Shown here piece after piece: positions 1 through 64,000 of a stretch of DNA of 64,000 bases. The position numbers were made by a program, and so were the translations under genes. Position 1 is the first letter of the stretch. The number at the start of each line of letters is the position of its first letter. Under the pieces are notes generated by a model that was not told where the DNA came from, ran no database searches, and saw only the letters and a program-made list of their open reading frames with translations. The DNA is from Catajapyx aquilonaris (taxonomy: Eukaryota), in the NCBI GenBank assembly GCA_000934665.2, contig KZ538296.1, positions 1 through 64,000 on the forward strand, given 5' to 3'.

Positions 1-1394
1 TGTGCTCTATTCCTGTTGGAGAATTATCGTACCAAATTTCATTAACATTAAAAAATAGAGGGTGAAGTCCTTTGCATGATCTCTCATGGAATTGCCCAGT
101 TGCCCCCAAACCTCAAGAGATTCCACCCTAAAATTAGTGCAAAAGATGATTCAATAGTTTTAAAATAAATAAATAATGTTGTAAATTCCAATTAGCAGCT
201 GCCAGGCGTCTGCGCACTTCAACGCCGGCCTCTGTATGGCTCGAGGGGCGCATGCTCCGCGCGGCTTGTGAATAGCAGCTCAAGGATGTTTATACTCGTG
301 AGTGTTTATCAACACAGCTTGCTTGGTAGGCCTGTGCCATAATTCATGCTGTGTGTTTATGTACTGCTTTGTTCGGCAATGCCAAGGCTACATACCGATA
401 ATTTTTTGTCAAGCAGGCAGAGTGACAAAAAAAATAGAGTAGGCGAGAAACATACCTCTGCGCCACCTTGTTTGCGCCCTTTAAGACTTTACATCTCCCT
501 ATCGTATGAGAAGAGGGTCACATAGATGGCCTCAGGATCAAGCCTGGACACTATACGATCTTATGCACTACTGATTTCAAGTCTCGTCCCCCACGTCCCA
601 AAGAAAGCGATTCCTTGCAGATACTTGCAAAAACACGAAAAACCACATGTATTATTAGGGTTAATACCTGTTAGAAGATCCCTCATAAGTTTAATTTTGA
701 TGAAGTTGCTCCTAATATTGTAAGATAGAAAATGAAACTCAGTTTTGTCCTATCGGTTTGGTATTGTGGAAATGTGCACTTGAAGGAGGAAATTTTACCA
801 TTTTTTTCACATTTAAAATTGCCCCACCTGCAAATTTATCTTTTATTGTTAATAGAAATGGTACAAAATTGCTGATTTTTAGAGTTGTCAATTGCTCACT
901 ACAACTGGAATTAGTCGAATTAATGTCCCAACTCATGGTTCTCTATTTTCTAACCCCATTTGAAAGGGCCTGTCCTGTGCAACCACTGTCGCAAAATCAT
1001 CAACTTTACTTTTAATGAATTAATATGCAGATCTCAAAATCACGCATCATTTAACCCTCTCGCCGCCGTGTCCATGCTCCATGGACAAACACTATGAATG
1101 CAGTTTTCGGCATATTCACAAGCAAAACACGCAAAATTAACCACAAACATCACATGCTCAAGTGGTTTGTCGGACTTTTTCATATGACGTCATCTTCCGG
1201 CGACCATATTGGGAGAAGTTCTATGCGCAATGATAGAGATTGTATGAAGACTAGCTCAATTTTGGGAATGTAGCAATTAATTAGATCAGTTTCTAAGCAA
1301 TATTTTGCATCGAATCGTTGTTTGATCCTGTATACTTAGCAGCTAGGTTTTTTCCGACCCCCGAGTAGATCCGTATATGTAGTTACAGCTGTTA

Positions 1395-1484
1395 CACGAT
1401 ACAAGAAAATTGATGGTGGTGTACCACCCCCCAACAGGGCCTATGTATGCCTATCACGGGGTAAAACAAACAAATAAAATAAAA
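1395..1484 (+). mobile_element. 5'-truncated SINE/LINE 3' end
   Basis: Flanked by the direct repeat TAGTTACAGCTGTTA (~1380 and ~1484). Ends CTATCACGGGGTAAAACAAAC..., the same tail as the SINE at 31.5-31.8 kb. Confidence 0.6.
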
Positions 1485-2042
1485 TAGTTACAGCTGTTAT
1501 GATATGCATGGCCTAGACTGTGGGGGCAGCATGGTAAATCTGGCGGGGGCAGTGATTCAGTGCGGTTCGAATGATATATGCCGCATGGGGCTAACACATC
1601 GCCTTGTTGAGATATTGAATTTTAAAAATACCATACAGTCATGCATGAGTCATGCGGGGGGAGTAGTGGCGGAGAGGCTACAAAAGGCTAAACAAAAATT
1701 ATCTGAAATTACTCATATCTCCTGTTTTACACTTCAAATCAGAACAAATGTCAAAATTTCAAATTGAGGTGTCTGGATGACAGGAACAGATTGGACAAAA
1801 CTTGAGTTATCAGTTTTTTATAATTTTTCCAATACTCAGTAAAGAGAATGATGTTGTGTTGCTGAAACCAATATATCTTGTTGTCTTGACATCAATCACC
1901 CACGGTGGAGGTCCCCTCATATGGACTTGTATAGAAATTAATAAATACCGGTATTGACATGCCACAATATGCAGGGTAATATGTATAAAGTAAACATTCG
2001 GTTTCCTCCTTTTCACAAACTGTGCATAAAAAGATGGCAAAC

Positions 2043-2770
2043 TAGAGGGCGATTCTCCCACTAAGAAATCCAAACATTCCTTGATAACGTTTTAATTATT
2101 GTACAGTTTCCTATGGAAATTTACATGTGCTTACCTCATATGTTGGTAAACAAGGTCTGCCTAGAGCACAATTATGCTGAAAATCGTCCCCTCCAGCATC
2201 CAAGCATTTTTGTATACAAGTCAGCATATTGGCAAAGACATAATTTGTGCTAATGTGACATCAGTAATGGCAGCAACCTCCTGCTGTATGAGGTCTTTAA
2301 GAGTGTCAGTCGTTTCATTGCTGGAAGGATATTATCAGCAATGCGAGTAATCAATCCTTTACATCCTGCGTCATGTGATCAGACATCTTTTGACCTCCTG
2401 CATGATTCAAAACACTGTTGTTTCTCATTTTTTTGCCAATTTGTGAATACAGGATTTTGACGGTACACTTCCTTCATCATACGTGTTCTGAAATGCCCTT
2501 TGACATTGTTTAAATGAACAAGTTCACCAATATTCACAATCAATAAACATGCACTGTTCAACTGGGTATGTGTTAACATATGTCTTCGCCAATATGCAGA
2601 CTCGCATACAAAAGTGCTTGGATGCTGGAGGGGACCATTTTCAGCATATGCTCTAGACAGACCATGTTTTGCAACATACGAAGTACGCGTCAGTTTTCAT
2701 AGGGAACCATACAATAATTAAAAAGCTATTGAGGAATGTTTGGGTTTCCTAGCAAGAGACTCACCCTGTA
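2043..2770. mobile_element. Tc1/mariner-type MITE (foldback)
   Basis: Long imperfect inverted arms (2043-2230 vs 2590-2770); right end CACCCTG|TA. Confidence 0.7.
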
Positions 2771-2825
2771 TTAAAAGAAGTCCCATTCAAGTCTCAAATC
2801 ATGTAAGAAAGAATCTGATACTAAC

Positions 2826-2941
2826 CGTTCCTTTCGAGTGAAGCGAGGACTGGCCCTCAGCCGTGGAGACACAACTCGCAAGGCCAAACGATCAGTATGC
2901 TTTGGATTGGTGCGGAGTTCTCGTGCTGGGATGCTCTTGGC
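2826..2941 (-). CDS. Double-chromodomain protein, coding exon 4
   Basis: ttttacag acceptor and gttagt donor. Continues exon 3 in frame: AKSIPARELRTNPKHTDRLALRVVSPRLRASPRFTRKER. Terminal exon not identified. Confidence 0.75.
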
Positions 2942-2973
2942 CTGTAAAAATCAAGGATAAAATTTGTTCCCAC

Positions 2974-3404
2974 TGAAGGCCTGTTTCCACCGGCATAATT
3001 TTTGAGCACAAAAATGGAGCACAAAATCAAACAGTTTGGAATTATTCCAAAGTACAAAATTTTGAACTTTTCACAAAATAATTGTGCCCGGCACAAAATG
3101 GAAATACAAGATGGCCAACTGTGGTGGACTTATCAGAATTATTTTGTGATAATTCAAGCACAATTGACAGTTAAATTAAGCTAAAAGATTTTCGGACTGG
3201 GGTTCAGTTTAAATAAAACACATTTGGAACTTTGGGTGCTCCCTTTCGAGCGCTCATTTTTGTTTCTTTTTGTGAAAAGAACAAAAATTGTCCTGGTTGG
3301 AACAGGTGTTTATTTGTGCCGCACAAAAATCGTCAAGGAAACAAAATTGTTCTGGCATAAAATTTGTCTGGAACAAAAATTATGCCGGTGGAAACAGGCC
3401 TTCA
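2974..3404. mobile_element. PIF/Harbinger-like MITE
   Basis: Terminal inverted repeat (TIR) TGAAGGCCTGTTTCCACCGGCATAATTTTTG ... CAAAAATTATGCCGGTGGAAACAGGCCTTCA. Confidence 0.7.
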
Positions 3405-3719
3405 CATCATAACTCTTGTGTAACAAGAATAATTATTCCCTTAAAAAAAACCATCATAAATATCTTCAGAAAAACAGTGCCTACTATCCGTTTATTTAAT
3501 ATAGGCTCCTGTGTTTGACTCAATACAACTTCCAGGCAAATGATGCAAAAAATTAATGTTATATATCGTTAGAAAGTGTTTTTTTTTCCTTTCTTTTTTT
3601 TAAAGTTACCCCATTGGAGAGAATGGAGCTCTTATTAGGGGTGGTGAACCACCGTAAATACCATTTTCTTATTTTTTCTTCAGCACCGGTGCAAGGATGA
3701 AAGGACGTGGGGTAGGGAT

Positions 3720-3914
3720 GGGGATTTTTGGGGAGGGGACACGGGTGCAGATGCAATGTGCAGTCCCCCAGGAGGTTAGGTTGCCAGACACTTCCCAGGT
3801 GCGGGTCAGAGACCCTCCTGACGCAGGCGAAAGGGAGCTCCCAGGCGGGGATCAAACCTGGGACCTTTCACTCAGCAAGCCGAGATGTTACCATCTCGGT
3901 CACCACACCTCCCC
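3720..3914 (-). mobile_element. tRNA-derived SINE, family A
   Basis: Pol III A/B-box-like head; homologous copies at 6750-6955 (+) and 18325-18516 (-). Confidence 0.7.
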
Positions 3915-3927
3915 TTGGAAGGCTTGT

Positions 3928-5007
3928 TTAAAGGGACACTCCACTCAAAAAACAAGTTGACCTCTAAAAATCAGGCCAAAAATTCTGATTCCGGTGATAC
4001 CATGGGTTTTTTTCTACGGCGAACGATAATCCGATAAATAAATGGCAAAGTAGGCCGGCTGCAAACCCCCTGCCCCTCCAGACTCGGCGACACCTACCCC
4101 CCGGGCACCTGGCGGCTGCTTCAGGAAGTAGGGATCGTAGCCGTGCGGGTTTGAAATGCAGTTTGGTGGGATATTTCTGGCTGCTGCCAATACTGTCACG
4201 GAGGTGTTACTTTCCAGACCTCGCCTTTGCTTGGGTACCGGTGGGCTACATCTGTTGCTTACGCATCAGATCCCCATGACTAATAAAGGCCGGGAGGGAA
4301 CGACTGGAAGGCGACACATGTTTATTCTGGCCAGTGTTTTGCTCCTCACCCTCGCACGGCTCAAATTGATACGGGAGGATCCCGTGCGGACTGGGTCGGA
4401 GGCAGCCTCGAACTTCGGGGGTGGTATCTCCCTCGGCAGCCTCCATTCCAGGTCGCGTACTGGTACTCTCCTTTTCCATTACGGAACAGATTCGCTGGAC
4501 CATGCGCTGGACTGCGCCATCTTGGAATAACCGCTACGCGATTGAGAATAGCAGCTAATATGTGTTAGGGCCAGAAGATTGCTAATGGCTCTGTTTCAAT
4601 GACTAACTCCAATTTTACGGGGATCTGATGCGGCAGCAACAGAATGATGTAGCCCACCGGTACACAATTAGGAGCCAAGCAAAGGCGAGGTCTTGAAAGT
4701 AACGCCTCCGTGACAGTATTGGCAGCAGCCAGAAATATCCCACCGAACTGCATTTTTTCAAACCCGCGCGGCTACGACCCCTACTTCCTGAGGCAGCCGA
4801 CAGGGGGCGAGTACCCAACTTCCCCCTGTGGCCGCTGGTCAGGAGGGCGGCTCCACGCTCGATCAGAAGTCGAATTTATTTCGACTTTCGTCTCTTCCCC
4901 TGTCATTACCGTTCGCCTCAGAGATAAACGGATCGCATTCTCGGAATCAGGATTCCTTGCCTGATTTTTAGAGGCCAACTTGTATTTTGAGTGGAGTGTC
5001 CCTTTAA
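3928..5007. mobile_element. TTAA-flanked (Kolobok-like) MITE
   Basis: TTAA|AGGGACACTCCACTCAAAA ... TTTTGAGTGGAGTGTCCCT|TTAA; same TIR at 15674-16159 and 37116-37710. Confidence 0.8.
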
Positions 5008-5508
5008 GGGGGCGCATTAGTAAAAAAATACGGTAACAATGCGAGCCCTTGGCGACCACGTAAACAAACTCGCGTATGCATGGACAGCATATGGGGATTC
5101 GACATGTCTACGCTTCTGCGACTGTACGGCCACAAAAATGGAGCAATGGACACAAAAATTACACCAAAAAATAGGACATGATCTGGCGCAGGGCACCTTC
5201 ATCGTCATTTTACCATTTTCGGCCTAGAAGTGACCTTTTCATCGAGTTGAAGTGAAAGGAAAATGGCGTTCCCGAAAAGCCCATTTGAATAACATGGCGG
5301 CAGGAACGCGACAAAGTCGGGAACGCTTCTGCGCCCGTATGTCCACAATTTTAATGCAATCATATTGAGTATGGTACCATAATAAAGGCCAAACCTTTGC
5401 GCAGGGCACCTTTGTCGTGATTTTTCCGATTAACGGTCCATTTCGCCACAAAATATAAAATTCCCTCAAAAATGCGGCTACCGTATTTTTACTAATGCGC
5501 CCCCTTAA
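5004..5508. mobile_element. TTAA-flanked (Kolobok-like) MITE, second family
   Basis: TTAA|GGGGGCGCATTAGTAAAAA ... TTTTTACTAATGCGCCCCC|TTAA. Confidence 0.8.
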
Positions 5509-6323
5509 ATCCACGTTACATATATGCAAGTTGGTTTCCTATCATCAGTGTGTAAATTTTTATCGCAAGGCGGCGGCGAAGGTGCCATTTATTGACTAGT
5601 TGCCGAAGTTACGTCACAAAATGAATTTCCTTTGACACTTCTCAAGAGGCCAAAAAAATCCCCCTGTGAACCATGGATAATGCAAATCTTTGTCTATCTA
5701 ACGTTATATTTGAAACTTAGAAATTGCCATTTGTGTAATCATAATTAAGTTAATTGCACACCTGTTATCTCCGCCATTTCCCCATACAATTACTTCGCGA
5801 ATGTATCGACGGCAAGCCAGAAATGTGCAGATAAAATTAAACCGTGCTATATTACATTAATTGTTTTAGATGTATTGGGTTATTAAGTTTAATAGGCAAG
5901 TACCCAGCCCACTTTCTGGTGGGAATCCACAGCTATACTTTTAAATACTTCCAAAAATTTTAGTGTAATAGATGATGGTGTAATTTTATCACACACATTT
6001 CTGGCATGCTGTCGATACATTCGTGAAGTAATTCCGATGAGAAACGGCAGAGATAACAGAGGTGTGCAATTAACTTAATTATGATTACACAAATGGTGAT
6101 TTCCATGTTTCAAATATCATTAGAAATTAGATAGACAAAGATTGCACTATCCAGGGGTTCACAGGAGGATTTTTTTGGCCTCCGGGAAGTGTCAGAAAAA
6201 ATATTGTTTTGCACCGTAATGTCGGCAACTAGTCGAAAAATGACACCTTTCTGCCTTCTTCTTGCGATAAACAATTACACACTGATGCCACTCGCATGTA
6301 CACTGTATGTAACATGGATTTAA
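5505..6323. mobile_element. TTAA-flanked foldback element
   Basis: TTAA|ATCCACGTTACA ... TGTAACATGGAT|TTAA; inverted arms cover most of the element. Confidence 0.7.
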
Positions 6324-6749
6324 ACTAGCTTTCCAACGATTTATAACACTAATTTTTTGTATCTTGCCTGGGAGTTGTTTTGAGTCAAACACAGGGGCCT
6401 ATATTAAATAAACACATAGTAGTCTAAGAACAAGAAATACTGCAACGTAGTAAAACCTGTACGAGAGGAATCACTTCAGTCTGCAAAAAAAAATTCGTAA
6501 TGAACTAGTTTCCATCGCATGCAACAGAAATACATTGAAATGCACCAGGACCAAACAAAAAAATATTCTACATGGGACAAGTTTTCGCTATACTCAGAGT
6601 CCACCACAATTTTAGGTTTTATAAAACTACGATTTTTGAGGTCCTTGTGTTATGAAACGAATCTACAGGGTGTCCCAGTTCAAGTGACGGTTTCATGTGT
6701 GCACCTAATTTTTTCCAGGTCAACCCAGCATGATTAAATACATGTAGCT

Positions 6750-6955
6750 GGGGAGGTGTAGGTGGTCGAGATGGTAAAGTCTCGGCTTGCTGAGTGAAAG
6801 GCCCCAGGTTCTATCCCCGCCTGGGGAACTTTCCTTTCACCGGCGTCAGGACCTCTGACCTGCACCTCGGAGGTGTCTGGCAACCTAACCTCCTGGGGAA
6901 CAGCACATGACCCCTTTACCGACATTGCACTTGCACCAATGTTCCCTCCCCAAAA
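6750..6955 (+). mobile_element. tRNA-derived SINE, family A
   Basis: Homologous to 3720-3914 (reverse complement). Confidence 0.7.
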
Positions 6956-7676
6956 ATGGTCGGAAAGGGGGTGAACATGGGGTGAACGAGGTGTGAACCA
7001 AACCCGCCGCTTTAAAATCCGCCTCTACACTGATGGCTCTCAGACCCCATCTTTTTTTAAGTAAATTATTTTCCTTTAATCAACGTCCATGAAGCTAGCC
7101 ACTGCCCTAATCAGGATATCAACAGTTGTCCTGCTCTGTAAATATGTATGCCAGGACCATACTGCCTCACATATGGCTGGATTAGCAGAGCTGAGTCCAG
7201 CTGCCATTGCTTGTCCGGGGTTAGCGGGACACAAAAGGAGGGTCCCCCCTTCTCTATGTTTTGCCTTAGTGGACTGCTTTACCAGAATTGTGCTAGCTCC
7301 GATTAAGACCGCACTAGGCCTAAAGCGCGACTCTGTATGCGAATTTCCTTAGTGCACTGGGTCACGTGATTTAAAACACTGGACTAAACTCTTGCTGTTG
7401 ACTCTGCATATGGCCCATGGTGATCAGTCAAGAGAGCATGATTAAAACTGACCCAGTGCTCAACAAGTCCTCTACTTCCATGTTAGTAATACACGATCAG
7501 AAGGCAATTATCTAAATTATGAGGCTGTAAAGACCAAATGACACCTCTACATAAAATGACTGCACGTACAGTGCAAGGGACTAAAAATTGGCCTGTCTAA
7601 AGCAGAAGGTTTAGTCCCTTTTATCCGAATTGCCTACATAGTTCTGACCTTACGGAAGGTGGTTGGAATGGGTGGC

Positions 7677-7859
7677 TCAGCTCTGCCATCAGATGTAAGA
7701 AGACCGTAACTCACAAACTAGTAAGGGTGAAAGTCGCATGCATGTCCTCCACTAATCCCCTCTGAGTCATGGTGGATTAGTGCAGCGGATATGCATGCGA
7801 CTTTCACCCTTACTAGTTTTTGAGTTACGGTCTTCTTACATCTGACGGCGGAGCTAAGG
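7677..7859. repeat. Short palindromic MITE/hairpin
   Basis: ~65 bp inverted arms (CAGATGTAAGAAGACCGTAACTC... / ...GAGTTACGGTCTTCTTACATCTG). Confidence 0.75.
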
Positions 7860-8442
7860 CTAACCACGCTGATTGGAGGCCTTGGCTGGCCTTTCTCTCT
7901 TAGCATACGCTGTGCAAAAGGGAAGATAGGGGGGAGGTTGTGAGTCATTGGGATCGAAGAGCTGGGGGTAGTGGAAGGTGAAAAAGATAGAAACACCCTG
8001 TGTTCAAGAGACAGTCAGCAAGGCGGTGAAAATGCTCCTGAATCAGCCTCAGAAGGACATGCAGGTCATGCTGCACTTCGTGGAGCAGGAGTTAAGACAT
8101 GGGGAGGATAAGCGGGAGGGGGGAATGCAATGCAAAAGTTGGTAAAGTGCGAGCTCATGGCCTCCGTCCTCCCGGCATGGCCTAGGATGCCACCAGGTGG
8201 CACTGTGTGCATCAATCTCATATAATTGGTGGTCAAAATAGCCTTACAAAATTAATCTCTAGATGGAAAATTGTAGTCCCTTGTACATGATGCCGTGTTG
8301 AGGAACTCAATCTAGAAGTTTAGGGTGGTTTAGGGAGACTTAAATAAGTCGCCTACCTTCAATTCAAGACTTTACAGAAAAGTTGGGTTTTCTGCTCTAA
8401 CCTCGAATTCTTCAGGACCAGATTCCCTTCATTGATAATTAC

Positions 8443-8598
8443 CTTCTCTACTTTTTCCATAAACTGCTCCACAAGATCCTTGCAGTTCAGATGTTCTTCA
8501 GGCTCCCAGGTGTCATGATCACTGCTGTATCCCTTCCAGTGAATAAGAAATTCACGTTTTCCATTCCTCTTGTAGTGAACCTCAATGATCTTCTCCAC
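8443..8598 (-). CDS. Double-chromodomain protein, coding exon 3 (chromodomain 2)
   Basis: cag acceptor, gtaatt donor, phase 0. VEKIIEVHYKRNGKREFLIHWKGYSSDHDTWEPEEHLNC is a canonical chromodomain. Confidence 0.9.
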
Positions 8599-9263
8599 CT
8601 GAGACATGACAGAACTTTTCTTAATATACATAATATTTACCCAAGATCAGCTTCATAGAAAATCATCACAGAGAAATTTACAAACTATCCTACATACATA
8701 CTATTAAGAATAACTTATATTACGTAGGGGTCAGTGCAAATCTCATGCATGATCACCTCTCTCCCTAGATCTTCAAGTGTGTTGCTGAACCACAGGCAAT
8801 ATGTAAAGTAAATCCCAAGTGAGGAAATTGACAGAAACATCACTTGTTTCAGCTCTGAGTGAATATGAAAGCAATATGAACAGGTGGTTCTACTATTCAG
8901 TGCCATGATTACTTCCATAGATTTGTGTAGTTTAGTTTATTAGGAAAGAGCCAAAGAAACTATGGCTATCTGGCTATTGGAAGATGCAAAGGTGTGGCAG
9001 ATGGAGACATAAACAAAGAGGAAAAAGGAAAGACTGGTATCTCTCTTAGTCTGACTCTGTCTCCTATCCCAAAGACCATAACCCCCATAGAACAATCACA
9101 AGAATGATTCCTGTGAACAGAACAACATATGCTTTGCTAACTGCTAATACAGGGTGAAGTAAAACTCGTGGACAATCATCAGGTAGACTGATAGTACTTG
9201 TAACACTAATAGAGGGATGTGCAATTGGTTTTGGATGCCGCTGCATAGTTAATACGTATAGGG

Positions 9264-9690
9264 GTGGCGATAATCAAGAAGATTGACCAGTTCCAGTTAT
9301 CGTACAGATCCCAAATTTTGTACAAAAATTGGCCCTCCTCTGAAACCACCAGGAAAAGTCCAAAACCGGAAGTCGGCCATCTCGGGTCCAGACTGCCGCC
9401 ATTCAAACACGAAAAAAAATCAAACAAAATTGATAATAGGTGGCGATAATAATTTAAAAATGACCAGTTCCAGTTATCGTACAGATCCCAAATTTGGTAC
9501 AAAAATTTGTCCTCGTCTGATACCGCCAGGAAAAATCCAAAACCAGAAGTCGGCCATCTTGGGTCCAGACTGTGGCCCCGCAAACACGAAAAAAAATCCG
9601 ACCGAAATTGATAATTGGTGGTGATAATAAAAAAAGATTGACCAGTTCCAGTTATCGTACAGACCCCAAATTTTGNGGGGGGGGGACAAT
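9264..9690. repeat. Tandem repeat, ~178 bp unit (2 full + 1 partial)
   Basis: GACCAGTTCCAGTTATCGTACAGA recurs at ~9284, 9462 and 9640. Confidence 0.8.
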
Positions 9691-9831
9691 ACTCAAGGTG
9701 AGTGCAGCGCCAATATATTCTCAGGACAAAGACGTTGACCATACTCCGAGGCAGCTGAATTTTTACTTTCTTCGTTTCATTTTTCATTCATTCATTCAAC
9801 CTTGATTCAACTTGACAAAAAGTGGTGAGAT

Positions 9832-10554
9832 CCCCTCAAAAACGCACTCGTAAAAAACGCGCCAAGTCTTCCGCCGAAAAAACCTGTGAGATAGTGTCTG
9901 GGAGCCAAGCCTTGTCCACTCCGCCATACAAAGTCGTGAGATCGTGGTGGACGCCAAGCCTTTCTTCGAGGCTATAAGCTAAGTGAAATGACTTGGCCGG
10001 ACTTGGTTCACGGGCACGAGGAACAATGCGATGCGTGGTTTAATACAATAGAAAGTAAACTTTTAACACTCATTGGTAGAGCCATTACCCAAAAATGTGA
10101 CATTCGAATTGAAATATTTACTTTTAACTGTCAATGGTGGAGCAGTAACGTACCAACATAATTATATAGTTCCTCGATTCATTGGAATAATTATACATAT
10201 ACTTGGACCTCTGATTCGTATCACAGGAACTACAAAATGTCGCCTTCGAACCGCACATGCGCACATGATTACAATCGCGGTTTATTAGACTGAAAATTGA
10301 GTCGTACAGCTTACTGGGAGAACAGTAACTTGACCAAATTCCAGCGAACTGAACGCGTATTGTTCCTCATGCCCGTGAACCCAGTCCGGCCAAGTCATCT
10401 CACTTAGCTTATAGCCTCGAAGAAAGGTTTGGCTTCCACCACGATCTCACGACTTTGTACAGCGGAGTGGACAAGGCTTGGCTCCCAGACACTATCTCAC
10501 AGGTTTTTTCGGCGGAAGACTTGGCGCGTTTTTTACGAGTGCGTTTTTGAGGGG
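9832..10554. mobile_element. Foldback/MITE with ~200 bp near-perfect inverted arms
   Basis: CCCCTCAAAAACGCACTCGTAAAAAACGCG... / ...CGCGTTTTTTACGAGTGCGTTTTTGAGGGG. Confidence 0.8.
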
Positions 10555-10856
10555 ATTGATTTTACTCGACAGTGTTGGGATAATAATCAATTGCATTAAG
10601 GGGTCAAAATATTGTGAATTTGGAGTTAATTTCTAACGCCTCATGAGCATAAAAAATGGTGAATGTGCAGGAATCCTTATTCATATGTTTATAACAACAG
10701 TCAATGGTCCCATATATACTCTCCAAGTTGCATATTGTCCATTAACACCTAATGAATGGGTACCAGTGACTTTTACAGTGAAATAAGGGTTTTATCCTGC
10801 AATGATATGCACTCTTAATTTTTGGCACTTGTTCAAAAATCGAATTTTTTTTTATT

Positions 10857-11807
10857 CAGGGCGTTTCTTACTAGTATGGCCAACAGCCTTCAGTGTATTC
10901 CTTGGGCCAAAACAAGTCGAAAATGTAGGGGGGAGAAATGTCAAGGGACCAACTTTTGATGACATAGATGACCAGAAACATTGGCCAGTGGTTTCCTAAG
11001 GGCTGGAGCAAACGAGGGGATTCGGGAGAAACAAGTTGCCCCTGAATCCACTCGAAAAAGCATAGAACGCATGCACCAGAAGCACGCCCAAATTTCTAAC
11101 ATGGTTCAACCTGGGGGAAACCTGAACGCTCAGGCAGGGGCCAGGCAACTTCTCTCGTCCCCAATCCCCTCTTTTGCGCCAGTCCTAAGGAGCAGGATAT
11201 AAGCGTGACAATTGTGACTGTTGAGATTGGAGAGATCACCTCTCTCACAGAAGTGATTATCCCCACTTATTTACTGCTCCTTAGGCAACCACCGACCAAT
11301 GTTTCTAGTCATCTACGTCGTTGTCGACATCCCGACCCTCCAAATACACATATTGTACTCTTTCTTTTTGAAAATCACGCACCTGCTTCAATTTGCTGAT
11401 ATTGTCTTGTAACAGTGCCAAACATATACCAATCCCAACTCCCAACAGCGACCTGTTCTTGACTGTTGTTTTTCTTTTTCTTTTTTTCTTTTTCTTTTTT
11501 GCTCAAACTGCATTGTACAGCAGGCATACAACTACAACTTGATTTGTTTTGTTTTTGCATTTGTTTTTGATGTGATTCAATACTGAATTGTAAGTCTCAT
11601 AGTATTGTAAAGTAAGGCAAGTACTCTCCGTCAATAGAGGAAAAACCCCCAACGTTAATAAAATATTATTATTATTACTATTATTATAGTCATCTACGTC
11701 GTCAAGGGTTGGTCCCTTGACATTTCCCCCCCCCTACATTTTCGACTTGTTTCGGCCGAAGGAATACGCTGACAGCCATTGGCCACACTAGTAAGAAACA
11801 CCCTGTA
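10857..11807. mobile_element. Tc1/mariner-type MITE with nested inserts
   Basis: CAGGGCGTTTCTTACTAGT ... ACTAGTAAGAAACACCCTG|TA. Confidence 0.7.
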
Positions 11808-11947
11808 TTTAAATATTACACGAAGTTAAAAAGCCAGTGTTGCTTTGTAAAAGAAAGCTCTCAGTTCATTGCAAAGGCCTCCGGGATACTCGAAATCCCA
11901 CCCATCCTGGAAGGTTACCCAGAGTAAAATAATGTCGATTAGAGAAA

Positions 11948-12206
11948 GGGCGACACGGTGGCCAAGTGGTTAGCGCAGCAGCCTTCCACCTCTAAGGTCC
12001 CGAGTTCGATCCCCGGGTCGGACGGAGGATACTTACGTGGATAGAGTTTCGATGGGTTCTCTCCGTGTTCGCGTGGGTTTTCTCGGGGTTCTCCCGTTTC
12101 CTCCCACTATCAGAATCCATCACATTTCAGGCAAATGATTGAAGTCTGGTATTCAAAAGATGATCCCCTAAGAGGCCCAAGGGGCCTATCACGGAGTATC
12201 TATTAT
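11948..12206 (+). mobile_element. tRNA-derived SINE with V-domain-like core
   Basis: A/B boxes; core GTTCTCTCCGTGTTCGCGTGGGTTTTCTCGGGGTTCTCCCGTTTCCTCCCA; 15 bp TSD TAATGTCGATTAGAG (11930 and 12207). Confidence 0.8.
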
Positions 12207-12344
12207 TAATGTCGATTAGAGTAGTCCAGGTAATCACAAATTTAAATAAAGAAGTGAGGAGGGGAGGCAGAGTGAAAAAAACTCACATTACAGAAATGAC
12301 AGTACAGTCATGTAATTAAAAATCACGTACGGAGTTTTTTTTAC

Positions 12345-12893
12345 TACAGTTGAATCCGGATATATCAGCCTCGGCTATAACAGACTTTCGGTTATAGCAG
12401 ACTCGAAAGGCTGGTTCCAGCAACCTTCCATAAGGCCCTGTGTATTTTTACTCCTGATATAACACTCATTTTCACCTTACCTCAGCTATAACAGACCATT
12501 TTTTTGGTCCCTTGGTGGGAAAATGTGCTGTTTTTGATTACTCAACTTCCTTTCCCATGTGAAGAAAGCACTGCATACTCAAGCAGGAGTTATTCCCCCC
12601 CCCCCCCCCCCCNCCTCACCGATCTAACACTTTCAGAAATGGTCAAACTCATGCTTTTTCTGATATAGTTAGCAACATGGAGACGGCAGAAGAATATGGC
12701 GGATTTTTTTTGGTCCTGCCTAATTTACAGGTGAGCTAATTTTCCATTATTGTGGATAGGTTCATTATGCAGTAGAGTGATTTATAATCATACGGAAAGC
12801 AGAAACTTTGTGTATGCATTGAAAAAGTGCTATTTGGCTATAACATCCTTTTTTCCATGGTCCCTTTAAGTCTGTTATATCCGGATTCAACTG
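12345..12893. mobile_element. pogo/Tigger-like MITE
   Basis: TA|CAGTTGAATCCGGATATA ... TATATCCGGATTCAACTG. Confidence 0.7.
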
Positions 12894-13418
12894 GAGTAAG
12901 TCAAGCGGTAGTCAGCACATTCCTTTACCCAAAACAAGTCGCAAATGTAAGGGGGAGAAATGTCAAGAGATCAACTGCTGACAACGTAGACGACAATGGA
13001 GATTTGGGTTCCCGAGACAAACACGCCCACCCACCCGACAGCTTTTCTGTGGGAAAGGTGGAAACTGCTATGCTCCATCTTGTGCAGTGGTTGCCTAAGT
13101 GTCAGAATGTGATCCTGATATTGATGGCTGGAAAAAGAGGTGACCTTCCCAGATCCCCTTAGTTATATCATCCAGACTGAAATGAATGCAGCTGTGGTCA
13201 AACTAAATGAAAGACAGTGCATTGAAGTTCAGTGAAACCCAAATTAGCTTGGCAGTTTATTACCTCCCGAGTACTGAGGAAAGGAATGGACAGGCCAAGT
13301 GCCCAAACATCCCGGGAATGGTGAGAGAGTCTACTTGGGCATTGTCATCACCAAGAAGTTATTGCAAGTACAACCAAAGGCCTGGCAAAAATTTCCGGGC
13401 AGACGAGACACGGTAACC

Positions 13419-14469
13419 CAGTGGTTCCCAACCTGGAGGTTGCGACCCCCCATGGGGGCCAGCGTGAGAGGTCGCGGTTATTTTTATAAAATAAAAAATA
13501 ACTAAAATTAATAAATTAATAAAATTAATAAATTTTATATGAAATTTCATAATTATTGCAGGATAGCACTATTTCGCACTGCGAGGACCAATCAGGGCGC
13601 AGAGCTGAGTCATGTGGGATGTTCGATTCCTTCCCCGATCCTGACCTCACCAGCCCCCACCTCAGCACCCCCTGACCCCCGTCGGGCAGAAACTAGAAAG
13701 ACTGCAATGAGTGTGAAAGCAAAGGCCCGTGGAATGTGTCGAGCAGTCGAGAAAAGAAATAAAGTGGCAGTAGGAGCAGAAGGTGAAGGGGCATAGAGGA
13801 AGCTCATTGAGGAGGTGCATTGCCGGACATGACTGTGGGACTTGTCCATTTTGCCTACATGTCCACTCACGGCCTCGCATGTTACATCCTTGCACTAATG
13901 AAAACACCTCTTGGGAGAAGACAAATTCACATGCATCAAAAAGTGCCCGTTCTCGTGTGAGAAGTTGCCTGTTCACAGATGAGAATGTACCTTTACTGCA
14001 AGGGTGTGGGATACAAGCATGCAATACTTGTGTTAGTTATGGTTTGCGATCTGTGGCTTGTCGAAGCGACTGATGTATAACGTTACTAAAACTCAATCTG
14101 CATATGCAGTGGTAATTATCTGCAGCATTTGGCACCACTTTTATACCTTATTTGTAAAGAGAGAAGAAAAAGGTTTAAATTGACACCAAAATCAGCCCAA
14201 TCGGTGAAAAAATATGTAAATTACGAAGATTTTTCTAAACTGACGCAGAAACTCCGACCACTTTTCAAAAATTTCTCCTGAACCCAATTTTGGACCAAAA
14301 AATTTGGAAAAGATAATTTGATGTCACCTCATATGTAGCTTCTCATGTTAAAATTTTGAAAAAAAAATCTGACAAGTGAGACGTGAGAGAACGTGGCACC
14401 AGGTGATCTGGCGTGGAATGACCCTATCATAAAAGGGGGTCGTGACCCAAAAAAGGTTGGGAACCACTG
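13419..14469. mobile_element. hAT (Charlie-like) non-autonomous element
   Basis: TIR CAGTGGTTCCCAACCT ... AGGTTGGGAACCACTG; no clear 8 bp TSD. Confidence 0.7.
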
Positions 14470-15231
14470 GTGAAGAGCTTTGAAACTGGTTGATGCAGCA
14501 CATTGAAAATATTTCTGCATTGCTGATGTGTTTCATGCTATACATTTTGTTTACCCTCACTTCTCGGAAAACAAAACATATTGCCCCTTAACTTGCTCTG
14601 TCAACTTGCAACCACCTGGAAACATGCATCAACACACACTTTTATGAGCATCTGCATCAATGATAAATTTAGCAGTTAATTATAGAAGAGTAGTACACAG
14701 CCACTTCAATGTTAAATCATTTTCTGCCCATGTCCCCCACCTTCCCCCAACTCCTGGGGGCAACATCACCACCTTCCAGTCTTCCACCTCTGAGGCCCCA
14801 TGTTAAATCTCCAGGTCAGACAGGATTTTCTCAAGTGGATAGCCTTTCGAGAGGTTCTGTCCATGCTTGCTTGGGTTTTCTCAACGTTCTAACATTTCCT
14901 CTCACTGTCCAAAAACACATCTTCCCCTCTCAGCCTCCCCTATGCCAGATAGTCCTTATAGTTGCTTTGTCTCCCCCAATAAACCAAATCCCCACTGCTG
15001 ATAGTAGAAAGTGAATGTTATTGGCCATTGTTTGTTGCTAAAAATATTTTTGACTTCTGATTCCACTTATGAAATGCAGTCATCTCTGGAGTCTACTTTC
15101 ATCCAACAGCCAAAAAGCACACCTTAGGGTGGGAAGCACATGAGAAGTGCTACCCTCTACCTCATTAGCTCTCTATCCCTCTCTTATAATCCAAGACTCC
15201 TCAGTCACACTCACAGTCCCATGTCCCTTAC

Positions 15232-15429
15232 CTCGTACTGACGTGTTTCCTCCTCGCTATCTGAACCTGTTGTACCCTCTTCTTCCTGTCGCTTGGTCAT
15301 AAACACTTTCAGGAGATCTGGGCAATTCAAATCCTCCTCCTTCAGCCAGGTGTCCTTACTACCACCCTTCCAATGCACCCGAAACACTCTGCCACGCTTT
15401 GTAACACGCATGGCAACGATCGACTCGAC
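15232..15429 (-). CDS. Double-chromodomain protein, coding exon 2 (chromodomain 1)
   Basis: cag acceptor, gtaagg donor, phase 0; VESIVAMRVTKRGRVFRVHWKGGSKDTWLKEEDLNCPDLL. Confidence 0.88.
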
Positions 15430-15673
15430 CTGCAATAATGTGAACGAACATGAGTTCTACCATGTTTGCACATCTCAAGCAGTTAACACACACATAATTA
15501 TATCTTTTGCACTGTAATACATACTGCATTAACAAATTCATAAACTCTGAAATTAAAAATTCCATTGGCTTCCAAATGGCAGAGCTTAAACTGAGAGTTA
15601 GGCCAAAATTTTGAACAAATGTGTAGTTCGAAGTGTGCAGAAGTGGCACAGACAACATGGATATACTTCTGGG

Positions 15674-16159
15674 TTAAAGGGACACTCCACTCAAAATACA
15701 AGTTGGCCCCCAAAAATCGGGCAAAAAAATACGATTCCAACAACACCGATAATTATTTTTTCCGATGAACGATGAGCCCAGGGGAACCGGTTAATTATGC
15801 GTATTTTGGCGATACGGTTGCAACCGTATGCTACTGTTCACGACACCCTCGCCGCCTGGCGGCAGGAATGGGAAATGGAGGAGACGCATGGCTCTGCCCG
15901 CGAATTCAAACCGGAACGTATTCGAACCGTATGCAACTGTTCACGACACCTGCGCCACCTGTTGTTGATCTTCTCCTCTACTTCTCCGGCTTTCCGCGGG
16001 ATGGTGTTGAATCACCCTTCTTAGCAGACGACGTGTGTAGATATATTATTTTCCGTGTTACCGTTGGGCGTAGAAAAAAACCGATTGCACATTCGGAATC
16101 ATGATTTTTTGCCCGATTTTTGGGGGCCAACTTGTATTTTGAGTGGAGTGTTCCTTTAA
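15674..16159. mobile_element. TTAA-flanked (Kolobok-like) MITE
   Basis: Same TIR family as 3928-5007. Confidence 0.8.
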
Positions 16160-16256
16160 GGGCCCTAGTCTGGCTGGACAGGGCAGGTAACTCACCTGTT
16201 GAGCAACTACCATGAGGACATATCTGAGACTTTAGTAGTAAACAACAAATTGACCC

Positions 16257-17423
16257 CTTTCCAGTCCCACACCTCTAGCAGCCAAAGTTAGCCTGCCATC
16301 AATCAAAATGGCGTCGTAATGCTATCAACAAGCGGGATTGTCCTATCCCTGCCCGTGTTAAAAGGCCTCTGCTTGTCCACGTCTGGTGGCCTGGCCCCGG
16401 GGCAGATCTTGTCGAAATATTATTTTTATGGATTGACCATGGACCTGCCCTGCCCTCACCAGGTGCCAAAAGTTAATTGGCCCCCGGGCAGACTGCCCAC
16501 AGAGTGATTTTGTGAGTCGTGATCGCGCTTTTCTCATTGCTATCTGGGCTCTTCTTGTCTGCATCTGGTGGTCTGGCCCCGGGGCAGATGTTGCTGGAGA
16601 TTTTTTCTGGAGTGACCAGGGGCCTGCCCTTCCCTTATCAGGTGCCTCAAATGAATCGGCCTCGTGGCAGATTGCCCCCGAAGTGATTTTATGAATGCAA
16701 CTTTCTCATTACTATCCGGCCTCTTGTCCGTGTCTGGTGGGCTGGCCCCGGCGCAGATCTTGCTCGGATTTTTTCTGGAGTGACCAGGGTCTGAACTTCC
16801 CTCACCAGGCCCCATGGCGGATTGCTGCCCCCGGAATGATTTTGTGAGTGTGACTTTCTCCTTACTATCCGGGAATGACTTGTGCGCATCTGCTGGTCTG
16901 GGACCAGGGCAGATTATCTCCAAAAAAATCCCAGCAAGATCTCCCCTGGGGCCAAACAACCACACGCAGACAAGAACAGCCCAGACAGTAATGAAAGTCA
17001 CATTCACAAAATTACTCCAGGGGCAATCCGCCACCGATTCACTTGAGGCACCTGGTAAGGGAAGGGCAGGTCCCTGGTCACTCCAAAAAAAATCTCCAGA
17101 AAGATCTGCCCCGGGGCCAGACCACCAGATGCAGCAAGAAGAGCCCCTAAGATAGCAATGAGAAAAGTGCGATCATGACTCACAAAATCACTCCAAGGGC
17201 TGTCTGCCCGGGGGCCAATTAACTTTTGGCACCAGGTGAGGGCAGGGCATGGTAAATCCATTTAAAAATATTTCGACAAGATCTGTCCCAGGGCCAGGTC
17301 ACCAGACGCGGACAAACAGAGGCCTTTTAACATGGGCAGGGATAGGAAAATCCCACTTGTTGATAGCATAACGCCATTTTGATGGCAGGCCAACTTCGGC
17401 TGCTAGAGGGCGGAACTGGAAAG
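16257..17423. mobile_element. Foldback element with internal ~130 bp repeats
   Basis: Long inverted arms (16260-16900 vs 16920-17423) built from repeated GGTCTGGCCCCGGGGCAGAT units. Confidence 0.75.
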
Positions 17424-17606
17424 TCTTCAATTGCACCGTTGGTCTGACGTCCAGACCAGACCTATTCACCGAACTTCAACAAGCAGCCCTGGCACTGACA
17501 TACTCAAAAGCACAATATTATCAAAATTTAAACACCACTTTTACACATCAACTTTAAACACGACTATTATCATTATTATTTACCCTGTTGAGAGGACAGG
17601 ACTCTT

Positions 17607-18248
17607 TTAACCCTGGAACCGTGCCGTGGGGTCTTTTTGACCCCAAGGAAAAAAATGCTTAAAATGATCATTACAATGAACTTTTGCCATTTTTTTTTAC
17701 AGTATAATAATAATATAATAATTGTGGGGGTAGTGCTTCACCTTTCGGCGTTCGGCACGGACCTTTATTATTTGATCGTACATAGTGTACAAGTTGGAGC
17801 CATTGAGAAGCGCCCGGGCCCACGGGCAGGATGACAGGAAGGGATGTGCAAGTGCAGTGCATCTGACGTGGTGGCCATTTTTAGTGAACTCCCCCGGGTG
17901 GTTTAGTCTGTGGAAATACCACCCGAGACGAAGCCAGAGGTGACCCTGAACTCTGCACGAGATGAAGGGGGTGTCCCCGGGTTGGGATCGAACTCGGGAC
18001 CTTAACATCCGTGGGCGCATATGTTACCGCAGCGCCACTCCGCCTCCCCTTTTTACAGTATATAAGAGGAAGTTCAGGTTTATTTTGAATTAGCAATCCT
18101 TTTAGGCATTGTTCAAAGAATCATTGTACATGGTCAATACATTGAAAAGTATTAATAATTAATTAAAATAAAAATATGGTGGGGTCCGAAAAGACCCCAC
18201 GGCACGGTTGCTGTAATACTCGTAGGCACGGCACGGTTCCAGGGTTAA
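17607..18248. mobile_element. piggyBac-like MITE containing a SINE
   Basis: TTAA|CCCTGGAACCGTGCCGTG ... CACGGCACGGTTCCAGGG|TTAA. Confidence 0.75.
17705..18050 (-). mobile_element. tRNA-derived SINE, family B
   Basis: Homologous to copies at 41043, 42203 and 53950; TSD TTTTTACAGTATA; (ATT)n tail. Confidence 0.75.
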
Positions 18249-18324
18249 GGGGGTGGAACACCTCCATTTTATATTCAATTTTCTGTATATTTTCTTGGAA
18301 CTCCATGCAGGGAAGAAAGGACGT

Positions 18325-18516
18325 TTGGGGGGGTTTGTGGGGAGGAGACACAGGTCCATGTGCAATGTCTGAAATTGGGTCATGTGCAGTCACCCTGGAG
18401 GTTAGGTTGCTAGACCCTCCTGACGCAGGCGAAAAGGAGCTCCCAGGCGGGGATCAAACCCAGGACCTTCCACTCAGCAAGCCAAGTCATTACCAACTTG
18501 GCCACCAAGCCTCCCC
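18325..18516 (-). mobile_element. tRNA-derived SINE, family A
   Basis: Homologous to 3720-3914. Confidence 0.7.
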
Positions 18517-18596
18517 ATTAAAATAATAATAAAAAACCACTAGCTGCTGTCATCAAAACATCACCTAATAGTTCCACCAACAACACCAGTACCCAC

Positions 18597-18872
18597 CTCA
18601 TAGAGATCATCGTCTGTGCTGTCATCCTTCGGAAGTGGAACCACTTTGGCCACCTTAGACCTATGGTGTGGTACCTTTCCCGGTCGTCCTCTAGCCCGTT
18701 TCTTATGAATGCCATTCTGGTCCCCCGAATCCACCTTCTTTTTCCTGTCGTCCTCCCGATTGTCCTCAAACTCTTCATCTTCATCTTCATCCACATCTCT
18801 GTCCCGACGATGTAATGCTGGCTGTGCCAATACCGCCTCCTGCAACTTCTTCTTTGCTCCTCGTCGGCCCAT
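18597..18872 (-). CDS. Double-chromodomain protein, coding exon 1 (AT-hook, acidic linker)
   Basis: ATG at 18872; KRARGRPGK AT-hook; ends DDDLYE|gtgggt, joining in phase 0 to the chromodomain exon at 15429. Confidence 0.8.
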
Positions 18873-19109
18873 ACTCAATCCGTCCTTCGGCCAAAATACA
18901 CGTAATCTTTCTGGTATGTACTCTTCTTCTGTTGGGCACTTCCGTTGGCCCTAGTAAATATTGTTGAAGTTATTGTTAGTGCCTGCTCTGCCGAATGAGA
19001 CGCCAGGACGACGCCGCCAACTTGCTTTGGGGGGGTGGCAGGGGGCGCGGGGAAGCAGAAGCAGGCGGGAATGCACTCTGTCCGAGTATGGCCTATTTTG
19101 ACAGGTGTG

Positions 19110-19118
19110 CGCCATCTT
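19110..19118 (-). promoter_or_regulatory. YY1-like motif near the chromodomain gene 5' end
   Basis: AAGATGGCG in a GC-rich patch ~240 bp upstream of the ATG. Confidence 0.3.
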
Positions 19119-20564
19119 GTGGCCACTCTAGGTCTCGGGCGGGAACGGGCGGGAAGATCAACAAGGAAGTTTCCAGAATAATTTTAATTTTAAATTTAAC
19201 GCCAATTTCTTAGAGTCGTATACTGCTCATGAATAATGCTTTTAATTTTTTTTAAAAAAGCGCGTATGCATGATTCCCGATTGTAATTTTACCCATTTAA
19301 GGTGTTGCCACATTGTTCAACCAATGTTAAATTTATTAAATATAACTTGAGGTGGACAATGTGGGACTCAAAATTTGTCACTTCATCTGCCATTGTTATG
19401 ATCATTAAAATTAAAGTTCTGGTAGGTTCCTAGCACACCAGAGCCATTTCAAATGCACAAAAATGCAAATCAACTTCCAAGCCCAGATTTTCACTACCGT
19501 ACTCAAAGAATGTACTATATTTAAAAACTGAATTTCACTTTTTCGGCTAATATTGTTGAGATCAATTTAAACTAAAAATTATCGTGGTAGCCTACATCAC
19601 AAAATCTATCGTCTATCCAGCTGGACAGGATCCTTTTATTTTAACCCTGTACCGCGCATTGTGGATTGAGGGCAACAATTAATTTGCGCAGTGCCGTAAG
19701 CGTCAACGTTGGTCCTGAAAATCACAGTGTGGCTTGATGTCACAGTTAGATTGTTAGCTTCCGCTAGATGATACGGGCAATGTGGACAAATTATACGGTC
19801 AGGATGCGGTATGAAGCGGAGAGAAGCCAAGGTCATTGAAAATGGCGCGAAATTTGAATTTGCTGAAGCAGCAATATATTGTTTCTGGAGCTGATTAGGT
19901 GCAGATATTAAATATCCAATTACACGATTGTGTAAACTGCAAAGAGTAGCTCTCTTCGCCATTTGCAGCCATTCTAATTTTGCCAGCACAATTTCATCGC
20001 AATTTTTTGGCAGCTCAGGCACAATATTGCTTTGAGATTTGAATCCGAAGTCATTGTGCGTATTTTTATTCAAAAACGGTAACATGTACTGTACATATAT
20101 GAACATTAACGTTTTTAAGGTCCAGCTATTATAATTTGGACTGGAATATAGTCAATGGAAATCAGCCGAACGCATCCCTGGCGAACCTCCCACTTTTCAA
20201 GTTTCCATGGAGATGCTCTCATGCAGCATAAGAGTAATCAGTATTCTTTTGTTGACACTGTTTAGATGAGTAAACAGCAAGGTAAACAGTGTGTGACAAT
20301 TAAAATGTCCAGTGATTAGCAATTTTTCACCCTCCGGCACCTCTAAAATGTCTGATTCAAAGGAACTGCGTAACCCACTTGTTCCTAGCGTCCTATATAT
20401 AGGCCCAGCAGGGAAAAAATTATTTCTTGCAGTTATAATATTATTACAAATCACAGATTAAGGGAGCTGAACCTCTTCATGAAAGTCTACATACTCTACT
20501 GGGAGAATGCCGATACATCACATATCTGTGATTGCATCAGCCACAAATAATACAAGTTGAAACC

Positions 20565-20845
20565 GAAGCAGTAGTGGTGTAGTGGATATGGTGTCCGACT
20601 GCTAATCGGGAGGTCCTGATTCGAATCCCGGAGGCCGGCGATCCTGACCTTGGTTTTCTGTGGTTTCCCAAGGTCGCTCCAGGAATAATTTCCGGGATCG
20701 TACCGTAAAATAGGCCACAGCCGCTTCCTTCCGTTCCCTGTCCTGGAGGAGGTGTGGGTCAGGCGGGGGTTTCTAACCCGCATCTAGGGGGTCATCTATG
20801 GCGAACGGACCCCCTGAGGGACTGCACACAAGTAACTGATTAAAT
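20565..20845 (+). mobile_element. tRNA-derived SINE, family C
   Basis: tRNA-like head followed by ...AGGCCACAGCCGCTTCCTTCC; copies at ~45345 and ~56384. Confidence 0.75.
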
Positions 20846-21000
20846 TACGTAGATTAGTGCCAACAACAGCCACAGCATTCGGAGAAGTATTTTAGATCAC
20901 CCTGTATAGCCATAGTGTTACATAGTGATACTTGGGACCCATACTTTCCAAGATGAAAAAAGAGAAAGACCTTTGAGAAATTTATGCAACTCGATATTGT

Positions 21001-21850
21001 TGTAGATTAGTGGCAACTCATGATTAAGTTAAATCAAGTTAAGGGAGTTAGGCCACTATTCTCTCAAGTAGGTCCCTGAGAGGTTCCCACTTGCGTACCG
21101 TTCGGATGTTTCTAAGACAGCTCTAAGATGATGAGAGTGTATAGCGGGGAAGACAGAACCATAAACACAGAGACTCAGACAATCACTGTTTTATTCAGGT
21201 AAAACACATTGACAGGTAAACACCCTTGTGTCGTCATCTCACACTAGTTGGTCGTACCCTGGTAGGAGTGGTAGCTTCTAAGGAAGGCCCTCTGGGTTCT
21301 GGGTGGACGATGACAGTCTCTTCTGGATGCGTCAGGTCCTGGCCTCTCTGGGTGGTTAGGACCGGCTTGTCAGATTCTGGCTTCTGGCTTCGGACTACGT
21401 AACTCTCGACCTCTTGGACCCAAGTGCCCAAGAGTATTCTCCTGTTCTTAACAACCCACCAGTATTTATGGAGTCGAGGCCGGCAGTTAACGACGTCAGA
21501 ATCCTGGGGCAATTACCCTTCAGGATTCACATGACTTTATGTACAAGTACAGGACGTGTGGTCCAGGAAGGAGGATCTATGTGTCACCAGATTCAGGGTT
21601 CATGGGGGTATGCTGGCTATTCGGGGGGAACTACAATGATGAAGTCATCATTCCAATTGGGCTTCTGTGTGGTTGTGACCAAAAGGTCTAAAATCCACAC
21701 TGTGTTGTAAAGAGTGACTCGGCCCAGGTTGTGGTGAAGCTTATGCTACCACAAGTTCCCTAAAATAGTGTAAAGCCAGTGCCCTTTCAGGAAGACGTTG
21801 CATCAACGTAAAATGCCGGAAATAGCATGAATTTAGCCCTAAATGTAACA
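21001..21850 (-). repeat. 3' LTR of outer element
   Basis: TGTTACATT...AATCTACA on minus; AATAAA at 21190-21195; PPT at 21851-21860. Confidence 0.85.
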
Positions 21851-22922
21851 TCTCCCCTCCTAAGATTGGACGACCCGACCAATAACTATTTTCAAAATTT
21901 ACGTATTAAAACAAAACTCGTCTATAACTGCAAGCCTCCTTACAAACTCAATGTCAAGTCAGCTGTTCCGCAAAACAGCTGATGCGATGACACAGCTACG
22001 GCCCAGTTTACAATTCATTATCTCTACTACAACTTCTGCTAGAGAAAAACAAACAGTGTTATCAGGGTTGCATCACAATCAGTAATGGCTGCTCTCAACC
22101 AAAAAAAAAAAAAAAAACATTTCCAAGCCACCTTGGTGTTGTCTGAGAATTTTCACATTTTCATTGTTTCCAACTAAATCACACAAATCCATAAACAAGT
22201 ACATGAAATGTATAATAACCATTTGACCTAAAATAAACAACAACAATTATACAACTTGAGTAGTACGGGGGGATCCCAGTGGTTGCTGCCAAACAAAACA
22301 CACACAAAAAAATGTTATCAATTACATTTCTTGTAGCTTACAGTCCTTCCGGACCTGGGCCGCCTCTAATCCAATGGCAAAACAAACTAACAACGAAACA
22401 TTTCAAATTATGTTTAACCAGGCTGGCATCCATTAAACGGGACAACTGCAAAATGGAAAGATGTTACGTGAACCTAAATCACTTTATGCCCCAAAATTAT
22501 CACAAATCCATCCCAGTTTCAGGAGCTCCTAATGGCTCTCTACCCCCTCAGACTTGTTCCTCGGTCCCCGTTTTTTTTTTTTTTTTTTACTTAACCCATA
22601 CAGGACACCATCACCCTCCAAACCGACACACACCTCTCATTGGGGGCTCTTAGCAAGATGAAGGAGACAGGTTGGACAAAAGCACCAAACTTTGCATGGA
22701 GTTTTGTTTGGTCCTATGCTAATATAGTTTTTGGTAGGGTCCACGCAATCAGTGCACATGGGTCCTGTCACGTGCCATTTTTTTTCAGAAATCGCCCTGA
22801 GCAACGGAGGATTCCGCATCAAAGGAGCCACCTTTTGCCATAACCTTCTCCGATTTTGACCATATTCGGACATATTGTAGTTCCCATAAATGGGTTCATG
22901 CAACCGGGTTTGTTTAAGATAT

Positions 22923-23417
22923 TGTAAGGACCCTACATGGGCATGGAGACCTTATATGGGCATGAAGACCCTCCATGGCCTTATATGGTCATGGGTACTC
23001 CACTTCGTGGCATTAACGCCAGCTCAGAGAGTTCCGGGAAGAGACACGCCCTTAGGGTGTGATTGTGGTCGGTTACTCCCAGATATAAGGAAGAAGACAC
23101 AGTTGAAGAAGGGAAGACGCAGAAGAGAAGCAGAACAGTCCAGACAGCTTGGAAGCCTGACTTACAGAAGAAGAACCAGAAGGAGGGCCGAAGACCTAGA
23201 AGACGACTAGATGGCCTGACGGAAGACCCACCTTCCGTACCAGAGGCCATAACCGACCAGGACCATGAGTATCCAAGTGTATTAGGGTTTACCTAGTATT
23301 GTTTTATAATAAAAGGCAAAAAGGAACACCTGACTATTTGTATACCCTGGAACACTCTGGGCTACACCAAGAGAATGGCTTAACCAAATGTGAGACTACG
23401 CACCCCAGAATCTTACA
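22923..23417 (+). repeat. 5' LTR of inner element
   Basis: 495 bp; differs from the 3' LTR by about 5 substitutions and one 3 bp indel (counted by eye). Confidence 0.92.
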
Positions 23418-23420
23418 GTT

Positions 23421-23436
23421 TGGTGGAGGCGCTGGG
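23421..23436 (+). promoter_or_regulatory. Primer-binding site (tRNA-Ala-like)
   Basis: TGGTGGAGGCGCTGGG, 3 nt after the LTR end; complementary to a tRNA ending ...CTCCACCA. Confidence 0.75.
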
Positions 23437-23459
23437 TTTACATGTGAAATAAGCACAAA

Positions 23460-25184
23460 GTGAGAATTTCGAAGGCTAAAAAATGGAAGCGGTCATTAGG
23501 ACTTTCTTTCATTGGGGACTTTGGACAGTGGTGCTGTGATTTGGCTACTAAAGGACAATTAAAAGGTCTGTTTGCAAATGATCATAAGTTGGCACAAGCC
23601 ATCAGTAGTGTTCAAGGGCAAATACATCAAACACACACAGAGCTGCTCAAAACCGTGGAAAATTTGCAGAACTACGGCGAGGAAACCAACAAAGCCTTGT
23701 TGGAGCTGCACTCAGAAATTTTGCAGACAGTAGAGGCATTACATAAAGAAGGGAATCGTATAACAGGAATAATTGATGAAGTAGACAAGGAAGCTCAGGC
23801 TGGAATATGGTCCACCATGATGGCGTTTAGCAGAATGTCACAAATATTACAAATAATTCAGCAGTATGAAACCATGACGTTTTGCAAAGCACGGCAAATA
23901 CCTACGACTATTATTACCCCTGAGGTGTTAAAAAACGATTTGAACACGTTATCGGCTACGTTGAGGAAAAGCGGACAGAAATTAACTATTTCAGTAGAAG
24001 ACTTATCGGAGTATTTTAAACTTAAAATTTCGGAGTGTGCTATCAGTAACACGGAGATAGTAGTGCACATTAAAATTCCAATTTCAAAGCTAGAAAAAGA
24101 GTGGAAGTTGTTTGAATTAATTTCGGTTCCTTTTGCATGGCATGAAAATACATGCATTATTCCTCAGACACCATCTTTCGTCGCGGTGTCGCAAGGAGAC
24201 GTGCGAGCCATAACAGACACATATTTACATACTTGCAAACCATATGAAGATGGTTTATGTTTCATACCTAGGTATAGTTCAGATGTCTTAGATGGGCCTC
24301 TGTGCACCCAAACACTATTTGAGGGAGCAACGGTAAAAGAATTAAGCGATTATTGTAGATTTCATTGTCGTGAAGGCAAAATGACAATAATAAGCCAAGT
24401 TAATTTTGAAACGTACATTTTAACCCATGCACCTCACACAATTAGAATCACCTGTAAGGGAAAAGAGGATGTATACCTCAAACGAACTCAAAATGTTGGA
24501 GCCTTGGAAGTTCAAGTTCCTTGCAATTGTGTATTGTACTTTGGGCAGGATCGAAAAGTAGGAGAGCTGTTCCCATGTGATGCGAATTCGGTACGTGAAG
24601 CAACCGTACATCATATAATTCCCATGGCCTGGACCAAACTACAGCACTTGCAAATAGACACCTTCAGCAGACCATTGCAACCATTATTTTCAAACTTAAG
24701 TGATTGTTTTAATCCTAACTGGACGTTTGAGACGCCCATGTTAAATTTTACAAAGCCACGAGAACTGCAGAACATAGCCCAAAGACCCTACATGTTTGCG
24801 TTAGGTGAAGTCAGCACTAATACAGGATTATTGATTTGGAATGCTGCAAACAGTTTGTTTATACTGTTCATAATTATTAAAACTCCACGGCTTTTGTTGG
24901 GATTGCGCGTAAAGGGAGTAGCAGCAGAAACGGATATTCACGAATTATACAACCTCACGGAGGCGTTTAATGGTATACACACCGTAGTACTTTTGCTTAT
25001 TTTTGGAGCTGTCATATGGGGAGTATATGAGTTGATCAATGAATTCAGACGACACCGTCAAGAAATGAATAAACCAGTTGCATTAGAGATGACGGCTCAA
25101 GTTACATGTGAAATGCCAAAACCACGCACAGACGACAAGGAATCTCCTGAAAATGTAACCATAAGGAATAGAATGCCTGAATAA
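23460..25184 (+). CDS. env: F-type (baculovirus F/errantivirus env-like) envelope fusion protein, 5'-truncated
   Basis: 574 open codons. Basic site KKWKR, then fusion-peptide-like SLGLSFIGDFGQWCC, heptad region, Cys-rich ectodomain and two C-terminal hydrophobic segments. No signal peptide or ATG at the 5' end. Confidence 0.8.
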   Translation: MRISKAKKWKRSLGLSFIGDFGQWCCDLATKGQLKGLFANDHKLAQAISSVQGQIHQTHTELLKTVENLQNYGEETNKALLELHSEILQTVEALHKEGNRITGIIDEVDKEAQAGIWSTMMAFSRMSQILQIIQQYETMTFCKARQIPTTIITPEVLKNDLNTLSATLRKSGQKLTISVEDLSEYFKLKISECAISNTEIVVHIKIPISKLEKEWKLFELISVPFAWHENTCIIPQTPSFVAVSQGDVRAITDTYLHTCKPYEDGLCFIPRYSSDVLDGPLCTQTLFEGATVKELSDYCRFHCREGKMTIISQVNFETYILTHAPHTIRITCKGKEDVYLKRTQNVGALEVQVPCNCVLYFGQDRKVGELFPCDANSVREATVHHIIPMAWTKLQHLQIDTFSRPLQPLFSNLSDCFNPNWTFETPMLNFTKPRELQNIAQRPYMFALGEVSTNTGLLIWNAANSLFILFIIIKTPRLLLGLRVKGVAAETDIHELYNLTEAFNGIHTVVLLLIFGAVIWGVYELINEFRRHRQEMNKPVALEMTAQVTCEMPKPRTDDKESPENVTIRNRMPE

Positions 25185-25981
25185 GAAAGGAAGCTGCGAA
25201 AGTTGTCTAAGTCTACACAGACGGATGAGGGGTTAGGTGACTCCACTTTGAAACAAAGTAGACATAGCCCGGAGCCCCGTTTTGTCGTTGTGGATAGAGA
25301 CGTATGTTAAGAGGACAGGACAAAGAGAGAGAAAAAAGAGAGAAATAATAAGAAGTAATAGCGCAATGAAAATAGGGGATCCCCTCCAATCCTAGAATAC
25401 CCAATCCTTGAGTGAATTAACCAGCCATAGCGCTTGGCGAAAAATTGGGATTGTCAGCAGGAACCATAGAGAAACTGGCCAGTCTCACTTTGGAATCTGA
25501 CAGTGCAATTTTGTGAAATGGTATGAATGTTTAGATGATTTCTGAGTATATGAAAGTTTTCCCCGAGTCAAGAAGAAAAAAGAGAGTAACTGGTAGGAAG
25601 ACCAGTTTTGCGCAAGGAAGTTGTCCTAGTTATCAAGTATAAATAAATATGTTGATCAGCAGCACATGAGTGAAGAAATATAGGCATAATGTGGGTACGC
25701 AGAAACGGAAATCCATGGTTACAGAATCATAAAAGCGTTGGTATAACCCAGTCATCTGGGGTGTGGCAGGATGAGATAGGAAAAATGACATTTATTACTT
25801 ATGCGAGGAGAACTCAGTAAAACAGTGCAGTCTGCACGCAACGTTTGTGGTGGCAGGGTGGTTTGGTTTGTTGAACAAATAGTGTATGTTCCATTTATAG
25901 TTTGTTTTGAATTAGTTTTAGGATTAATGCTTTTTATTTCCAGCAGGGTATAATCTATATATTTTATTTCAGTAATTAGTC

Positions 25982-27672
25982 ATGTTTGTTTTTATATTGT
26001 TGTTGTCCGTGGGCCGGTTCGCCCTTAGTGATGAAGGACACTCTATCGAAACCTCTGTTAAGGTGTCTCCAGGAGTATTTTTGGCGAAAGTTGCTAGTCC
26101 TGTCGCGTACGAAACATCAGTGCCTGTGTTGTACACGTGGAGTCGAGAGAATTTAGAAAAGAACTTAACATCTCCACCGTGTGATTTTGTAGATCTAATT
26201 TCTTATTTGAACACGAAGTCTGGCTCATCCGTATATAGTGTACGTGGAGTCGTAGGAGTCGATGTCCTCCGGTCAGACGGAGAACTCCACTCCTCTTGTT
26301 GATATCGCATTGCTAAGAGTCATATACGGTCACTTTTCGTGAGTGCGACGGATTTGGCACTTACTTTACAAAATTTGCATACTTCTCCTGTTAGAGACAT
26401 CATTCCGTTAAGAGAATTATCTCAGCTGCAACAGCGGCCAAACAATACGTGTAGTCCGACGAGGCCACGACCAAATGCTATTTTATTGGGAGAAGAACTT
26501 CTCCGGGAAAGTCAACTCCGGGCGGAGCAAGAGCTGATACAGTCATGCCAAGATAGGCACATTCCTGCAGGATTTGTGGATGCAGTCCAGTTTCGATCAG
26601 ATTTAGAAACATTTCGAGAGGAAGTACGGAAATTTGGATATGACCTGGCCATCCCTCTGAGCGATGTACAACATTATTTTAAATTACCATTGGCGGATTG
26701 CTTAATATCACCTGACAAGGTAGTCGTGGGGATACAGATTCCCCTTGTCAAAATTGGACGTACATTCGAGTTTTTTCAGGTGGTACCTGTCTCGTTTGCA
26801 TGGAAAAAGATGACATGTGCTTTACCTGCTAGTGTGGAGTTTATTGCAGTTAGTGGCTCCACAGTTTTTCAGATCTCTTGCGATCCTTTTAATGCCGACT
26901 TATGTTTTGTAACACCCGCAGTTTGGGCGGCGCGTGACTTTCAGTGTTTAGACCTGGTTGTAGCAGGCGGAAGTGCCAGGGATTTTCAAAACCTTTGCCC
27001 GCTTCGTTGCGTGGAGCATGATGGGTTGCGAATTGTTAAAATTAATTATCAGAAATACGTTGTGGCGCATGCACCCAATAAGATAATTTTTAGGTGCCAG
27101 TCGATGGAGTTGGCACGTCATTTAAATCTAACATCGGATGTCGGGGCGGTTCTGTTGACCGTACCTTGTACCTGTGAAGCCCAGTTCTCCGCACACTTGG
27201 TGCTGAACCCCACCTTCCCATGTGTGGCAACGTCCCAGACTTTCTTAGTGGAACATACAATACCTATCCAGTGGGGTGCGACAAGAACGTTGCACCTCCA
27301 GCTGGATATTTCGAAAATGCTTACCCGAAATTTTCGGATATTTCGTCCCTTGTTGACGATACCTGGGATGTTCCTCACACGTCGGACGGTTTGTCCTTCA
27401 CAAATACCAGGTTTATGGTTGTGGGGGCTTCCTTGGGGATTGTGGCGTTTGTCCAGGTCACTGGGTTGGTCATTTTGGGCCTTTACATTAGGCGCCTTCG
27501 CGGATTACAAACCTGTCTATTTGGGGTACGGGAGTCACACTATCAGACTGCGCGGACGCTACAGTCCTTCCTGGCTGGAGAGTCGGTTCGCGGGCGTCCT
27601 ATTTTGCCCGTGGTCCGACCTCTTGTCCGGACGGACGAAAGTGGCTATGTGGAAGTTTCCCAATTTTTTTAG
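25982..27672 (+). pseudogene. env: Second, shortened F-type env paralog (disrupted)
   Basis: Signal peptide MFVFILLLSVGRFALS; in-frame TGA at 26300-26302; frameshift near 27300 into the TM-encoding frame. Aligns to env 23460 (YFKLPLADCLIS / VPVSFAW / VPCTC). Splice-acceptor-like tttatttcag at ~25972. Confidence 0.8.
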
Positions 27673-28155
27673 TTATTTTACTTTTATTTTATGTCATTTT
27701 TCTTGACCTTTTGGGCGTTGGTCTTTGTTTTGCCACGCTCGGATTTTGCTGATGTAATGTTTTGTATGCTTACATTGTTGAGCCACATCAGTGTCCTTTT
27801 ATTGTTCGTGATCGCGCCTCACATCAATGAAAACTGACTTTCGGTTTGTGAGGTCGCGTATCACAGTGCAGAGCACGCCTTTTTGTCCATTGGGACGTTT
27901 TGTTTTAATTATCAATTTTTCTCTCATTGTAAGATTTCTTTTTGTTGCTTTGAGTTGCTTGGGGAACACTCTCATGTTTCTGGTCGTTACTCTGGTATTT
28001 GGGACTACATTATATTTGGATATGATGGCTGTAGACATTTTGGGATGTCGCCGACGCCACTCCTCTGTGGTGGTGTCCTCCCGCTCTCTGACTTAACCCT
28101 TTTGGGCCTCGGGGGCGAGGCCTTCATTTTGTCGGGGGGGGGGGGGGGGNNNNNN

Positions 28156-28653
28156 TGTAAGGACCCTACATGGGCATGGAGACCTTATATGGGCATGAAG
28201 ACCCTCCATGGCCTTATATGGTCATGGGTACTCCACTTCGTGGCATTAACGCCAGCTCAGAGAGTTCTGGGAAGAGACACGCCCTTAGGGTGTGATTGTG
28301 GTCGGTTACTCCCAGATATAAGGAAGAAGACACAGTTGAAGAAGGGAAGACGCAGAAGAGAAGCAGAACAGTCCAGACAGCTTGGGAGCCTGACTTACAG
28401 AAGAAGAACCAGAAGGAGGGCCGAAGACCTAGAAGACGACTAGATGGCCTGACGGAATAAGACCCACCTTCCGTACCAGAGGCCATAACCGACCAGGACC
28501 ATGAGTATCCAAATGTATTAGAGTTTACATAGTATTGTTTTATAATAAAAGGCAAAAAGGAACACCTGACTATTTGTATACCCTGGAACACTCTGGGCTA
28601 CACCAAGAGAATGGCTTAACCAAATGTGAGACTACGCACCCCAGAATCTTACA
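28156..28653 (+). repeat. 3' LTR of inner element
   Basis: 498 bp copy of 22923-23417, preceded by a G-run PPT (with Ns) and followed by TSD ATAT. Confidence 0.92.
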
Positions 28654-29160
28654 ATATGTGTACGATGCGTGGTTTCGAAACTACAGGGTGTCAAATGTGC
28701 AAATTTTCTAGCATTTTTGCCCCATAAATGCTGTTACTTCGGAGGGCCACAAGGTCAGGTTAAATCTTAAATTTAACGTGTGAATTTGAAAGGTATTTTC
28801 ATTTTACATGAGATGGTCATTCATATGCGTAAGAAAATCCAAAATTTAAATTCAACATGGTTCCCAAAATGTAGATATTTTTATTACTCATTAATCGACC
28901 TACTATTCATTTTTAATGGCACTTCAAATAATACGGGAAATGTTTGCTTGTGGTTTCAGCCAAATGTGGAGATCAGAAATTGCTTTTGGTAGGATCCACA
29001 CGATCAGTGCTCATGAATCCTATCACGTGACATTTTTCAAAATTTGGCCTGCGCTACAAGCGCCGCGGAGCATGGCAAGCATCAATCCTCTTTTTGTTGA
29101 CCACAGAAGAGTACTCAGAGGTATTTTGTGCTGAAAAAAACTTTGCAACCAATACCTTTG

Positions 29161-29466
29161 TTAGGTCAGGTTCTGATGCACTATGTGTAGTGGAAGTGGT
29201 GGTTCAAAAGACAAAGAATGGCGAGATTCTACCACAGATTTTGTTTTCTTCTTGCAGTCGAACAATATTGTTTGGGAGATAGTAAGAGTTTCTTGGGTTT
29301 CATGCGAATCTTGTCTGTTGATGCCAGACCCATTTAACAACACTGAAACAAGCATTTTCAATGTCGTTGGTACTGAGTTTTGTTGGCAGTTTGGTGGGAA
29401 GGTGGAATCGAAGTGAAATCCATCCAATTCCAAAATGTCTTTTTGAATTACACGAGGGTCTTTCAA
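29161..29466 (-). pseudogene. Fragment of large TE-associated protein (DNA transposon remnant)
   Basis: DILELDGFHFDSTFPPNCQQNSVPTTLKMLVSVLLNG...LTISQTILF...RHSLSFEPPLPL resembles large repeat-encoded invertebrate proteins; lies between the TIRs at 22641 and 31211. Confidence 0.55.
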
Positions 29467-29477
29467 TAGATTTTTAA

Positions 29478-30842
29478 AAATGAGAAAGTATAGGAAGTAC
29501 TATCATGATGGTGATATACAGGGTGTTTCAACTTTTTTGTCAACAGTTATCGGAAATATTGCACAATAAGTTGCTACTTGTAAGCAGTGACTTGCAACCG
29601 GTTTGTCGAAGGAATGGGGAATATTCCCAGCGAATCTTAGGTTGAAGTGGCATACACTGCTTACAAAGTAGCAGCTCAGTGCAATATTTCCGATATCTGT
29701 TCGGACAAAAAAGTTAAAACACCCTGTATTTAAGTCTGTCTGTTGAAGATGGATGTGCATGCTTCAGAAGTCTACTGCGTATCATGTGGGTGTGGTAGCA
29801 GCACAAACACCCCCACCCTTGATGTCGCCTCCCGAGTCATGGCATCGACATGTATGAAGCAGTACACTGCGCTGAAATTCCACTTTTGCCTCAAAAAGAC
29901 AGCCAGGAAGTCGTACTCCACACTGACATAGGCATATGGAAAAGATATGTTCAAGAAGGGTCCCGAATTCACCTGCAAACAGGGCACTCCGAGAGCTTCT
30001 GCCAGGGCTGTGACGAAGGTGGCTATCAACATGGACTAATGTGAGAGGATCACTGTGTAACTTTGACTGTACTACCCTATTTGTTACAAAATATCTGTTG
30101 TTGATATGCACACAATAATGCATGACCACCTGCATTTTTTGAGGTGTGCATCGGCTGTGGCAGGAGCTCTTGAAGCTCCCTGTTTGCAGGTGAATTGGGA
30201 ACCCCCCTTGAAAGTCTTAAAACAACGGAGTGCCGTACTGTCAGGCAGAACATGTTCTCTATACTCCTAAAGGTTGGAGCAGGACTCAGCACTGTCTTCT
30301 TTTAGAGAAAGCAGAATTTCAGCACGTCGTACTGTGTGTCAACGCCATGACTTGGGAGGCGACATCAAGGGTGTTATACCTTCCTTAGTCTCTGGGTTGT
30401 TGGGTTTTTGGAGGAATAATTTGAGTCACTAAAGGAAGTATAAAATAGTTTGTATTGGGTTCTGAATAAAGCATGGAACAGCTTTGCTGGGTGGGGACCG
30501 ACTGACTCGACTCCAGGCCAGGGTGAGAGAATAGCCATAGGAGGAAAGGTAAGGAGGGGCGGCCTGGTATCATTGGCGGTTGGTTAGGAGAGGGGAAATC
30601 CCTCAAGTTCAGTCCATTTCTTAATATATGGTGCAATATACTACAGCCCACTCTTATTGCACAGTATGGTGCAATATTACAATAAATGGTGGGGGTGTTT
30701 GTGCTGCCACCACACACACATGATGCGCAGTAGACTTCTGCGCATAAACATGCACATCCATCTTCATCAGAAGTACATAAATATATCACCATCATGATAG
30801 TACCACCAAGAGCTAATGGTACCACCTATACTTTCTCATTAA
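29478..30842. mobile_element. Foldback MITE with nested mariner-type MITE (29517-29728)
   Basis: AATGAGAAAGTATAGG ... CCTATACTTTCTCATT; inner TA|CAGGGTGTTT...AAACACCCTG|TA. Confidence 0.7.
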
Positions 30843-31325
30843 AAAAATCATGATCAGTCTGTGGCATCAGGCGGAACTTTACAGGGGCCCCCCAGCCCCC
30901 ACATATAAAAATATACCCAATTCATTGCCCCCAATATGTGCCTCACTTAAATAACACATCAATAACACTTAAATAACATAGTAGTAGTCTGTGGGGAACC
31001 AGGTATTGTTATTTGTAATCCGACTGACGTACTATATCCGTTGGCTGATACGTTCACATGGAATATGACTCATAACTCTTGACCTAGTGTCATGATCACG
31101 TGGATCCTACCAAAAATCTAAAGCTTAAGCAATGCAGATTACATGAAAAAAAAATTGTGCTTTTGTCCGACCTGTCCCCATCCAGTCGAATTTTGACCCT
31201 AAGAGCCCCCACTCACAATGAGCTGAGCTTAAAATGGCAGATGCGTGTGGGACAAGAGTCCGATGCGTCCTCACTACTCATAAAATTTCAGCATACACAG
31301 GGGAACAGCCCGCGTCTGGAAACAA

Positions 31326-33430
31326 CTACCCACTAGCTGTAAGTTCTGGGTCGCGTGGTTGAGACAGGTTAGACGTCTCCCTTTCGGTTGGTGATACGGG
31401 AGGAGATGGAGGTAGCATCGCCCTTTGCGCTTTCACTTCTTGCATGATCTCCAAATCAGGCTGGGCCCTAGGCATCTGCCGAGAACATGAGTTAGCTGGC
31501 GGCATGGTGGTCTAGTGGTTACGCCGCTGGCCATCCAAGCGGGAGGCCGGGGTTCAAATCCCGTCCCCGTCACCTCTGCTGGGCCGGGTCTTTTTCCGCT
31601 TTTCACCCGACATGCCGGAGCAGAATTGTACTCCCTTCTCTGCTCGGGCCCAGGGGAAAAGGCCTGGTGTTAAAGAATGTCAGAAATGGCTATCGCACGG
31701 CGCCCTCCCTTGGGAACTTCCCCTTCCCCCCAAAGAGTGCAACGAGCTCTATCACGGGGTAACAAAACAAAACAAAACAAAACAAAAAACATGGGTTAGG
31801 TGAATTTTGTCTAGGGGCCAAATCACACCCCATTGGAAAAGAAATCATGCGAGCCTGTCGTGTAAGCTTTCTACGCACTTGACTTACTGTCCAACAAAGG
31901 CCAGTCACAAACACTGCGAGTGTGACCACCACCATTCCCAGAAGTATGATCACTGACTGATACCAACCAGCCTCCCATGCTCCCATGCCTCTGTGGAAGC
32001 GGGTGTCCACGACCCGTTCAGCGCTGACTGCACCGATGAAAAAAATAAAGCATTAGGTGCAAAATGACTTAGAACATGCAGGTCAGCAGTCCCGACCCAA
32101 GCTGCAGGGGTCAGAGGGTGTAGGGTCAGCTCGGTCGTGTGGGGCAAATAACATGGAAATGGAGGGGGCAACAAAATGCCTTCCCTCATCAGCAATGTGC
32201 ACTGGCACGGGATGCGTACCAGTACCCCTGTTTGCCTGGGCAATGTTATATCACTGACATTTCCAGAGCAATTAACCCTAAAACCTCCCCTGAAGTGTGT
32301 CAGGATATACGAGTGTGGCTCCATTTGCAAAATTACTAATTGGGTTTTCGTGCTACACTCCAGTGGACAAAAGTCACTCAACTTCCCCACCGGTCCTCCC
32401 TGAATAACTTGAGTAATGCATCGGAGATCTTTCGATCCCGATGCATATACGGAAGTCACATGGCATAAAGGGTCATGCAGAGGGTTGCAAGTTGGGACCA
32501 AGATGTCAGAAGATGTATGTACTACGGCGGGTACCTCATACATCTTCTCTTGCAACTTAATTTTGCACAGGTGAGTCTCCCCCCACGCAAAGGTGATTGG
32601 GGACACTCTGTATAATTTATACTGAGCGTCCGACGTTATCAAAGGGACGTTTACCACAATCGCTACTACAGTACATTAGGAGAAATTAAGCATTCTGCCA
32701 ACGTAAGTTTATAGTAGCTATTGAGATCGTCTGTACCTAGAGCAATCTGATAACCTGCTCTCCCCATCCTTTTCTCCAAGTCTTTTAGTGCTGACAATAA
32801 TTTGGCGGGTTGAATTAACGCATACGAAATCAACTCCATTTGGCAGTGAGTGATCGCATGCTGACGTAGAAGAAAGCGTTGCAGCTTAGCTACTTCTCCA
32901 GCGAAGCTCTGGTCAGACCCGAACGATGCTGGAGCCGGCAAAGGTACCGACGTCGCCATGAAATCAAACTGCTGGCCAATTTGAGTTTGTTGCAAAAGCT
33001 GTTTAAACAAACTAAACTCAGTCACAAAAAGAGACTTGACGTGACTTCGCATCAATGGGCAGCAGTAATTAAACAAAGTCCCGTCCGAGGTGATCATCTG
33101 CCAACCTGTTTTCTGGGCTACCAGGTGAGCCTTGCACAGGAATGCCTTATAAAACCGTCTGTCCATCCCTGATGCTAGTCGCGCTATCAAACATTCCGTC
33201 GAATTATCAATGCAACGGCGACTGAAGGTTGCCTGCGTATCCCCCAAGGGAATCTCATAAATTAGCGGTACTGTCGTTGCGTAAACCACAGTTTCAGGTA
33301 AAGCCTGAAAATGCAATCCCGGTGTCACTTCCACCTTTGGGTTGGTTCTCGCCTGGCATGCAAGAAAGAATGCAAGAAAGAGGACAAGCATTGTTAGAAA
33401 AAAGTAAGTACCATACCTAATGTACCCCAC
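31326..33430 (-). pseudogene. env: Third, shortened F-type env paralog (frameshifted, SINE-interrupted)
   Basis: Signal peptide MLVLFLAFFLACQA; YYKLTLAECLIS, SPITFAW and IPCQC motifs. Frameshifts at ~32670 and ~32000. TM VIILLGMVVVTLAVFVTGLCW; tail resumes after the SINE and ends at TAG 31326. Confidence 0.8.
31496..31787 (+). mobile_element. tRNA-derived SINE inserted in env cytoplasmic tail
   Basis: A/B-box head; (CAAAA)n tail; TSD AACATG(A/G)GTTAG at 31484 and 31788. Confidence 0.8.
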
Positions 33431-33523
33431 AAGCCATGATGGAGACGCACTAAAGCAGAAGGTGTGACCTCCATCCGGTCATGTACTATTTATGCTTAAT
33501 TTCCCCCCCTCTTTCTTTCCTGT

Positions 33524-33898
33524 TTATGGTTTATCTATTCTGCGTGACTTACGAACCTCTCTTTCAGATGCTGAATGGACCTGACTGCCTTCGAATGAGC
33601 ACGCACGGTGGTCATCCTTGCGGACTGATGTCCTTCCTGCCTGAGATTCTGAACAACCTTCCCCGTGACGTGCAGTCAACTGGTCCTTGTACATACCGTA
33701 CAGTGTAGTGTGCACCGTCGTGGTTGCTTCTAATTTAACTTCCAGATCTCGTATTTTCGGTTGGCAACTATCTCTAGCTCCTTTTCGTCCGACGTTTCTT
33801 GACCATCCGAATAAATCACGTTGTAATCGCTTAATAGCCTGATGAATCTCTCTAACCTCTATTACGTTCCTTGACATAGCGTCAAAGTTATCTAACAA
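33524..33898 (-). CDS. Putative accessory coiled-coil ORF of outer LTR element
   Basis: ~124 aa open frame between PBS and env with heptad-like stretches (IEVREIHQAIKRLQRDL; KIRDLEVKLE); no family recognised. Confidence 0.35.
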   Translation of the reverse strand: MLDNFDAMSRNVIEVREIHQAIKRLQRDLFGWSRNVGRKGARDSCQPKIRDLEVKLEATTTVHTTLYGMYKDQLTARHGEGCSESQAGRTSVRKDDHRACSFEGSQVHSASEREVRKSRRIDKP

Positions 33899-34019
33899 CG
33901 TTGTAAATGCAAATCTACCTATACACTTATGCCTACTACCTGAATTGAGACACCTGGTTTAGATTCCTCTTTCACACTTCACTCTCAGAGCATTTAGAAC
34001 CATCTAACCTCCACCACAT

Positions 34020-34855
34020 TGTAGATTAGTGGCAAATCATGATTAAGTTAAATCAAGTTAAGGGAGTTAGGCCACTATTCTTCCAAGTAGGTCCCTGAGA
34101 GGTTCCCACTTGTGTACCGTTCGGATGTTTCTCAGATGATGAGAGTGTAGCGGGGAAGACAGAACCATAAACACAGAGTCTCAGACAATCACTGTTTTCT
34201 TCAGGTAAACACATTGACAGGTTATGATCACACCCTTGTGTTGTCATCTCACCCTAGTTGGTCGTACCCTGGTAGCTTCTAAGGAAGGCCCTCTGGCTTC
34301 TGGGTAAACGATGAGAGTTTCTTCTGGATGCGTCAGGTCCTGGCCTCGCTGGATGGTTAGGACCGCTTGTCAGGTTCTGGCTTCTGGTCGTCAGGCTGGC
34401 TTCTGGCTTCGGACTACGTAACTCTCGACCTCTTGGACCCAAGTGCCCAAGAGTATTCTCCTGTTCTTAACAACCCACCAGTATTTATGGAGTCGAGGCC
34501 GGCAGTTAACGACGTCAGAATCCTGGGGCAATTACCCTTCAGGATTCACATGACTTTACATACAAGTACAGGACGTGTGGTCCACGAAGGAGGATGTGTC
34601 ACCAGATTCAGGATTCATGAGGTATGCTGGCTATTCGGGGAGAACAACAATGATGAAGTCATCATTCCAATTGGGCTTTGACAGTGTGGTTGTGACCAAA
34701 AGGTCTAAAATCCACAGTGTTGTAAAGAGTGACTCGGCCCAGGTTGTGGTGAAGCTTATGCTACCACAAGTTCCCTAAAATAGTGTACAGCCAGTGCCCT
34801 TTCAGCAAGACATTGAATCAACGTAAAATGCCAAAAATAGCAGAATAATGACACA
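34020..34855 (-). repeat. 5' LTR of outer element
   Basis: Diverged copy (several indels) of 21001-21850; PBS TGGTGGAGG at 34016-34008. Confidence 0.85.
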
Positions 34856-34894
34856 AATAAGTTATTATTGAAATTCAGCCAAAGCTCTAGAAAT

Positions 34895-35136
34895 TTATTC
34901 AGCATTCTTAAGCTTGATTGCCACCAGTTCTGATTTTGTCAGGATAAAGAGGATCTCAGGTGTTGCTTGAGCCCCTATAATTTCCTCTGAAGACTCCAAG
35001 CTGACGACCTGTTGGCGAGCCACTCGCTGTGTGCAAGTTCCAGCCCATCTGTTGCGCAGTTCTGAGCCCAAATCAGAGGGCTGCCAGTAGATGTAGATGT
35101 GTCGACGAAGGTCACAGATTGCAGCATACGATAAAT
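34895..35136 (-). CDS. NUDCD1: NudC domain-containing protein 1, exon 8 (last)
   Basis: DLSYAAICDLRRHIYIYWQP...LRNR...ARQQVVSL...LFILT...; TAA at 34897-34895. Confidence 0.9.
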
Positions 35137-35195
35137 CTAAAAGATTAGTCTCAAATTATGCAATGTCCAAGGGGTGCACTCAGCATATGACTAAC

Positions 35196-35409
35196 CTGAT
35201 GGGCATACAGTGTACTTCCTCTGCAGCTTTGATGCTTGAACATATCCCAGTGCAGAGAAAGTTCCATGGTGGCGACAAGACCATTTCTTGCTGTCACCAG
35301 TGACTGGCTGCCATACCAGTCCATCCACATCATGTCTAATGCAGAATGCTGGCATCATCTCTCCATCTACAAATGTAGTAAACAGCCACTGGTGACCTCC
35401 CAGGTCCAC
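35196..35409 (-). CDS. NUDCD1: NUDCD1 exon 7
   Basis: VDLGGHQWLF...FCIRHDVDGLVWQP...FSALGYVQASK; canonical splice sites. Confidence 0.92.
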
Positions 35410-35467
35410 CTGAGAAAATGTGATAAAATAATGTTTTGCAGAAGCCCAGTTGTTTTAATAAACCTAC

Positions 35468-35686
35468 CTGGTGGGAAATTTCACCTGTACTACAGTTAAG
35501 TCTCACAAGGAGAGCTTCATCATTCATGAAGCCATCACACTCTTCCAGATGCTGGACATTGTAAGGCTGAGTGGGAGGGGTTGGGGATTTATTCTGTTCA
35601 GTTTTTTCCTCCTCATCAGCTGCATCATTCTTGGCGATGTCCTCTCCAGCTGTATTCTGCTTGGTTGCACCTTCTCCAGCTGCTTC
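35468..35686 (-). CDS. NUDCD1: NUDCD1 exon 6
   Basis: ...YNVQHLEECD...ISHQ; phase 0 on both sides. Confidence 0.85.
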
Positions 35687-35869
35687 CTAGGTGTATGCCA
35701 GGGCAATAGTTACAGGCAGGGCGATGCAGGAGGGGGAGGGGAGCCCAGCACTACTAAGCAAGTGTAGGGGCCCCGTCAGGGGCCTAAGAGCCGAACTTCC
35801 ACTGTCATGCCAAGAATGCCCCAGGCCAGCCCCCCGCAACTCCCTATCTAGCCCTATAGGTAAGGCTGC

Positions 35870-36448
35870 TTAACCCTACGATGGTGATGTGCAAGAAGTT
35901 CTTCCTCTGGTGAGTGGGCACATTTTGTGACCAAGTCACATTTTTTGTTATAACTTGGGAAATATAGGACATTTGGACTTCATCTTTGAAACAATCTTGG
36001 GTTGATCCTTCTGCGATGAATGTAGTTTATAAATTTGAGCAGATAGTACGACAGTAAAAAAATCAATTATGCACCGATGCATATTTGGGGCCATAATGTG
36101 CTCGTGTCACCTAGGCCGAACCAGTTTCCTTTCGAAAGCCCAAAACCAGAGCTGGCTTCATGAATCACTAGCTTTCCAGAGGGGGTACCTGAGCTCATCA
36201 GTACTGATAAGCCCAGGTCCCCCCTCTGTAAAGCAGGAATTGATGGAATGCAGTCTTCGGCCCCAACTACGCATCGGTACATACTTATATTTTTCCTGAT
36301 CGTGCTATTTACTCTAAAAATTTAAACTAAATGCGATTAATTGCAAAAGAAATCAAACTAAGATGTCCTAAAAGATGAAGCTCATATGTGGTATATTTTC
36401 AATGTTATAGCGAAAATAGTGGCTTTGGTCACAAAAAGTGAGGGTTAA
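35870..36448. mobile_element. piggyBac-like MITE
   Basis: TTAA|CCCT ... AGGG|TTAA; related to 49356-49863. Confidence 0.7.
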
Positions 36449-37115
36449 TATAAAAGTCTCCACCAGCCTGGAATTTGATGCTGGTGCGACCCCACAGGGA
36501 TCTTGTGGTCCGAGTGGCTGACTGGCGATCTGTGAATTCCTTCAGGACGCAGCTGCAGTGGAAAGGATGGATAGGGTTGGTTCAGGTGTCTGCCCGAATC
36601 ACAAGATCCCTGTGGGGACGCACCAGCGCCGCAGACGGAGACTTTCATATTAAACTACCGTATCGTAGGACAGGGGGCTGCCCCAGGCCTACCAGCTGAC
36701 AGAAGATTTGCTGGGCAAAATGCCAATACCCAATGGTCTTTGAACACATTTGGGAGCTCTAGGCCTGATCATTTGTATGGGGGTGGGCTTTTAACACTAA
36801 CTTTTAATACTTTTAAACTTTTAAAATCTGTGTTTGGGCATGTAAAATCCGGACATGCATTACTGTGTACTGTACTAGCATACTAGAGTGTAGTGTCAGA
36901 TTATATTAGGCAGCAGCACTGCAGTGGCACTTCTCATCTACTGCTTTTGAAATTTATTGCATGTAAACTTCATTCCATTTTACCCCAAGCAATAGCAACA
37001 GTGAATCATTGGGAATCTATCGACAATTTGCATGTGACGTCATCTTGCCCTTACCGGAGATGATGAGACAAAATGGTCAGCATAACAAATGTGTTTAGGG
37101 TCTTTTATTATTTAT

Positions 37116-37710
37116 TTAAAGGGACACTCCACTCAAAATACAAGTTGGTCTCTAAAAATCAGGCAAAAAATCCTGATTCCGGTGCAACAATAGTTTTTTT
37201 CTACAGCAAACAGTAATCTGAGAAATAAAGGTCAAAGTAGGCCGGCTGCTATCCCTCTCCCCCTTCAGTCCAGCCCACACCTCCCTCGGCCACCTGGCGG
37301 CTGCCTGAGGAAGTTGGATGCGGATCCCCCGCTGGTTTAAAATGCAGTTCGGTCGGATATTTCTGGTTGCTGCCAATGCATATGTTGTCACAGAGGACCG
37401 AGGTGTTACTTTTCGGACCTCGCCTTTGCCGAAAAGTAACACTTCGGTGACGACATATGCATTGGCAGCAGCCAGAAATATCCGACCGAACTGCATTTCA
37501 AACCCACGGGGGATCCGCATCCAACTTCGCCCAGTGGCCGGGGGCAGCACGGTGCCACGCTCGATCAGACCTCGAATTTTTTCCCGACTTTCGTCTCTTC
37601 CTCTGTCATTACCGTTCGCCTTAGAGATAAACAGATCGCATTCTCGGAATCAAGATCTTTTGCCTGATTTTTAGAGACCAACTTGTAATTTGCGTGGAGT
37701 GTCCCTTTAA
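37116..37710. mobile_element. TTAA-flanked (Kolobok-like) MITE
   Basis: Same TIR family as 3928-5007. Confidence 0.8.
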
Positions 37711-37763
37711 TATATATTTTAACCATAATTGCAAACATTGCTAAAATGAAATATGGTAGGCTA

Positions 37764-38328
37764 TACAGGGTGTAAATGAATTCGATCGACAAACTTGTAG
37801 GGGTAATAGAGGGGACCAAGACAAGTATTTTTGACATAGGAACCCGTGTCCGGAAACGCCATCTAGAGGGGGTTCATAGACAAGGAACGGGTGTGCTCAG
37901 ACGCGTCAGGAGGGGGCGCTAGGCGAGCGGACTGTTTTGTTGATAGAGGACGCGCAGTTGTTGCCAGGTTATGGCATATTGCGTCGTCGTAAGCAAACAA
38001 CGATGTGATACACCATAACATGGCAACAACAGAACCGTTGTTTACTCTCCACGCGTTTCCTAGGAGGCGTACTTTAGTTGCCAGATGGCTCTGTTGTGGC
38101 CAGGTTATGGCACATCTCACCTTTGTTTACTATCCGAGCGCCATCTATCAACAAGTCAGTCCGCTCGCCTAGCGCCTCCCGCGTGGAGCGTCTGAGCGCA
38201 CCCGTTCCTCGTCTATGAACCCCCTCTAGATGGCGTTTCCGGACACGGGTTCCTATGTCAAAAATACTTGTCTTGGTCCCCTCTATTACCCCTACAAGTT
38301 TGTCGATCGAATTCATTTACACCCTGTA
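37764..38328. mobile_element. Tc1/mariner-type MITE, near-perfect long TIRs
   Basis: TA|CAGGGTGTAAATGAATTCGATCGAC ... GTCGATCGAATTCATTTACACCCTG|TA. Confidence 0.85.
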
Positions 38329-38599
38329 TTTGTGAAGTCCATATGCATTTTTTGAAGAAACTTCAAACAAAATTAGTACCAATTAGAGCTTCATTATTAT
38401 TTCCCTTCAACAGCCATATGACCAATCATTCCCAACATATAAACAAAACAACAGCATTTTTGGTGTCAAACCAAAGGTCAATAATTCCCATTTGCGTATT
38501 TTAATGTTGTTATAAGGCATCTAACATGACTCCCAGGCCTCAGACAAGCTCTGCACATGTCTGGTTACAAGTACGGGATCAAGAACTTCCAATGCTTAC

Positions 38600-38973
38600 T
38601 TTTTTGTCAGATCGAAGTTCATTCATTCTCCTGTGAATGGCCTTGACTATGGAAAGATTGGACACTTGATCCCCTTGGTCATCCATAAACACCTGGTTCC
38701 ATGAGATGCGAGGCTCCAACTTGGTCACACGTATAACCAAAACATTCCTATTCAACATGTTGCTTATCTCACAGGTAGAAACTGGCAGTGAGAACACACA
38801 ATCCATCAAAGTGGCCCCACTTGGCAACTTGATGGATATGTTCTTCTCTTCAACATGTATGTTGCACTCTCCTTCCCCAATATCTTCTGGCAGTGTGATC
38901 CATACTGTGATGATACTGTCGTCTTGCATCCACAAGTAATTGGGGCTGTCACTTTCAGAGAGTTGATGTTCAA
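38600..38973 (-). CDS. NUDCD1: NUDCD1 exon 5 (CS/p23-like domain)
   Basis: YLWMQDDSIITVWITLP...LVIRVTK...W matches the CS domain pattern; splice phases consistent. Confidence 0.88.
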
Positions 38974-39269
38974 CTAGAAGCACAAAATGCATCATATATT
39001 TAATTCATTTTTTTCAAACCCAAGTTACACTAAAACTGCACTAGCAGAAAGGAAGAAGAGTTACTCTGATTGGTTTTGAACCATGCACTGACCTCAAGCT
39101 GAAAAATCAAGTCAGGGACCCTGCTCCACCTCTGAAAGCCAGAAGCAATTTGGTGGCACTGTTCCTTGTTTTTACCACCATCTTGTGGCCAAAGTCTGCC
39201 CATAACCAAGCATTTCTTATGTTCGGTACATAATGTTTTTGTCAGAAGCATGCTGATGGATAAATTATC

Positions 39270-39812
39270 GTCACAACCAAAGTAACTCTTCTTACCCTCC
39301 TGAATTTTGAAAATTTTTGCATTTCCTAATTCCGCTTGGCCTATAGTGTTGAGAAAACATCACCTCCACTGCTAATTTCCACGTTAGCAGGGTGAAAATA
39401 CAGCTAAAGGTGATATTCCGAAGCCACAACACCTGCATCCGGTCGCGGTCGCCTTTCCCCACGTCTGTGCTCTCTCCGGTGCCATGAAGGAGAAGGGTCA
39501 TCTCGCACGCTTTGAAGTCGAATTATTATAATCGCCTTTGACTTCAAAGCATGCAAGATGACCCTTCTACGCAGCACTGGAGAGCGCTACAGACGCGGTG
39601 AAAGGCGACCGCGACCGGGCAGCCGGGGACTCGCGACAGGATGCAGGTGTTGTGGCTTCGGAACATCACATTTTGGCTGTATTTTCACCCTGCTAACGTG
39701 GAAATTAGCAGCAGAGGTGATGTTTTCTCAACACTATAGGCCAAGCAGAATGAGAAAATCAAAAAAATTTCAAAATTCAGGAGGGTAAGAAGAATATTAC
39801 TTTGGTTGTCAC
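39270..39812. mobile_element. Foldback MITE
   Basis: ACAACCAAAGTAA...TCTTACCCTCC / GGAGGGTAAGA...TTACTTTGGTTGT; nearly wholly palindromic. Confidence 0.8.
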
Positions 39813-39908
39813 AGAGGCAACATTATTTGTTCATTATTTTGCAGCACTTGTAATGGAAATACCTGGGTGGTGTTCCCTTGCAAGCATGCAGTCTTCAAAA
39901 ATCACACA

Positions 39909-40663
39909 TACAGTCGAATCCCTTTATAATGAATCCGGATATAACAAAAATCTGCTTATAACAAAAAAGTGACTGTCAGAGGCCCCATATAAACCCATTT
40001 TAAAAATATCCGCTCTTAACGAAAATATTTTCCGTTTTGGTTCGCATATAATGAAAAAATTTCGCTCCTACCTTCCCACCTCTCGGTCGAAAAGGGCGGA
40101 AGTTGGCAAGTCAGGCCATAAATCACAATCTGTGTGTTCGGGATTCAACCTCTTTTCACACATTCCGTCCAAAAGTTGATAATTTGGGGTCCTAATGGAA
40201 GGGAAAGGATTCTCTGGGAGGGGGGAGGGCTGTTGGCCAGTGATTCAGAGCTGCCAGAGCTGCTCACTGGATTTGAATTAGTATCGGAGATAAGAGCCTG
40301 ACATTTTCTTATCATCTTTCCCCACATTTCCTCTTTCCCAACTTGGGTCTACTACTTTACAGTGGGCACAAATCGAGGTGTCGCCTACTGTCAGCTAGAT
40401 GCACGCAAGTTTTGCTCACGGGAGATTGTGCCGGCGGGTTACCTGATTGCTGTAGCTTGTTGTTGCATTTGCGCCGTGCTTTGAGAGATCATCTAATTTA
40501 GCGGGGAATAATTTTTTACTATTTTTCCCGCTACCAGGGCTTAATATAATGCCTAAATATAGAAAAAGCGAGGTTTACACACGTTTTTTTACATAACGAA
40601 ATTCACATATAATGAAAGAAAATTTTGTTCCCTTCAATTTCGTTATAGAGGGATTTGACTGTA
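39909..40663. mobile_element. pogo/Tigger-like MITE
   Basis: TA|CAGTCGAATCCCT ... AGGGATTTGACTG|TA. Confidence 0.75.
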
Positions 40664-41042
40664 ATACCAAATTGTGACCTTGGCCAATCTTCATTGGACT
40701 GGGCTGCATTAGCATCAGCACTTGAAATAGGCAGGTTTTTTATTTTTTCAAAAAAAAAAAAAGCTTTAGAGCAAGATTTTTTTACTCTCCTAATTGACAT
40801 GGTACCCAAATAGCTATTTCTTTGTGTAAAAAAAGGAATTCAACATTAAATCGATTCATTTGGGTCAATTGTTCAGTCCATGCAATGATAAGACCTCACA
40901 TGCAACAGTACTGCCATCCCAAGGAACACCCTAACTACAAAACAGGAAACTAAGGTCACATACAGGCCCAGCACCCATCCCCCCTGGGCCAGGGGGTAAG
41001 CGTGAAGGGGCTGCATGCAACTTTCATATTACCAGTTTTGTA

Positions 41043-42180
41043 GGGAAGGCGGAGTGGTGCTGCGGTAACGTATGCGCCCACGGATGTTAAGGTCCCGGGT
41101 TCGATCCCAGCTCGGGGACACCCCCTTCATCTCGTGCAGAGTTCATTGGGTCACCTCTGGCTTCGTCTCGGGTGGTATTTCCTACAGACTAAACCACCCA
41201 GGGGAGTTCACTAAAAATGGCCACATAAAGACATTGCACTGCACCTTGCACATCCCTTCCTGTCATCCTGCCCGTGGGCCCGGGCGTTACGTATAAAGGT
41301 TCCGATGTATGTATGAGTATAAAATAAAGGTCCGTGCTATATCCTCCTGAGACCTGGTGTCGACATATGTCGACATCAGCAAAATATTTTTTTTGGCGCC
41401 AACCAGTGATGCCAACAGAACTGTAATATGTTGGTATCCCATGGTTACAATCTGGCCTCAATAGCTGTAGCCACCTAGCGTCGAATATCTGGCTTGGACC
41501 GCGAAAATTAAATCGCGGATAAAATGGCGGATTCCGCTGCTGAAGCTAGGCGCTCATCTGATCAGTTTTATTTTTTTACTCATATTTAGAATGCGATTTT
41601 CGCAATGCAGTGAATGTTCTGGGATTCGCAAGGAATGTGTCTTAGGAAATGCGAAAAGATGTGTCTGTGACAATCTTTGTTGCTGTAGAGAACTGGTAAT
41701 TTTCTTTTCTGCCTGAGACCAAATGCCCATTTAAATGGACATCCGAAAAATGGAATTTTTAGCTGAATGGGTGTGACTTTTCTTTAAGTGCCTGTACCTA
41801 TACACCCACAAGGAAGTGTGCTTTTCACTATGCAGTTCAGTTTTAAAATCTAGAATAGCAAGGTACCACTCTAGCGGGTAAGAAGGGAAGGAGCAAGCCC
41901 CATCCCTGGAGTGGTGGCATTCAAAAATAATTTCATTTATCTTTAATTGTCTTCTGAGAGGAATTGCTACCACTAATTCCACAAATGAATTTTAAAAACA
42001 TCGTTTGGAGGATAGAGCACTATGTGAGTGATCCATTAAGTGGTATTTAAATTTTCAGCTTTCATCCGTTCTGCTTTTGTAGCACCAAGTTAAAAAATTC
42101 TTCTCAGGTCTCAGGAGGTTATACCTCAGATGACGTTAAGCACTACCCGGATTATTATTATTATTATTATCATCATTATT
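41043..42180 (+). mobile_element. SINE family B interrupted by a piggyBac-like MITE (41341-42121)
   Basis: TSD ATTACCAGTTTTGT; inner TIR CCTCCTGAGACCTG...CAGGTCTCAGGAGG. Confidence 0.7.
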
Positions 42181-42202
42181 ACCAGTTTTGTGTACAGTAT
42201 GA

Positions 42203-43485
42203 GGGGGAGGTGAAGTCACGCTGGGGTAATGTATGTGCCCACAGATGTAAGGGTCACAGGTTCGTTCCCAAGCCCGGGCATTCCCCCCTTCATCTTGTGC
42301 AGAGTTGGGTCTTCTCTGGCTTCGTCTCGGGTGGGATTCCTTGAGTAACCACCCGGGGAATCTCACAAAATGACCATAGCAACGACATTGCACTTGCACC
42401 TGGCCTCCCACTCATCCCTTCCCACGGACCCGGATGCTTTGTAAAAAGTGCTAAAAATGTACAGTGTACATGTTAGGCTCAAATCCGAAAACGCTCACCG
42501 AGTGAAAAATTCGACCACATCTAGTTCTTGTCCTTTTCAAACCATCCATGCCTAGAACCCAGATCTAGTCGCCTTCAAAACAGCCAGACCTAGGTCTGGT
42601 CATTTCCAAACCAGCTGGAACTAGGTTTGGGTTTTAAAACAGCCACAGCTAGTTCTGGTCATTACTGCTGTTCATATACCTGTGGATATGCTATGGAGGT
42701 GATGAAGAGATGGTTCGAGCCCTCGGTGTAGGTGTAACTGTGGGCAGTGCCGTAACAGGAACATTGGGGGCCCAGGTGCGAGTCATGATTTCTTCTCTCT
42801 CCCCCCTCCCCCCCACCCCCCCCCCCCCATTCCATTGCCAGATAATTTTACTTCGTTGCAAGAGTAGCACTTATTGTGTGTTGCTCATCTGCCCAACAAT
42901 ACTGGCTGTCTTGTGCCACTGCAGGCCAACAAATGTTATCGTGGCTTTGCGAAGCACATTCCAGTGATTGGACAAGCCACAATAACGTTCGCTGGCCTGC
43001 GGCGCACAAAGACGGACAATATTGTTGGGCAGATACACAACCCACAATAAGTGCTCAGCTTGCAATGCTCGCAACCAACTAAAATCATTGGGCAATCCAC
43101 GGACATTGCTCGGCAGGGCGCGATCAACCCAAAGCGCCACAGCCACACCAACAAAAAAGGGGCTCGATCCATCTCACCATCTCCTCCACAGGTATATGAA
43201 TAAGCAGTAACGACCAGAACTAACTGTGGCTGTTTTACAATGACCAGACCTAGATATGTCTGTTTTGAAACAACCACACCTAAGTCTGGATGGTTTGCCA
43301 AGACCAGACCAATGTCTGTCAGTTTTGAAACGTCCACATCTAGGTCTGGATGGTTTACAAATGACCAGACCTAGGTGTGGTCGGATTTTTTGCTCAGTGA
43401 GTGTTTTCGGGGTTTGAGCCTAACATACACAAGGACATAATAAAGGTCCGTACTACATACCTCACAATGAGGTCAAGCACTGCCC

Positions 43486-43555
<70 letters not shown>
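42203..43555 (+). mobile_element. SINE family B interrupted by a MITE (42471-43425), with long (ATT)n tail
   Basis: TSD TACAGTATGAG; inner TIR TGTTAGGCTCAAA...TTTGAGCCTAACA with ~30 bp subterminal repeats. Confidence 0.7.
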
Positions 43556-43556
<1 letters not shown>

Positions 43557-43764
43557 CAGTATGAGAGTTTTTCCTTGGGATAACACATGATCTGATTGGC
43601 TGGTGGTTGGTGCCAAACACTCCCCCATATGCTTCGCCAGCCTCTTTCATGTTGATTAAGTATATGCCACCATTTTTCACATATACAGTACATGATGTGA
43701 CTACTATAATGGAGTCTCTCTTATTGCCAAGGCTTATCAGGAGTCAATTGTAATAACAGACATG

Positions 43765-43983
43765 TGTACTATCGGACGCAAAAAGAATGTCCGGGGAGAG
43801 TCTTCGTTCAGCCTGGTGGAGGCAAACCATTGCACAGATGTGTACACACACACTTGTGTGTACGTCCGTGCTTATCTGCTGAGCTTTTTCCCTCCTCCCT
43901 TAGCTACCCAGGTGCAATGGTTCGCCTCCACCAGGCTGAACGAAGACTCTCCCCGGACATTCTTTTTGCGTGCCTATGTACAT
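43765..43983. repeat. Short palindromic MITE
   Basis: ~70 bp inverted arms. Confidence 0.75.
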
Positions 43984-44118
43984 TGTCATACATCAGAAGT
44001 TAATTTTCTTACATGTTAGAATATTTTGCATTAAAAAAAAAAATTGTGTTTAAGAGTTCATTGACTGGTCGGACTACCCTTTATTGTCATGAATACCTTT
44101 GGACAAAGATGATCATAC

Positions 44119-44280
44119 CTATCCTTTCAACCAACTGATAATCTTCCTCAGGTGGGATGTCATAAAATCGGCGCTCACTTGCCAAGAGTAACCCAGTACC
44201 AGTGACTTCCAGTGCTATGTAGTCAATGCTGCCTGTGCCTGCCATGCGGCATTGCTTTTTAGTAAACCAGGTTCCACCCT
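44119..44280 (-). CDS. NUDCD1: NUDCD1 exon 4
   Basis: EGGTWFTKKQCRMAGTGSIDYIALE...; ag/gt sites, phase 1 on both sides. Confidence 0.85.
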
Positions 44281-44337
44281 CTAGAAGAATAAAAAAAATT
44301 ATCACAGATCCTTATTGATAACAATTATTTTACTCAC

Positions 44338-44734
44338 CCTTCCATACTTGCAGCAAGTCAACCAAGGTCACAAAACCTGACTTTTCATTTTTCGGAGTCT
44401 TCCATAGGGAAACTTTTCCAGCATCTTCCACATGCACGAGGGCCACCTCAAACATTGTAACTGTGCCATTTGGGTGCACATCTGTTTTTGAATGCTTCAC
44501 CACAAATCCTTTGCACCCTTGAACTTCTATTGGTGCCGGATTTAATACCTCCCACAGCTCTTCATTGTGACTGGTTCTGCGCAGGCCTGTGTGAACCAGG
44601 TAGAGTAACCCTGCCCCATCTGCAATGACCACATGCCTCTCATCCGGAAAACTCATGGAGAAGTTGTACTTTCTTCTGTCACTATTACACACAGGTATCT
44701 GCCACACTTCCACTACATCCACATGCCAATGTGT
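44338..44734 (-). CDS. NUDCD1: NUDCD1 exon 3
   Basis: YNFSMSF...VIADGAGLLYLVHTG motif. Confidence 0.88.
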
Positions 44735-44792
44735 CTGAAGTACAATAACAGAAATTGAGCAAAAGCTGGACAATAATTTTGAAGCCATCTAC

Positions 44793-44950
44793 CTGATCAT
44801 TGAATGTTGCCTTCCACACTCGTCCATCATGTGTAAATAAGTAATTAAAGGATGGATTCCACTGGTCAATGTGCAAATGGTTGTGCATATTAAGCACTTT
44901 TGCATGTTGGTAAGAATACTCATCTGCACTAGATTGGATGTGGTCTACCA
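44793..44950 (-). CDS. NUDCD1: NUDCD1 exon 2
   Basis: EYSYQHAKVLNMHNHLHIDQW motif. Confidence 0.88.
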
Positions 44951-45128
44951 CTGCAAAGAGATAATACCTTCCTTCACACCCAGTTCCTCCTCCAACTTTT
45001 TTAACAGGCCATTCAGAGATAATGGCAATTATGAGGCTCAAAACTAACTTAACTGCTGTTAGTTCTTAACAGCTCGTTATGAAAGTCAAAGAAACTCATA
45101 ATCAGAAAATAGTAGTGGCCATGCTCAC

Positions 45129-45252
45129 CCGATTCCAGTCGTTTTATGTAGACGAGCGGCTGACTGAGGTTAAGTCGATAACCTTCAAAAGTTGGATCCA
45201 TCAAATTAGGATTTGGCCGCAATGCGACCGTCATGGTCTCGGAACGGAGCAT
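45129..45252 (-). CDS. NUDCD1: NUDCD1 exon 1
   Basis: LRPNPNLMDPTFEGYRLNL N-terminal motif; gtgag donor. Start could be 45252 or the downstream ATG at 45234. Confidence 0.88.
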
Positions 45253-45344
45253 TATGGGTAAGTCAGCTATCCAAAGTCACAGGTCATCAAGGAAACCCAG
45301 GTCAGGACATCAGTAATTTATTGCGCTTCTCTACAAGAAAAGCA

Positions 45345-45500
45345 CAGTAGCACTGCTAATCGGGAGGTCCTGGGTTCGAATCCCGTGGCCGGCAACCTTG
45401 ACCGTGGTTTTCTGTGGTTTTCCACGGTTCTTTCTAGGATAATTCCGGGGTCGCTTCCGTATAATAGGCCACAGCCGCTTCCTTCATTCTCTATCCTCGG
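45345..45500 (+). mobile_element. SINE family C (partial) in the NUDCD1/RNF146 promoter region
   Basis: Homologous to 20565-20845. Confidence 0.7.
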
Positions 45501-46364
45501 AGGTTGAAAGGCAATGCTGGGCCAGCCTCCTTAAATATATCAATTATAAAGTAGCAGTAACAGGTGCAGAAATACAATGCAGCTATATCCACAAATGGGA
45601 ACAAAACCACGCAGGCCCGAACTCAACAGTAGCTAGTTTTATACGGCGTTACCAACCAGACTGCAAATCCCTAGAAGCGCATAAACTCATACCTTTTTCT
45701 GACTTCTAGTCAACGTTGGGCGACGACCGCGTCACCGCGACGACCATGCAGGCATTCACTTCAGAAGTTCAGATCCGAATCCGACACTTTTGGTTTCATG
45801 GTTTGTATGATAATAGCGGAGCTGTTAATTTTATTAAAGCATGTAAGAAATAATCAGCAGGTCTTGCAGCAGGTACAAGTTATCTGCTTGTTTTGTTCAA
45901 GAGGCGTCACCGGTCACGGCATATGAACCTCATACACCACCGTCTAGGCGTCTACCACTTCATGGTTCTCATGATCGAGGTAGATGATACCGCTCGTGCG
46001 CATAAAGCCGGCTTGACATGCTTAGAAACGCTAAACTTCACTGCTATTTTGGTCCATCACAGTCGTGATCGCAGTTGTGATAACGTCAGTCTGGTAACTG
46101 TACTTCTTAGCAATTATTACTTCATTTAAATTATTAATCTATAAATAGTACAATTGGGAGTAAAAAATTTCCATTCACTACATTAAATGGTTGAAGATAA
46201 AAGTCAGTTTTCACGTCATATAAGACAGCTTCTGCAGTTCTGCAGTCTGCACGTCGAACACAAAGAACATGGCTACCGCTTGAGAAACTAACTCTGCTCT
46301 TGCGTATGTTGATACATTTTTGTAGCAACTGTCTAACGAGTACACTTGTCTGAAGGATAGTGAG

Positions 46365-46413
46365 ATGGCTGGGAGAGATGATGTAGCGAGGGGCACCAGA
46401 AGTAGCCCATCAG
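46365..46413 (+). CDS. RNF146: RNF146 probable first coding exon
   Basis: MAGRDDVARGTRSSPS then G|gtaatg; phase 1 matches the RING exon; upstream acceptor tttttgtag at 46325. Confidence 0.6.
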
Positions 46414-47116
46414 GTAATGTATTGAGCTTATTACAACTCATAAGCCTATTTTATACAGGGTGATTCAGGAGGTGTGAACTTGCACTCGGACCCAGGTTAC
46501 TTACGACATTCCAAGACGATTCTAGCAGTCTTGTGATTAGTGGCTGCATTGTAGAGATACTTGTATGCGAATTTGTGTGTCGTACACATGAATAATCAGG
46601 AATGTCTTGCAGTTTATTCCATTTCCCAACTACCCTGCCACTCATGACATGGTTTATTTATTTTGTGCATGGGACATTATGAGTAGCAGTAACAAATAAG
46701 CATTTGGACATGTATGACGTGGGCAGTCACTGTCAAAGATTGTGGGCTGGTACTTGCAAGACACTCAGCTGAAATTAGCACAAGAAATGCACCCACTAGA
46801 ATTGCTTGAGCTATTGAGGTCAGAATTTTATACCATAGATGAGTATAAGTTAACTTTTTGTAAGACTTGGTTCTCAGGTTTATAGCTTCTATGTGGATTA
46901 GGGAACATGCCAGGGAATACCTTCGGATGTAATGTGAAGGGGTGTGTCATGGGGGCACAGAAGTCGTCTATAAGTTACTCAAAGACAGAGCTGCCACTTT
47001 GTTACTATTTGTTACTATTTTTTTAAGGAGTTAGTATTTGTTTCCTGTTTTTAAGGGATGGTTACATTTAGTTACTTTTTTCTTGCAATCTGTAAAAGAC
47101 TAAAAGTATTATAAAA

Positions 47117-48152
47117 TACAAGGGAACGTCAATAAGTAATGCACAATGGATTTTTTTGAGCCATGTCAATAACAAAAATGTTTCATACGTGACAGCAAGG
47201 GACAATTTTTTTTTCTTTCAACATATGAACTGTTTCTGTTGATGTATTGATCCCACTGTGACACAAGGTTAAAGATCCCACGTTTTTAGAGCTCCGTGTT
47301 TTGCCATAATACCTTTTTTTCAGGGGAGAAAAGAGATGAAAGTAGTTCTGCAGACGGTCAGGTCCATGGTCAGGTCTGCACACATCTGCATGAGTGTGCC
47401 CACTAGTGCCTCAAAAGAAAATGAACCAGCAAATATGGCGAATGTGTTAGCTTCGTCCATGTTTACTCTCCGATTCACATAAGAGGGAACCTTTTTGGGT
47501 ACCGGTATCCATATGCCCGAGGGGTTGGTGATGCACCTGAAAATAGTTCCCACCATGCTGGGCCATACACTCCTCACAACAAAATGTGCAGTCTGTGTAG
47601 TGCTGCAGCTGCCCCATGGGCTGCCCGTCGTAATTAGGCTGTCAAATTACATGTACTGTACCAGCAGTGTTTCTTCGAGAAAGCCAGAGATATGGGAGAC
47701 TAATTTTGCGGCGGATGGTTGCTGCGTAGCCAACAGTGTACTGTATTCTGCAGTCCTTTTCCGCATGCTGTATTGTAATTTAAAAAGATTTTACACCACC
47801 AATTTTGGATAAAAATTAGTTACGAACGTCCTTCTTTTTCAAGTGTTAGTGTATGCCACAAAACACCACCAACAGGCTACGGTATTCACCGTGTAAAAAC
47901 CATAGCTGTTGGCCTTCTGGCGGGCACAGTCCAAATCAAAATTTCTAACATATAGCTTACTTCATGGATTCCCCCTTTTCTTTTGTACAGGCAAAAGTTC
48001 ACTCTTATGTGAACCGGAGAGTATTGAGCAACTGGCTGTTGTGCATTTTTTGTGGGCAAAAGAACGGGCACTTCAATAATTAGGTTCCAAATATGTACAT
48101 CGTACAAATAAAGGTCTGTGCTACATGCAGAGAAGGCCAAGCACTACCCGGA

Positions 48153-48216
<64 letters not shown>

Positions 48217-48530
48217 GTGGGCAAAAGATAAAACACCCACGCAAATTCACATAACATGACAGAAGTGTATGGGAACACCACTGCACCCTCATGCAGATGT
48301 GTACAGACCTGACCTTCCGCAGAGCGACTTTCGTCTCTTTTCCCCCTTGAACGAAAGGTCTTATGGCAAAGAATGGTGCTCTAAAAACATGCCATCTTTA
48401 CCCTTGTGCCACGATGGAACCAATGCATCAACAGAAATGGTTCATATGTTGAAAAATAGCCAAAAGGTGTCCCTTGCTCTCACCTATGAAACATTTGTTA
48501 TTGACATTAAACGTGGCTTTTAAAAAATTC
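47117..48530. mobile_element. mariner-like foldback MITE (contains SINE 3' end and (ATT)n)
   Basis: ATGTCAATAACAAAAATGTTTCATA...AGCAAGGGAC is inverted at 48468-48510. Confidence 0.6.
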
Positions 48531-49355
48531 ATTAAAATACAGTTCAACAAATCATACAAAATCCACATGCATACATTTACTTGCCCAAATGTGGGTGCAT
48601 TTGCCTCTTGCATTCCCCAGAGGGGACACCAGATTTCAACACTACTCTCAGACAAGGAAAGTAAAAAAAAAAAATGCCTGTATTTCCCCATCGACATCAT
48701 CATTCATAAGTTTTCTAAGTACGTATTACAAACAATAAATAACTCATAACACTAATCAATAATTGAAAATTAATTACTAATCATATTCAGAACATGAAGG
48801 TGCAGTCATTATTTCCTGCGTAAAAATTCAAACACCTGTATCTTAAAAATCTGAAGGAATATTGAGCAAGTTTGAACTTGTATTGTTAGCTGGGACTCTA
48901 CTGAAGCACACGTGACTACTGCCAGCTCTTGAGCAGCAGAAGAACCTGCGCAAAAAAGTAAAATGTAACAACTGTGCAGGTGTCCCCTGTAGGGGACACA
49001 AGGGTGGTGTTTTTGGTCCCTCTCCAGGAAGATGGAGAGGGGGCGTGGCCTCTACCCGAGCGTTTTTGGTGCCTCTCCAGAGAGTTGGAGAGGGGGGAAA
49101 TGGGGGGTGAAGTGGGCGGAGCACTCCACAAAATCCCCAAAAGTGTCTTCTCTCCTCGGAGGTGGAAGAGACTTTCTGGAGAGGGGGCTGTAGCGGAGGG
49201 AGGGCGGGAAGCGGGTGAAGGTTTAAGAATTAAACCTCACCAAGGAATTGGTTGCGGAATTAAACCTCCTTGGGCCCAGGGTCCTCGCCTCGCGCTCTTC
49301 TCAACTGTTTTGAGTGCCTTCTCCCCTAGCTACACCATTCCGTCCGTTTTTGGGT

Positions 49356-49863
49356 TTAACCCTCAGACGGTGACGTGCGAAATGTTCCCTCTCCGGTGAC
49401 GTGGGCACTTTTTGTGACCAAGCCATATTTTTTGTTAAATCTGGCGAAATATAGCACATTCGGGCTTCACCTTTGAGACAATCATAGTGTGATTCCTTCT
49501 ACGACAAATAGCGTTTAGTTTACATTTTTTGAGAAAATAGTGCGATCAGAAAAAAATCGGAAAGAAAATCAGTCGGGGTCAATTCCCGGGGGTAGGGGGA
49601 TTCCACCCCTTGGCGGCCTGGGATGCCACCGGGAGCCGCCAGACCGGATCTTGGTCAGGCCCCAACTACGCATTGCCGCCTAATTTATTTTTTCCTGGTC
49701 GCGCTATTTGCTCAAAAAATTTAAACTAAACGTAATTCATCACAGAAATAGTCAAACGAAAATGTTCTCAAAGATGAATCTCGAATGTCCTAAATTTGCC
49801 AAGTTATAGCAAAAAAAGGGTCGTTGGTCACAAAAAGTGCCCACGTCACCGTCCGAGGGTTAA
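49356..49863. mobile_element. piggyBac-like MITE
   Basis: TTAA|CCCTCAGACGGTGACGTG ... CACGTCACCGTCCGAGGG|TTAA. Confidence 0.8.
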
Positions 49864-50527
49864 TAGTGGAGAGGGGGGATGTGGGGGATATTCTGGAAGC
49901 CCCGCCCTCTTCCACCTCTCCTCTCCATCTTCCTGGAGAGGGAGCAAAAACACCACCTAGGCATATCTGGGTTAAGCATGAGTACGATGAGCATCTCATA
50001 GAGACATAGAGAGCAAAAATACCTTTCAAATGCACAAGTCAAGTTTCAGATTTACCCTGTTTTTCTGGGAGTTATGGTCCTCCAAACGTGACAGCACAAG
50101 GAGCGAAATTGTTTGAAAATCGGACGTTTTGCACTCTGTAGTTTTGAAAACACGCGTAGTAGAGTACTTTATGTTTTACCTGCATAGAACACATTTATGT
50201 ATGTAATAATGCTATTAGGGGAGACAAGGGGGCCATTCTGTATGATTCTGAAGAATAAAATTCATGTTGCAGAATTATCACATACTTGTAGGAATGACAT
50301 ATTTAGGTTACTTTTTGGTTACGATTGTACTGCTTTGAAGTTACTATAATTTTTGTAAAAATGAGTGGCAGCCCTGCCAAGAGCACCCAACAAGATAAAC
50401 AATAAGATAGTATAAGCTTGGTCTCGTGGTAGACCAAGTGAAAGAGCAATCATTTTACATTCTGAATAAGTAGTATAACTGCTCATAGGATTGTGTCAAC
50501 TGTGTGCCTTTTTTTTGTCTCTGGCAG

Positions 50528-50830
50528 ATGTAGATGTGCAGGATGAAGGAGCAGCTGCGCCGCTAGCATCTGCTGACAGCAGCAGTAGCCCGCCAGAATG
50601 TGCAATTTGCCTGCAACAGTGTGTCCATCCAATCCAGCTGCCCTGCTCTCATATTTTTTGCTTTTTGTGTGCCAAGGGAGCTGCTATCCAGCACCCTCGT
50701 TGTGCCATGTGCCGCCGAGATTTCCCACGGGGACTGTTAGATAAGCCCAAGCTCCTGCGTCATCAGGGCACCTGTACCAGTTTGGATGAGCATAATGAGT
50801 TCATGTGGTTCTATGAGGGCCGAAGTGGAG
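50528..50830 (+). CDS. RNF146: E3 ubiquitin ligase RNF146 (Iduna), RING exon plus start of WWE
   Basis: ECAICLQQCVHPIQLPCSHIFCFLCAKG...CAMCR C3HC4 RING followed by WFYEGRSG. Confidence 0.93.
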
Positions 50831-50974
50831 GTTAGTTGCTCACCCATTTTTCTGCTGTTTATTATTTTTTGGGAATGGAAATAAGCAACAGAGATTTCTC
50901 TGTTCATAAGAGGGCAACACAGAATGCTTTTTCCAGCAATAAGGAAATGTGTCATACTCTATAGTCTATACAGG

Positions 50975-51330
50975 CAGGGTGTAGGCTGTAATTTGGGACA
51001 GACTTCTAGGGTGTGTAGGGGATGCCCAGAGAAGCAATTTGAGATTGGACACTCATGGTCAGAAACCCATCCCTACGGAGCCTCCGAAGCCCATTGTCAT
51101 CCCATTGTTGTAACAATCCATTATTGTTGTGTTTTCCATTGTGCTCATTGTTCAGATTTTATAAACAATTATATCCAACAATTGAAATATTGTTACAATA
51201 ATGGACCTTCGAGGCTTTCTAGCTCCGTAGGGATGGGTTTCCGTCCATGAGTGTCCAATCTCAAATTGCATCTCTAGGCATCCCCTACACATCCTAGAAG
51301 TCTGTCCCAAATTACAACCTACACCCTGTA
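50975..51330. mobile_element. Tc1/mariner-type MITE
   Basis: CAGGGTGTAGGCTGTAATTTGGGACAGAC ... GTCTGTCCCAAATTACAACCTACACCCTG|TA. Confidence 0.8.
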
Positions 51331-52051
51331 TAATCATACTATCATGAGCAAAAGGTAGGCACATTGTAATTAGAAGTTCTATCCCAAGGTGAGTCAGTAA
51401 AAAAAAATGTTGCTGGTGTTCTGGCGTGCTATATGGATGCTACTAATGATGATTTGTGAGTAATAATAATCAGTAACTACAATTTTCACACATCAGGAAC
51501 TTTGCACAATAACCTCCAGCAACTAACAGCAAAGGCTACTAGGAGTCACCAACCAGGTTCTGGTATGACTTACTACACCTCCTACATCCTTCACTGTTAT
51601 TTGTATCCCTTGGACAGATCAACCAAATATTATGGGGAGAGAGATTAGTGGTGGTGGATCAAGTAATTATGCAAAAGTTCTTATCATATGCCATATGTCA
51701 TTGTATGTGCCTATCTGTGGCTTGTGACAGTACAAATTACTTTTGTTATGTTGATGAGGGAAGCTCCAAAGTGACCTGCAGCTTGAAAGGAAACCTTCCA
51801 AAAATTCAAGTCACGGGGTTAGTCAAGATCAATTATTGCAAATGTTTCTTTGTGGCATGAGGAGATAATTTGCAGTTTTCACTGCCTATCCTAATGGAGA
51901 GAAATAAGGTTTACCAGAGGTTTCATTCTATTGGTCATGTGAGATGGCCAGGTGTAACCTGGTCATCACTGGCTACCCCTTTATGGGATTAATGGATGCA
52001 CTTGTGTATCATTTCATTGTTGCAGATTTTTTTTGTGCAAATGGTGTAAGA

Positions 52052-53198
52052 TACAGGGAGGCGCCGGTAAATTAGGACACATTTTGCAGTCTAACAGTAC
52101 AAAGACAATAATATGTAGATTACTGTAATTGAAGACCTCAGGAGAAAAAACGATCAAGGTCCACCTCAGGTGAAACTGAAATAATCCCATTTTAAATTTC
52201 GAAGGCCCATAAAGCTCCATTGTAAATCCCACTTTCGGGGCCATCCATAGTGACCTATGATCATTACTCCACAACAACGACTAAACCATCATATTCTACA
52301 CTAGTGAAAGTATCTTCTGAGATATGTAACTCATTTTTGACACAAAGTGGACCTTGATGGTTCTTCCCCTGAGGACTTCAATTGGTACAGCAACAAGCTG
52401 TGTCTCTTGGGTTTACAAAAACTGCCATGGTCAACGTTGTGAACTTCACCATGACCAGCGAATAGGACGAGAGCTGTGACTATCGTGGCTGTCTGTGCCC
52501 AAAAGACCCCCAAGGAGATAGTGGAGTTCCTCAAGCTCCCAAAAGAGCCTAATTTATTGAGTGAAAAAGAACTATGATGCTGCCAAGAACCAGGAGTTCT
52601 TTCCTTACACAAAATATATGCCCATTGCTGCATCACCAAGAGAGGCAAGGCGTTTATCATCACAGTTGTCGAGAAGATTGAAGAAGGCGAGGACCCTGGC
52701 AAGTCCATATGCGTCCTGGCCAAAGAGAATTGTGTGCACTAAGTGTGCACCACAAGATCATCTCCAAGATGGTGAAAGAAGACTTGGGATGAAGTCCTAT
52801 TCTTGAGGACTGGCCGTCTCCTGGCAGATGCCACACAGAAGAGCCCTAAGGTACCACTGGGGGTCGGACTTGTGGCCTGCAGCTTCCCAATCTGCAACCT
52901 CCTTGATTACTACATGTGTGGCGTGGTTGAGAGAGGGGTTGACAGGGTCCAGAACAATACATGGGAGCTTGTCAAGATCGCCGTTGCCGAGCTGATGGGG
53001 CACATGGAAAAGGATATCCTTGCCAAAGCTTGTGAACTCTTCAGGTCTCTCCTAGAGGCTGTTGGGGCCAAAATGTAAAGTGTAGATACAGTACTTATGT
53101 TTGACATAATTCATTTCATTATAATCATCCATTCCTCTTTTTTAATGACGTTTCTATCTACTTATTCATTTGTCCTCATTTATCGGCACCACCCTGTA
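52052..53198 (+). mobile_element. Degenerate Tc1/mariner transposon with transposase remnant
   Basis: TA|CAGGG...CCCTG|TA TIRs. NLLDYYMCGVVE...ILAKACELFRSLLEAV resembles the C-terminal part of Tc1/mariner transposases. Confidence 0.75.
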
Positions 53199-53949
53199 AA
53201 GGGCTTCCACTTCCCTCATGTATGTGTACAAGGTGAAGGGAAACTCTCGCCCAATCGCCAGGTAGACTGATAGTACTCGCAAAACTAATTTAGGGATGTG
53301 CAATTAGGTTTGGGTGCCATTGCATAGTTAATGAGTACGGTGCCTTTAAAGTTTTGTGACGTAACATCCACTCCTCCAGTTGCAAAGAAGCAAAAGTCAG
53401 CTCGAGGGCCTCCAAATAATCTGGCCTTGGTCCCCTAACACATCGTCCATGTGCAATAGGTGATCAAATCCTGTCCGAGTCAGAACCCGGGTACAACACC
53501 CGTGCACGTGTCCTTTTTACCTCATTTTAGCATCCGGTCCTCTAAACTTAAAAGGCGCTGTATGCGTTAACTAAGCAACGGAGCCAAAAACTACTTGCAC
53601 ATCCCGATATTAGTTTTACGAGTACTACCAGTCTGCCTGGCGATTGTCCGCGAGTTTCCCTTCACCCTGTATAGGGAAATTTGGCAACCATTTGACCATA
53701 TTCAAAGTGATCTGATCATGAAATTGCAGCCCTTTTGCTCCACTTCTGCACCTCTTCCCACCCAAGATTTCATAAATGGCCTACACATGAGGAAACATTT
53801 ACAGGAAATTTTGATTTACCTGCAACTTGAATTTGTGGAATGTCTCTTGTGAGTGATACAGGAGATAAGACTTGGATAAGACACTAAAGACTGCCGGCAC
53901 CATGGCAATTACGTAAATAATTACAGATTAATAGATGTTATTCATAATT

Positions 53950-54303
53950 ATAATAATTGGGTTTTAGTGCATCGCCCTTGCTGGGCATCTGGAACAGTAC
54001 CTTTATTTTTGCTTTTTAGATGTACGTACAAGCTTTTGGTCCTTTTTTGTAACACCTGGGTACCACGAGCGAGGGGGGATGAGTGGGGTGGGATGTGCAA
54101 TGTGCAGTGCAGTAATGTTGTTTTGGTCATTTTTGTGAATTCCCCCGGGTGGTTAGTCTAGCAGAAATCCCACCCGAGATGAAGCTGGAGATGACCCCTA
54201 ACTCGGCACGAGATGAAGGGGGGAATGCCCAGGCTTGATATCGAACCCAGGACCCTTACATCCGTGGGCACATACAGTACCACAGTGCCACTCCGTCTCC
54301 CCA
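53950..54303 (-). mobile_element. SINE family B
   Basis: TSD AATAGATGTTATTCAT; homologous to 17705-18050. Confidence 0.75.
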
Positions 54304-54886
54304 ATAGATGTTATTCATTGTGTACTATTTCTTGCTAGAAATGAATAACATCCATTCATTCTGAGATTCCTAATGTATCCAACCTGGTGCAACCAGCCCT
54401 TAGATAAGCAAAACTCAATGTCAGTTATTCTTGTAGCATAATGAGTGGGGGCTGACTTTGTGACAAGTGAATATTTATCTTGCACCACAGTTACTTTTTG
54501 AATCAATATATTGTGGTCAGAAGCACCACATACCCAGTCATCTACAGCGGCCAGTTTCTGTTATGCTGCATGCTGTGAAAATAGTCGTGGTTGCGATATT
54601 TGAAATACTAATTTGTCACAAAGTCACGCCCCGGCTTACGGTATTACTGAATGTTGACTTTTAAAGAACAACCAACTTGCGAAGATAAATTGTATACTAC
54701 TTCATCTCATAAATAATTCAAAAATAAAGCCAAAGTACTTACTGGCAAAGTTACTAATGCTCTCAGTGCTGGATATCAGTTTATATCAAAATCCAGGCAA
54801 AATCTAAAGCAGTCATGTGAAAGATCGCGCCTATACACCTACTCGTGCACACACAAGTAAATGACAAGCCTCATGCTGCGTTATAG

Positions 54887-55098
54887 GTTGGTGGCAATAC
54901 GAAGAGCGCGTGAGTGAGGAGATAGAGCACAGCTACCAGGAGGGAAGGGAGAGAAACGAACTCATCATCTGCGGGGCGGTTTATGTGGTGGATTTGATTG
55001 GCATGAGGCAGTTCAGAAAGGATGCTCCCCAATTCAAGAGGAAGATCAAGAGAGACCACTGTGATGCTCACAGCAAGGGTGTTGCTGGACTACACTGA
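54887..55098 (+). CDS. RNF146: RNF146 terminal exon A (WWE C-terminal part, proximal copy)
   Basis: ttatag|GT TGG TGG; GWWQYEER...YVVDLIGMRQFRK...RKIKRD...KGVAGLH*; phase 1. Confidence 0.8.
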
Positions 55099-55655
55099 GT
55101 TCCTTGCTAAATTTTTTCTCGTTTTTGTTATGCACTTGATGCTTGCTAAGTCCTGTAATACGGCACTTCTTCAAATGTAATTGTGAGGAGAGAGCCATTT
55201 CCAAATCCAATAAGATTAATTTGCAAAGCCAAGTGTAGGGAATGCCATTCCTGTAAAAAAATGATTCTAAAATCAGTACCAATAAATTCATTTATATCGT
55301 TCCATTTTATATTGCTTATTTTTTTGCTTGTTTTTGGTCATATTACCTCTAGAAACAAGAGGTAGTAACCTGTTGAATAGCTAGATTTTCCACGCTGGAC
55401 AACAAATTGTTGAAGAACAAGACTAGTGTTAGACAGACATTTAGTTCGCGAAGCAGTATGAAGATATTGTTGTAGACCCACACAACCACAAATGTTGATT
55501 TTATAAGGAAGCAAACTAACAAGATACAAGAGGTGAGAAATTAATAGGTAAAGGAGAGGAGGGATAAATTTTGGGTACCTCAAAACAAATATTATGGGCA
55601 TTTTTGTTACATTCAACGACATGCAAGATTAACTAACTTTAATTGTGCCTGGCAG

Positions 55656-55975
55656 GTTGGTGGCAGTATGAAGAACGCAGCAGCAAGGAGCTAGAACGAA
55701 GGTTTGTGAATGGAGAGCGCAGTTGTGAAGTATTACTGGCTGGAAGACTGTATGTGGTGGACTTTGGCACCATGACCCAATCTCGCAAAGGTGAACCATT
55801 GCTGCAGCGCCGCATCAAGAGGGATTTGGCCTGCATTCCATGCAAGGGAATTGCTGGAATTCGCCGTTCACAACAGACTCGGAAAGAAGGGGGCTGTCCC
55901 TCTGAAGTCACTGAGGCCATGCAGAACCTGAACTTTGGCTCAGGAAGGAGTAATAGCTCTAGTGCAGGACAATAA
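55656..55975 (+). CDS. RNF146: RNF146 terminal exon B (WWE C-terminal part, distal copy)
   Basis: ggcag|GT TGG TGG; GWWQYEER...LYVVDFGTMTQSRK...RRIKRD...KGIAGIR; phase 1. Confidence 0.9.
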
Positions 55976-56030
55976 TTTGGTTTATGCACTGGCCTTATTC
56001 TCAGCACTTACGTGTTACCTGTGTTATGGC

Positions 56031-57050
56031 TTAACCCCTTCGCTACCAGATAGGCCCGAACCACGTAGATTTTGGCTTAAGCGTACTCTGAAGATACTGA
56101 CAAAATATTTTACAAATAATAACAGCTGTACTTACCACGTTCAGGGAAAACACTATGAATGTGTCTGGAACAATTTTACTCATCTAGAAAGCCCTAAATT
56201 AATGTCCAAAAACATGCTATAAACACTGGAAATCCGAGTATTGCCGACCAACCGTTACGCTGATTTAATTATGAAATGCTTGATAATATGCGGAATAACA
56301 ACCTTGAGAACCATGCCAGACGGATTTGCTGAACTTATTTTACTTTGGTAGATATAAATTAATTCTTATTTGTGGCTTTCACTGAAGCAGGTTGGTGTAG
56401 GGGATAAGGAGCCCGCCTGCTAATTGGGAGGTCCTGGGTTCGAATCCCGGGGCCGGCGACCCTGATCATGGTTTTCTGTGGTTATCCATGGTCCCCTCCA
56501 GGACAATTCCGGGGTCGTTTCCGTAAAAAATAGGCCACAGCCGCTTCCTTCCTTTCCTATCCCTGGTCCCATCCAATGATGGTAATCCACCCCCCTAAGG
56601 GAGCCAAAGGCTCTAGCATGGGGTATGATAAATAATAATTATTTGTGGCTTTCTGGCACTTCGGAAAATCGCAAATAAATTTGAGAGTTTTCGAAAGTGC
56701 CAGAAAGCCGCAAATAAGTATTAATTTATTTCTCGCAAAGTACGACGAGTTCAGCAAATTCATCTGGCATTGGTTCTCAAAGTTGTTATTCTGCATATTT
56801 TCACTCATTTCATAATTAAATCAGCCTAACAGTTGGTCGGTAGTACGCGGATTTCCAGTTTTTATAGCCTTTTTTTTTGGAAATTAATTTAGGGACTTCT
56901 AGACGAGTAAAATATATTGTTCCAGACACATTCATGGTGTTTTCCCTGAACGTGGTAAGTATAGCTGTTATTATTTGTAAAATATCTTGTCCGTATCTTC
57001 GGAGTATGCTTAAGCCAAAATCTACATGGTTCGGGCCTATCTGGTAGCAA
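56031..57050. mobile_element. piggyBac-like foldback containing SINE family C (56384-56635)
   Basis: TTAA|CCCCTTCGCTACCAGATAGGCCCGAA ... TTCGGGCCTATCTGGTAGC; ~350 bp inverted arms. Confidence 0.75.
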
Positions 57051-57674
57051 TATTCTGCAGGTACCAATGGTACTGCAGAACTTGTGCACCAGTGAACCCA
57101 TTCACCGTCACTACTGAACAGGCATGCAGTGTTTATCTACCTCCCTGCTTATTTGCTAACTGAAAATAAGGCTGGGTTGAAAATTTAATTATCATGGCAA
57201 GTTGTATTGCATCCTGATCAAGATATGCCTGTCATTGTAGGTGTGAGGTATAGTGAAAAAGTGCACATGTATCTGTTAACACTAAGGATGTAAGAGTATG
57301 GCAATGTTCTTGTGCTAGTGGCAGAGTAGTAACCAAAATTGAGACACCATTTGCAACTGCCACAAGCAATCACTTTCTACGTATTTAGCCACTTTCCAGT
57401 GAACTAACTGCATTTTGTAATAAGGTACAGTAGAGTACCTTATTTGAAAGTGAATCAGAGTAGGGCGAGTTCTTTGTCCTTCTGCTAAGTCTCTTGTACC
57501 AGAGTGCTTCTGCCGGTGAGGATTCTTCCATAAACAGTTGTAAGGGTTACTCTGGTTGCTAGTTCTTGGCAGGTTCCGATAACTTGAGGAGTAAGATGAA
57601 AAAAACACCTTTATGTGGCACTAGGAGGATGCACAAAAGTGTGAACAAGCATTCTTTTGCTTTCTGCAATTGTA

Positions 57675-58182
57675 TTAACCCTTTCATTCCCACCGTTGCC
57701 AATTAATCTGGCGGCAAAGCGTTCGCATGCAGAAGGCAAACTTTGTGGGTCAAACTTCCTGTGCCATCTAGTGGATGGTGACTCAGCACCCACAAAGTCG
57801 GATTGTTATATTTTGCTCGCGCCCTTGAAAGGTAAACAACCCCCCACCCGGCCGCGTAATTACAGGGTGTCCCATAAGTCTGGACTCTTAGGAATTTCTC
57901 ATAGTGCAGTGTTTTAGTATTATTTTGCAACCATCGTAACAATTTTATAGTGATTTTAAAATTTTAAATTAATTTAATTGCATTTAAAGTTAATTGCATT
58001 TAATTTTTTTTTCTGGAACACCCAGTAGGGGAATGTTTTCGGCATTTTTACATTCCAAAGGACCACCACGAGTAAAAATGATAAATATTGAAGAATATTG
58101 TTTTTCATTATATCACTCTTACTACAAATTTTTTTCAAAAAGAGAAGAAACGGCCCAAAAAATTCAGGAATGAAAGGGTTAA
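57675..58182. mobile_element. piggyBac-like MITE with nested mariner-type MITE
   Basis: TTAA|CCCTTTCATTCC ... GGAATGAAAGGG|TTAA; inner TACAGGGTG at 57861. Confidence 0.7.
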
Positions 58183-58839
58183 CAATCTTCCAAGTCTGAA
58201 ACAAGAAAATACATTCCTAAATTTATTCAGCTGATTATAATTCTGATAAAAGAGTTGCAAAATTGCACAATTTTTCTGTATTCATGTTAGACATTGAATC
58301 GTGACTATGACAGATCCTGGATACTGCAGAAACTTGTCCATTATGAAGCATTTGTTCAGTCCCAGTGCAAGATTTTCAATATATTTGTGTCACATGTAAT
58401 GGAAACCTGTACAACCTGTGGAGCATAACGACTCCATTGTAGACAGATTTTTCTGCAGAGGGGGCCTAATGTATGTTTTACGTATGGTCTTGTTTAAATG
58501 TGATGTGAGATCTAATCAGTACTAAAATGTGCCCTGTGTATTGTCACACTCATGTCCAAGGTCAAGTCCAGTAAACAAGTGATAATGTTGATATTTAATG
58601 ATGTCAGTTTCTTCATATGAAATTCTTTGAAAGACTGCTGTGGTTACCATTTATGTCCTGCTGAAGCTGTATTTTTTCTGTGTATAAAGGTGGAAACTAA
58701 TACACGCATTTTTTAATCTCAGGCAAGCTGATACACTCAAGCAGAAATTATTTCAGTGGCTGTAGAGATAAGTGTCACAGGCATCATGTTGTGGTCTGAC
58801 TTCCCATCCACCAATTGACAAGCTGTCTGAAGTTATAAG

Positions 58840-59768
58840 TAGGGGAGACCGGGGCTAGATGGCACACTTTTTACATTTCATTTTTTTCTGAGGCCAGTTA
58901 AAGGACTTATTCACTGTCATTTTTATACTGATAAATACTTGAGACATTTGAGCATATATATGATATTTTCACATGTTTGCATTTTAAATGTGATATCCAC
59001 TAGAAATTATTTAAAAAGCCTCTGCACGCGTGCCATCGTGCCCCTTGCCCGGGCCATGATGGCGCAAGGCATGGGGCACGTTGGCACAGTGATATAAGGC
59101 TAAGGTAGGGCTTATGAAATAATATGAAAATCACTTCCACACACATTATCGATTCATACTCATATAGTTACAAGTGATTACCAAGATGTAACAAGATATT
59201 CAGAACTTTTTGCCTGCAGGATAACATAGCGTGTCCTCCAGCTAAGGAGCAAGTAGCCGGAAACTGGGAAAAGTGCACGGGCCCGGCTTAATAAGTGACG
59301 GAGGAGAGTCACTAGACCGCACTAGACTAACTAGAGGCTGCCATGCTCTTCCATAATCGCCATGGTCCACCAAGGTTGGTAGGGACATGTGTCAATGAGC
59401 CCCAAACATAATGTGCCATCATGCCCTGTAGGCATTTAAAAACTTTTCTAGTCCTCCTGCTCTTGAGTGACAAATATTAAATGGCCATTTATGCTGTCAT
59501 TTTGTAGGTAGATATTCTGCCTTGCAAACACTTTATTGGGCTGGGTGATCTAGCACTTGCATTGGAAGAAAAAAAAGACTAATGAGAAATTGAAATTTAC
59601 TCAAATGGTCAAAAATCGGTACTGCCGCCAACAGCCTTTTGCGATTGAATTGAAAATAGGATGTAATGTGGATTGTGTGTATCTGCACCTACCACATAAG
59701 CATCATGTCCGTGAACCTAATAGTCTCTTCAAAAATTTGACTGGGCCATTGTGCCCCAGTCTCCCCTA
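58840..59768. mobile_element. TA-flanked MITE (pogo-like)
   Basis: TA|GGGGAGACCGGGGC ... GCCCCAGTCTCCCC|TA. Confidence 0.7.
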
Positions 59769-61299
59769 CTATACAAGTCTGCAATTACTTGCAATTACTG
59801 CATTACTTAGCAGGAAAAGAAACTTTAGATCTGACAAAAATAAAACTTATTTGGGCTGCTGGTAAAACACCTACAACCAAACGTAATAGTGTTCAATCAC
59901 AGGAGATACTACATTGTGGCATATAAAGCATTACTTCTGCCCAAAGAACTATCTTCCTTGCTAGTTATGAAGCCTGTTAAAACTATAAAACCAGCCCCAC
60001 TTTGGTACAGGATATTGTTGAGAAATTGAGCTTCTACAGTATCTGTATCTGTCAAAATGTCACCGACTCGCCTGCATCAAGTTGGTATCCTGTGCCTGTC
60101 AAATTTTAGGCAGTCAGAAGAACCAAAACCACATTCCCTACATGCAACTCCCCTCACTGCCACATGTCTGCACCCCTTCAATATGACAACAGGACCTGGG
60201 GAGGTGAGCTAAGTTCTGAAACACTTGGCATAAATTGAACTTCCCAGGGGTTTGTGTTTCATGCCAAAAATTTATTTAATCAGAAACCAAGATGTGTACA
60301 TAAAGAATGCTCCAACAATTTCAAACACACTCTATCACACTGTTTTCACATTCATTTCATATAATTTTAAAAGTCCAAACAAAGTATTCAAAAAATAAAT
60401 ACATAAATAAAGTAAAACATCTGCAGCTATTGCTCCTTGGTGTTAGACAACCATGCACTCTGGAGAGGTGGACACTTGAGTCATACATATATATACCATA
60501 AAAAATTTAATTAGGATAAATGTCAGCCGTAGTTGTGATAAAAGGTTGACTAAGTATGGCTCGGAGTGAAATTGATGTTTAAATTCTTCGCATATCATAA
60601 ATCAAAGCTTAAGAATTGGTCATATGAACACAAATGAGGTAAAATCTCTGATTATGTAAAGCAATAATTGTGTAGCAAGATTTTTTTTTTAAGGGGAGGG
60701 GAGGTGCTCCCTAGCTTTTGCCACTGATATATAGATATTCAGAATACATCATCCAACATAATCAGAGGTTTACTCCTTAATTTGAGGTGATGCAACTGGC
60801 CCTTATTGTTGTGCCTAATTAGAGCATTGACACAAAGTTGTAAACAGCATTCTTTCATATTCTTCCTAGCATGTACTCCTTTGTGTCACACTTGCAGCCA
60901 TTGAAATGAAAATCACATATTGCAATAATTATTGGACTTTCTAACTTTACATAAATGTGGTGATATTTAAATAGTCACCTGACTGATTTTCTCTCTCATT
61001 TAGATAATCTATTACGTAGGAAATGACTTGTATCCCTGGGGCAAAGAATACCGGAGGTTTGGAAATACTGTGCATAATACTTGCTTGACACACATTTATG
61101 GGAAAATAACACATGTGCACCTTTATTGCCTGTTTTATAGCTAAAATTATGTCACATTGATCTTAAAGCTTTTTCACAAATTCAGTGAACTGTGGGTGGG
61201 GCAGAAACAGCTAGGGTGAACATAGTGGATGAGGCAGCAGCGCCAAAGTAGATGTGGTGGGAAAAAGGGAATTGAATGGTCCCACAAATTCTACATTTT

Positions 61300-63665
61300 A
61301 AAAGTACGGGTCTTGCAGGTGTTTTAAGATTTTAAGCTCCTGCAGATGTGATGGAGCTACATTTATAGACAAAAGGATGCTTTCAACCTTACTTGTGGGT
61401 GACAAAGGAATACAAACTTTCCAGTCTCTTCTTTCTTAACCAACTGCTGCTTACATATCTTGGTGGCTTCAATCTTGCTCCCATTTTCATTTGCTTCGTC
61501 CAAAAGGTCGTACCCTAGTGAATGATCACTGCTTGCAGGGTCACTGTGCCATTGTTGAACTGGCTGCCACTAACTTTTCACTTCCTACATACCCCACCTC
61601 CATGGCGCTGAATTTGTGAAACAGCCTATACACTGCATTCCTGGATGGCATGTCACATTGGGGAGAAGACAAGTGGTTGGCCAGGTAGGCAGGGGCTAGG
61701 ATGCATCGAGACTGTTGATCACATAGCTCTAATCTGAGATGCTGGCTCTCTATATCATGACTGAGAGGTAGGTAACATCAGGTGAGAATAAATTACACTG
61801 CATTTTTTCCTGCTCCAGACCAAATTCTGACTTCATAATAAATAGTGTGTCTGGCCTATATGGGATACCTTGCCTGCCCAGCACATGACAAGTCAAATTC
61901 CAAACACCCTCACATCTTATAGTATGGAGCTCTGAAGAAGTGACATGTTTGAAGAGAGTTTAAAAAAGGTGCAAACTGAAATACATTAAGAATGATGCTC
62001 CACCTGCCTCACTTATTCACTGTGATTGACAAATACCTTTGCTAACAAGGCAGCCAGCTGATTCCTTGAAACAGTTTGCTGCTCTGGACTTGCAATAAAA
62101 CTACATGAGGCAACTAAAAAGTCATTGCAAATATTTAAACAGTATTTAACAAACTGCAGCAGTTTGTCATGAGCTGGAATTCAGAGAGTATGTAATACAA
62201 ATCATTGCACAGCATAGTTCATGTTACACAACAGCATCTGTCTGGTATCAGCAGTCTCACAAGCTCAGCATGGCAGTGCACACAGGTACGTGACTCAGTA
62301 TTCTTGCCTGGCTAGTAATATGTCATCATATCGAGGGTTGTCCAACAATTATTGGCAACATTGCTGCAATTTGCGTATCACTATGGGTACACACTTGTAA
62401 ATTTCACATTCCCTCGAAGTAGTCCCCAGCCATATTTATCACATTTTTCCAATTCCCTGGAAGTCTTCACACAATATCAGCAGCGTTGTGTGGAGGTGTC
62501 ATCCAGAGACTGCCCTAAGGCATGTTTCCCTTGTATGGAAACAAAAGCAGTGTAGGGGATCCTTCATTTTAGGGAGCAGATCGGAGTCACATAGACTCAT
62601 GTCAGGTGAATAGGGGGCATGTTCCAACAACTTCCATTACCATTTCTGAAGAAGTTGCCAACAGCAATGACCACCGCCAGATTTCCCACTAGACAGAGTA
62701 GGCAATTGCCTATGGGTGGCTGCCCTCTGGGGGCGGCCGCAAGCTGTACTATAGCTTTTTAAAAATAAAGAGAGAAAAAAAAAGAAAAAAGCGAGAACAC
62801 AGGAGAAAAATTGATTTTTTTAAGCGACAAATGGGGAGGGGGGGAATCCGGTGCTGCACATGACAGTGAGCTTTGTTGTATGGAAGACAATGGGTCCCCT
62901 CTGCAGCAAATTCTTCCTCTTCCAGTGAATTGCTGGGAGATGATGTTGCAATTATGATATTGATTTCAATTTCCCTTGCCAATTCTGTGCAGGTCCATTC
63001 CCGGTCTGTATCTGATGGGGTACACCCTAAGCACACTGCTCCACACACTGCTGTGACTGCTTGGTGAATGGCACTGGGGGGTTTCCCAGGGTTGACTCAC
63101 AATGTGCCTATCCATGTCTAGTCCAGGCTGGAAGGATTGCCAAGTGGTAACGCTGTTGCCAATAATGGTTGGACTACCCTCGTATTTAAACAACAGGAGC
63201 CAGATGACGGCAAGAGGTAGTAGGGAGGTGGGGGAGGGGGTTGTAACTGAAACTGACACGTGGGGATTCATGGAGAACAAAAGATGCAGATCACAAACCT
63301 CTCCAGCGTGATTATAAAGTGAGTCCTGGCTACAGCTCTGCCGCAAACAGAAAGAAAAAATTTGCAGTGACTTTTCACACCCCTCATATCACAAAAAATG
63401 ACTCGTGCATTTGCACTCAACAGTGTTTGGAACATTAGCACACAGCACGAATTCCTAGCCATGCATAACCACTAAGAGTGCCATATATGAACGCTTGTAG
63501 ATACAACCACCGTCCCCAAGAAGTGAATGCTAGTGGCATGGACACAGCCAAAAAGAACAGAAAGCTGCCAGCTGTGTGCCTCAAGCTCAAAGCACGCTCC
63601 AAGCCACGACGCACTGCTGTCTCCCGCACTGAAGCTTTCTCTGAATAGAAGTCTCTCACCACCCT
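61300..63665 (-). CDS. Putative unidentified multi-exon protein-coding gene (3' part)
   Basis: Phase-consistent exon candidates 62173-62037, 61975-61914 and 61760-~61598 give HDKLLQFVKYCLNIC...LAK|FAPFLNSLQTCHFFRAPYYKI|HDIESQHLRLELCDQQSRCILAPAYLAN. Further candidates at 63340-63101 and ~63663-63510. Confidence 0.4.
62330..62660 (-). mobile_element. mariner transposon remnant
   Basis: GDYFEG-like mariner transposase C-terminus at ~62428-62410; CGAGGG-type terminus at ~62332. Confidence 0.5.
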
Positions 63666-63720
63666 GTCAGGAAATGTTTTAATTAGCAATTGAGCTGCCC
63701 CAGGGAAACTGTTTAAAAAA

Positions 63721-63723
63721 TAT

Positions 63724-63754
<31 letters not shown>

Positions 63755-63760
63755 TATTTA
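63721..63760. repeat. (ATTT)n microsatellite
   Basis: Seen directly. Confidence 0.9.
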
Positions 63761-64000
63761 TTTTACCCTGTGCTAGAGAACAATGCCCTTATTGGGTGGC
63801 TCCGTTGTGTAGTTAATGCGTACAGCGTCCTTAAAGTGTTGAGGGCCGGATGGTGGAATATGAGGCAAAAACGAAAAAGTGTATGGGTGTCGTACCCGGA
63901 TTCTTAATCTGATGGGATTGGATTGCTTTTTGCACATGGACAATGTGTTAGGAGACCAAGGCAAGGGATCGGAGGCCCTCGAACTGACTTTTGCTTCTTA

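Follow-up and report, generated by a model that had tools for sequence, protein, structure and literature searches.

A conserved furin-less branch of retroelement F envelope proteins, represented by env2 and env3 of Catajapyx aquilonaris

Two envelope genes of Catajapyx aquilonaris, env2 and env3, belong, as judged from their sequences, to a distinct and conserved subfamily of F-type envelope proteins and are not locally decayed copies of an ordinary F gene. Both lie in the 64,000-nt window that we analysed (contig KZ538296.1, positions 1-64,000 of the forward strand, assembly GCA_000934665.2). We refer to canonical F-type envelope proteins as class 1 and to F paralogs of the env2/env3 type as class 2. 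Class 2 is a branch of the retroelement F envelope proteins that had so far gone without annotation, and we found no published description of it. The overall observation of the original prediction, that env2 and env3 are shortened F paralogs, was confirmed. To the fuller reading, that class 2 is an old F subfamily forming a second env gene downstream of a cleavable F and providing it with an uncleaved, non-fusogenic companion, we give roughly even chances.

The two genes reside in two different LTR-bounded units, as had been claimed. Element 1 has the TG..CA ends, target-site duplication, primer-binding site and polypurine tract of an LTR provirus. Its 5′ LTR (22923..23417, plus strand, TGTAAG...CTTACA) and 3′ LTR (28156..28653, plus) are direct repeats with 99% identity (K2P 0.010; 5 of 495 aligned bases substituted and one further 3-nt indel), and the left copy of the duplicated ATAT (22919..22922, plus) recurs as the same four bases after the 3′ LTR (28654-28657). 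A primer-binding-site-like sequence, TGGTGGAGGCGCTGGG (23421..23436, plus), which starts TGGTGGAGG..., lies 3 nt past the end of the 5′ LTR, and a poly-G polypurine tract of 16 G followed by a run of six N (28134..28155, plus) stands directly before the 3′ LTR. Both env1 and env2 lie inside this one LTR pair, the class-2 gene sitting behind F. The class-1 gene env1 (23448..25184, plus) is open for 578 codons and is missing its start and the entire N-terminal (F2) part. It encodes a furin site, KKWKRS (23478-23495), a fusion peptide (23496-23573) and two hydrophobic segments (24828-24878 and 24975-25028), is ∼30-34% identical to database F proteins, and passes the Pfam Baculo_F model (PF12259; E 1.6e-10, 40.7 bits, cutoff 24.1), with residues 3-363 aligning to profile positions 128-466 of 609. 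The spacer that follows (25185..25981, plus), read from the sequence, contains two polypyrimidine-AG stretches 9-40 nt upstream of the env2 ATG, which are possible candidate splice acceptors for env2.

The predicted coordinates of env2 (25982..27672, plus) proved correct, with an ATG at 25982 and a stop at 27670-27672. This gene is a pseudogene: an in-frame TGA (26300-26302) interrupts it, and its frame shifts between 27322 and 27325. It encodes a TM segment (27412-27489) and a tail motif, GYVEV (27643-27657). An alignment of 273 aa with env1 gives 32% identity (E 2e-46), and the main frame of env2 scores 17.7 bits against Baculo_F (E 0.0015), below the cutoff of 24.1. For env3 the predicted interval of 33430-31326 had to be revised to a real frame of 33391..31690 on the minus strand, with an in-frame ATG at 33391 and a stop at 31690-31692: position 33430, ∼40 nt upstream of 33391, is not an in-frame ATG, and 31326 overruns the stop. 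This gene too is a pseudogene, its frame shifting near 32670 and again near 31975. Its TM segment is at 31885-31956, and its tail runs into a high-copy repeat, a tRNA-derived SINE-like sequence with an (AACAA)n tail (31501..31795, plus) that is inserted in the env3 3′ end; in the source contigs its depth exceeds 10^4, and numerous loose ends occur at 31501. The two paralogs are 27% identical in an N-terminal piece (E 3e-17) and in a core piece (E 2e-22), and none of the three env3 pieces matches Baculo_F.

Element 2, which houses env3, has a 5′ LTR at 34020..34842 (minus, TG...CA on that strand) that is a direct repeat of its 3′ LTR at 21001..21828 (minus), the pair having diverged (K2P 0.049) through 11 indels and substitutions at 38 of 796 aligned bases. 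Its primer-binding-site-like sequence, TGGTGGAGGTTAGATGG (34000..34016, minus), again begins 3 nt after the 5′ LTR, and the first nine bases of this sequence are identical in the two elements. Element 2 has no recognisable target duplication and is heavily rearranged. Element 1 is nested antisense inside it, between its 3′ LTR and env3. Among 58 other ORFs of ≥60 aa between 20.5 and 35.5 kb there was no match to gag, protease, reverse transcriptase or integrase, the search returning three chance-level hits (E 0.01-0.05); both elements are internally deleted and devoid of gag/pol. In the source sample the env2 and env3 copies are dead, single-copy relics. No class-1 gene partnering env3 occurs anywhere in the 64,000-nt window, so class 2 may also act alone, or F may have been deleted from element 2 along with gag-pol.

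An exhaustive profile search returned 984 relatives at E≤1e-3, of which the best 150 were listed. In an alignment of 103 rows, five full-length database proteins (P0082, P0111, P0112, P0113 and P0136) share the traits of env2 and env3, having no furin site and only 82-90 residues up to the conserved Cys. In these five the spacing to the next conserved Cys is 49 residues, compared with 51 otherwise and in env2 and env3 themselves. Intact class-2 database proteins are 549-620 aa long and several come from fireflies. For class statistics, firefly relatives were added to give eight full-length class-2 proteins, which were compared with 80 class-1 rows; a furin motif is present in 0 of the 8 and in 73 of the 80. 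Intact relatives with a normal furin site and full heptad repeats, which would have spoken against the original reading, were thus not what the comparison showed: they too have no furin site and a short heptad region. The degenerate fusion-peptide region, with no RxK/RR site ahead of it, was found as described in env2 (26279-26338), where one C is kept, and in env3 (33026-33082), where a CC pair is retained. The class-1 fusion peptide is of the type FIGD..WCCGVAT, whereas class 2 has no hydrophobic fusion peptide and in its place a charged DGxL...RxHVK stretch; a 22-aa window here contains a median of 7 charged residues in class 2 and 4 in class 1, with mean hydropathies of −0.26 and +0.42.

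Loss of most of the heptad region had also been proposed. The region is indeed shortened, but what is missing amounts to between roughly a quarter and a third of it. Counted from the column equivalent to the cleavage site, the conserved Cys is reached after 128-129 residues in env1, after 97 in env2 and after 85-87 in env3. Across the two classes the median HRA length is 88 residues (range 82-89) against 124 (107-133), a difference of ∼36, and heptad-like cover, by a crude score of our own, extends over 31 of 88 residues in class 2 and 80 of 124 in class 1; the corresponding stretch includes six prolines in env2 and four in env3. At the other end of the ectodomain, class 2 has neither a membrane-proximal helix nor a second hydrophobic segment. 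The distance from the head Trp to the first hydrophobic segment is 11 residues in class 2 and 34 in class 1, and all eight class-2 proteins have a single such segment, compared with two in 47 of 80 class-1 rows. What class 2 retains is a signal peptide, an N-terminal strand, the 12-cysteine F head and one membrane anchor. The hydrophobic signal peptide is present in both env2 and env3, and the Cys-rich core and TM segment are kept in both, as anticipated. The N-terminal strand is likewise there (26057-26134 and 33257-33334, respectively), yet its sharing is not special to the two genes, since it is common to all F-type envelope proteins and the class-1 consensus has the same motif. The 12 cysteines hardly vary in class 1 and class 2 alike; identity between the classes is only ∼20-32%.

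Phylogenetic analysis placed env2 and env3 together, as expected if they share a class. In a tree of core columns from which the trait columns were excluded, the eight class-2 rows formed one branch (SH-aLRT 99), and in a full-length tree 12 class-2 rows did so with support of 100, env3 joining a pair of env2 and P0074 at 94. Class-2 rows sit on long branches, and artificial attraction is conceivable; the shared indels and motifs make an artificial grouping less likely. It could be argued that env2 and env3 are decayed ordinary F genes in which loss of the furin site and of heptads is local damage, since both are pseudogenes with stops or frameshifts and single-copy relics. This reading, which we find hardly credible, is contradicted by the architecture and clade that the intact relatives share: the same losses recur in eight intact database proteins from several sources, and these fall with env2 and env3 in one clade on columns that exclude the trait. 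What stands of the original reading is a real, conserved paralog class behind a full F; its functional proposals lie outside that agreement.

Homology between the classes extends over the whole ectodomain. An hhalign comparison of class 2 with class 1 gave a probability of 100% (E 9.7e-62, 444 aligned columns), with gaps falling in the helical region and no class-2 counterpart past the CLNxxW motif. Class 2 mostly escapes the Pfam Baculo_F model, which matched one of the 12 class-2-containing database proteins scanned (P0136, 25.9 bits). That class 2 has the F fold is shown by predicted structures, namely AF2 monomer models of a class-2 relative of env2, P0112 (mean pLDDT 79.5), and of a class-1 protein, P0002. 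In the P0112 model the fusion-peptide-equivalent residues 102-122 score <50, one 26-residue helix precedes the conserved Cys and the TM segment comes straight after the head, whereas the P0002 model has two long helices (174-207 and 211-250; 34 and 40 residues) and membrane-proximal helices at 540-596. With Foldseek, the P0112 model matched paramyxovirus and pneumovirus F at a probability of 1.00, prefusion forms making up nine of the top ten hits; postfusion forms made up five of the top ten for the class-1 model.

A class I fusogen requires cleavage, a fusion peptide and refolding of HRA with HRB. These requirements are missing in class 2, which therefore presumably cannot fuse membranes in the usual way; its sequence points to a protein without fusion activity. 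The contrary possibility is that class 2 is an unconventional fusogen or entry protein that relies on an internal fusion element and is either not cleaved at all or cut at one basic residue, and that it serves as the sole env of some elements such as element 2. Its head is fully conserved, the 12 cysteines included, element 2 has env3 without a class-1 gene, and a single K/R stands just ahead of the IL.DDG stretch in five of seven intact class-2 proteins, so that monobasic cleavage is possible in some of them. However, the stretch after this putative site is acidic or charged (median 7 of 22 residues, hydropathy −0.26), the helical region is short and bears prolines in env2, env3 and P0136, the ∼11-residue link between head and membrane leaves no HRB-like partner helix, and element 2 is heavily rearranged and has lost gag-pol as well. 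We give this possibility a small chance.

A companion role beside F would fit the genomic layout. Outside the window, a tandem of F and class 2 probably also occurs in fireflies, where it is seen in automated gene models and not in DNA read directly: the Lamprigera yunnana model P0154 has a class-1 part (RQKR plus FIGDFSWCCG) fused directly to a class-2 part, and a second firefly model, P0065, likewise joins the two. The class-2 parts of both models are near-identical to P0153, class 2 being multi-copy in a firefly. Two observations weigh against the companion reading. The class-1 partners of the class-2 genes do not come out as each other's closest relatives, since the one from the firefly joins P0002 (support 100) and stands apart from env1; and the 2 kb that follow class-1 element L001 hold no class-2 gene. 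For class-1 element L002, only 0.7 kb of downstream sequence is available. As a companion, class 2 would be an uncleaved, head-only glycoprotein exposed together with F at the surface of cells or particles, where it might bind the target cell, set the timing of F firing, or both. A tyrosine motif at the C-terminal end of its cytoplasmic tail, Y[IVL]x[MLV], which is carried by six of nine class-2 proteins and by 0 of 79 class-1 proteins, and which env2 also has, may steer its trafficking.

The same motif, which we take to resemble endocytic YxxPhi signals, could also belong to a receptor-interference (superinfection-exclusion) factor that is made in cells carrying the element, binds the entry receptor, strips it from the surface by means of its tail and so limits re-infection by the same or rival elements. 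Class 2 is a membrane-anchored F head without fusion apparatus and its tail motif is class-specific; there is also precedent in the env-derived receptor blockers Fv4 and Rmcf, as described in the available part of PMC1262188. On the other hand, normal retroviral Env already interferes, so a dedicated gene is not obviously needed, and the motif could equally direct the protein to the budding site; we consider interference unlikely. A role as an immune 'decoy' has no support. A further alternative is a dominant-negative regulator, in which mixed trimers hold the element's own or a competitor's F inactive, as proposed for Drosophila Iris. Class 2 shares the general fold and the head of F, lacks cleavage, as does Iris in the portion of PMC1262188 available, and is encoded beside F, so that the two would be co-expressed. 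But a large part of the helices that form the trimer axis of F is missing, which makes mixed trimers less likely, and the low identity between the classes, ∼20-32%, also counts against them; the chance of such a regulator seems to us very small.

Extending the companion reading, we tentatively suggest, as a possibility short of probable, that a lineage of animal LTR retroelements built a two-glycoprotein envelope by duplicating F, yielding a cleavable fusogen and a head-only receptor-binding or triggering paralog and so converging on the paramyxoviruses. Being common to the Catajapyx host and fireflies, such a module would be old, perhaps with a recent multiplication in Lamprigera yunnana, and furin-less host genes of the Iris kind could descend from such paralogs instead of from decayed fusogens. 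In errantivirus-like elements infectivity is attributed to F-type env alone, and surveys assign each element a single env ORF. A second F paralog that is conserved but non-fusogenic would, if real, alter the view of their entry machinery. It would also provide a 'head-only' F from nature in which to examine what keeps class I fusogens in check and what triggers them, allow a group of arthropod 'hypothetical proteins' that lack annotation to be named, and be a possible source of domesticated, furin-less env genes. The intact natural copies in fireflies make these ideas testable.

Among known systems, env1 is a plain member of the Env-F family of errantiviruses, insect endogenous retroviruses and baculoviruses. 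Class 2 is homologous to these Baculo_F-type proteins and keeps their signal peptide, N-terminal strand, 12 cysteines and TM segment, but differs in its shorter helical region, the missing membrane-proximal helix and its tail. Descriptions of F-type env, in the parts of PMC13524379 and PMC12992720 available, emphasise a conserved furin site and fusion peptide, neither of which class 2 has. The F-like proteins of group I alphabaculoviruses (Ac23 type) are, in the accessible text of PMC4864199, F homologs with no furin site and no fusion function in genomes that have another working fusogen. By this description they resemble class 2, likewise furin-less, presumably non-fusing F homologs beside another fusogen; they belong, however, to large DNA viruses and accompany the unrelated GP64, whereas class 2 occurs in an LTR retroelement beside canonical F. 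Drosophila Iris (CG4715) is a domesticated F-type env that lacks the furin site and fusion peptide, keeps the conserved cysteines and is proposed to act without fusion, as set out in the available sections of PMC1262188. On that description class 2 shares with Iris its F-type env origin, both losses and the retained cysteines, but Iris is a single host gene without retroviral flanks, whereas env2 is enclosed by the LTR pair of element 1, env3 is found 620 nt beyond the 5′ LTR and primer-binding site of element 2, and class 2 is present in multiple copies in a firefly. Paramyxoviruses, with F plus HN, H or G, offer a working analogy only, in that a cleavable class I fusogen stands with an adjacent non-fusogenic glycoprotein. 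Their attachment proteins, however, are type II proteins with no relation to F, whereas the second protein here is a paralog of F itself.

Profile scans of the whole window in all six frames placed F-type env sequence at three sites only, within animal-type DNA (GC 43%, CpG o/e 0.58) that is rich in repeats and in which long ORFs are scarce. The peptides quoted for env1, env2 and env3 in the original prediction were all recovered at their places. The canonical gene env1 (23448-25184, + strand) matched the Pfam model Baculo_F with an E-value of 1.6e-10 (40.7 bits) and, because this match starts at profile position 128, lacks the N-terminal F2 part. The paralog env2 (25982-27672, + strand), which ends in ...GYVEVSQFF, scored 17.7 bits against Baculo_F, and no piece of env3 (33391-31690, - strand) matched the model. 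Both paralogs are damaged: env2 carries a TGA in frame at 26300-26302 and shifts frame between 27322 and 27325, and env3 shifts frame near 32670 and again near 31975. At its tail, env3 passes into a high-copy repeat (~31501-31795, + strand), tRNA-derived and ending in (AACAA)n, whose contig depth exceeds 10^4; the same depth is exceeded by a second very high-copy repeat at 29436-29789. Single contigs at unique depth (~21-33 in four DNA runs of one sample, probably the source) cover the interior of env1-env2 and that of env3, and no RNA sequencing run was listed as containing the stretch, against those four DNA runs. The env1-env2 and env3 sequences are old single-copy relics, and the copies in the window are dead. 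Env2 is 32% identical to env1 across 273 aa of the core (E 2e-46), and env3 is 27% identical to env2 in each of two pieces (E 3e-17 and 2e-22). Since raw identity between env2 and env3 is as low as that of either with env1, outside sequences were needed to decide if the two constitute a class. A word-index protein search with env2 as query gave no match among 8000 scored candidates.

Exhaustive profile searching across 1.84 billion representative proteins gave 984 relatives at E<=1e-3 (237 at E<=1e-30), and among the best 150 two classes could be described. The majority, class 1, measure 600-720 aa, carry R-x-K/R-R and then (A/S)LDFIGD.L.WCCGVAT, and have 120-130 residues up to a conserved Cys. 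The class-2-like minority comprises five intact proteins of 559-620 aa (P0082, from a Logan assembly, P0111, P0112, P0113 and P0136) and a fragment from ENA (P0074); in these the furin site is absent, (I/V)L..DG.L......R.HVK..F replaces the fusion peptide and 82-90 residues lead to the Cys. The window genes show the same division. Env1 has KKWKRS immediately ahead of LGLSFIGDFGQWCC, whereas env2 and env3, as had been predicted, have no multibasic site and carry a polar SDGxL...SH(I/V)(R/K)SLF instead. The predicted shortening of the stretch to the conserved Cys was likewise borne out (97 residues in env2 and 85-87 in env3, versus 128-129 in env1). The N-terminal strand, which had been taken as a special feature of env2 and env3, is common to class 1 and so does not distinguish them.

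We then compared 8 full-length class-2 proteins with 80 class-1 rows, env1 included, on one alignment. The furin motif was found in 0/8 class-2 and 73/80 class-1 sequences. The 22-aa fusion-peptide window held a median of seven charged residues in class 2 as against four in class 1, with mean hydropathies of -0.26 and +0.42, respectively. The long helical region that follows (HRA) had a median length of 88 residues in class 2 (range 82-89) and 124 in class 1 (107-133); by a crude heptad score, 31/88 residues were covered in class 2 versus 80/124 in class 1, and this stretch contains six prolines in env2 and four in env3. From the Trp of the head motif CLNxxW to the first hydrophobic segment there are 11 residues in class 2 compared with 34 in class 1; all eight class-2 proteins have a single hydrophobic segment, whereas 47 of the 80 class-1 rows have two. 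The tail motif Y[IVL]x[MLV] occurred within the last 16 residues of 6/9 class-2 but 0/79 class-1 proteins.

The shared architecture bears on one alternative, that env2 and env3 are plainly decayed ordinary F genes. This is effectively excluded, since intact relatives have the same odd architecture and env2 and env3 fall in one clade. In a core tree of 256 columns, from which the cleavage and heptad columns were excluded, the eight class-2 rows formed one branch (SH-aLRT 99) within which env3 joined env2 plus P0074 with a value of 85; its 71 rows, from 103 aligned, comprised all class-2 sequences, the first 30 others and then every second one. A full-length tree (648 columns, 59 rows) separated 12 class-2 from 47 class-1 rows with an SH-aLRT of 100 and recovered env3 with env2 plus P0074 at 94. 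Both trees were built by a quick method and have long branches for the class-2 rows, and the class-2 grouping is independently backed by shared indels and motifs. The two outcomes that would have spoken against the original prediction, normal architecture in intact relatives and separate placement of env2 and env3, were thus not observed, and a real paralog class rather than local decay is indicated.

How class 2 is carried could be read from the window itself. Element 1 (22923-28653, + strand) is bounded by LTRs of 495 and 498 bp with TGTAAG...CTTACA ends (K2P 0.010) and has a 4-bp duplication, ATAT, on either side. A sequence resembling a primer-binding site (PBS), TGGTGGAGGCGCTGGG, lies 3 nt past the 5' LTR, and 16 G plus an N6 run precede the 3' LTR. 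Env1 starts ~10 nt past the PBS, 16 codons ahead of the furin site, gag, pol and the env1 start having been deleted, and is followed by a 0.8-kb spacer and env2. One integrated provirus therefore carried a class-1 and then a class-2 gene. Element 2 lies on the - strand between LTRs at 34842-34020 and 21828-21001 (K2P 0.049, 11 indels), and its PBS, 3 nt past the LTR, shares its first 9 nt with that of element 1. Past the PBS follow a small ORF, env3, high-copy repeats and, in reverse orientation, the nested element 1. The small ORF (33527-33876, - strand; ~117 codons from ATG) is coiled-coil-like, has no Pfam match and could represent a leader or a remnant of gag. No gag or pol remnants were found within 20.5-35.5 kb, no target duplication of element 2 was detected when looked for, and an Rfam scan of 20-36 kb gave no match. 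Env3 is the sole env gene of element 2, which fits a less likely competing reading in which class 2 is an unconventional fusogen able to act alone.

Elsewhere in the window we noted a tandem array at 9235-9673 (177-bp period, three copies 61-100% alike) and long, MITE-like hairpin inverted repeats at 9830-10556, 16248-17432, 37763-38329 and 39270-39812, with arms 77-96% complementary. An exon-like ORF at 38582-39004 (- strand) weakly matches the CS domain (Pfam E 0.0076), has only CS-domain proteins as its nearest Atlas clusters and probably belongs to a host gene. A tRNA-Ser(GCT) call at 56387-56458 (+ strand) overlaps a repeat family with more copies at 20598-20731 and 45352-45485, and more probably marks a SINE derived from a tRNA than a functional tRNA gene.

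Searches of named proteins extended class 2 to fireflies: P0112, an uncharacterized protein, belongs to Photinus pyralis, while Aquatica leii contributed P0151, P0152 and P0155, and Lamprigera yunnana P0153, P0154, P0156, P0157 and P0158. The annotation is hypothetical for all firefly class-2 relatives, and 1 of 12 scanned class-2-containing proteins reached the Pfam model. The UniProt record of P0112 may derive from a transcriptome, in which case P0112 would be transcribed. In the gene models of P0157, P0158 and P0152, class-2 fragments have been merged with host-like sequence unrelated to them, namely a multi-pass membrane protein, a matrixin domain and a foreign C-terminus. Relics of class 2 seem to enter gene predictions as contaminants.

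Beyond the window, a class-1/class-2 tandem is suggested by gene models. P0154 (1031 aa) contains class 1 at ~234-587, with RQKR and ALTFIGDFSWCCG, and class 2 from 594; P0065 (716 aa) is class 1 up to its C-terminal hydrophobic region and class 2 thereafter. Both are automated models in which the two parts are joined directly on one strand, and they are ~72-74% identical. In their class-2 portions both come close to identity with P0153, which suggests several recent class-2 copies in the Lamprigera yunnana genome. An eLife supplement lists one Lamprigera errantivirus, whose length is silent on a second env because every coordinate span there takes in ~2 kb flanks. Querying with 14 class-1 proteins yielded two loci from 98 metagenome stretches and none from 70 viral stretches, and querying with P0111 plus P0112 gave 238 metagenome and 87 viral pattern-matching stretches with no relative among them. 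The first locus, L001, encodes an integrase C-terminus (1-737) and an intact class-1 F env of 714 codons (1470-3614) with a signature identical to that of database protein P0010; no class-2 sequence lies within 2 kb downstream, and the locus resembles a standard pol-env unit of errantivirus-like type with just one env. The second, L002, is too short downstream to show presence or absence of class 2. Together with the finding that the class-1 partners of class 2 are not mutual closest kin in the full-length tree, L001 suggests that class 2 is either frequently lost or transferred between elements.

Profile-profile comparison aligned class 2 with class 1 at a probability of 100% (E 9.7e-62) over 444 columns, from the N-terminal strand to CLNxxW, with ~35 columns gapped in class 2 within the helical region and ~160 class-1 columns past the head having no class-2 counterpart. 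The AlphaFold2 model of P0112 (mean pLDDT 79.5) scored >90 in the head and <50 in the fusion-peptide-equivalent segment (102-122); in it the conserved Cys is preceded by short helices, a strand and a single helix of 26 residues, and the membrane-anchor helix begins ~8 residues past the head. The model of the class-1 protein P0002 has long helices before the Cys (174-207 and 211-250) and further helices past the head (540-554, 559-596 and 610-652). Foldseek matched both models to paramyxovirus/pneumovirus F at probability 1.00, albeit with low TM-scores (0.2-0.4); among the best ten matches, nine were prefusion structures for class 2 and five were postfusion structures for class 1. PDB sequence profiles gave no solved relative by sequence; the class-1 helical region weakly matched coiled coils (E 0.07-1) and that of class 2 none. 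As modelled, class 2 is an F head that lacks the stalk. The models agree with the published account of errantivirus F, in which a head is joined to a stalk and both the furin site and the fusion peptide are conserved (PMC13524379).

Class 2 is conserved as a class, combines an F head and an F fold with its own tail motif, and lies behind F in one provirus. Missing from it are the cleavage site, the fusion peptide, a portion of the helical region and the membrane-proximal helix. A class I fusogen requires cleavage, a fusion peptide and the refolding of two helical regions into a bundle; with these missing, class 2 should not fuse membranes that way. We give about an even chance to class 2 being a glycoprotein that stays uncleaved and accompanies F, acting in target-cell binding and/or control of F triggering, with trafficking steered by its tyrosine motif. 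Competing readings would make class 2 a receptor-interference factor or a dominant negative resembling Iris. Of the original interpretation, a real paralog class linked to F and predicted to be non-fusogenic stands, a companion function is proposed, and an immune decoy role found no basis in any observation.

Full-text searches outside subscription journals, and look-ups in PMC13524379 and PMC12992720, brought up no description of an element with two F-like env genes. F homologs without a furin site are known in group I alphabaculoviruses (Ac23; PMC4864199), and the domesticated host gene Iris of Drosophila is a second such case (PMC1262188). Compared with both by description, class 2 differs in being retroelement-borne and paired with a canonical F, and is set apart also by its further shared deletions and its tail motif.
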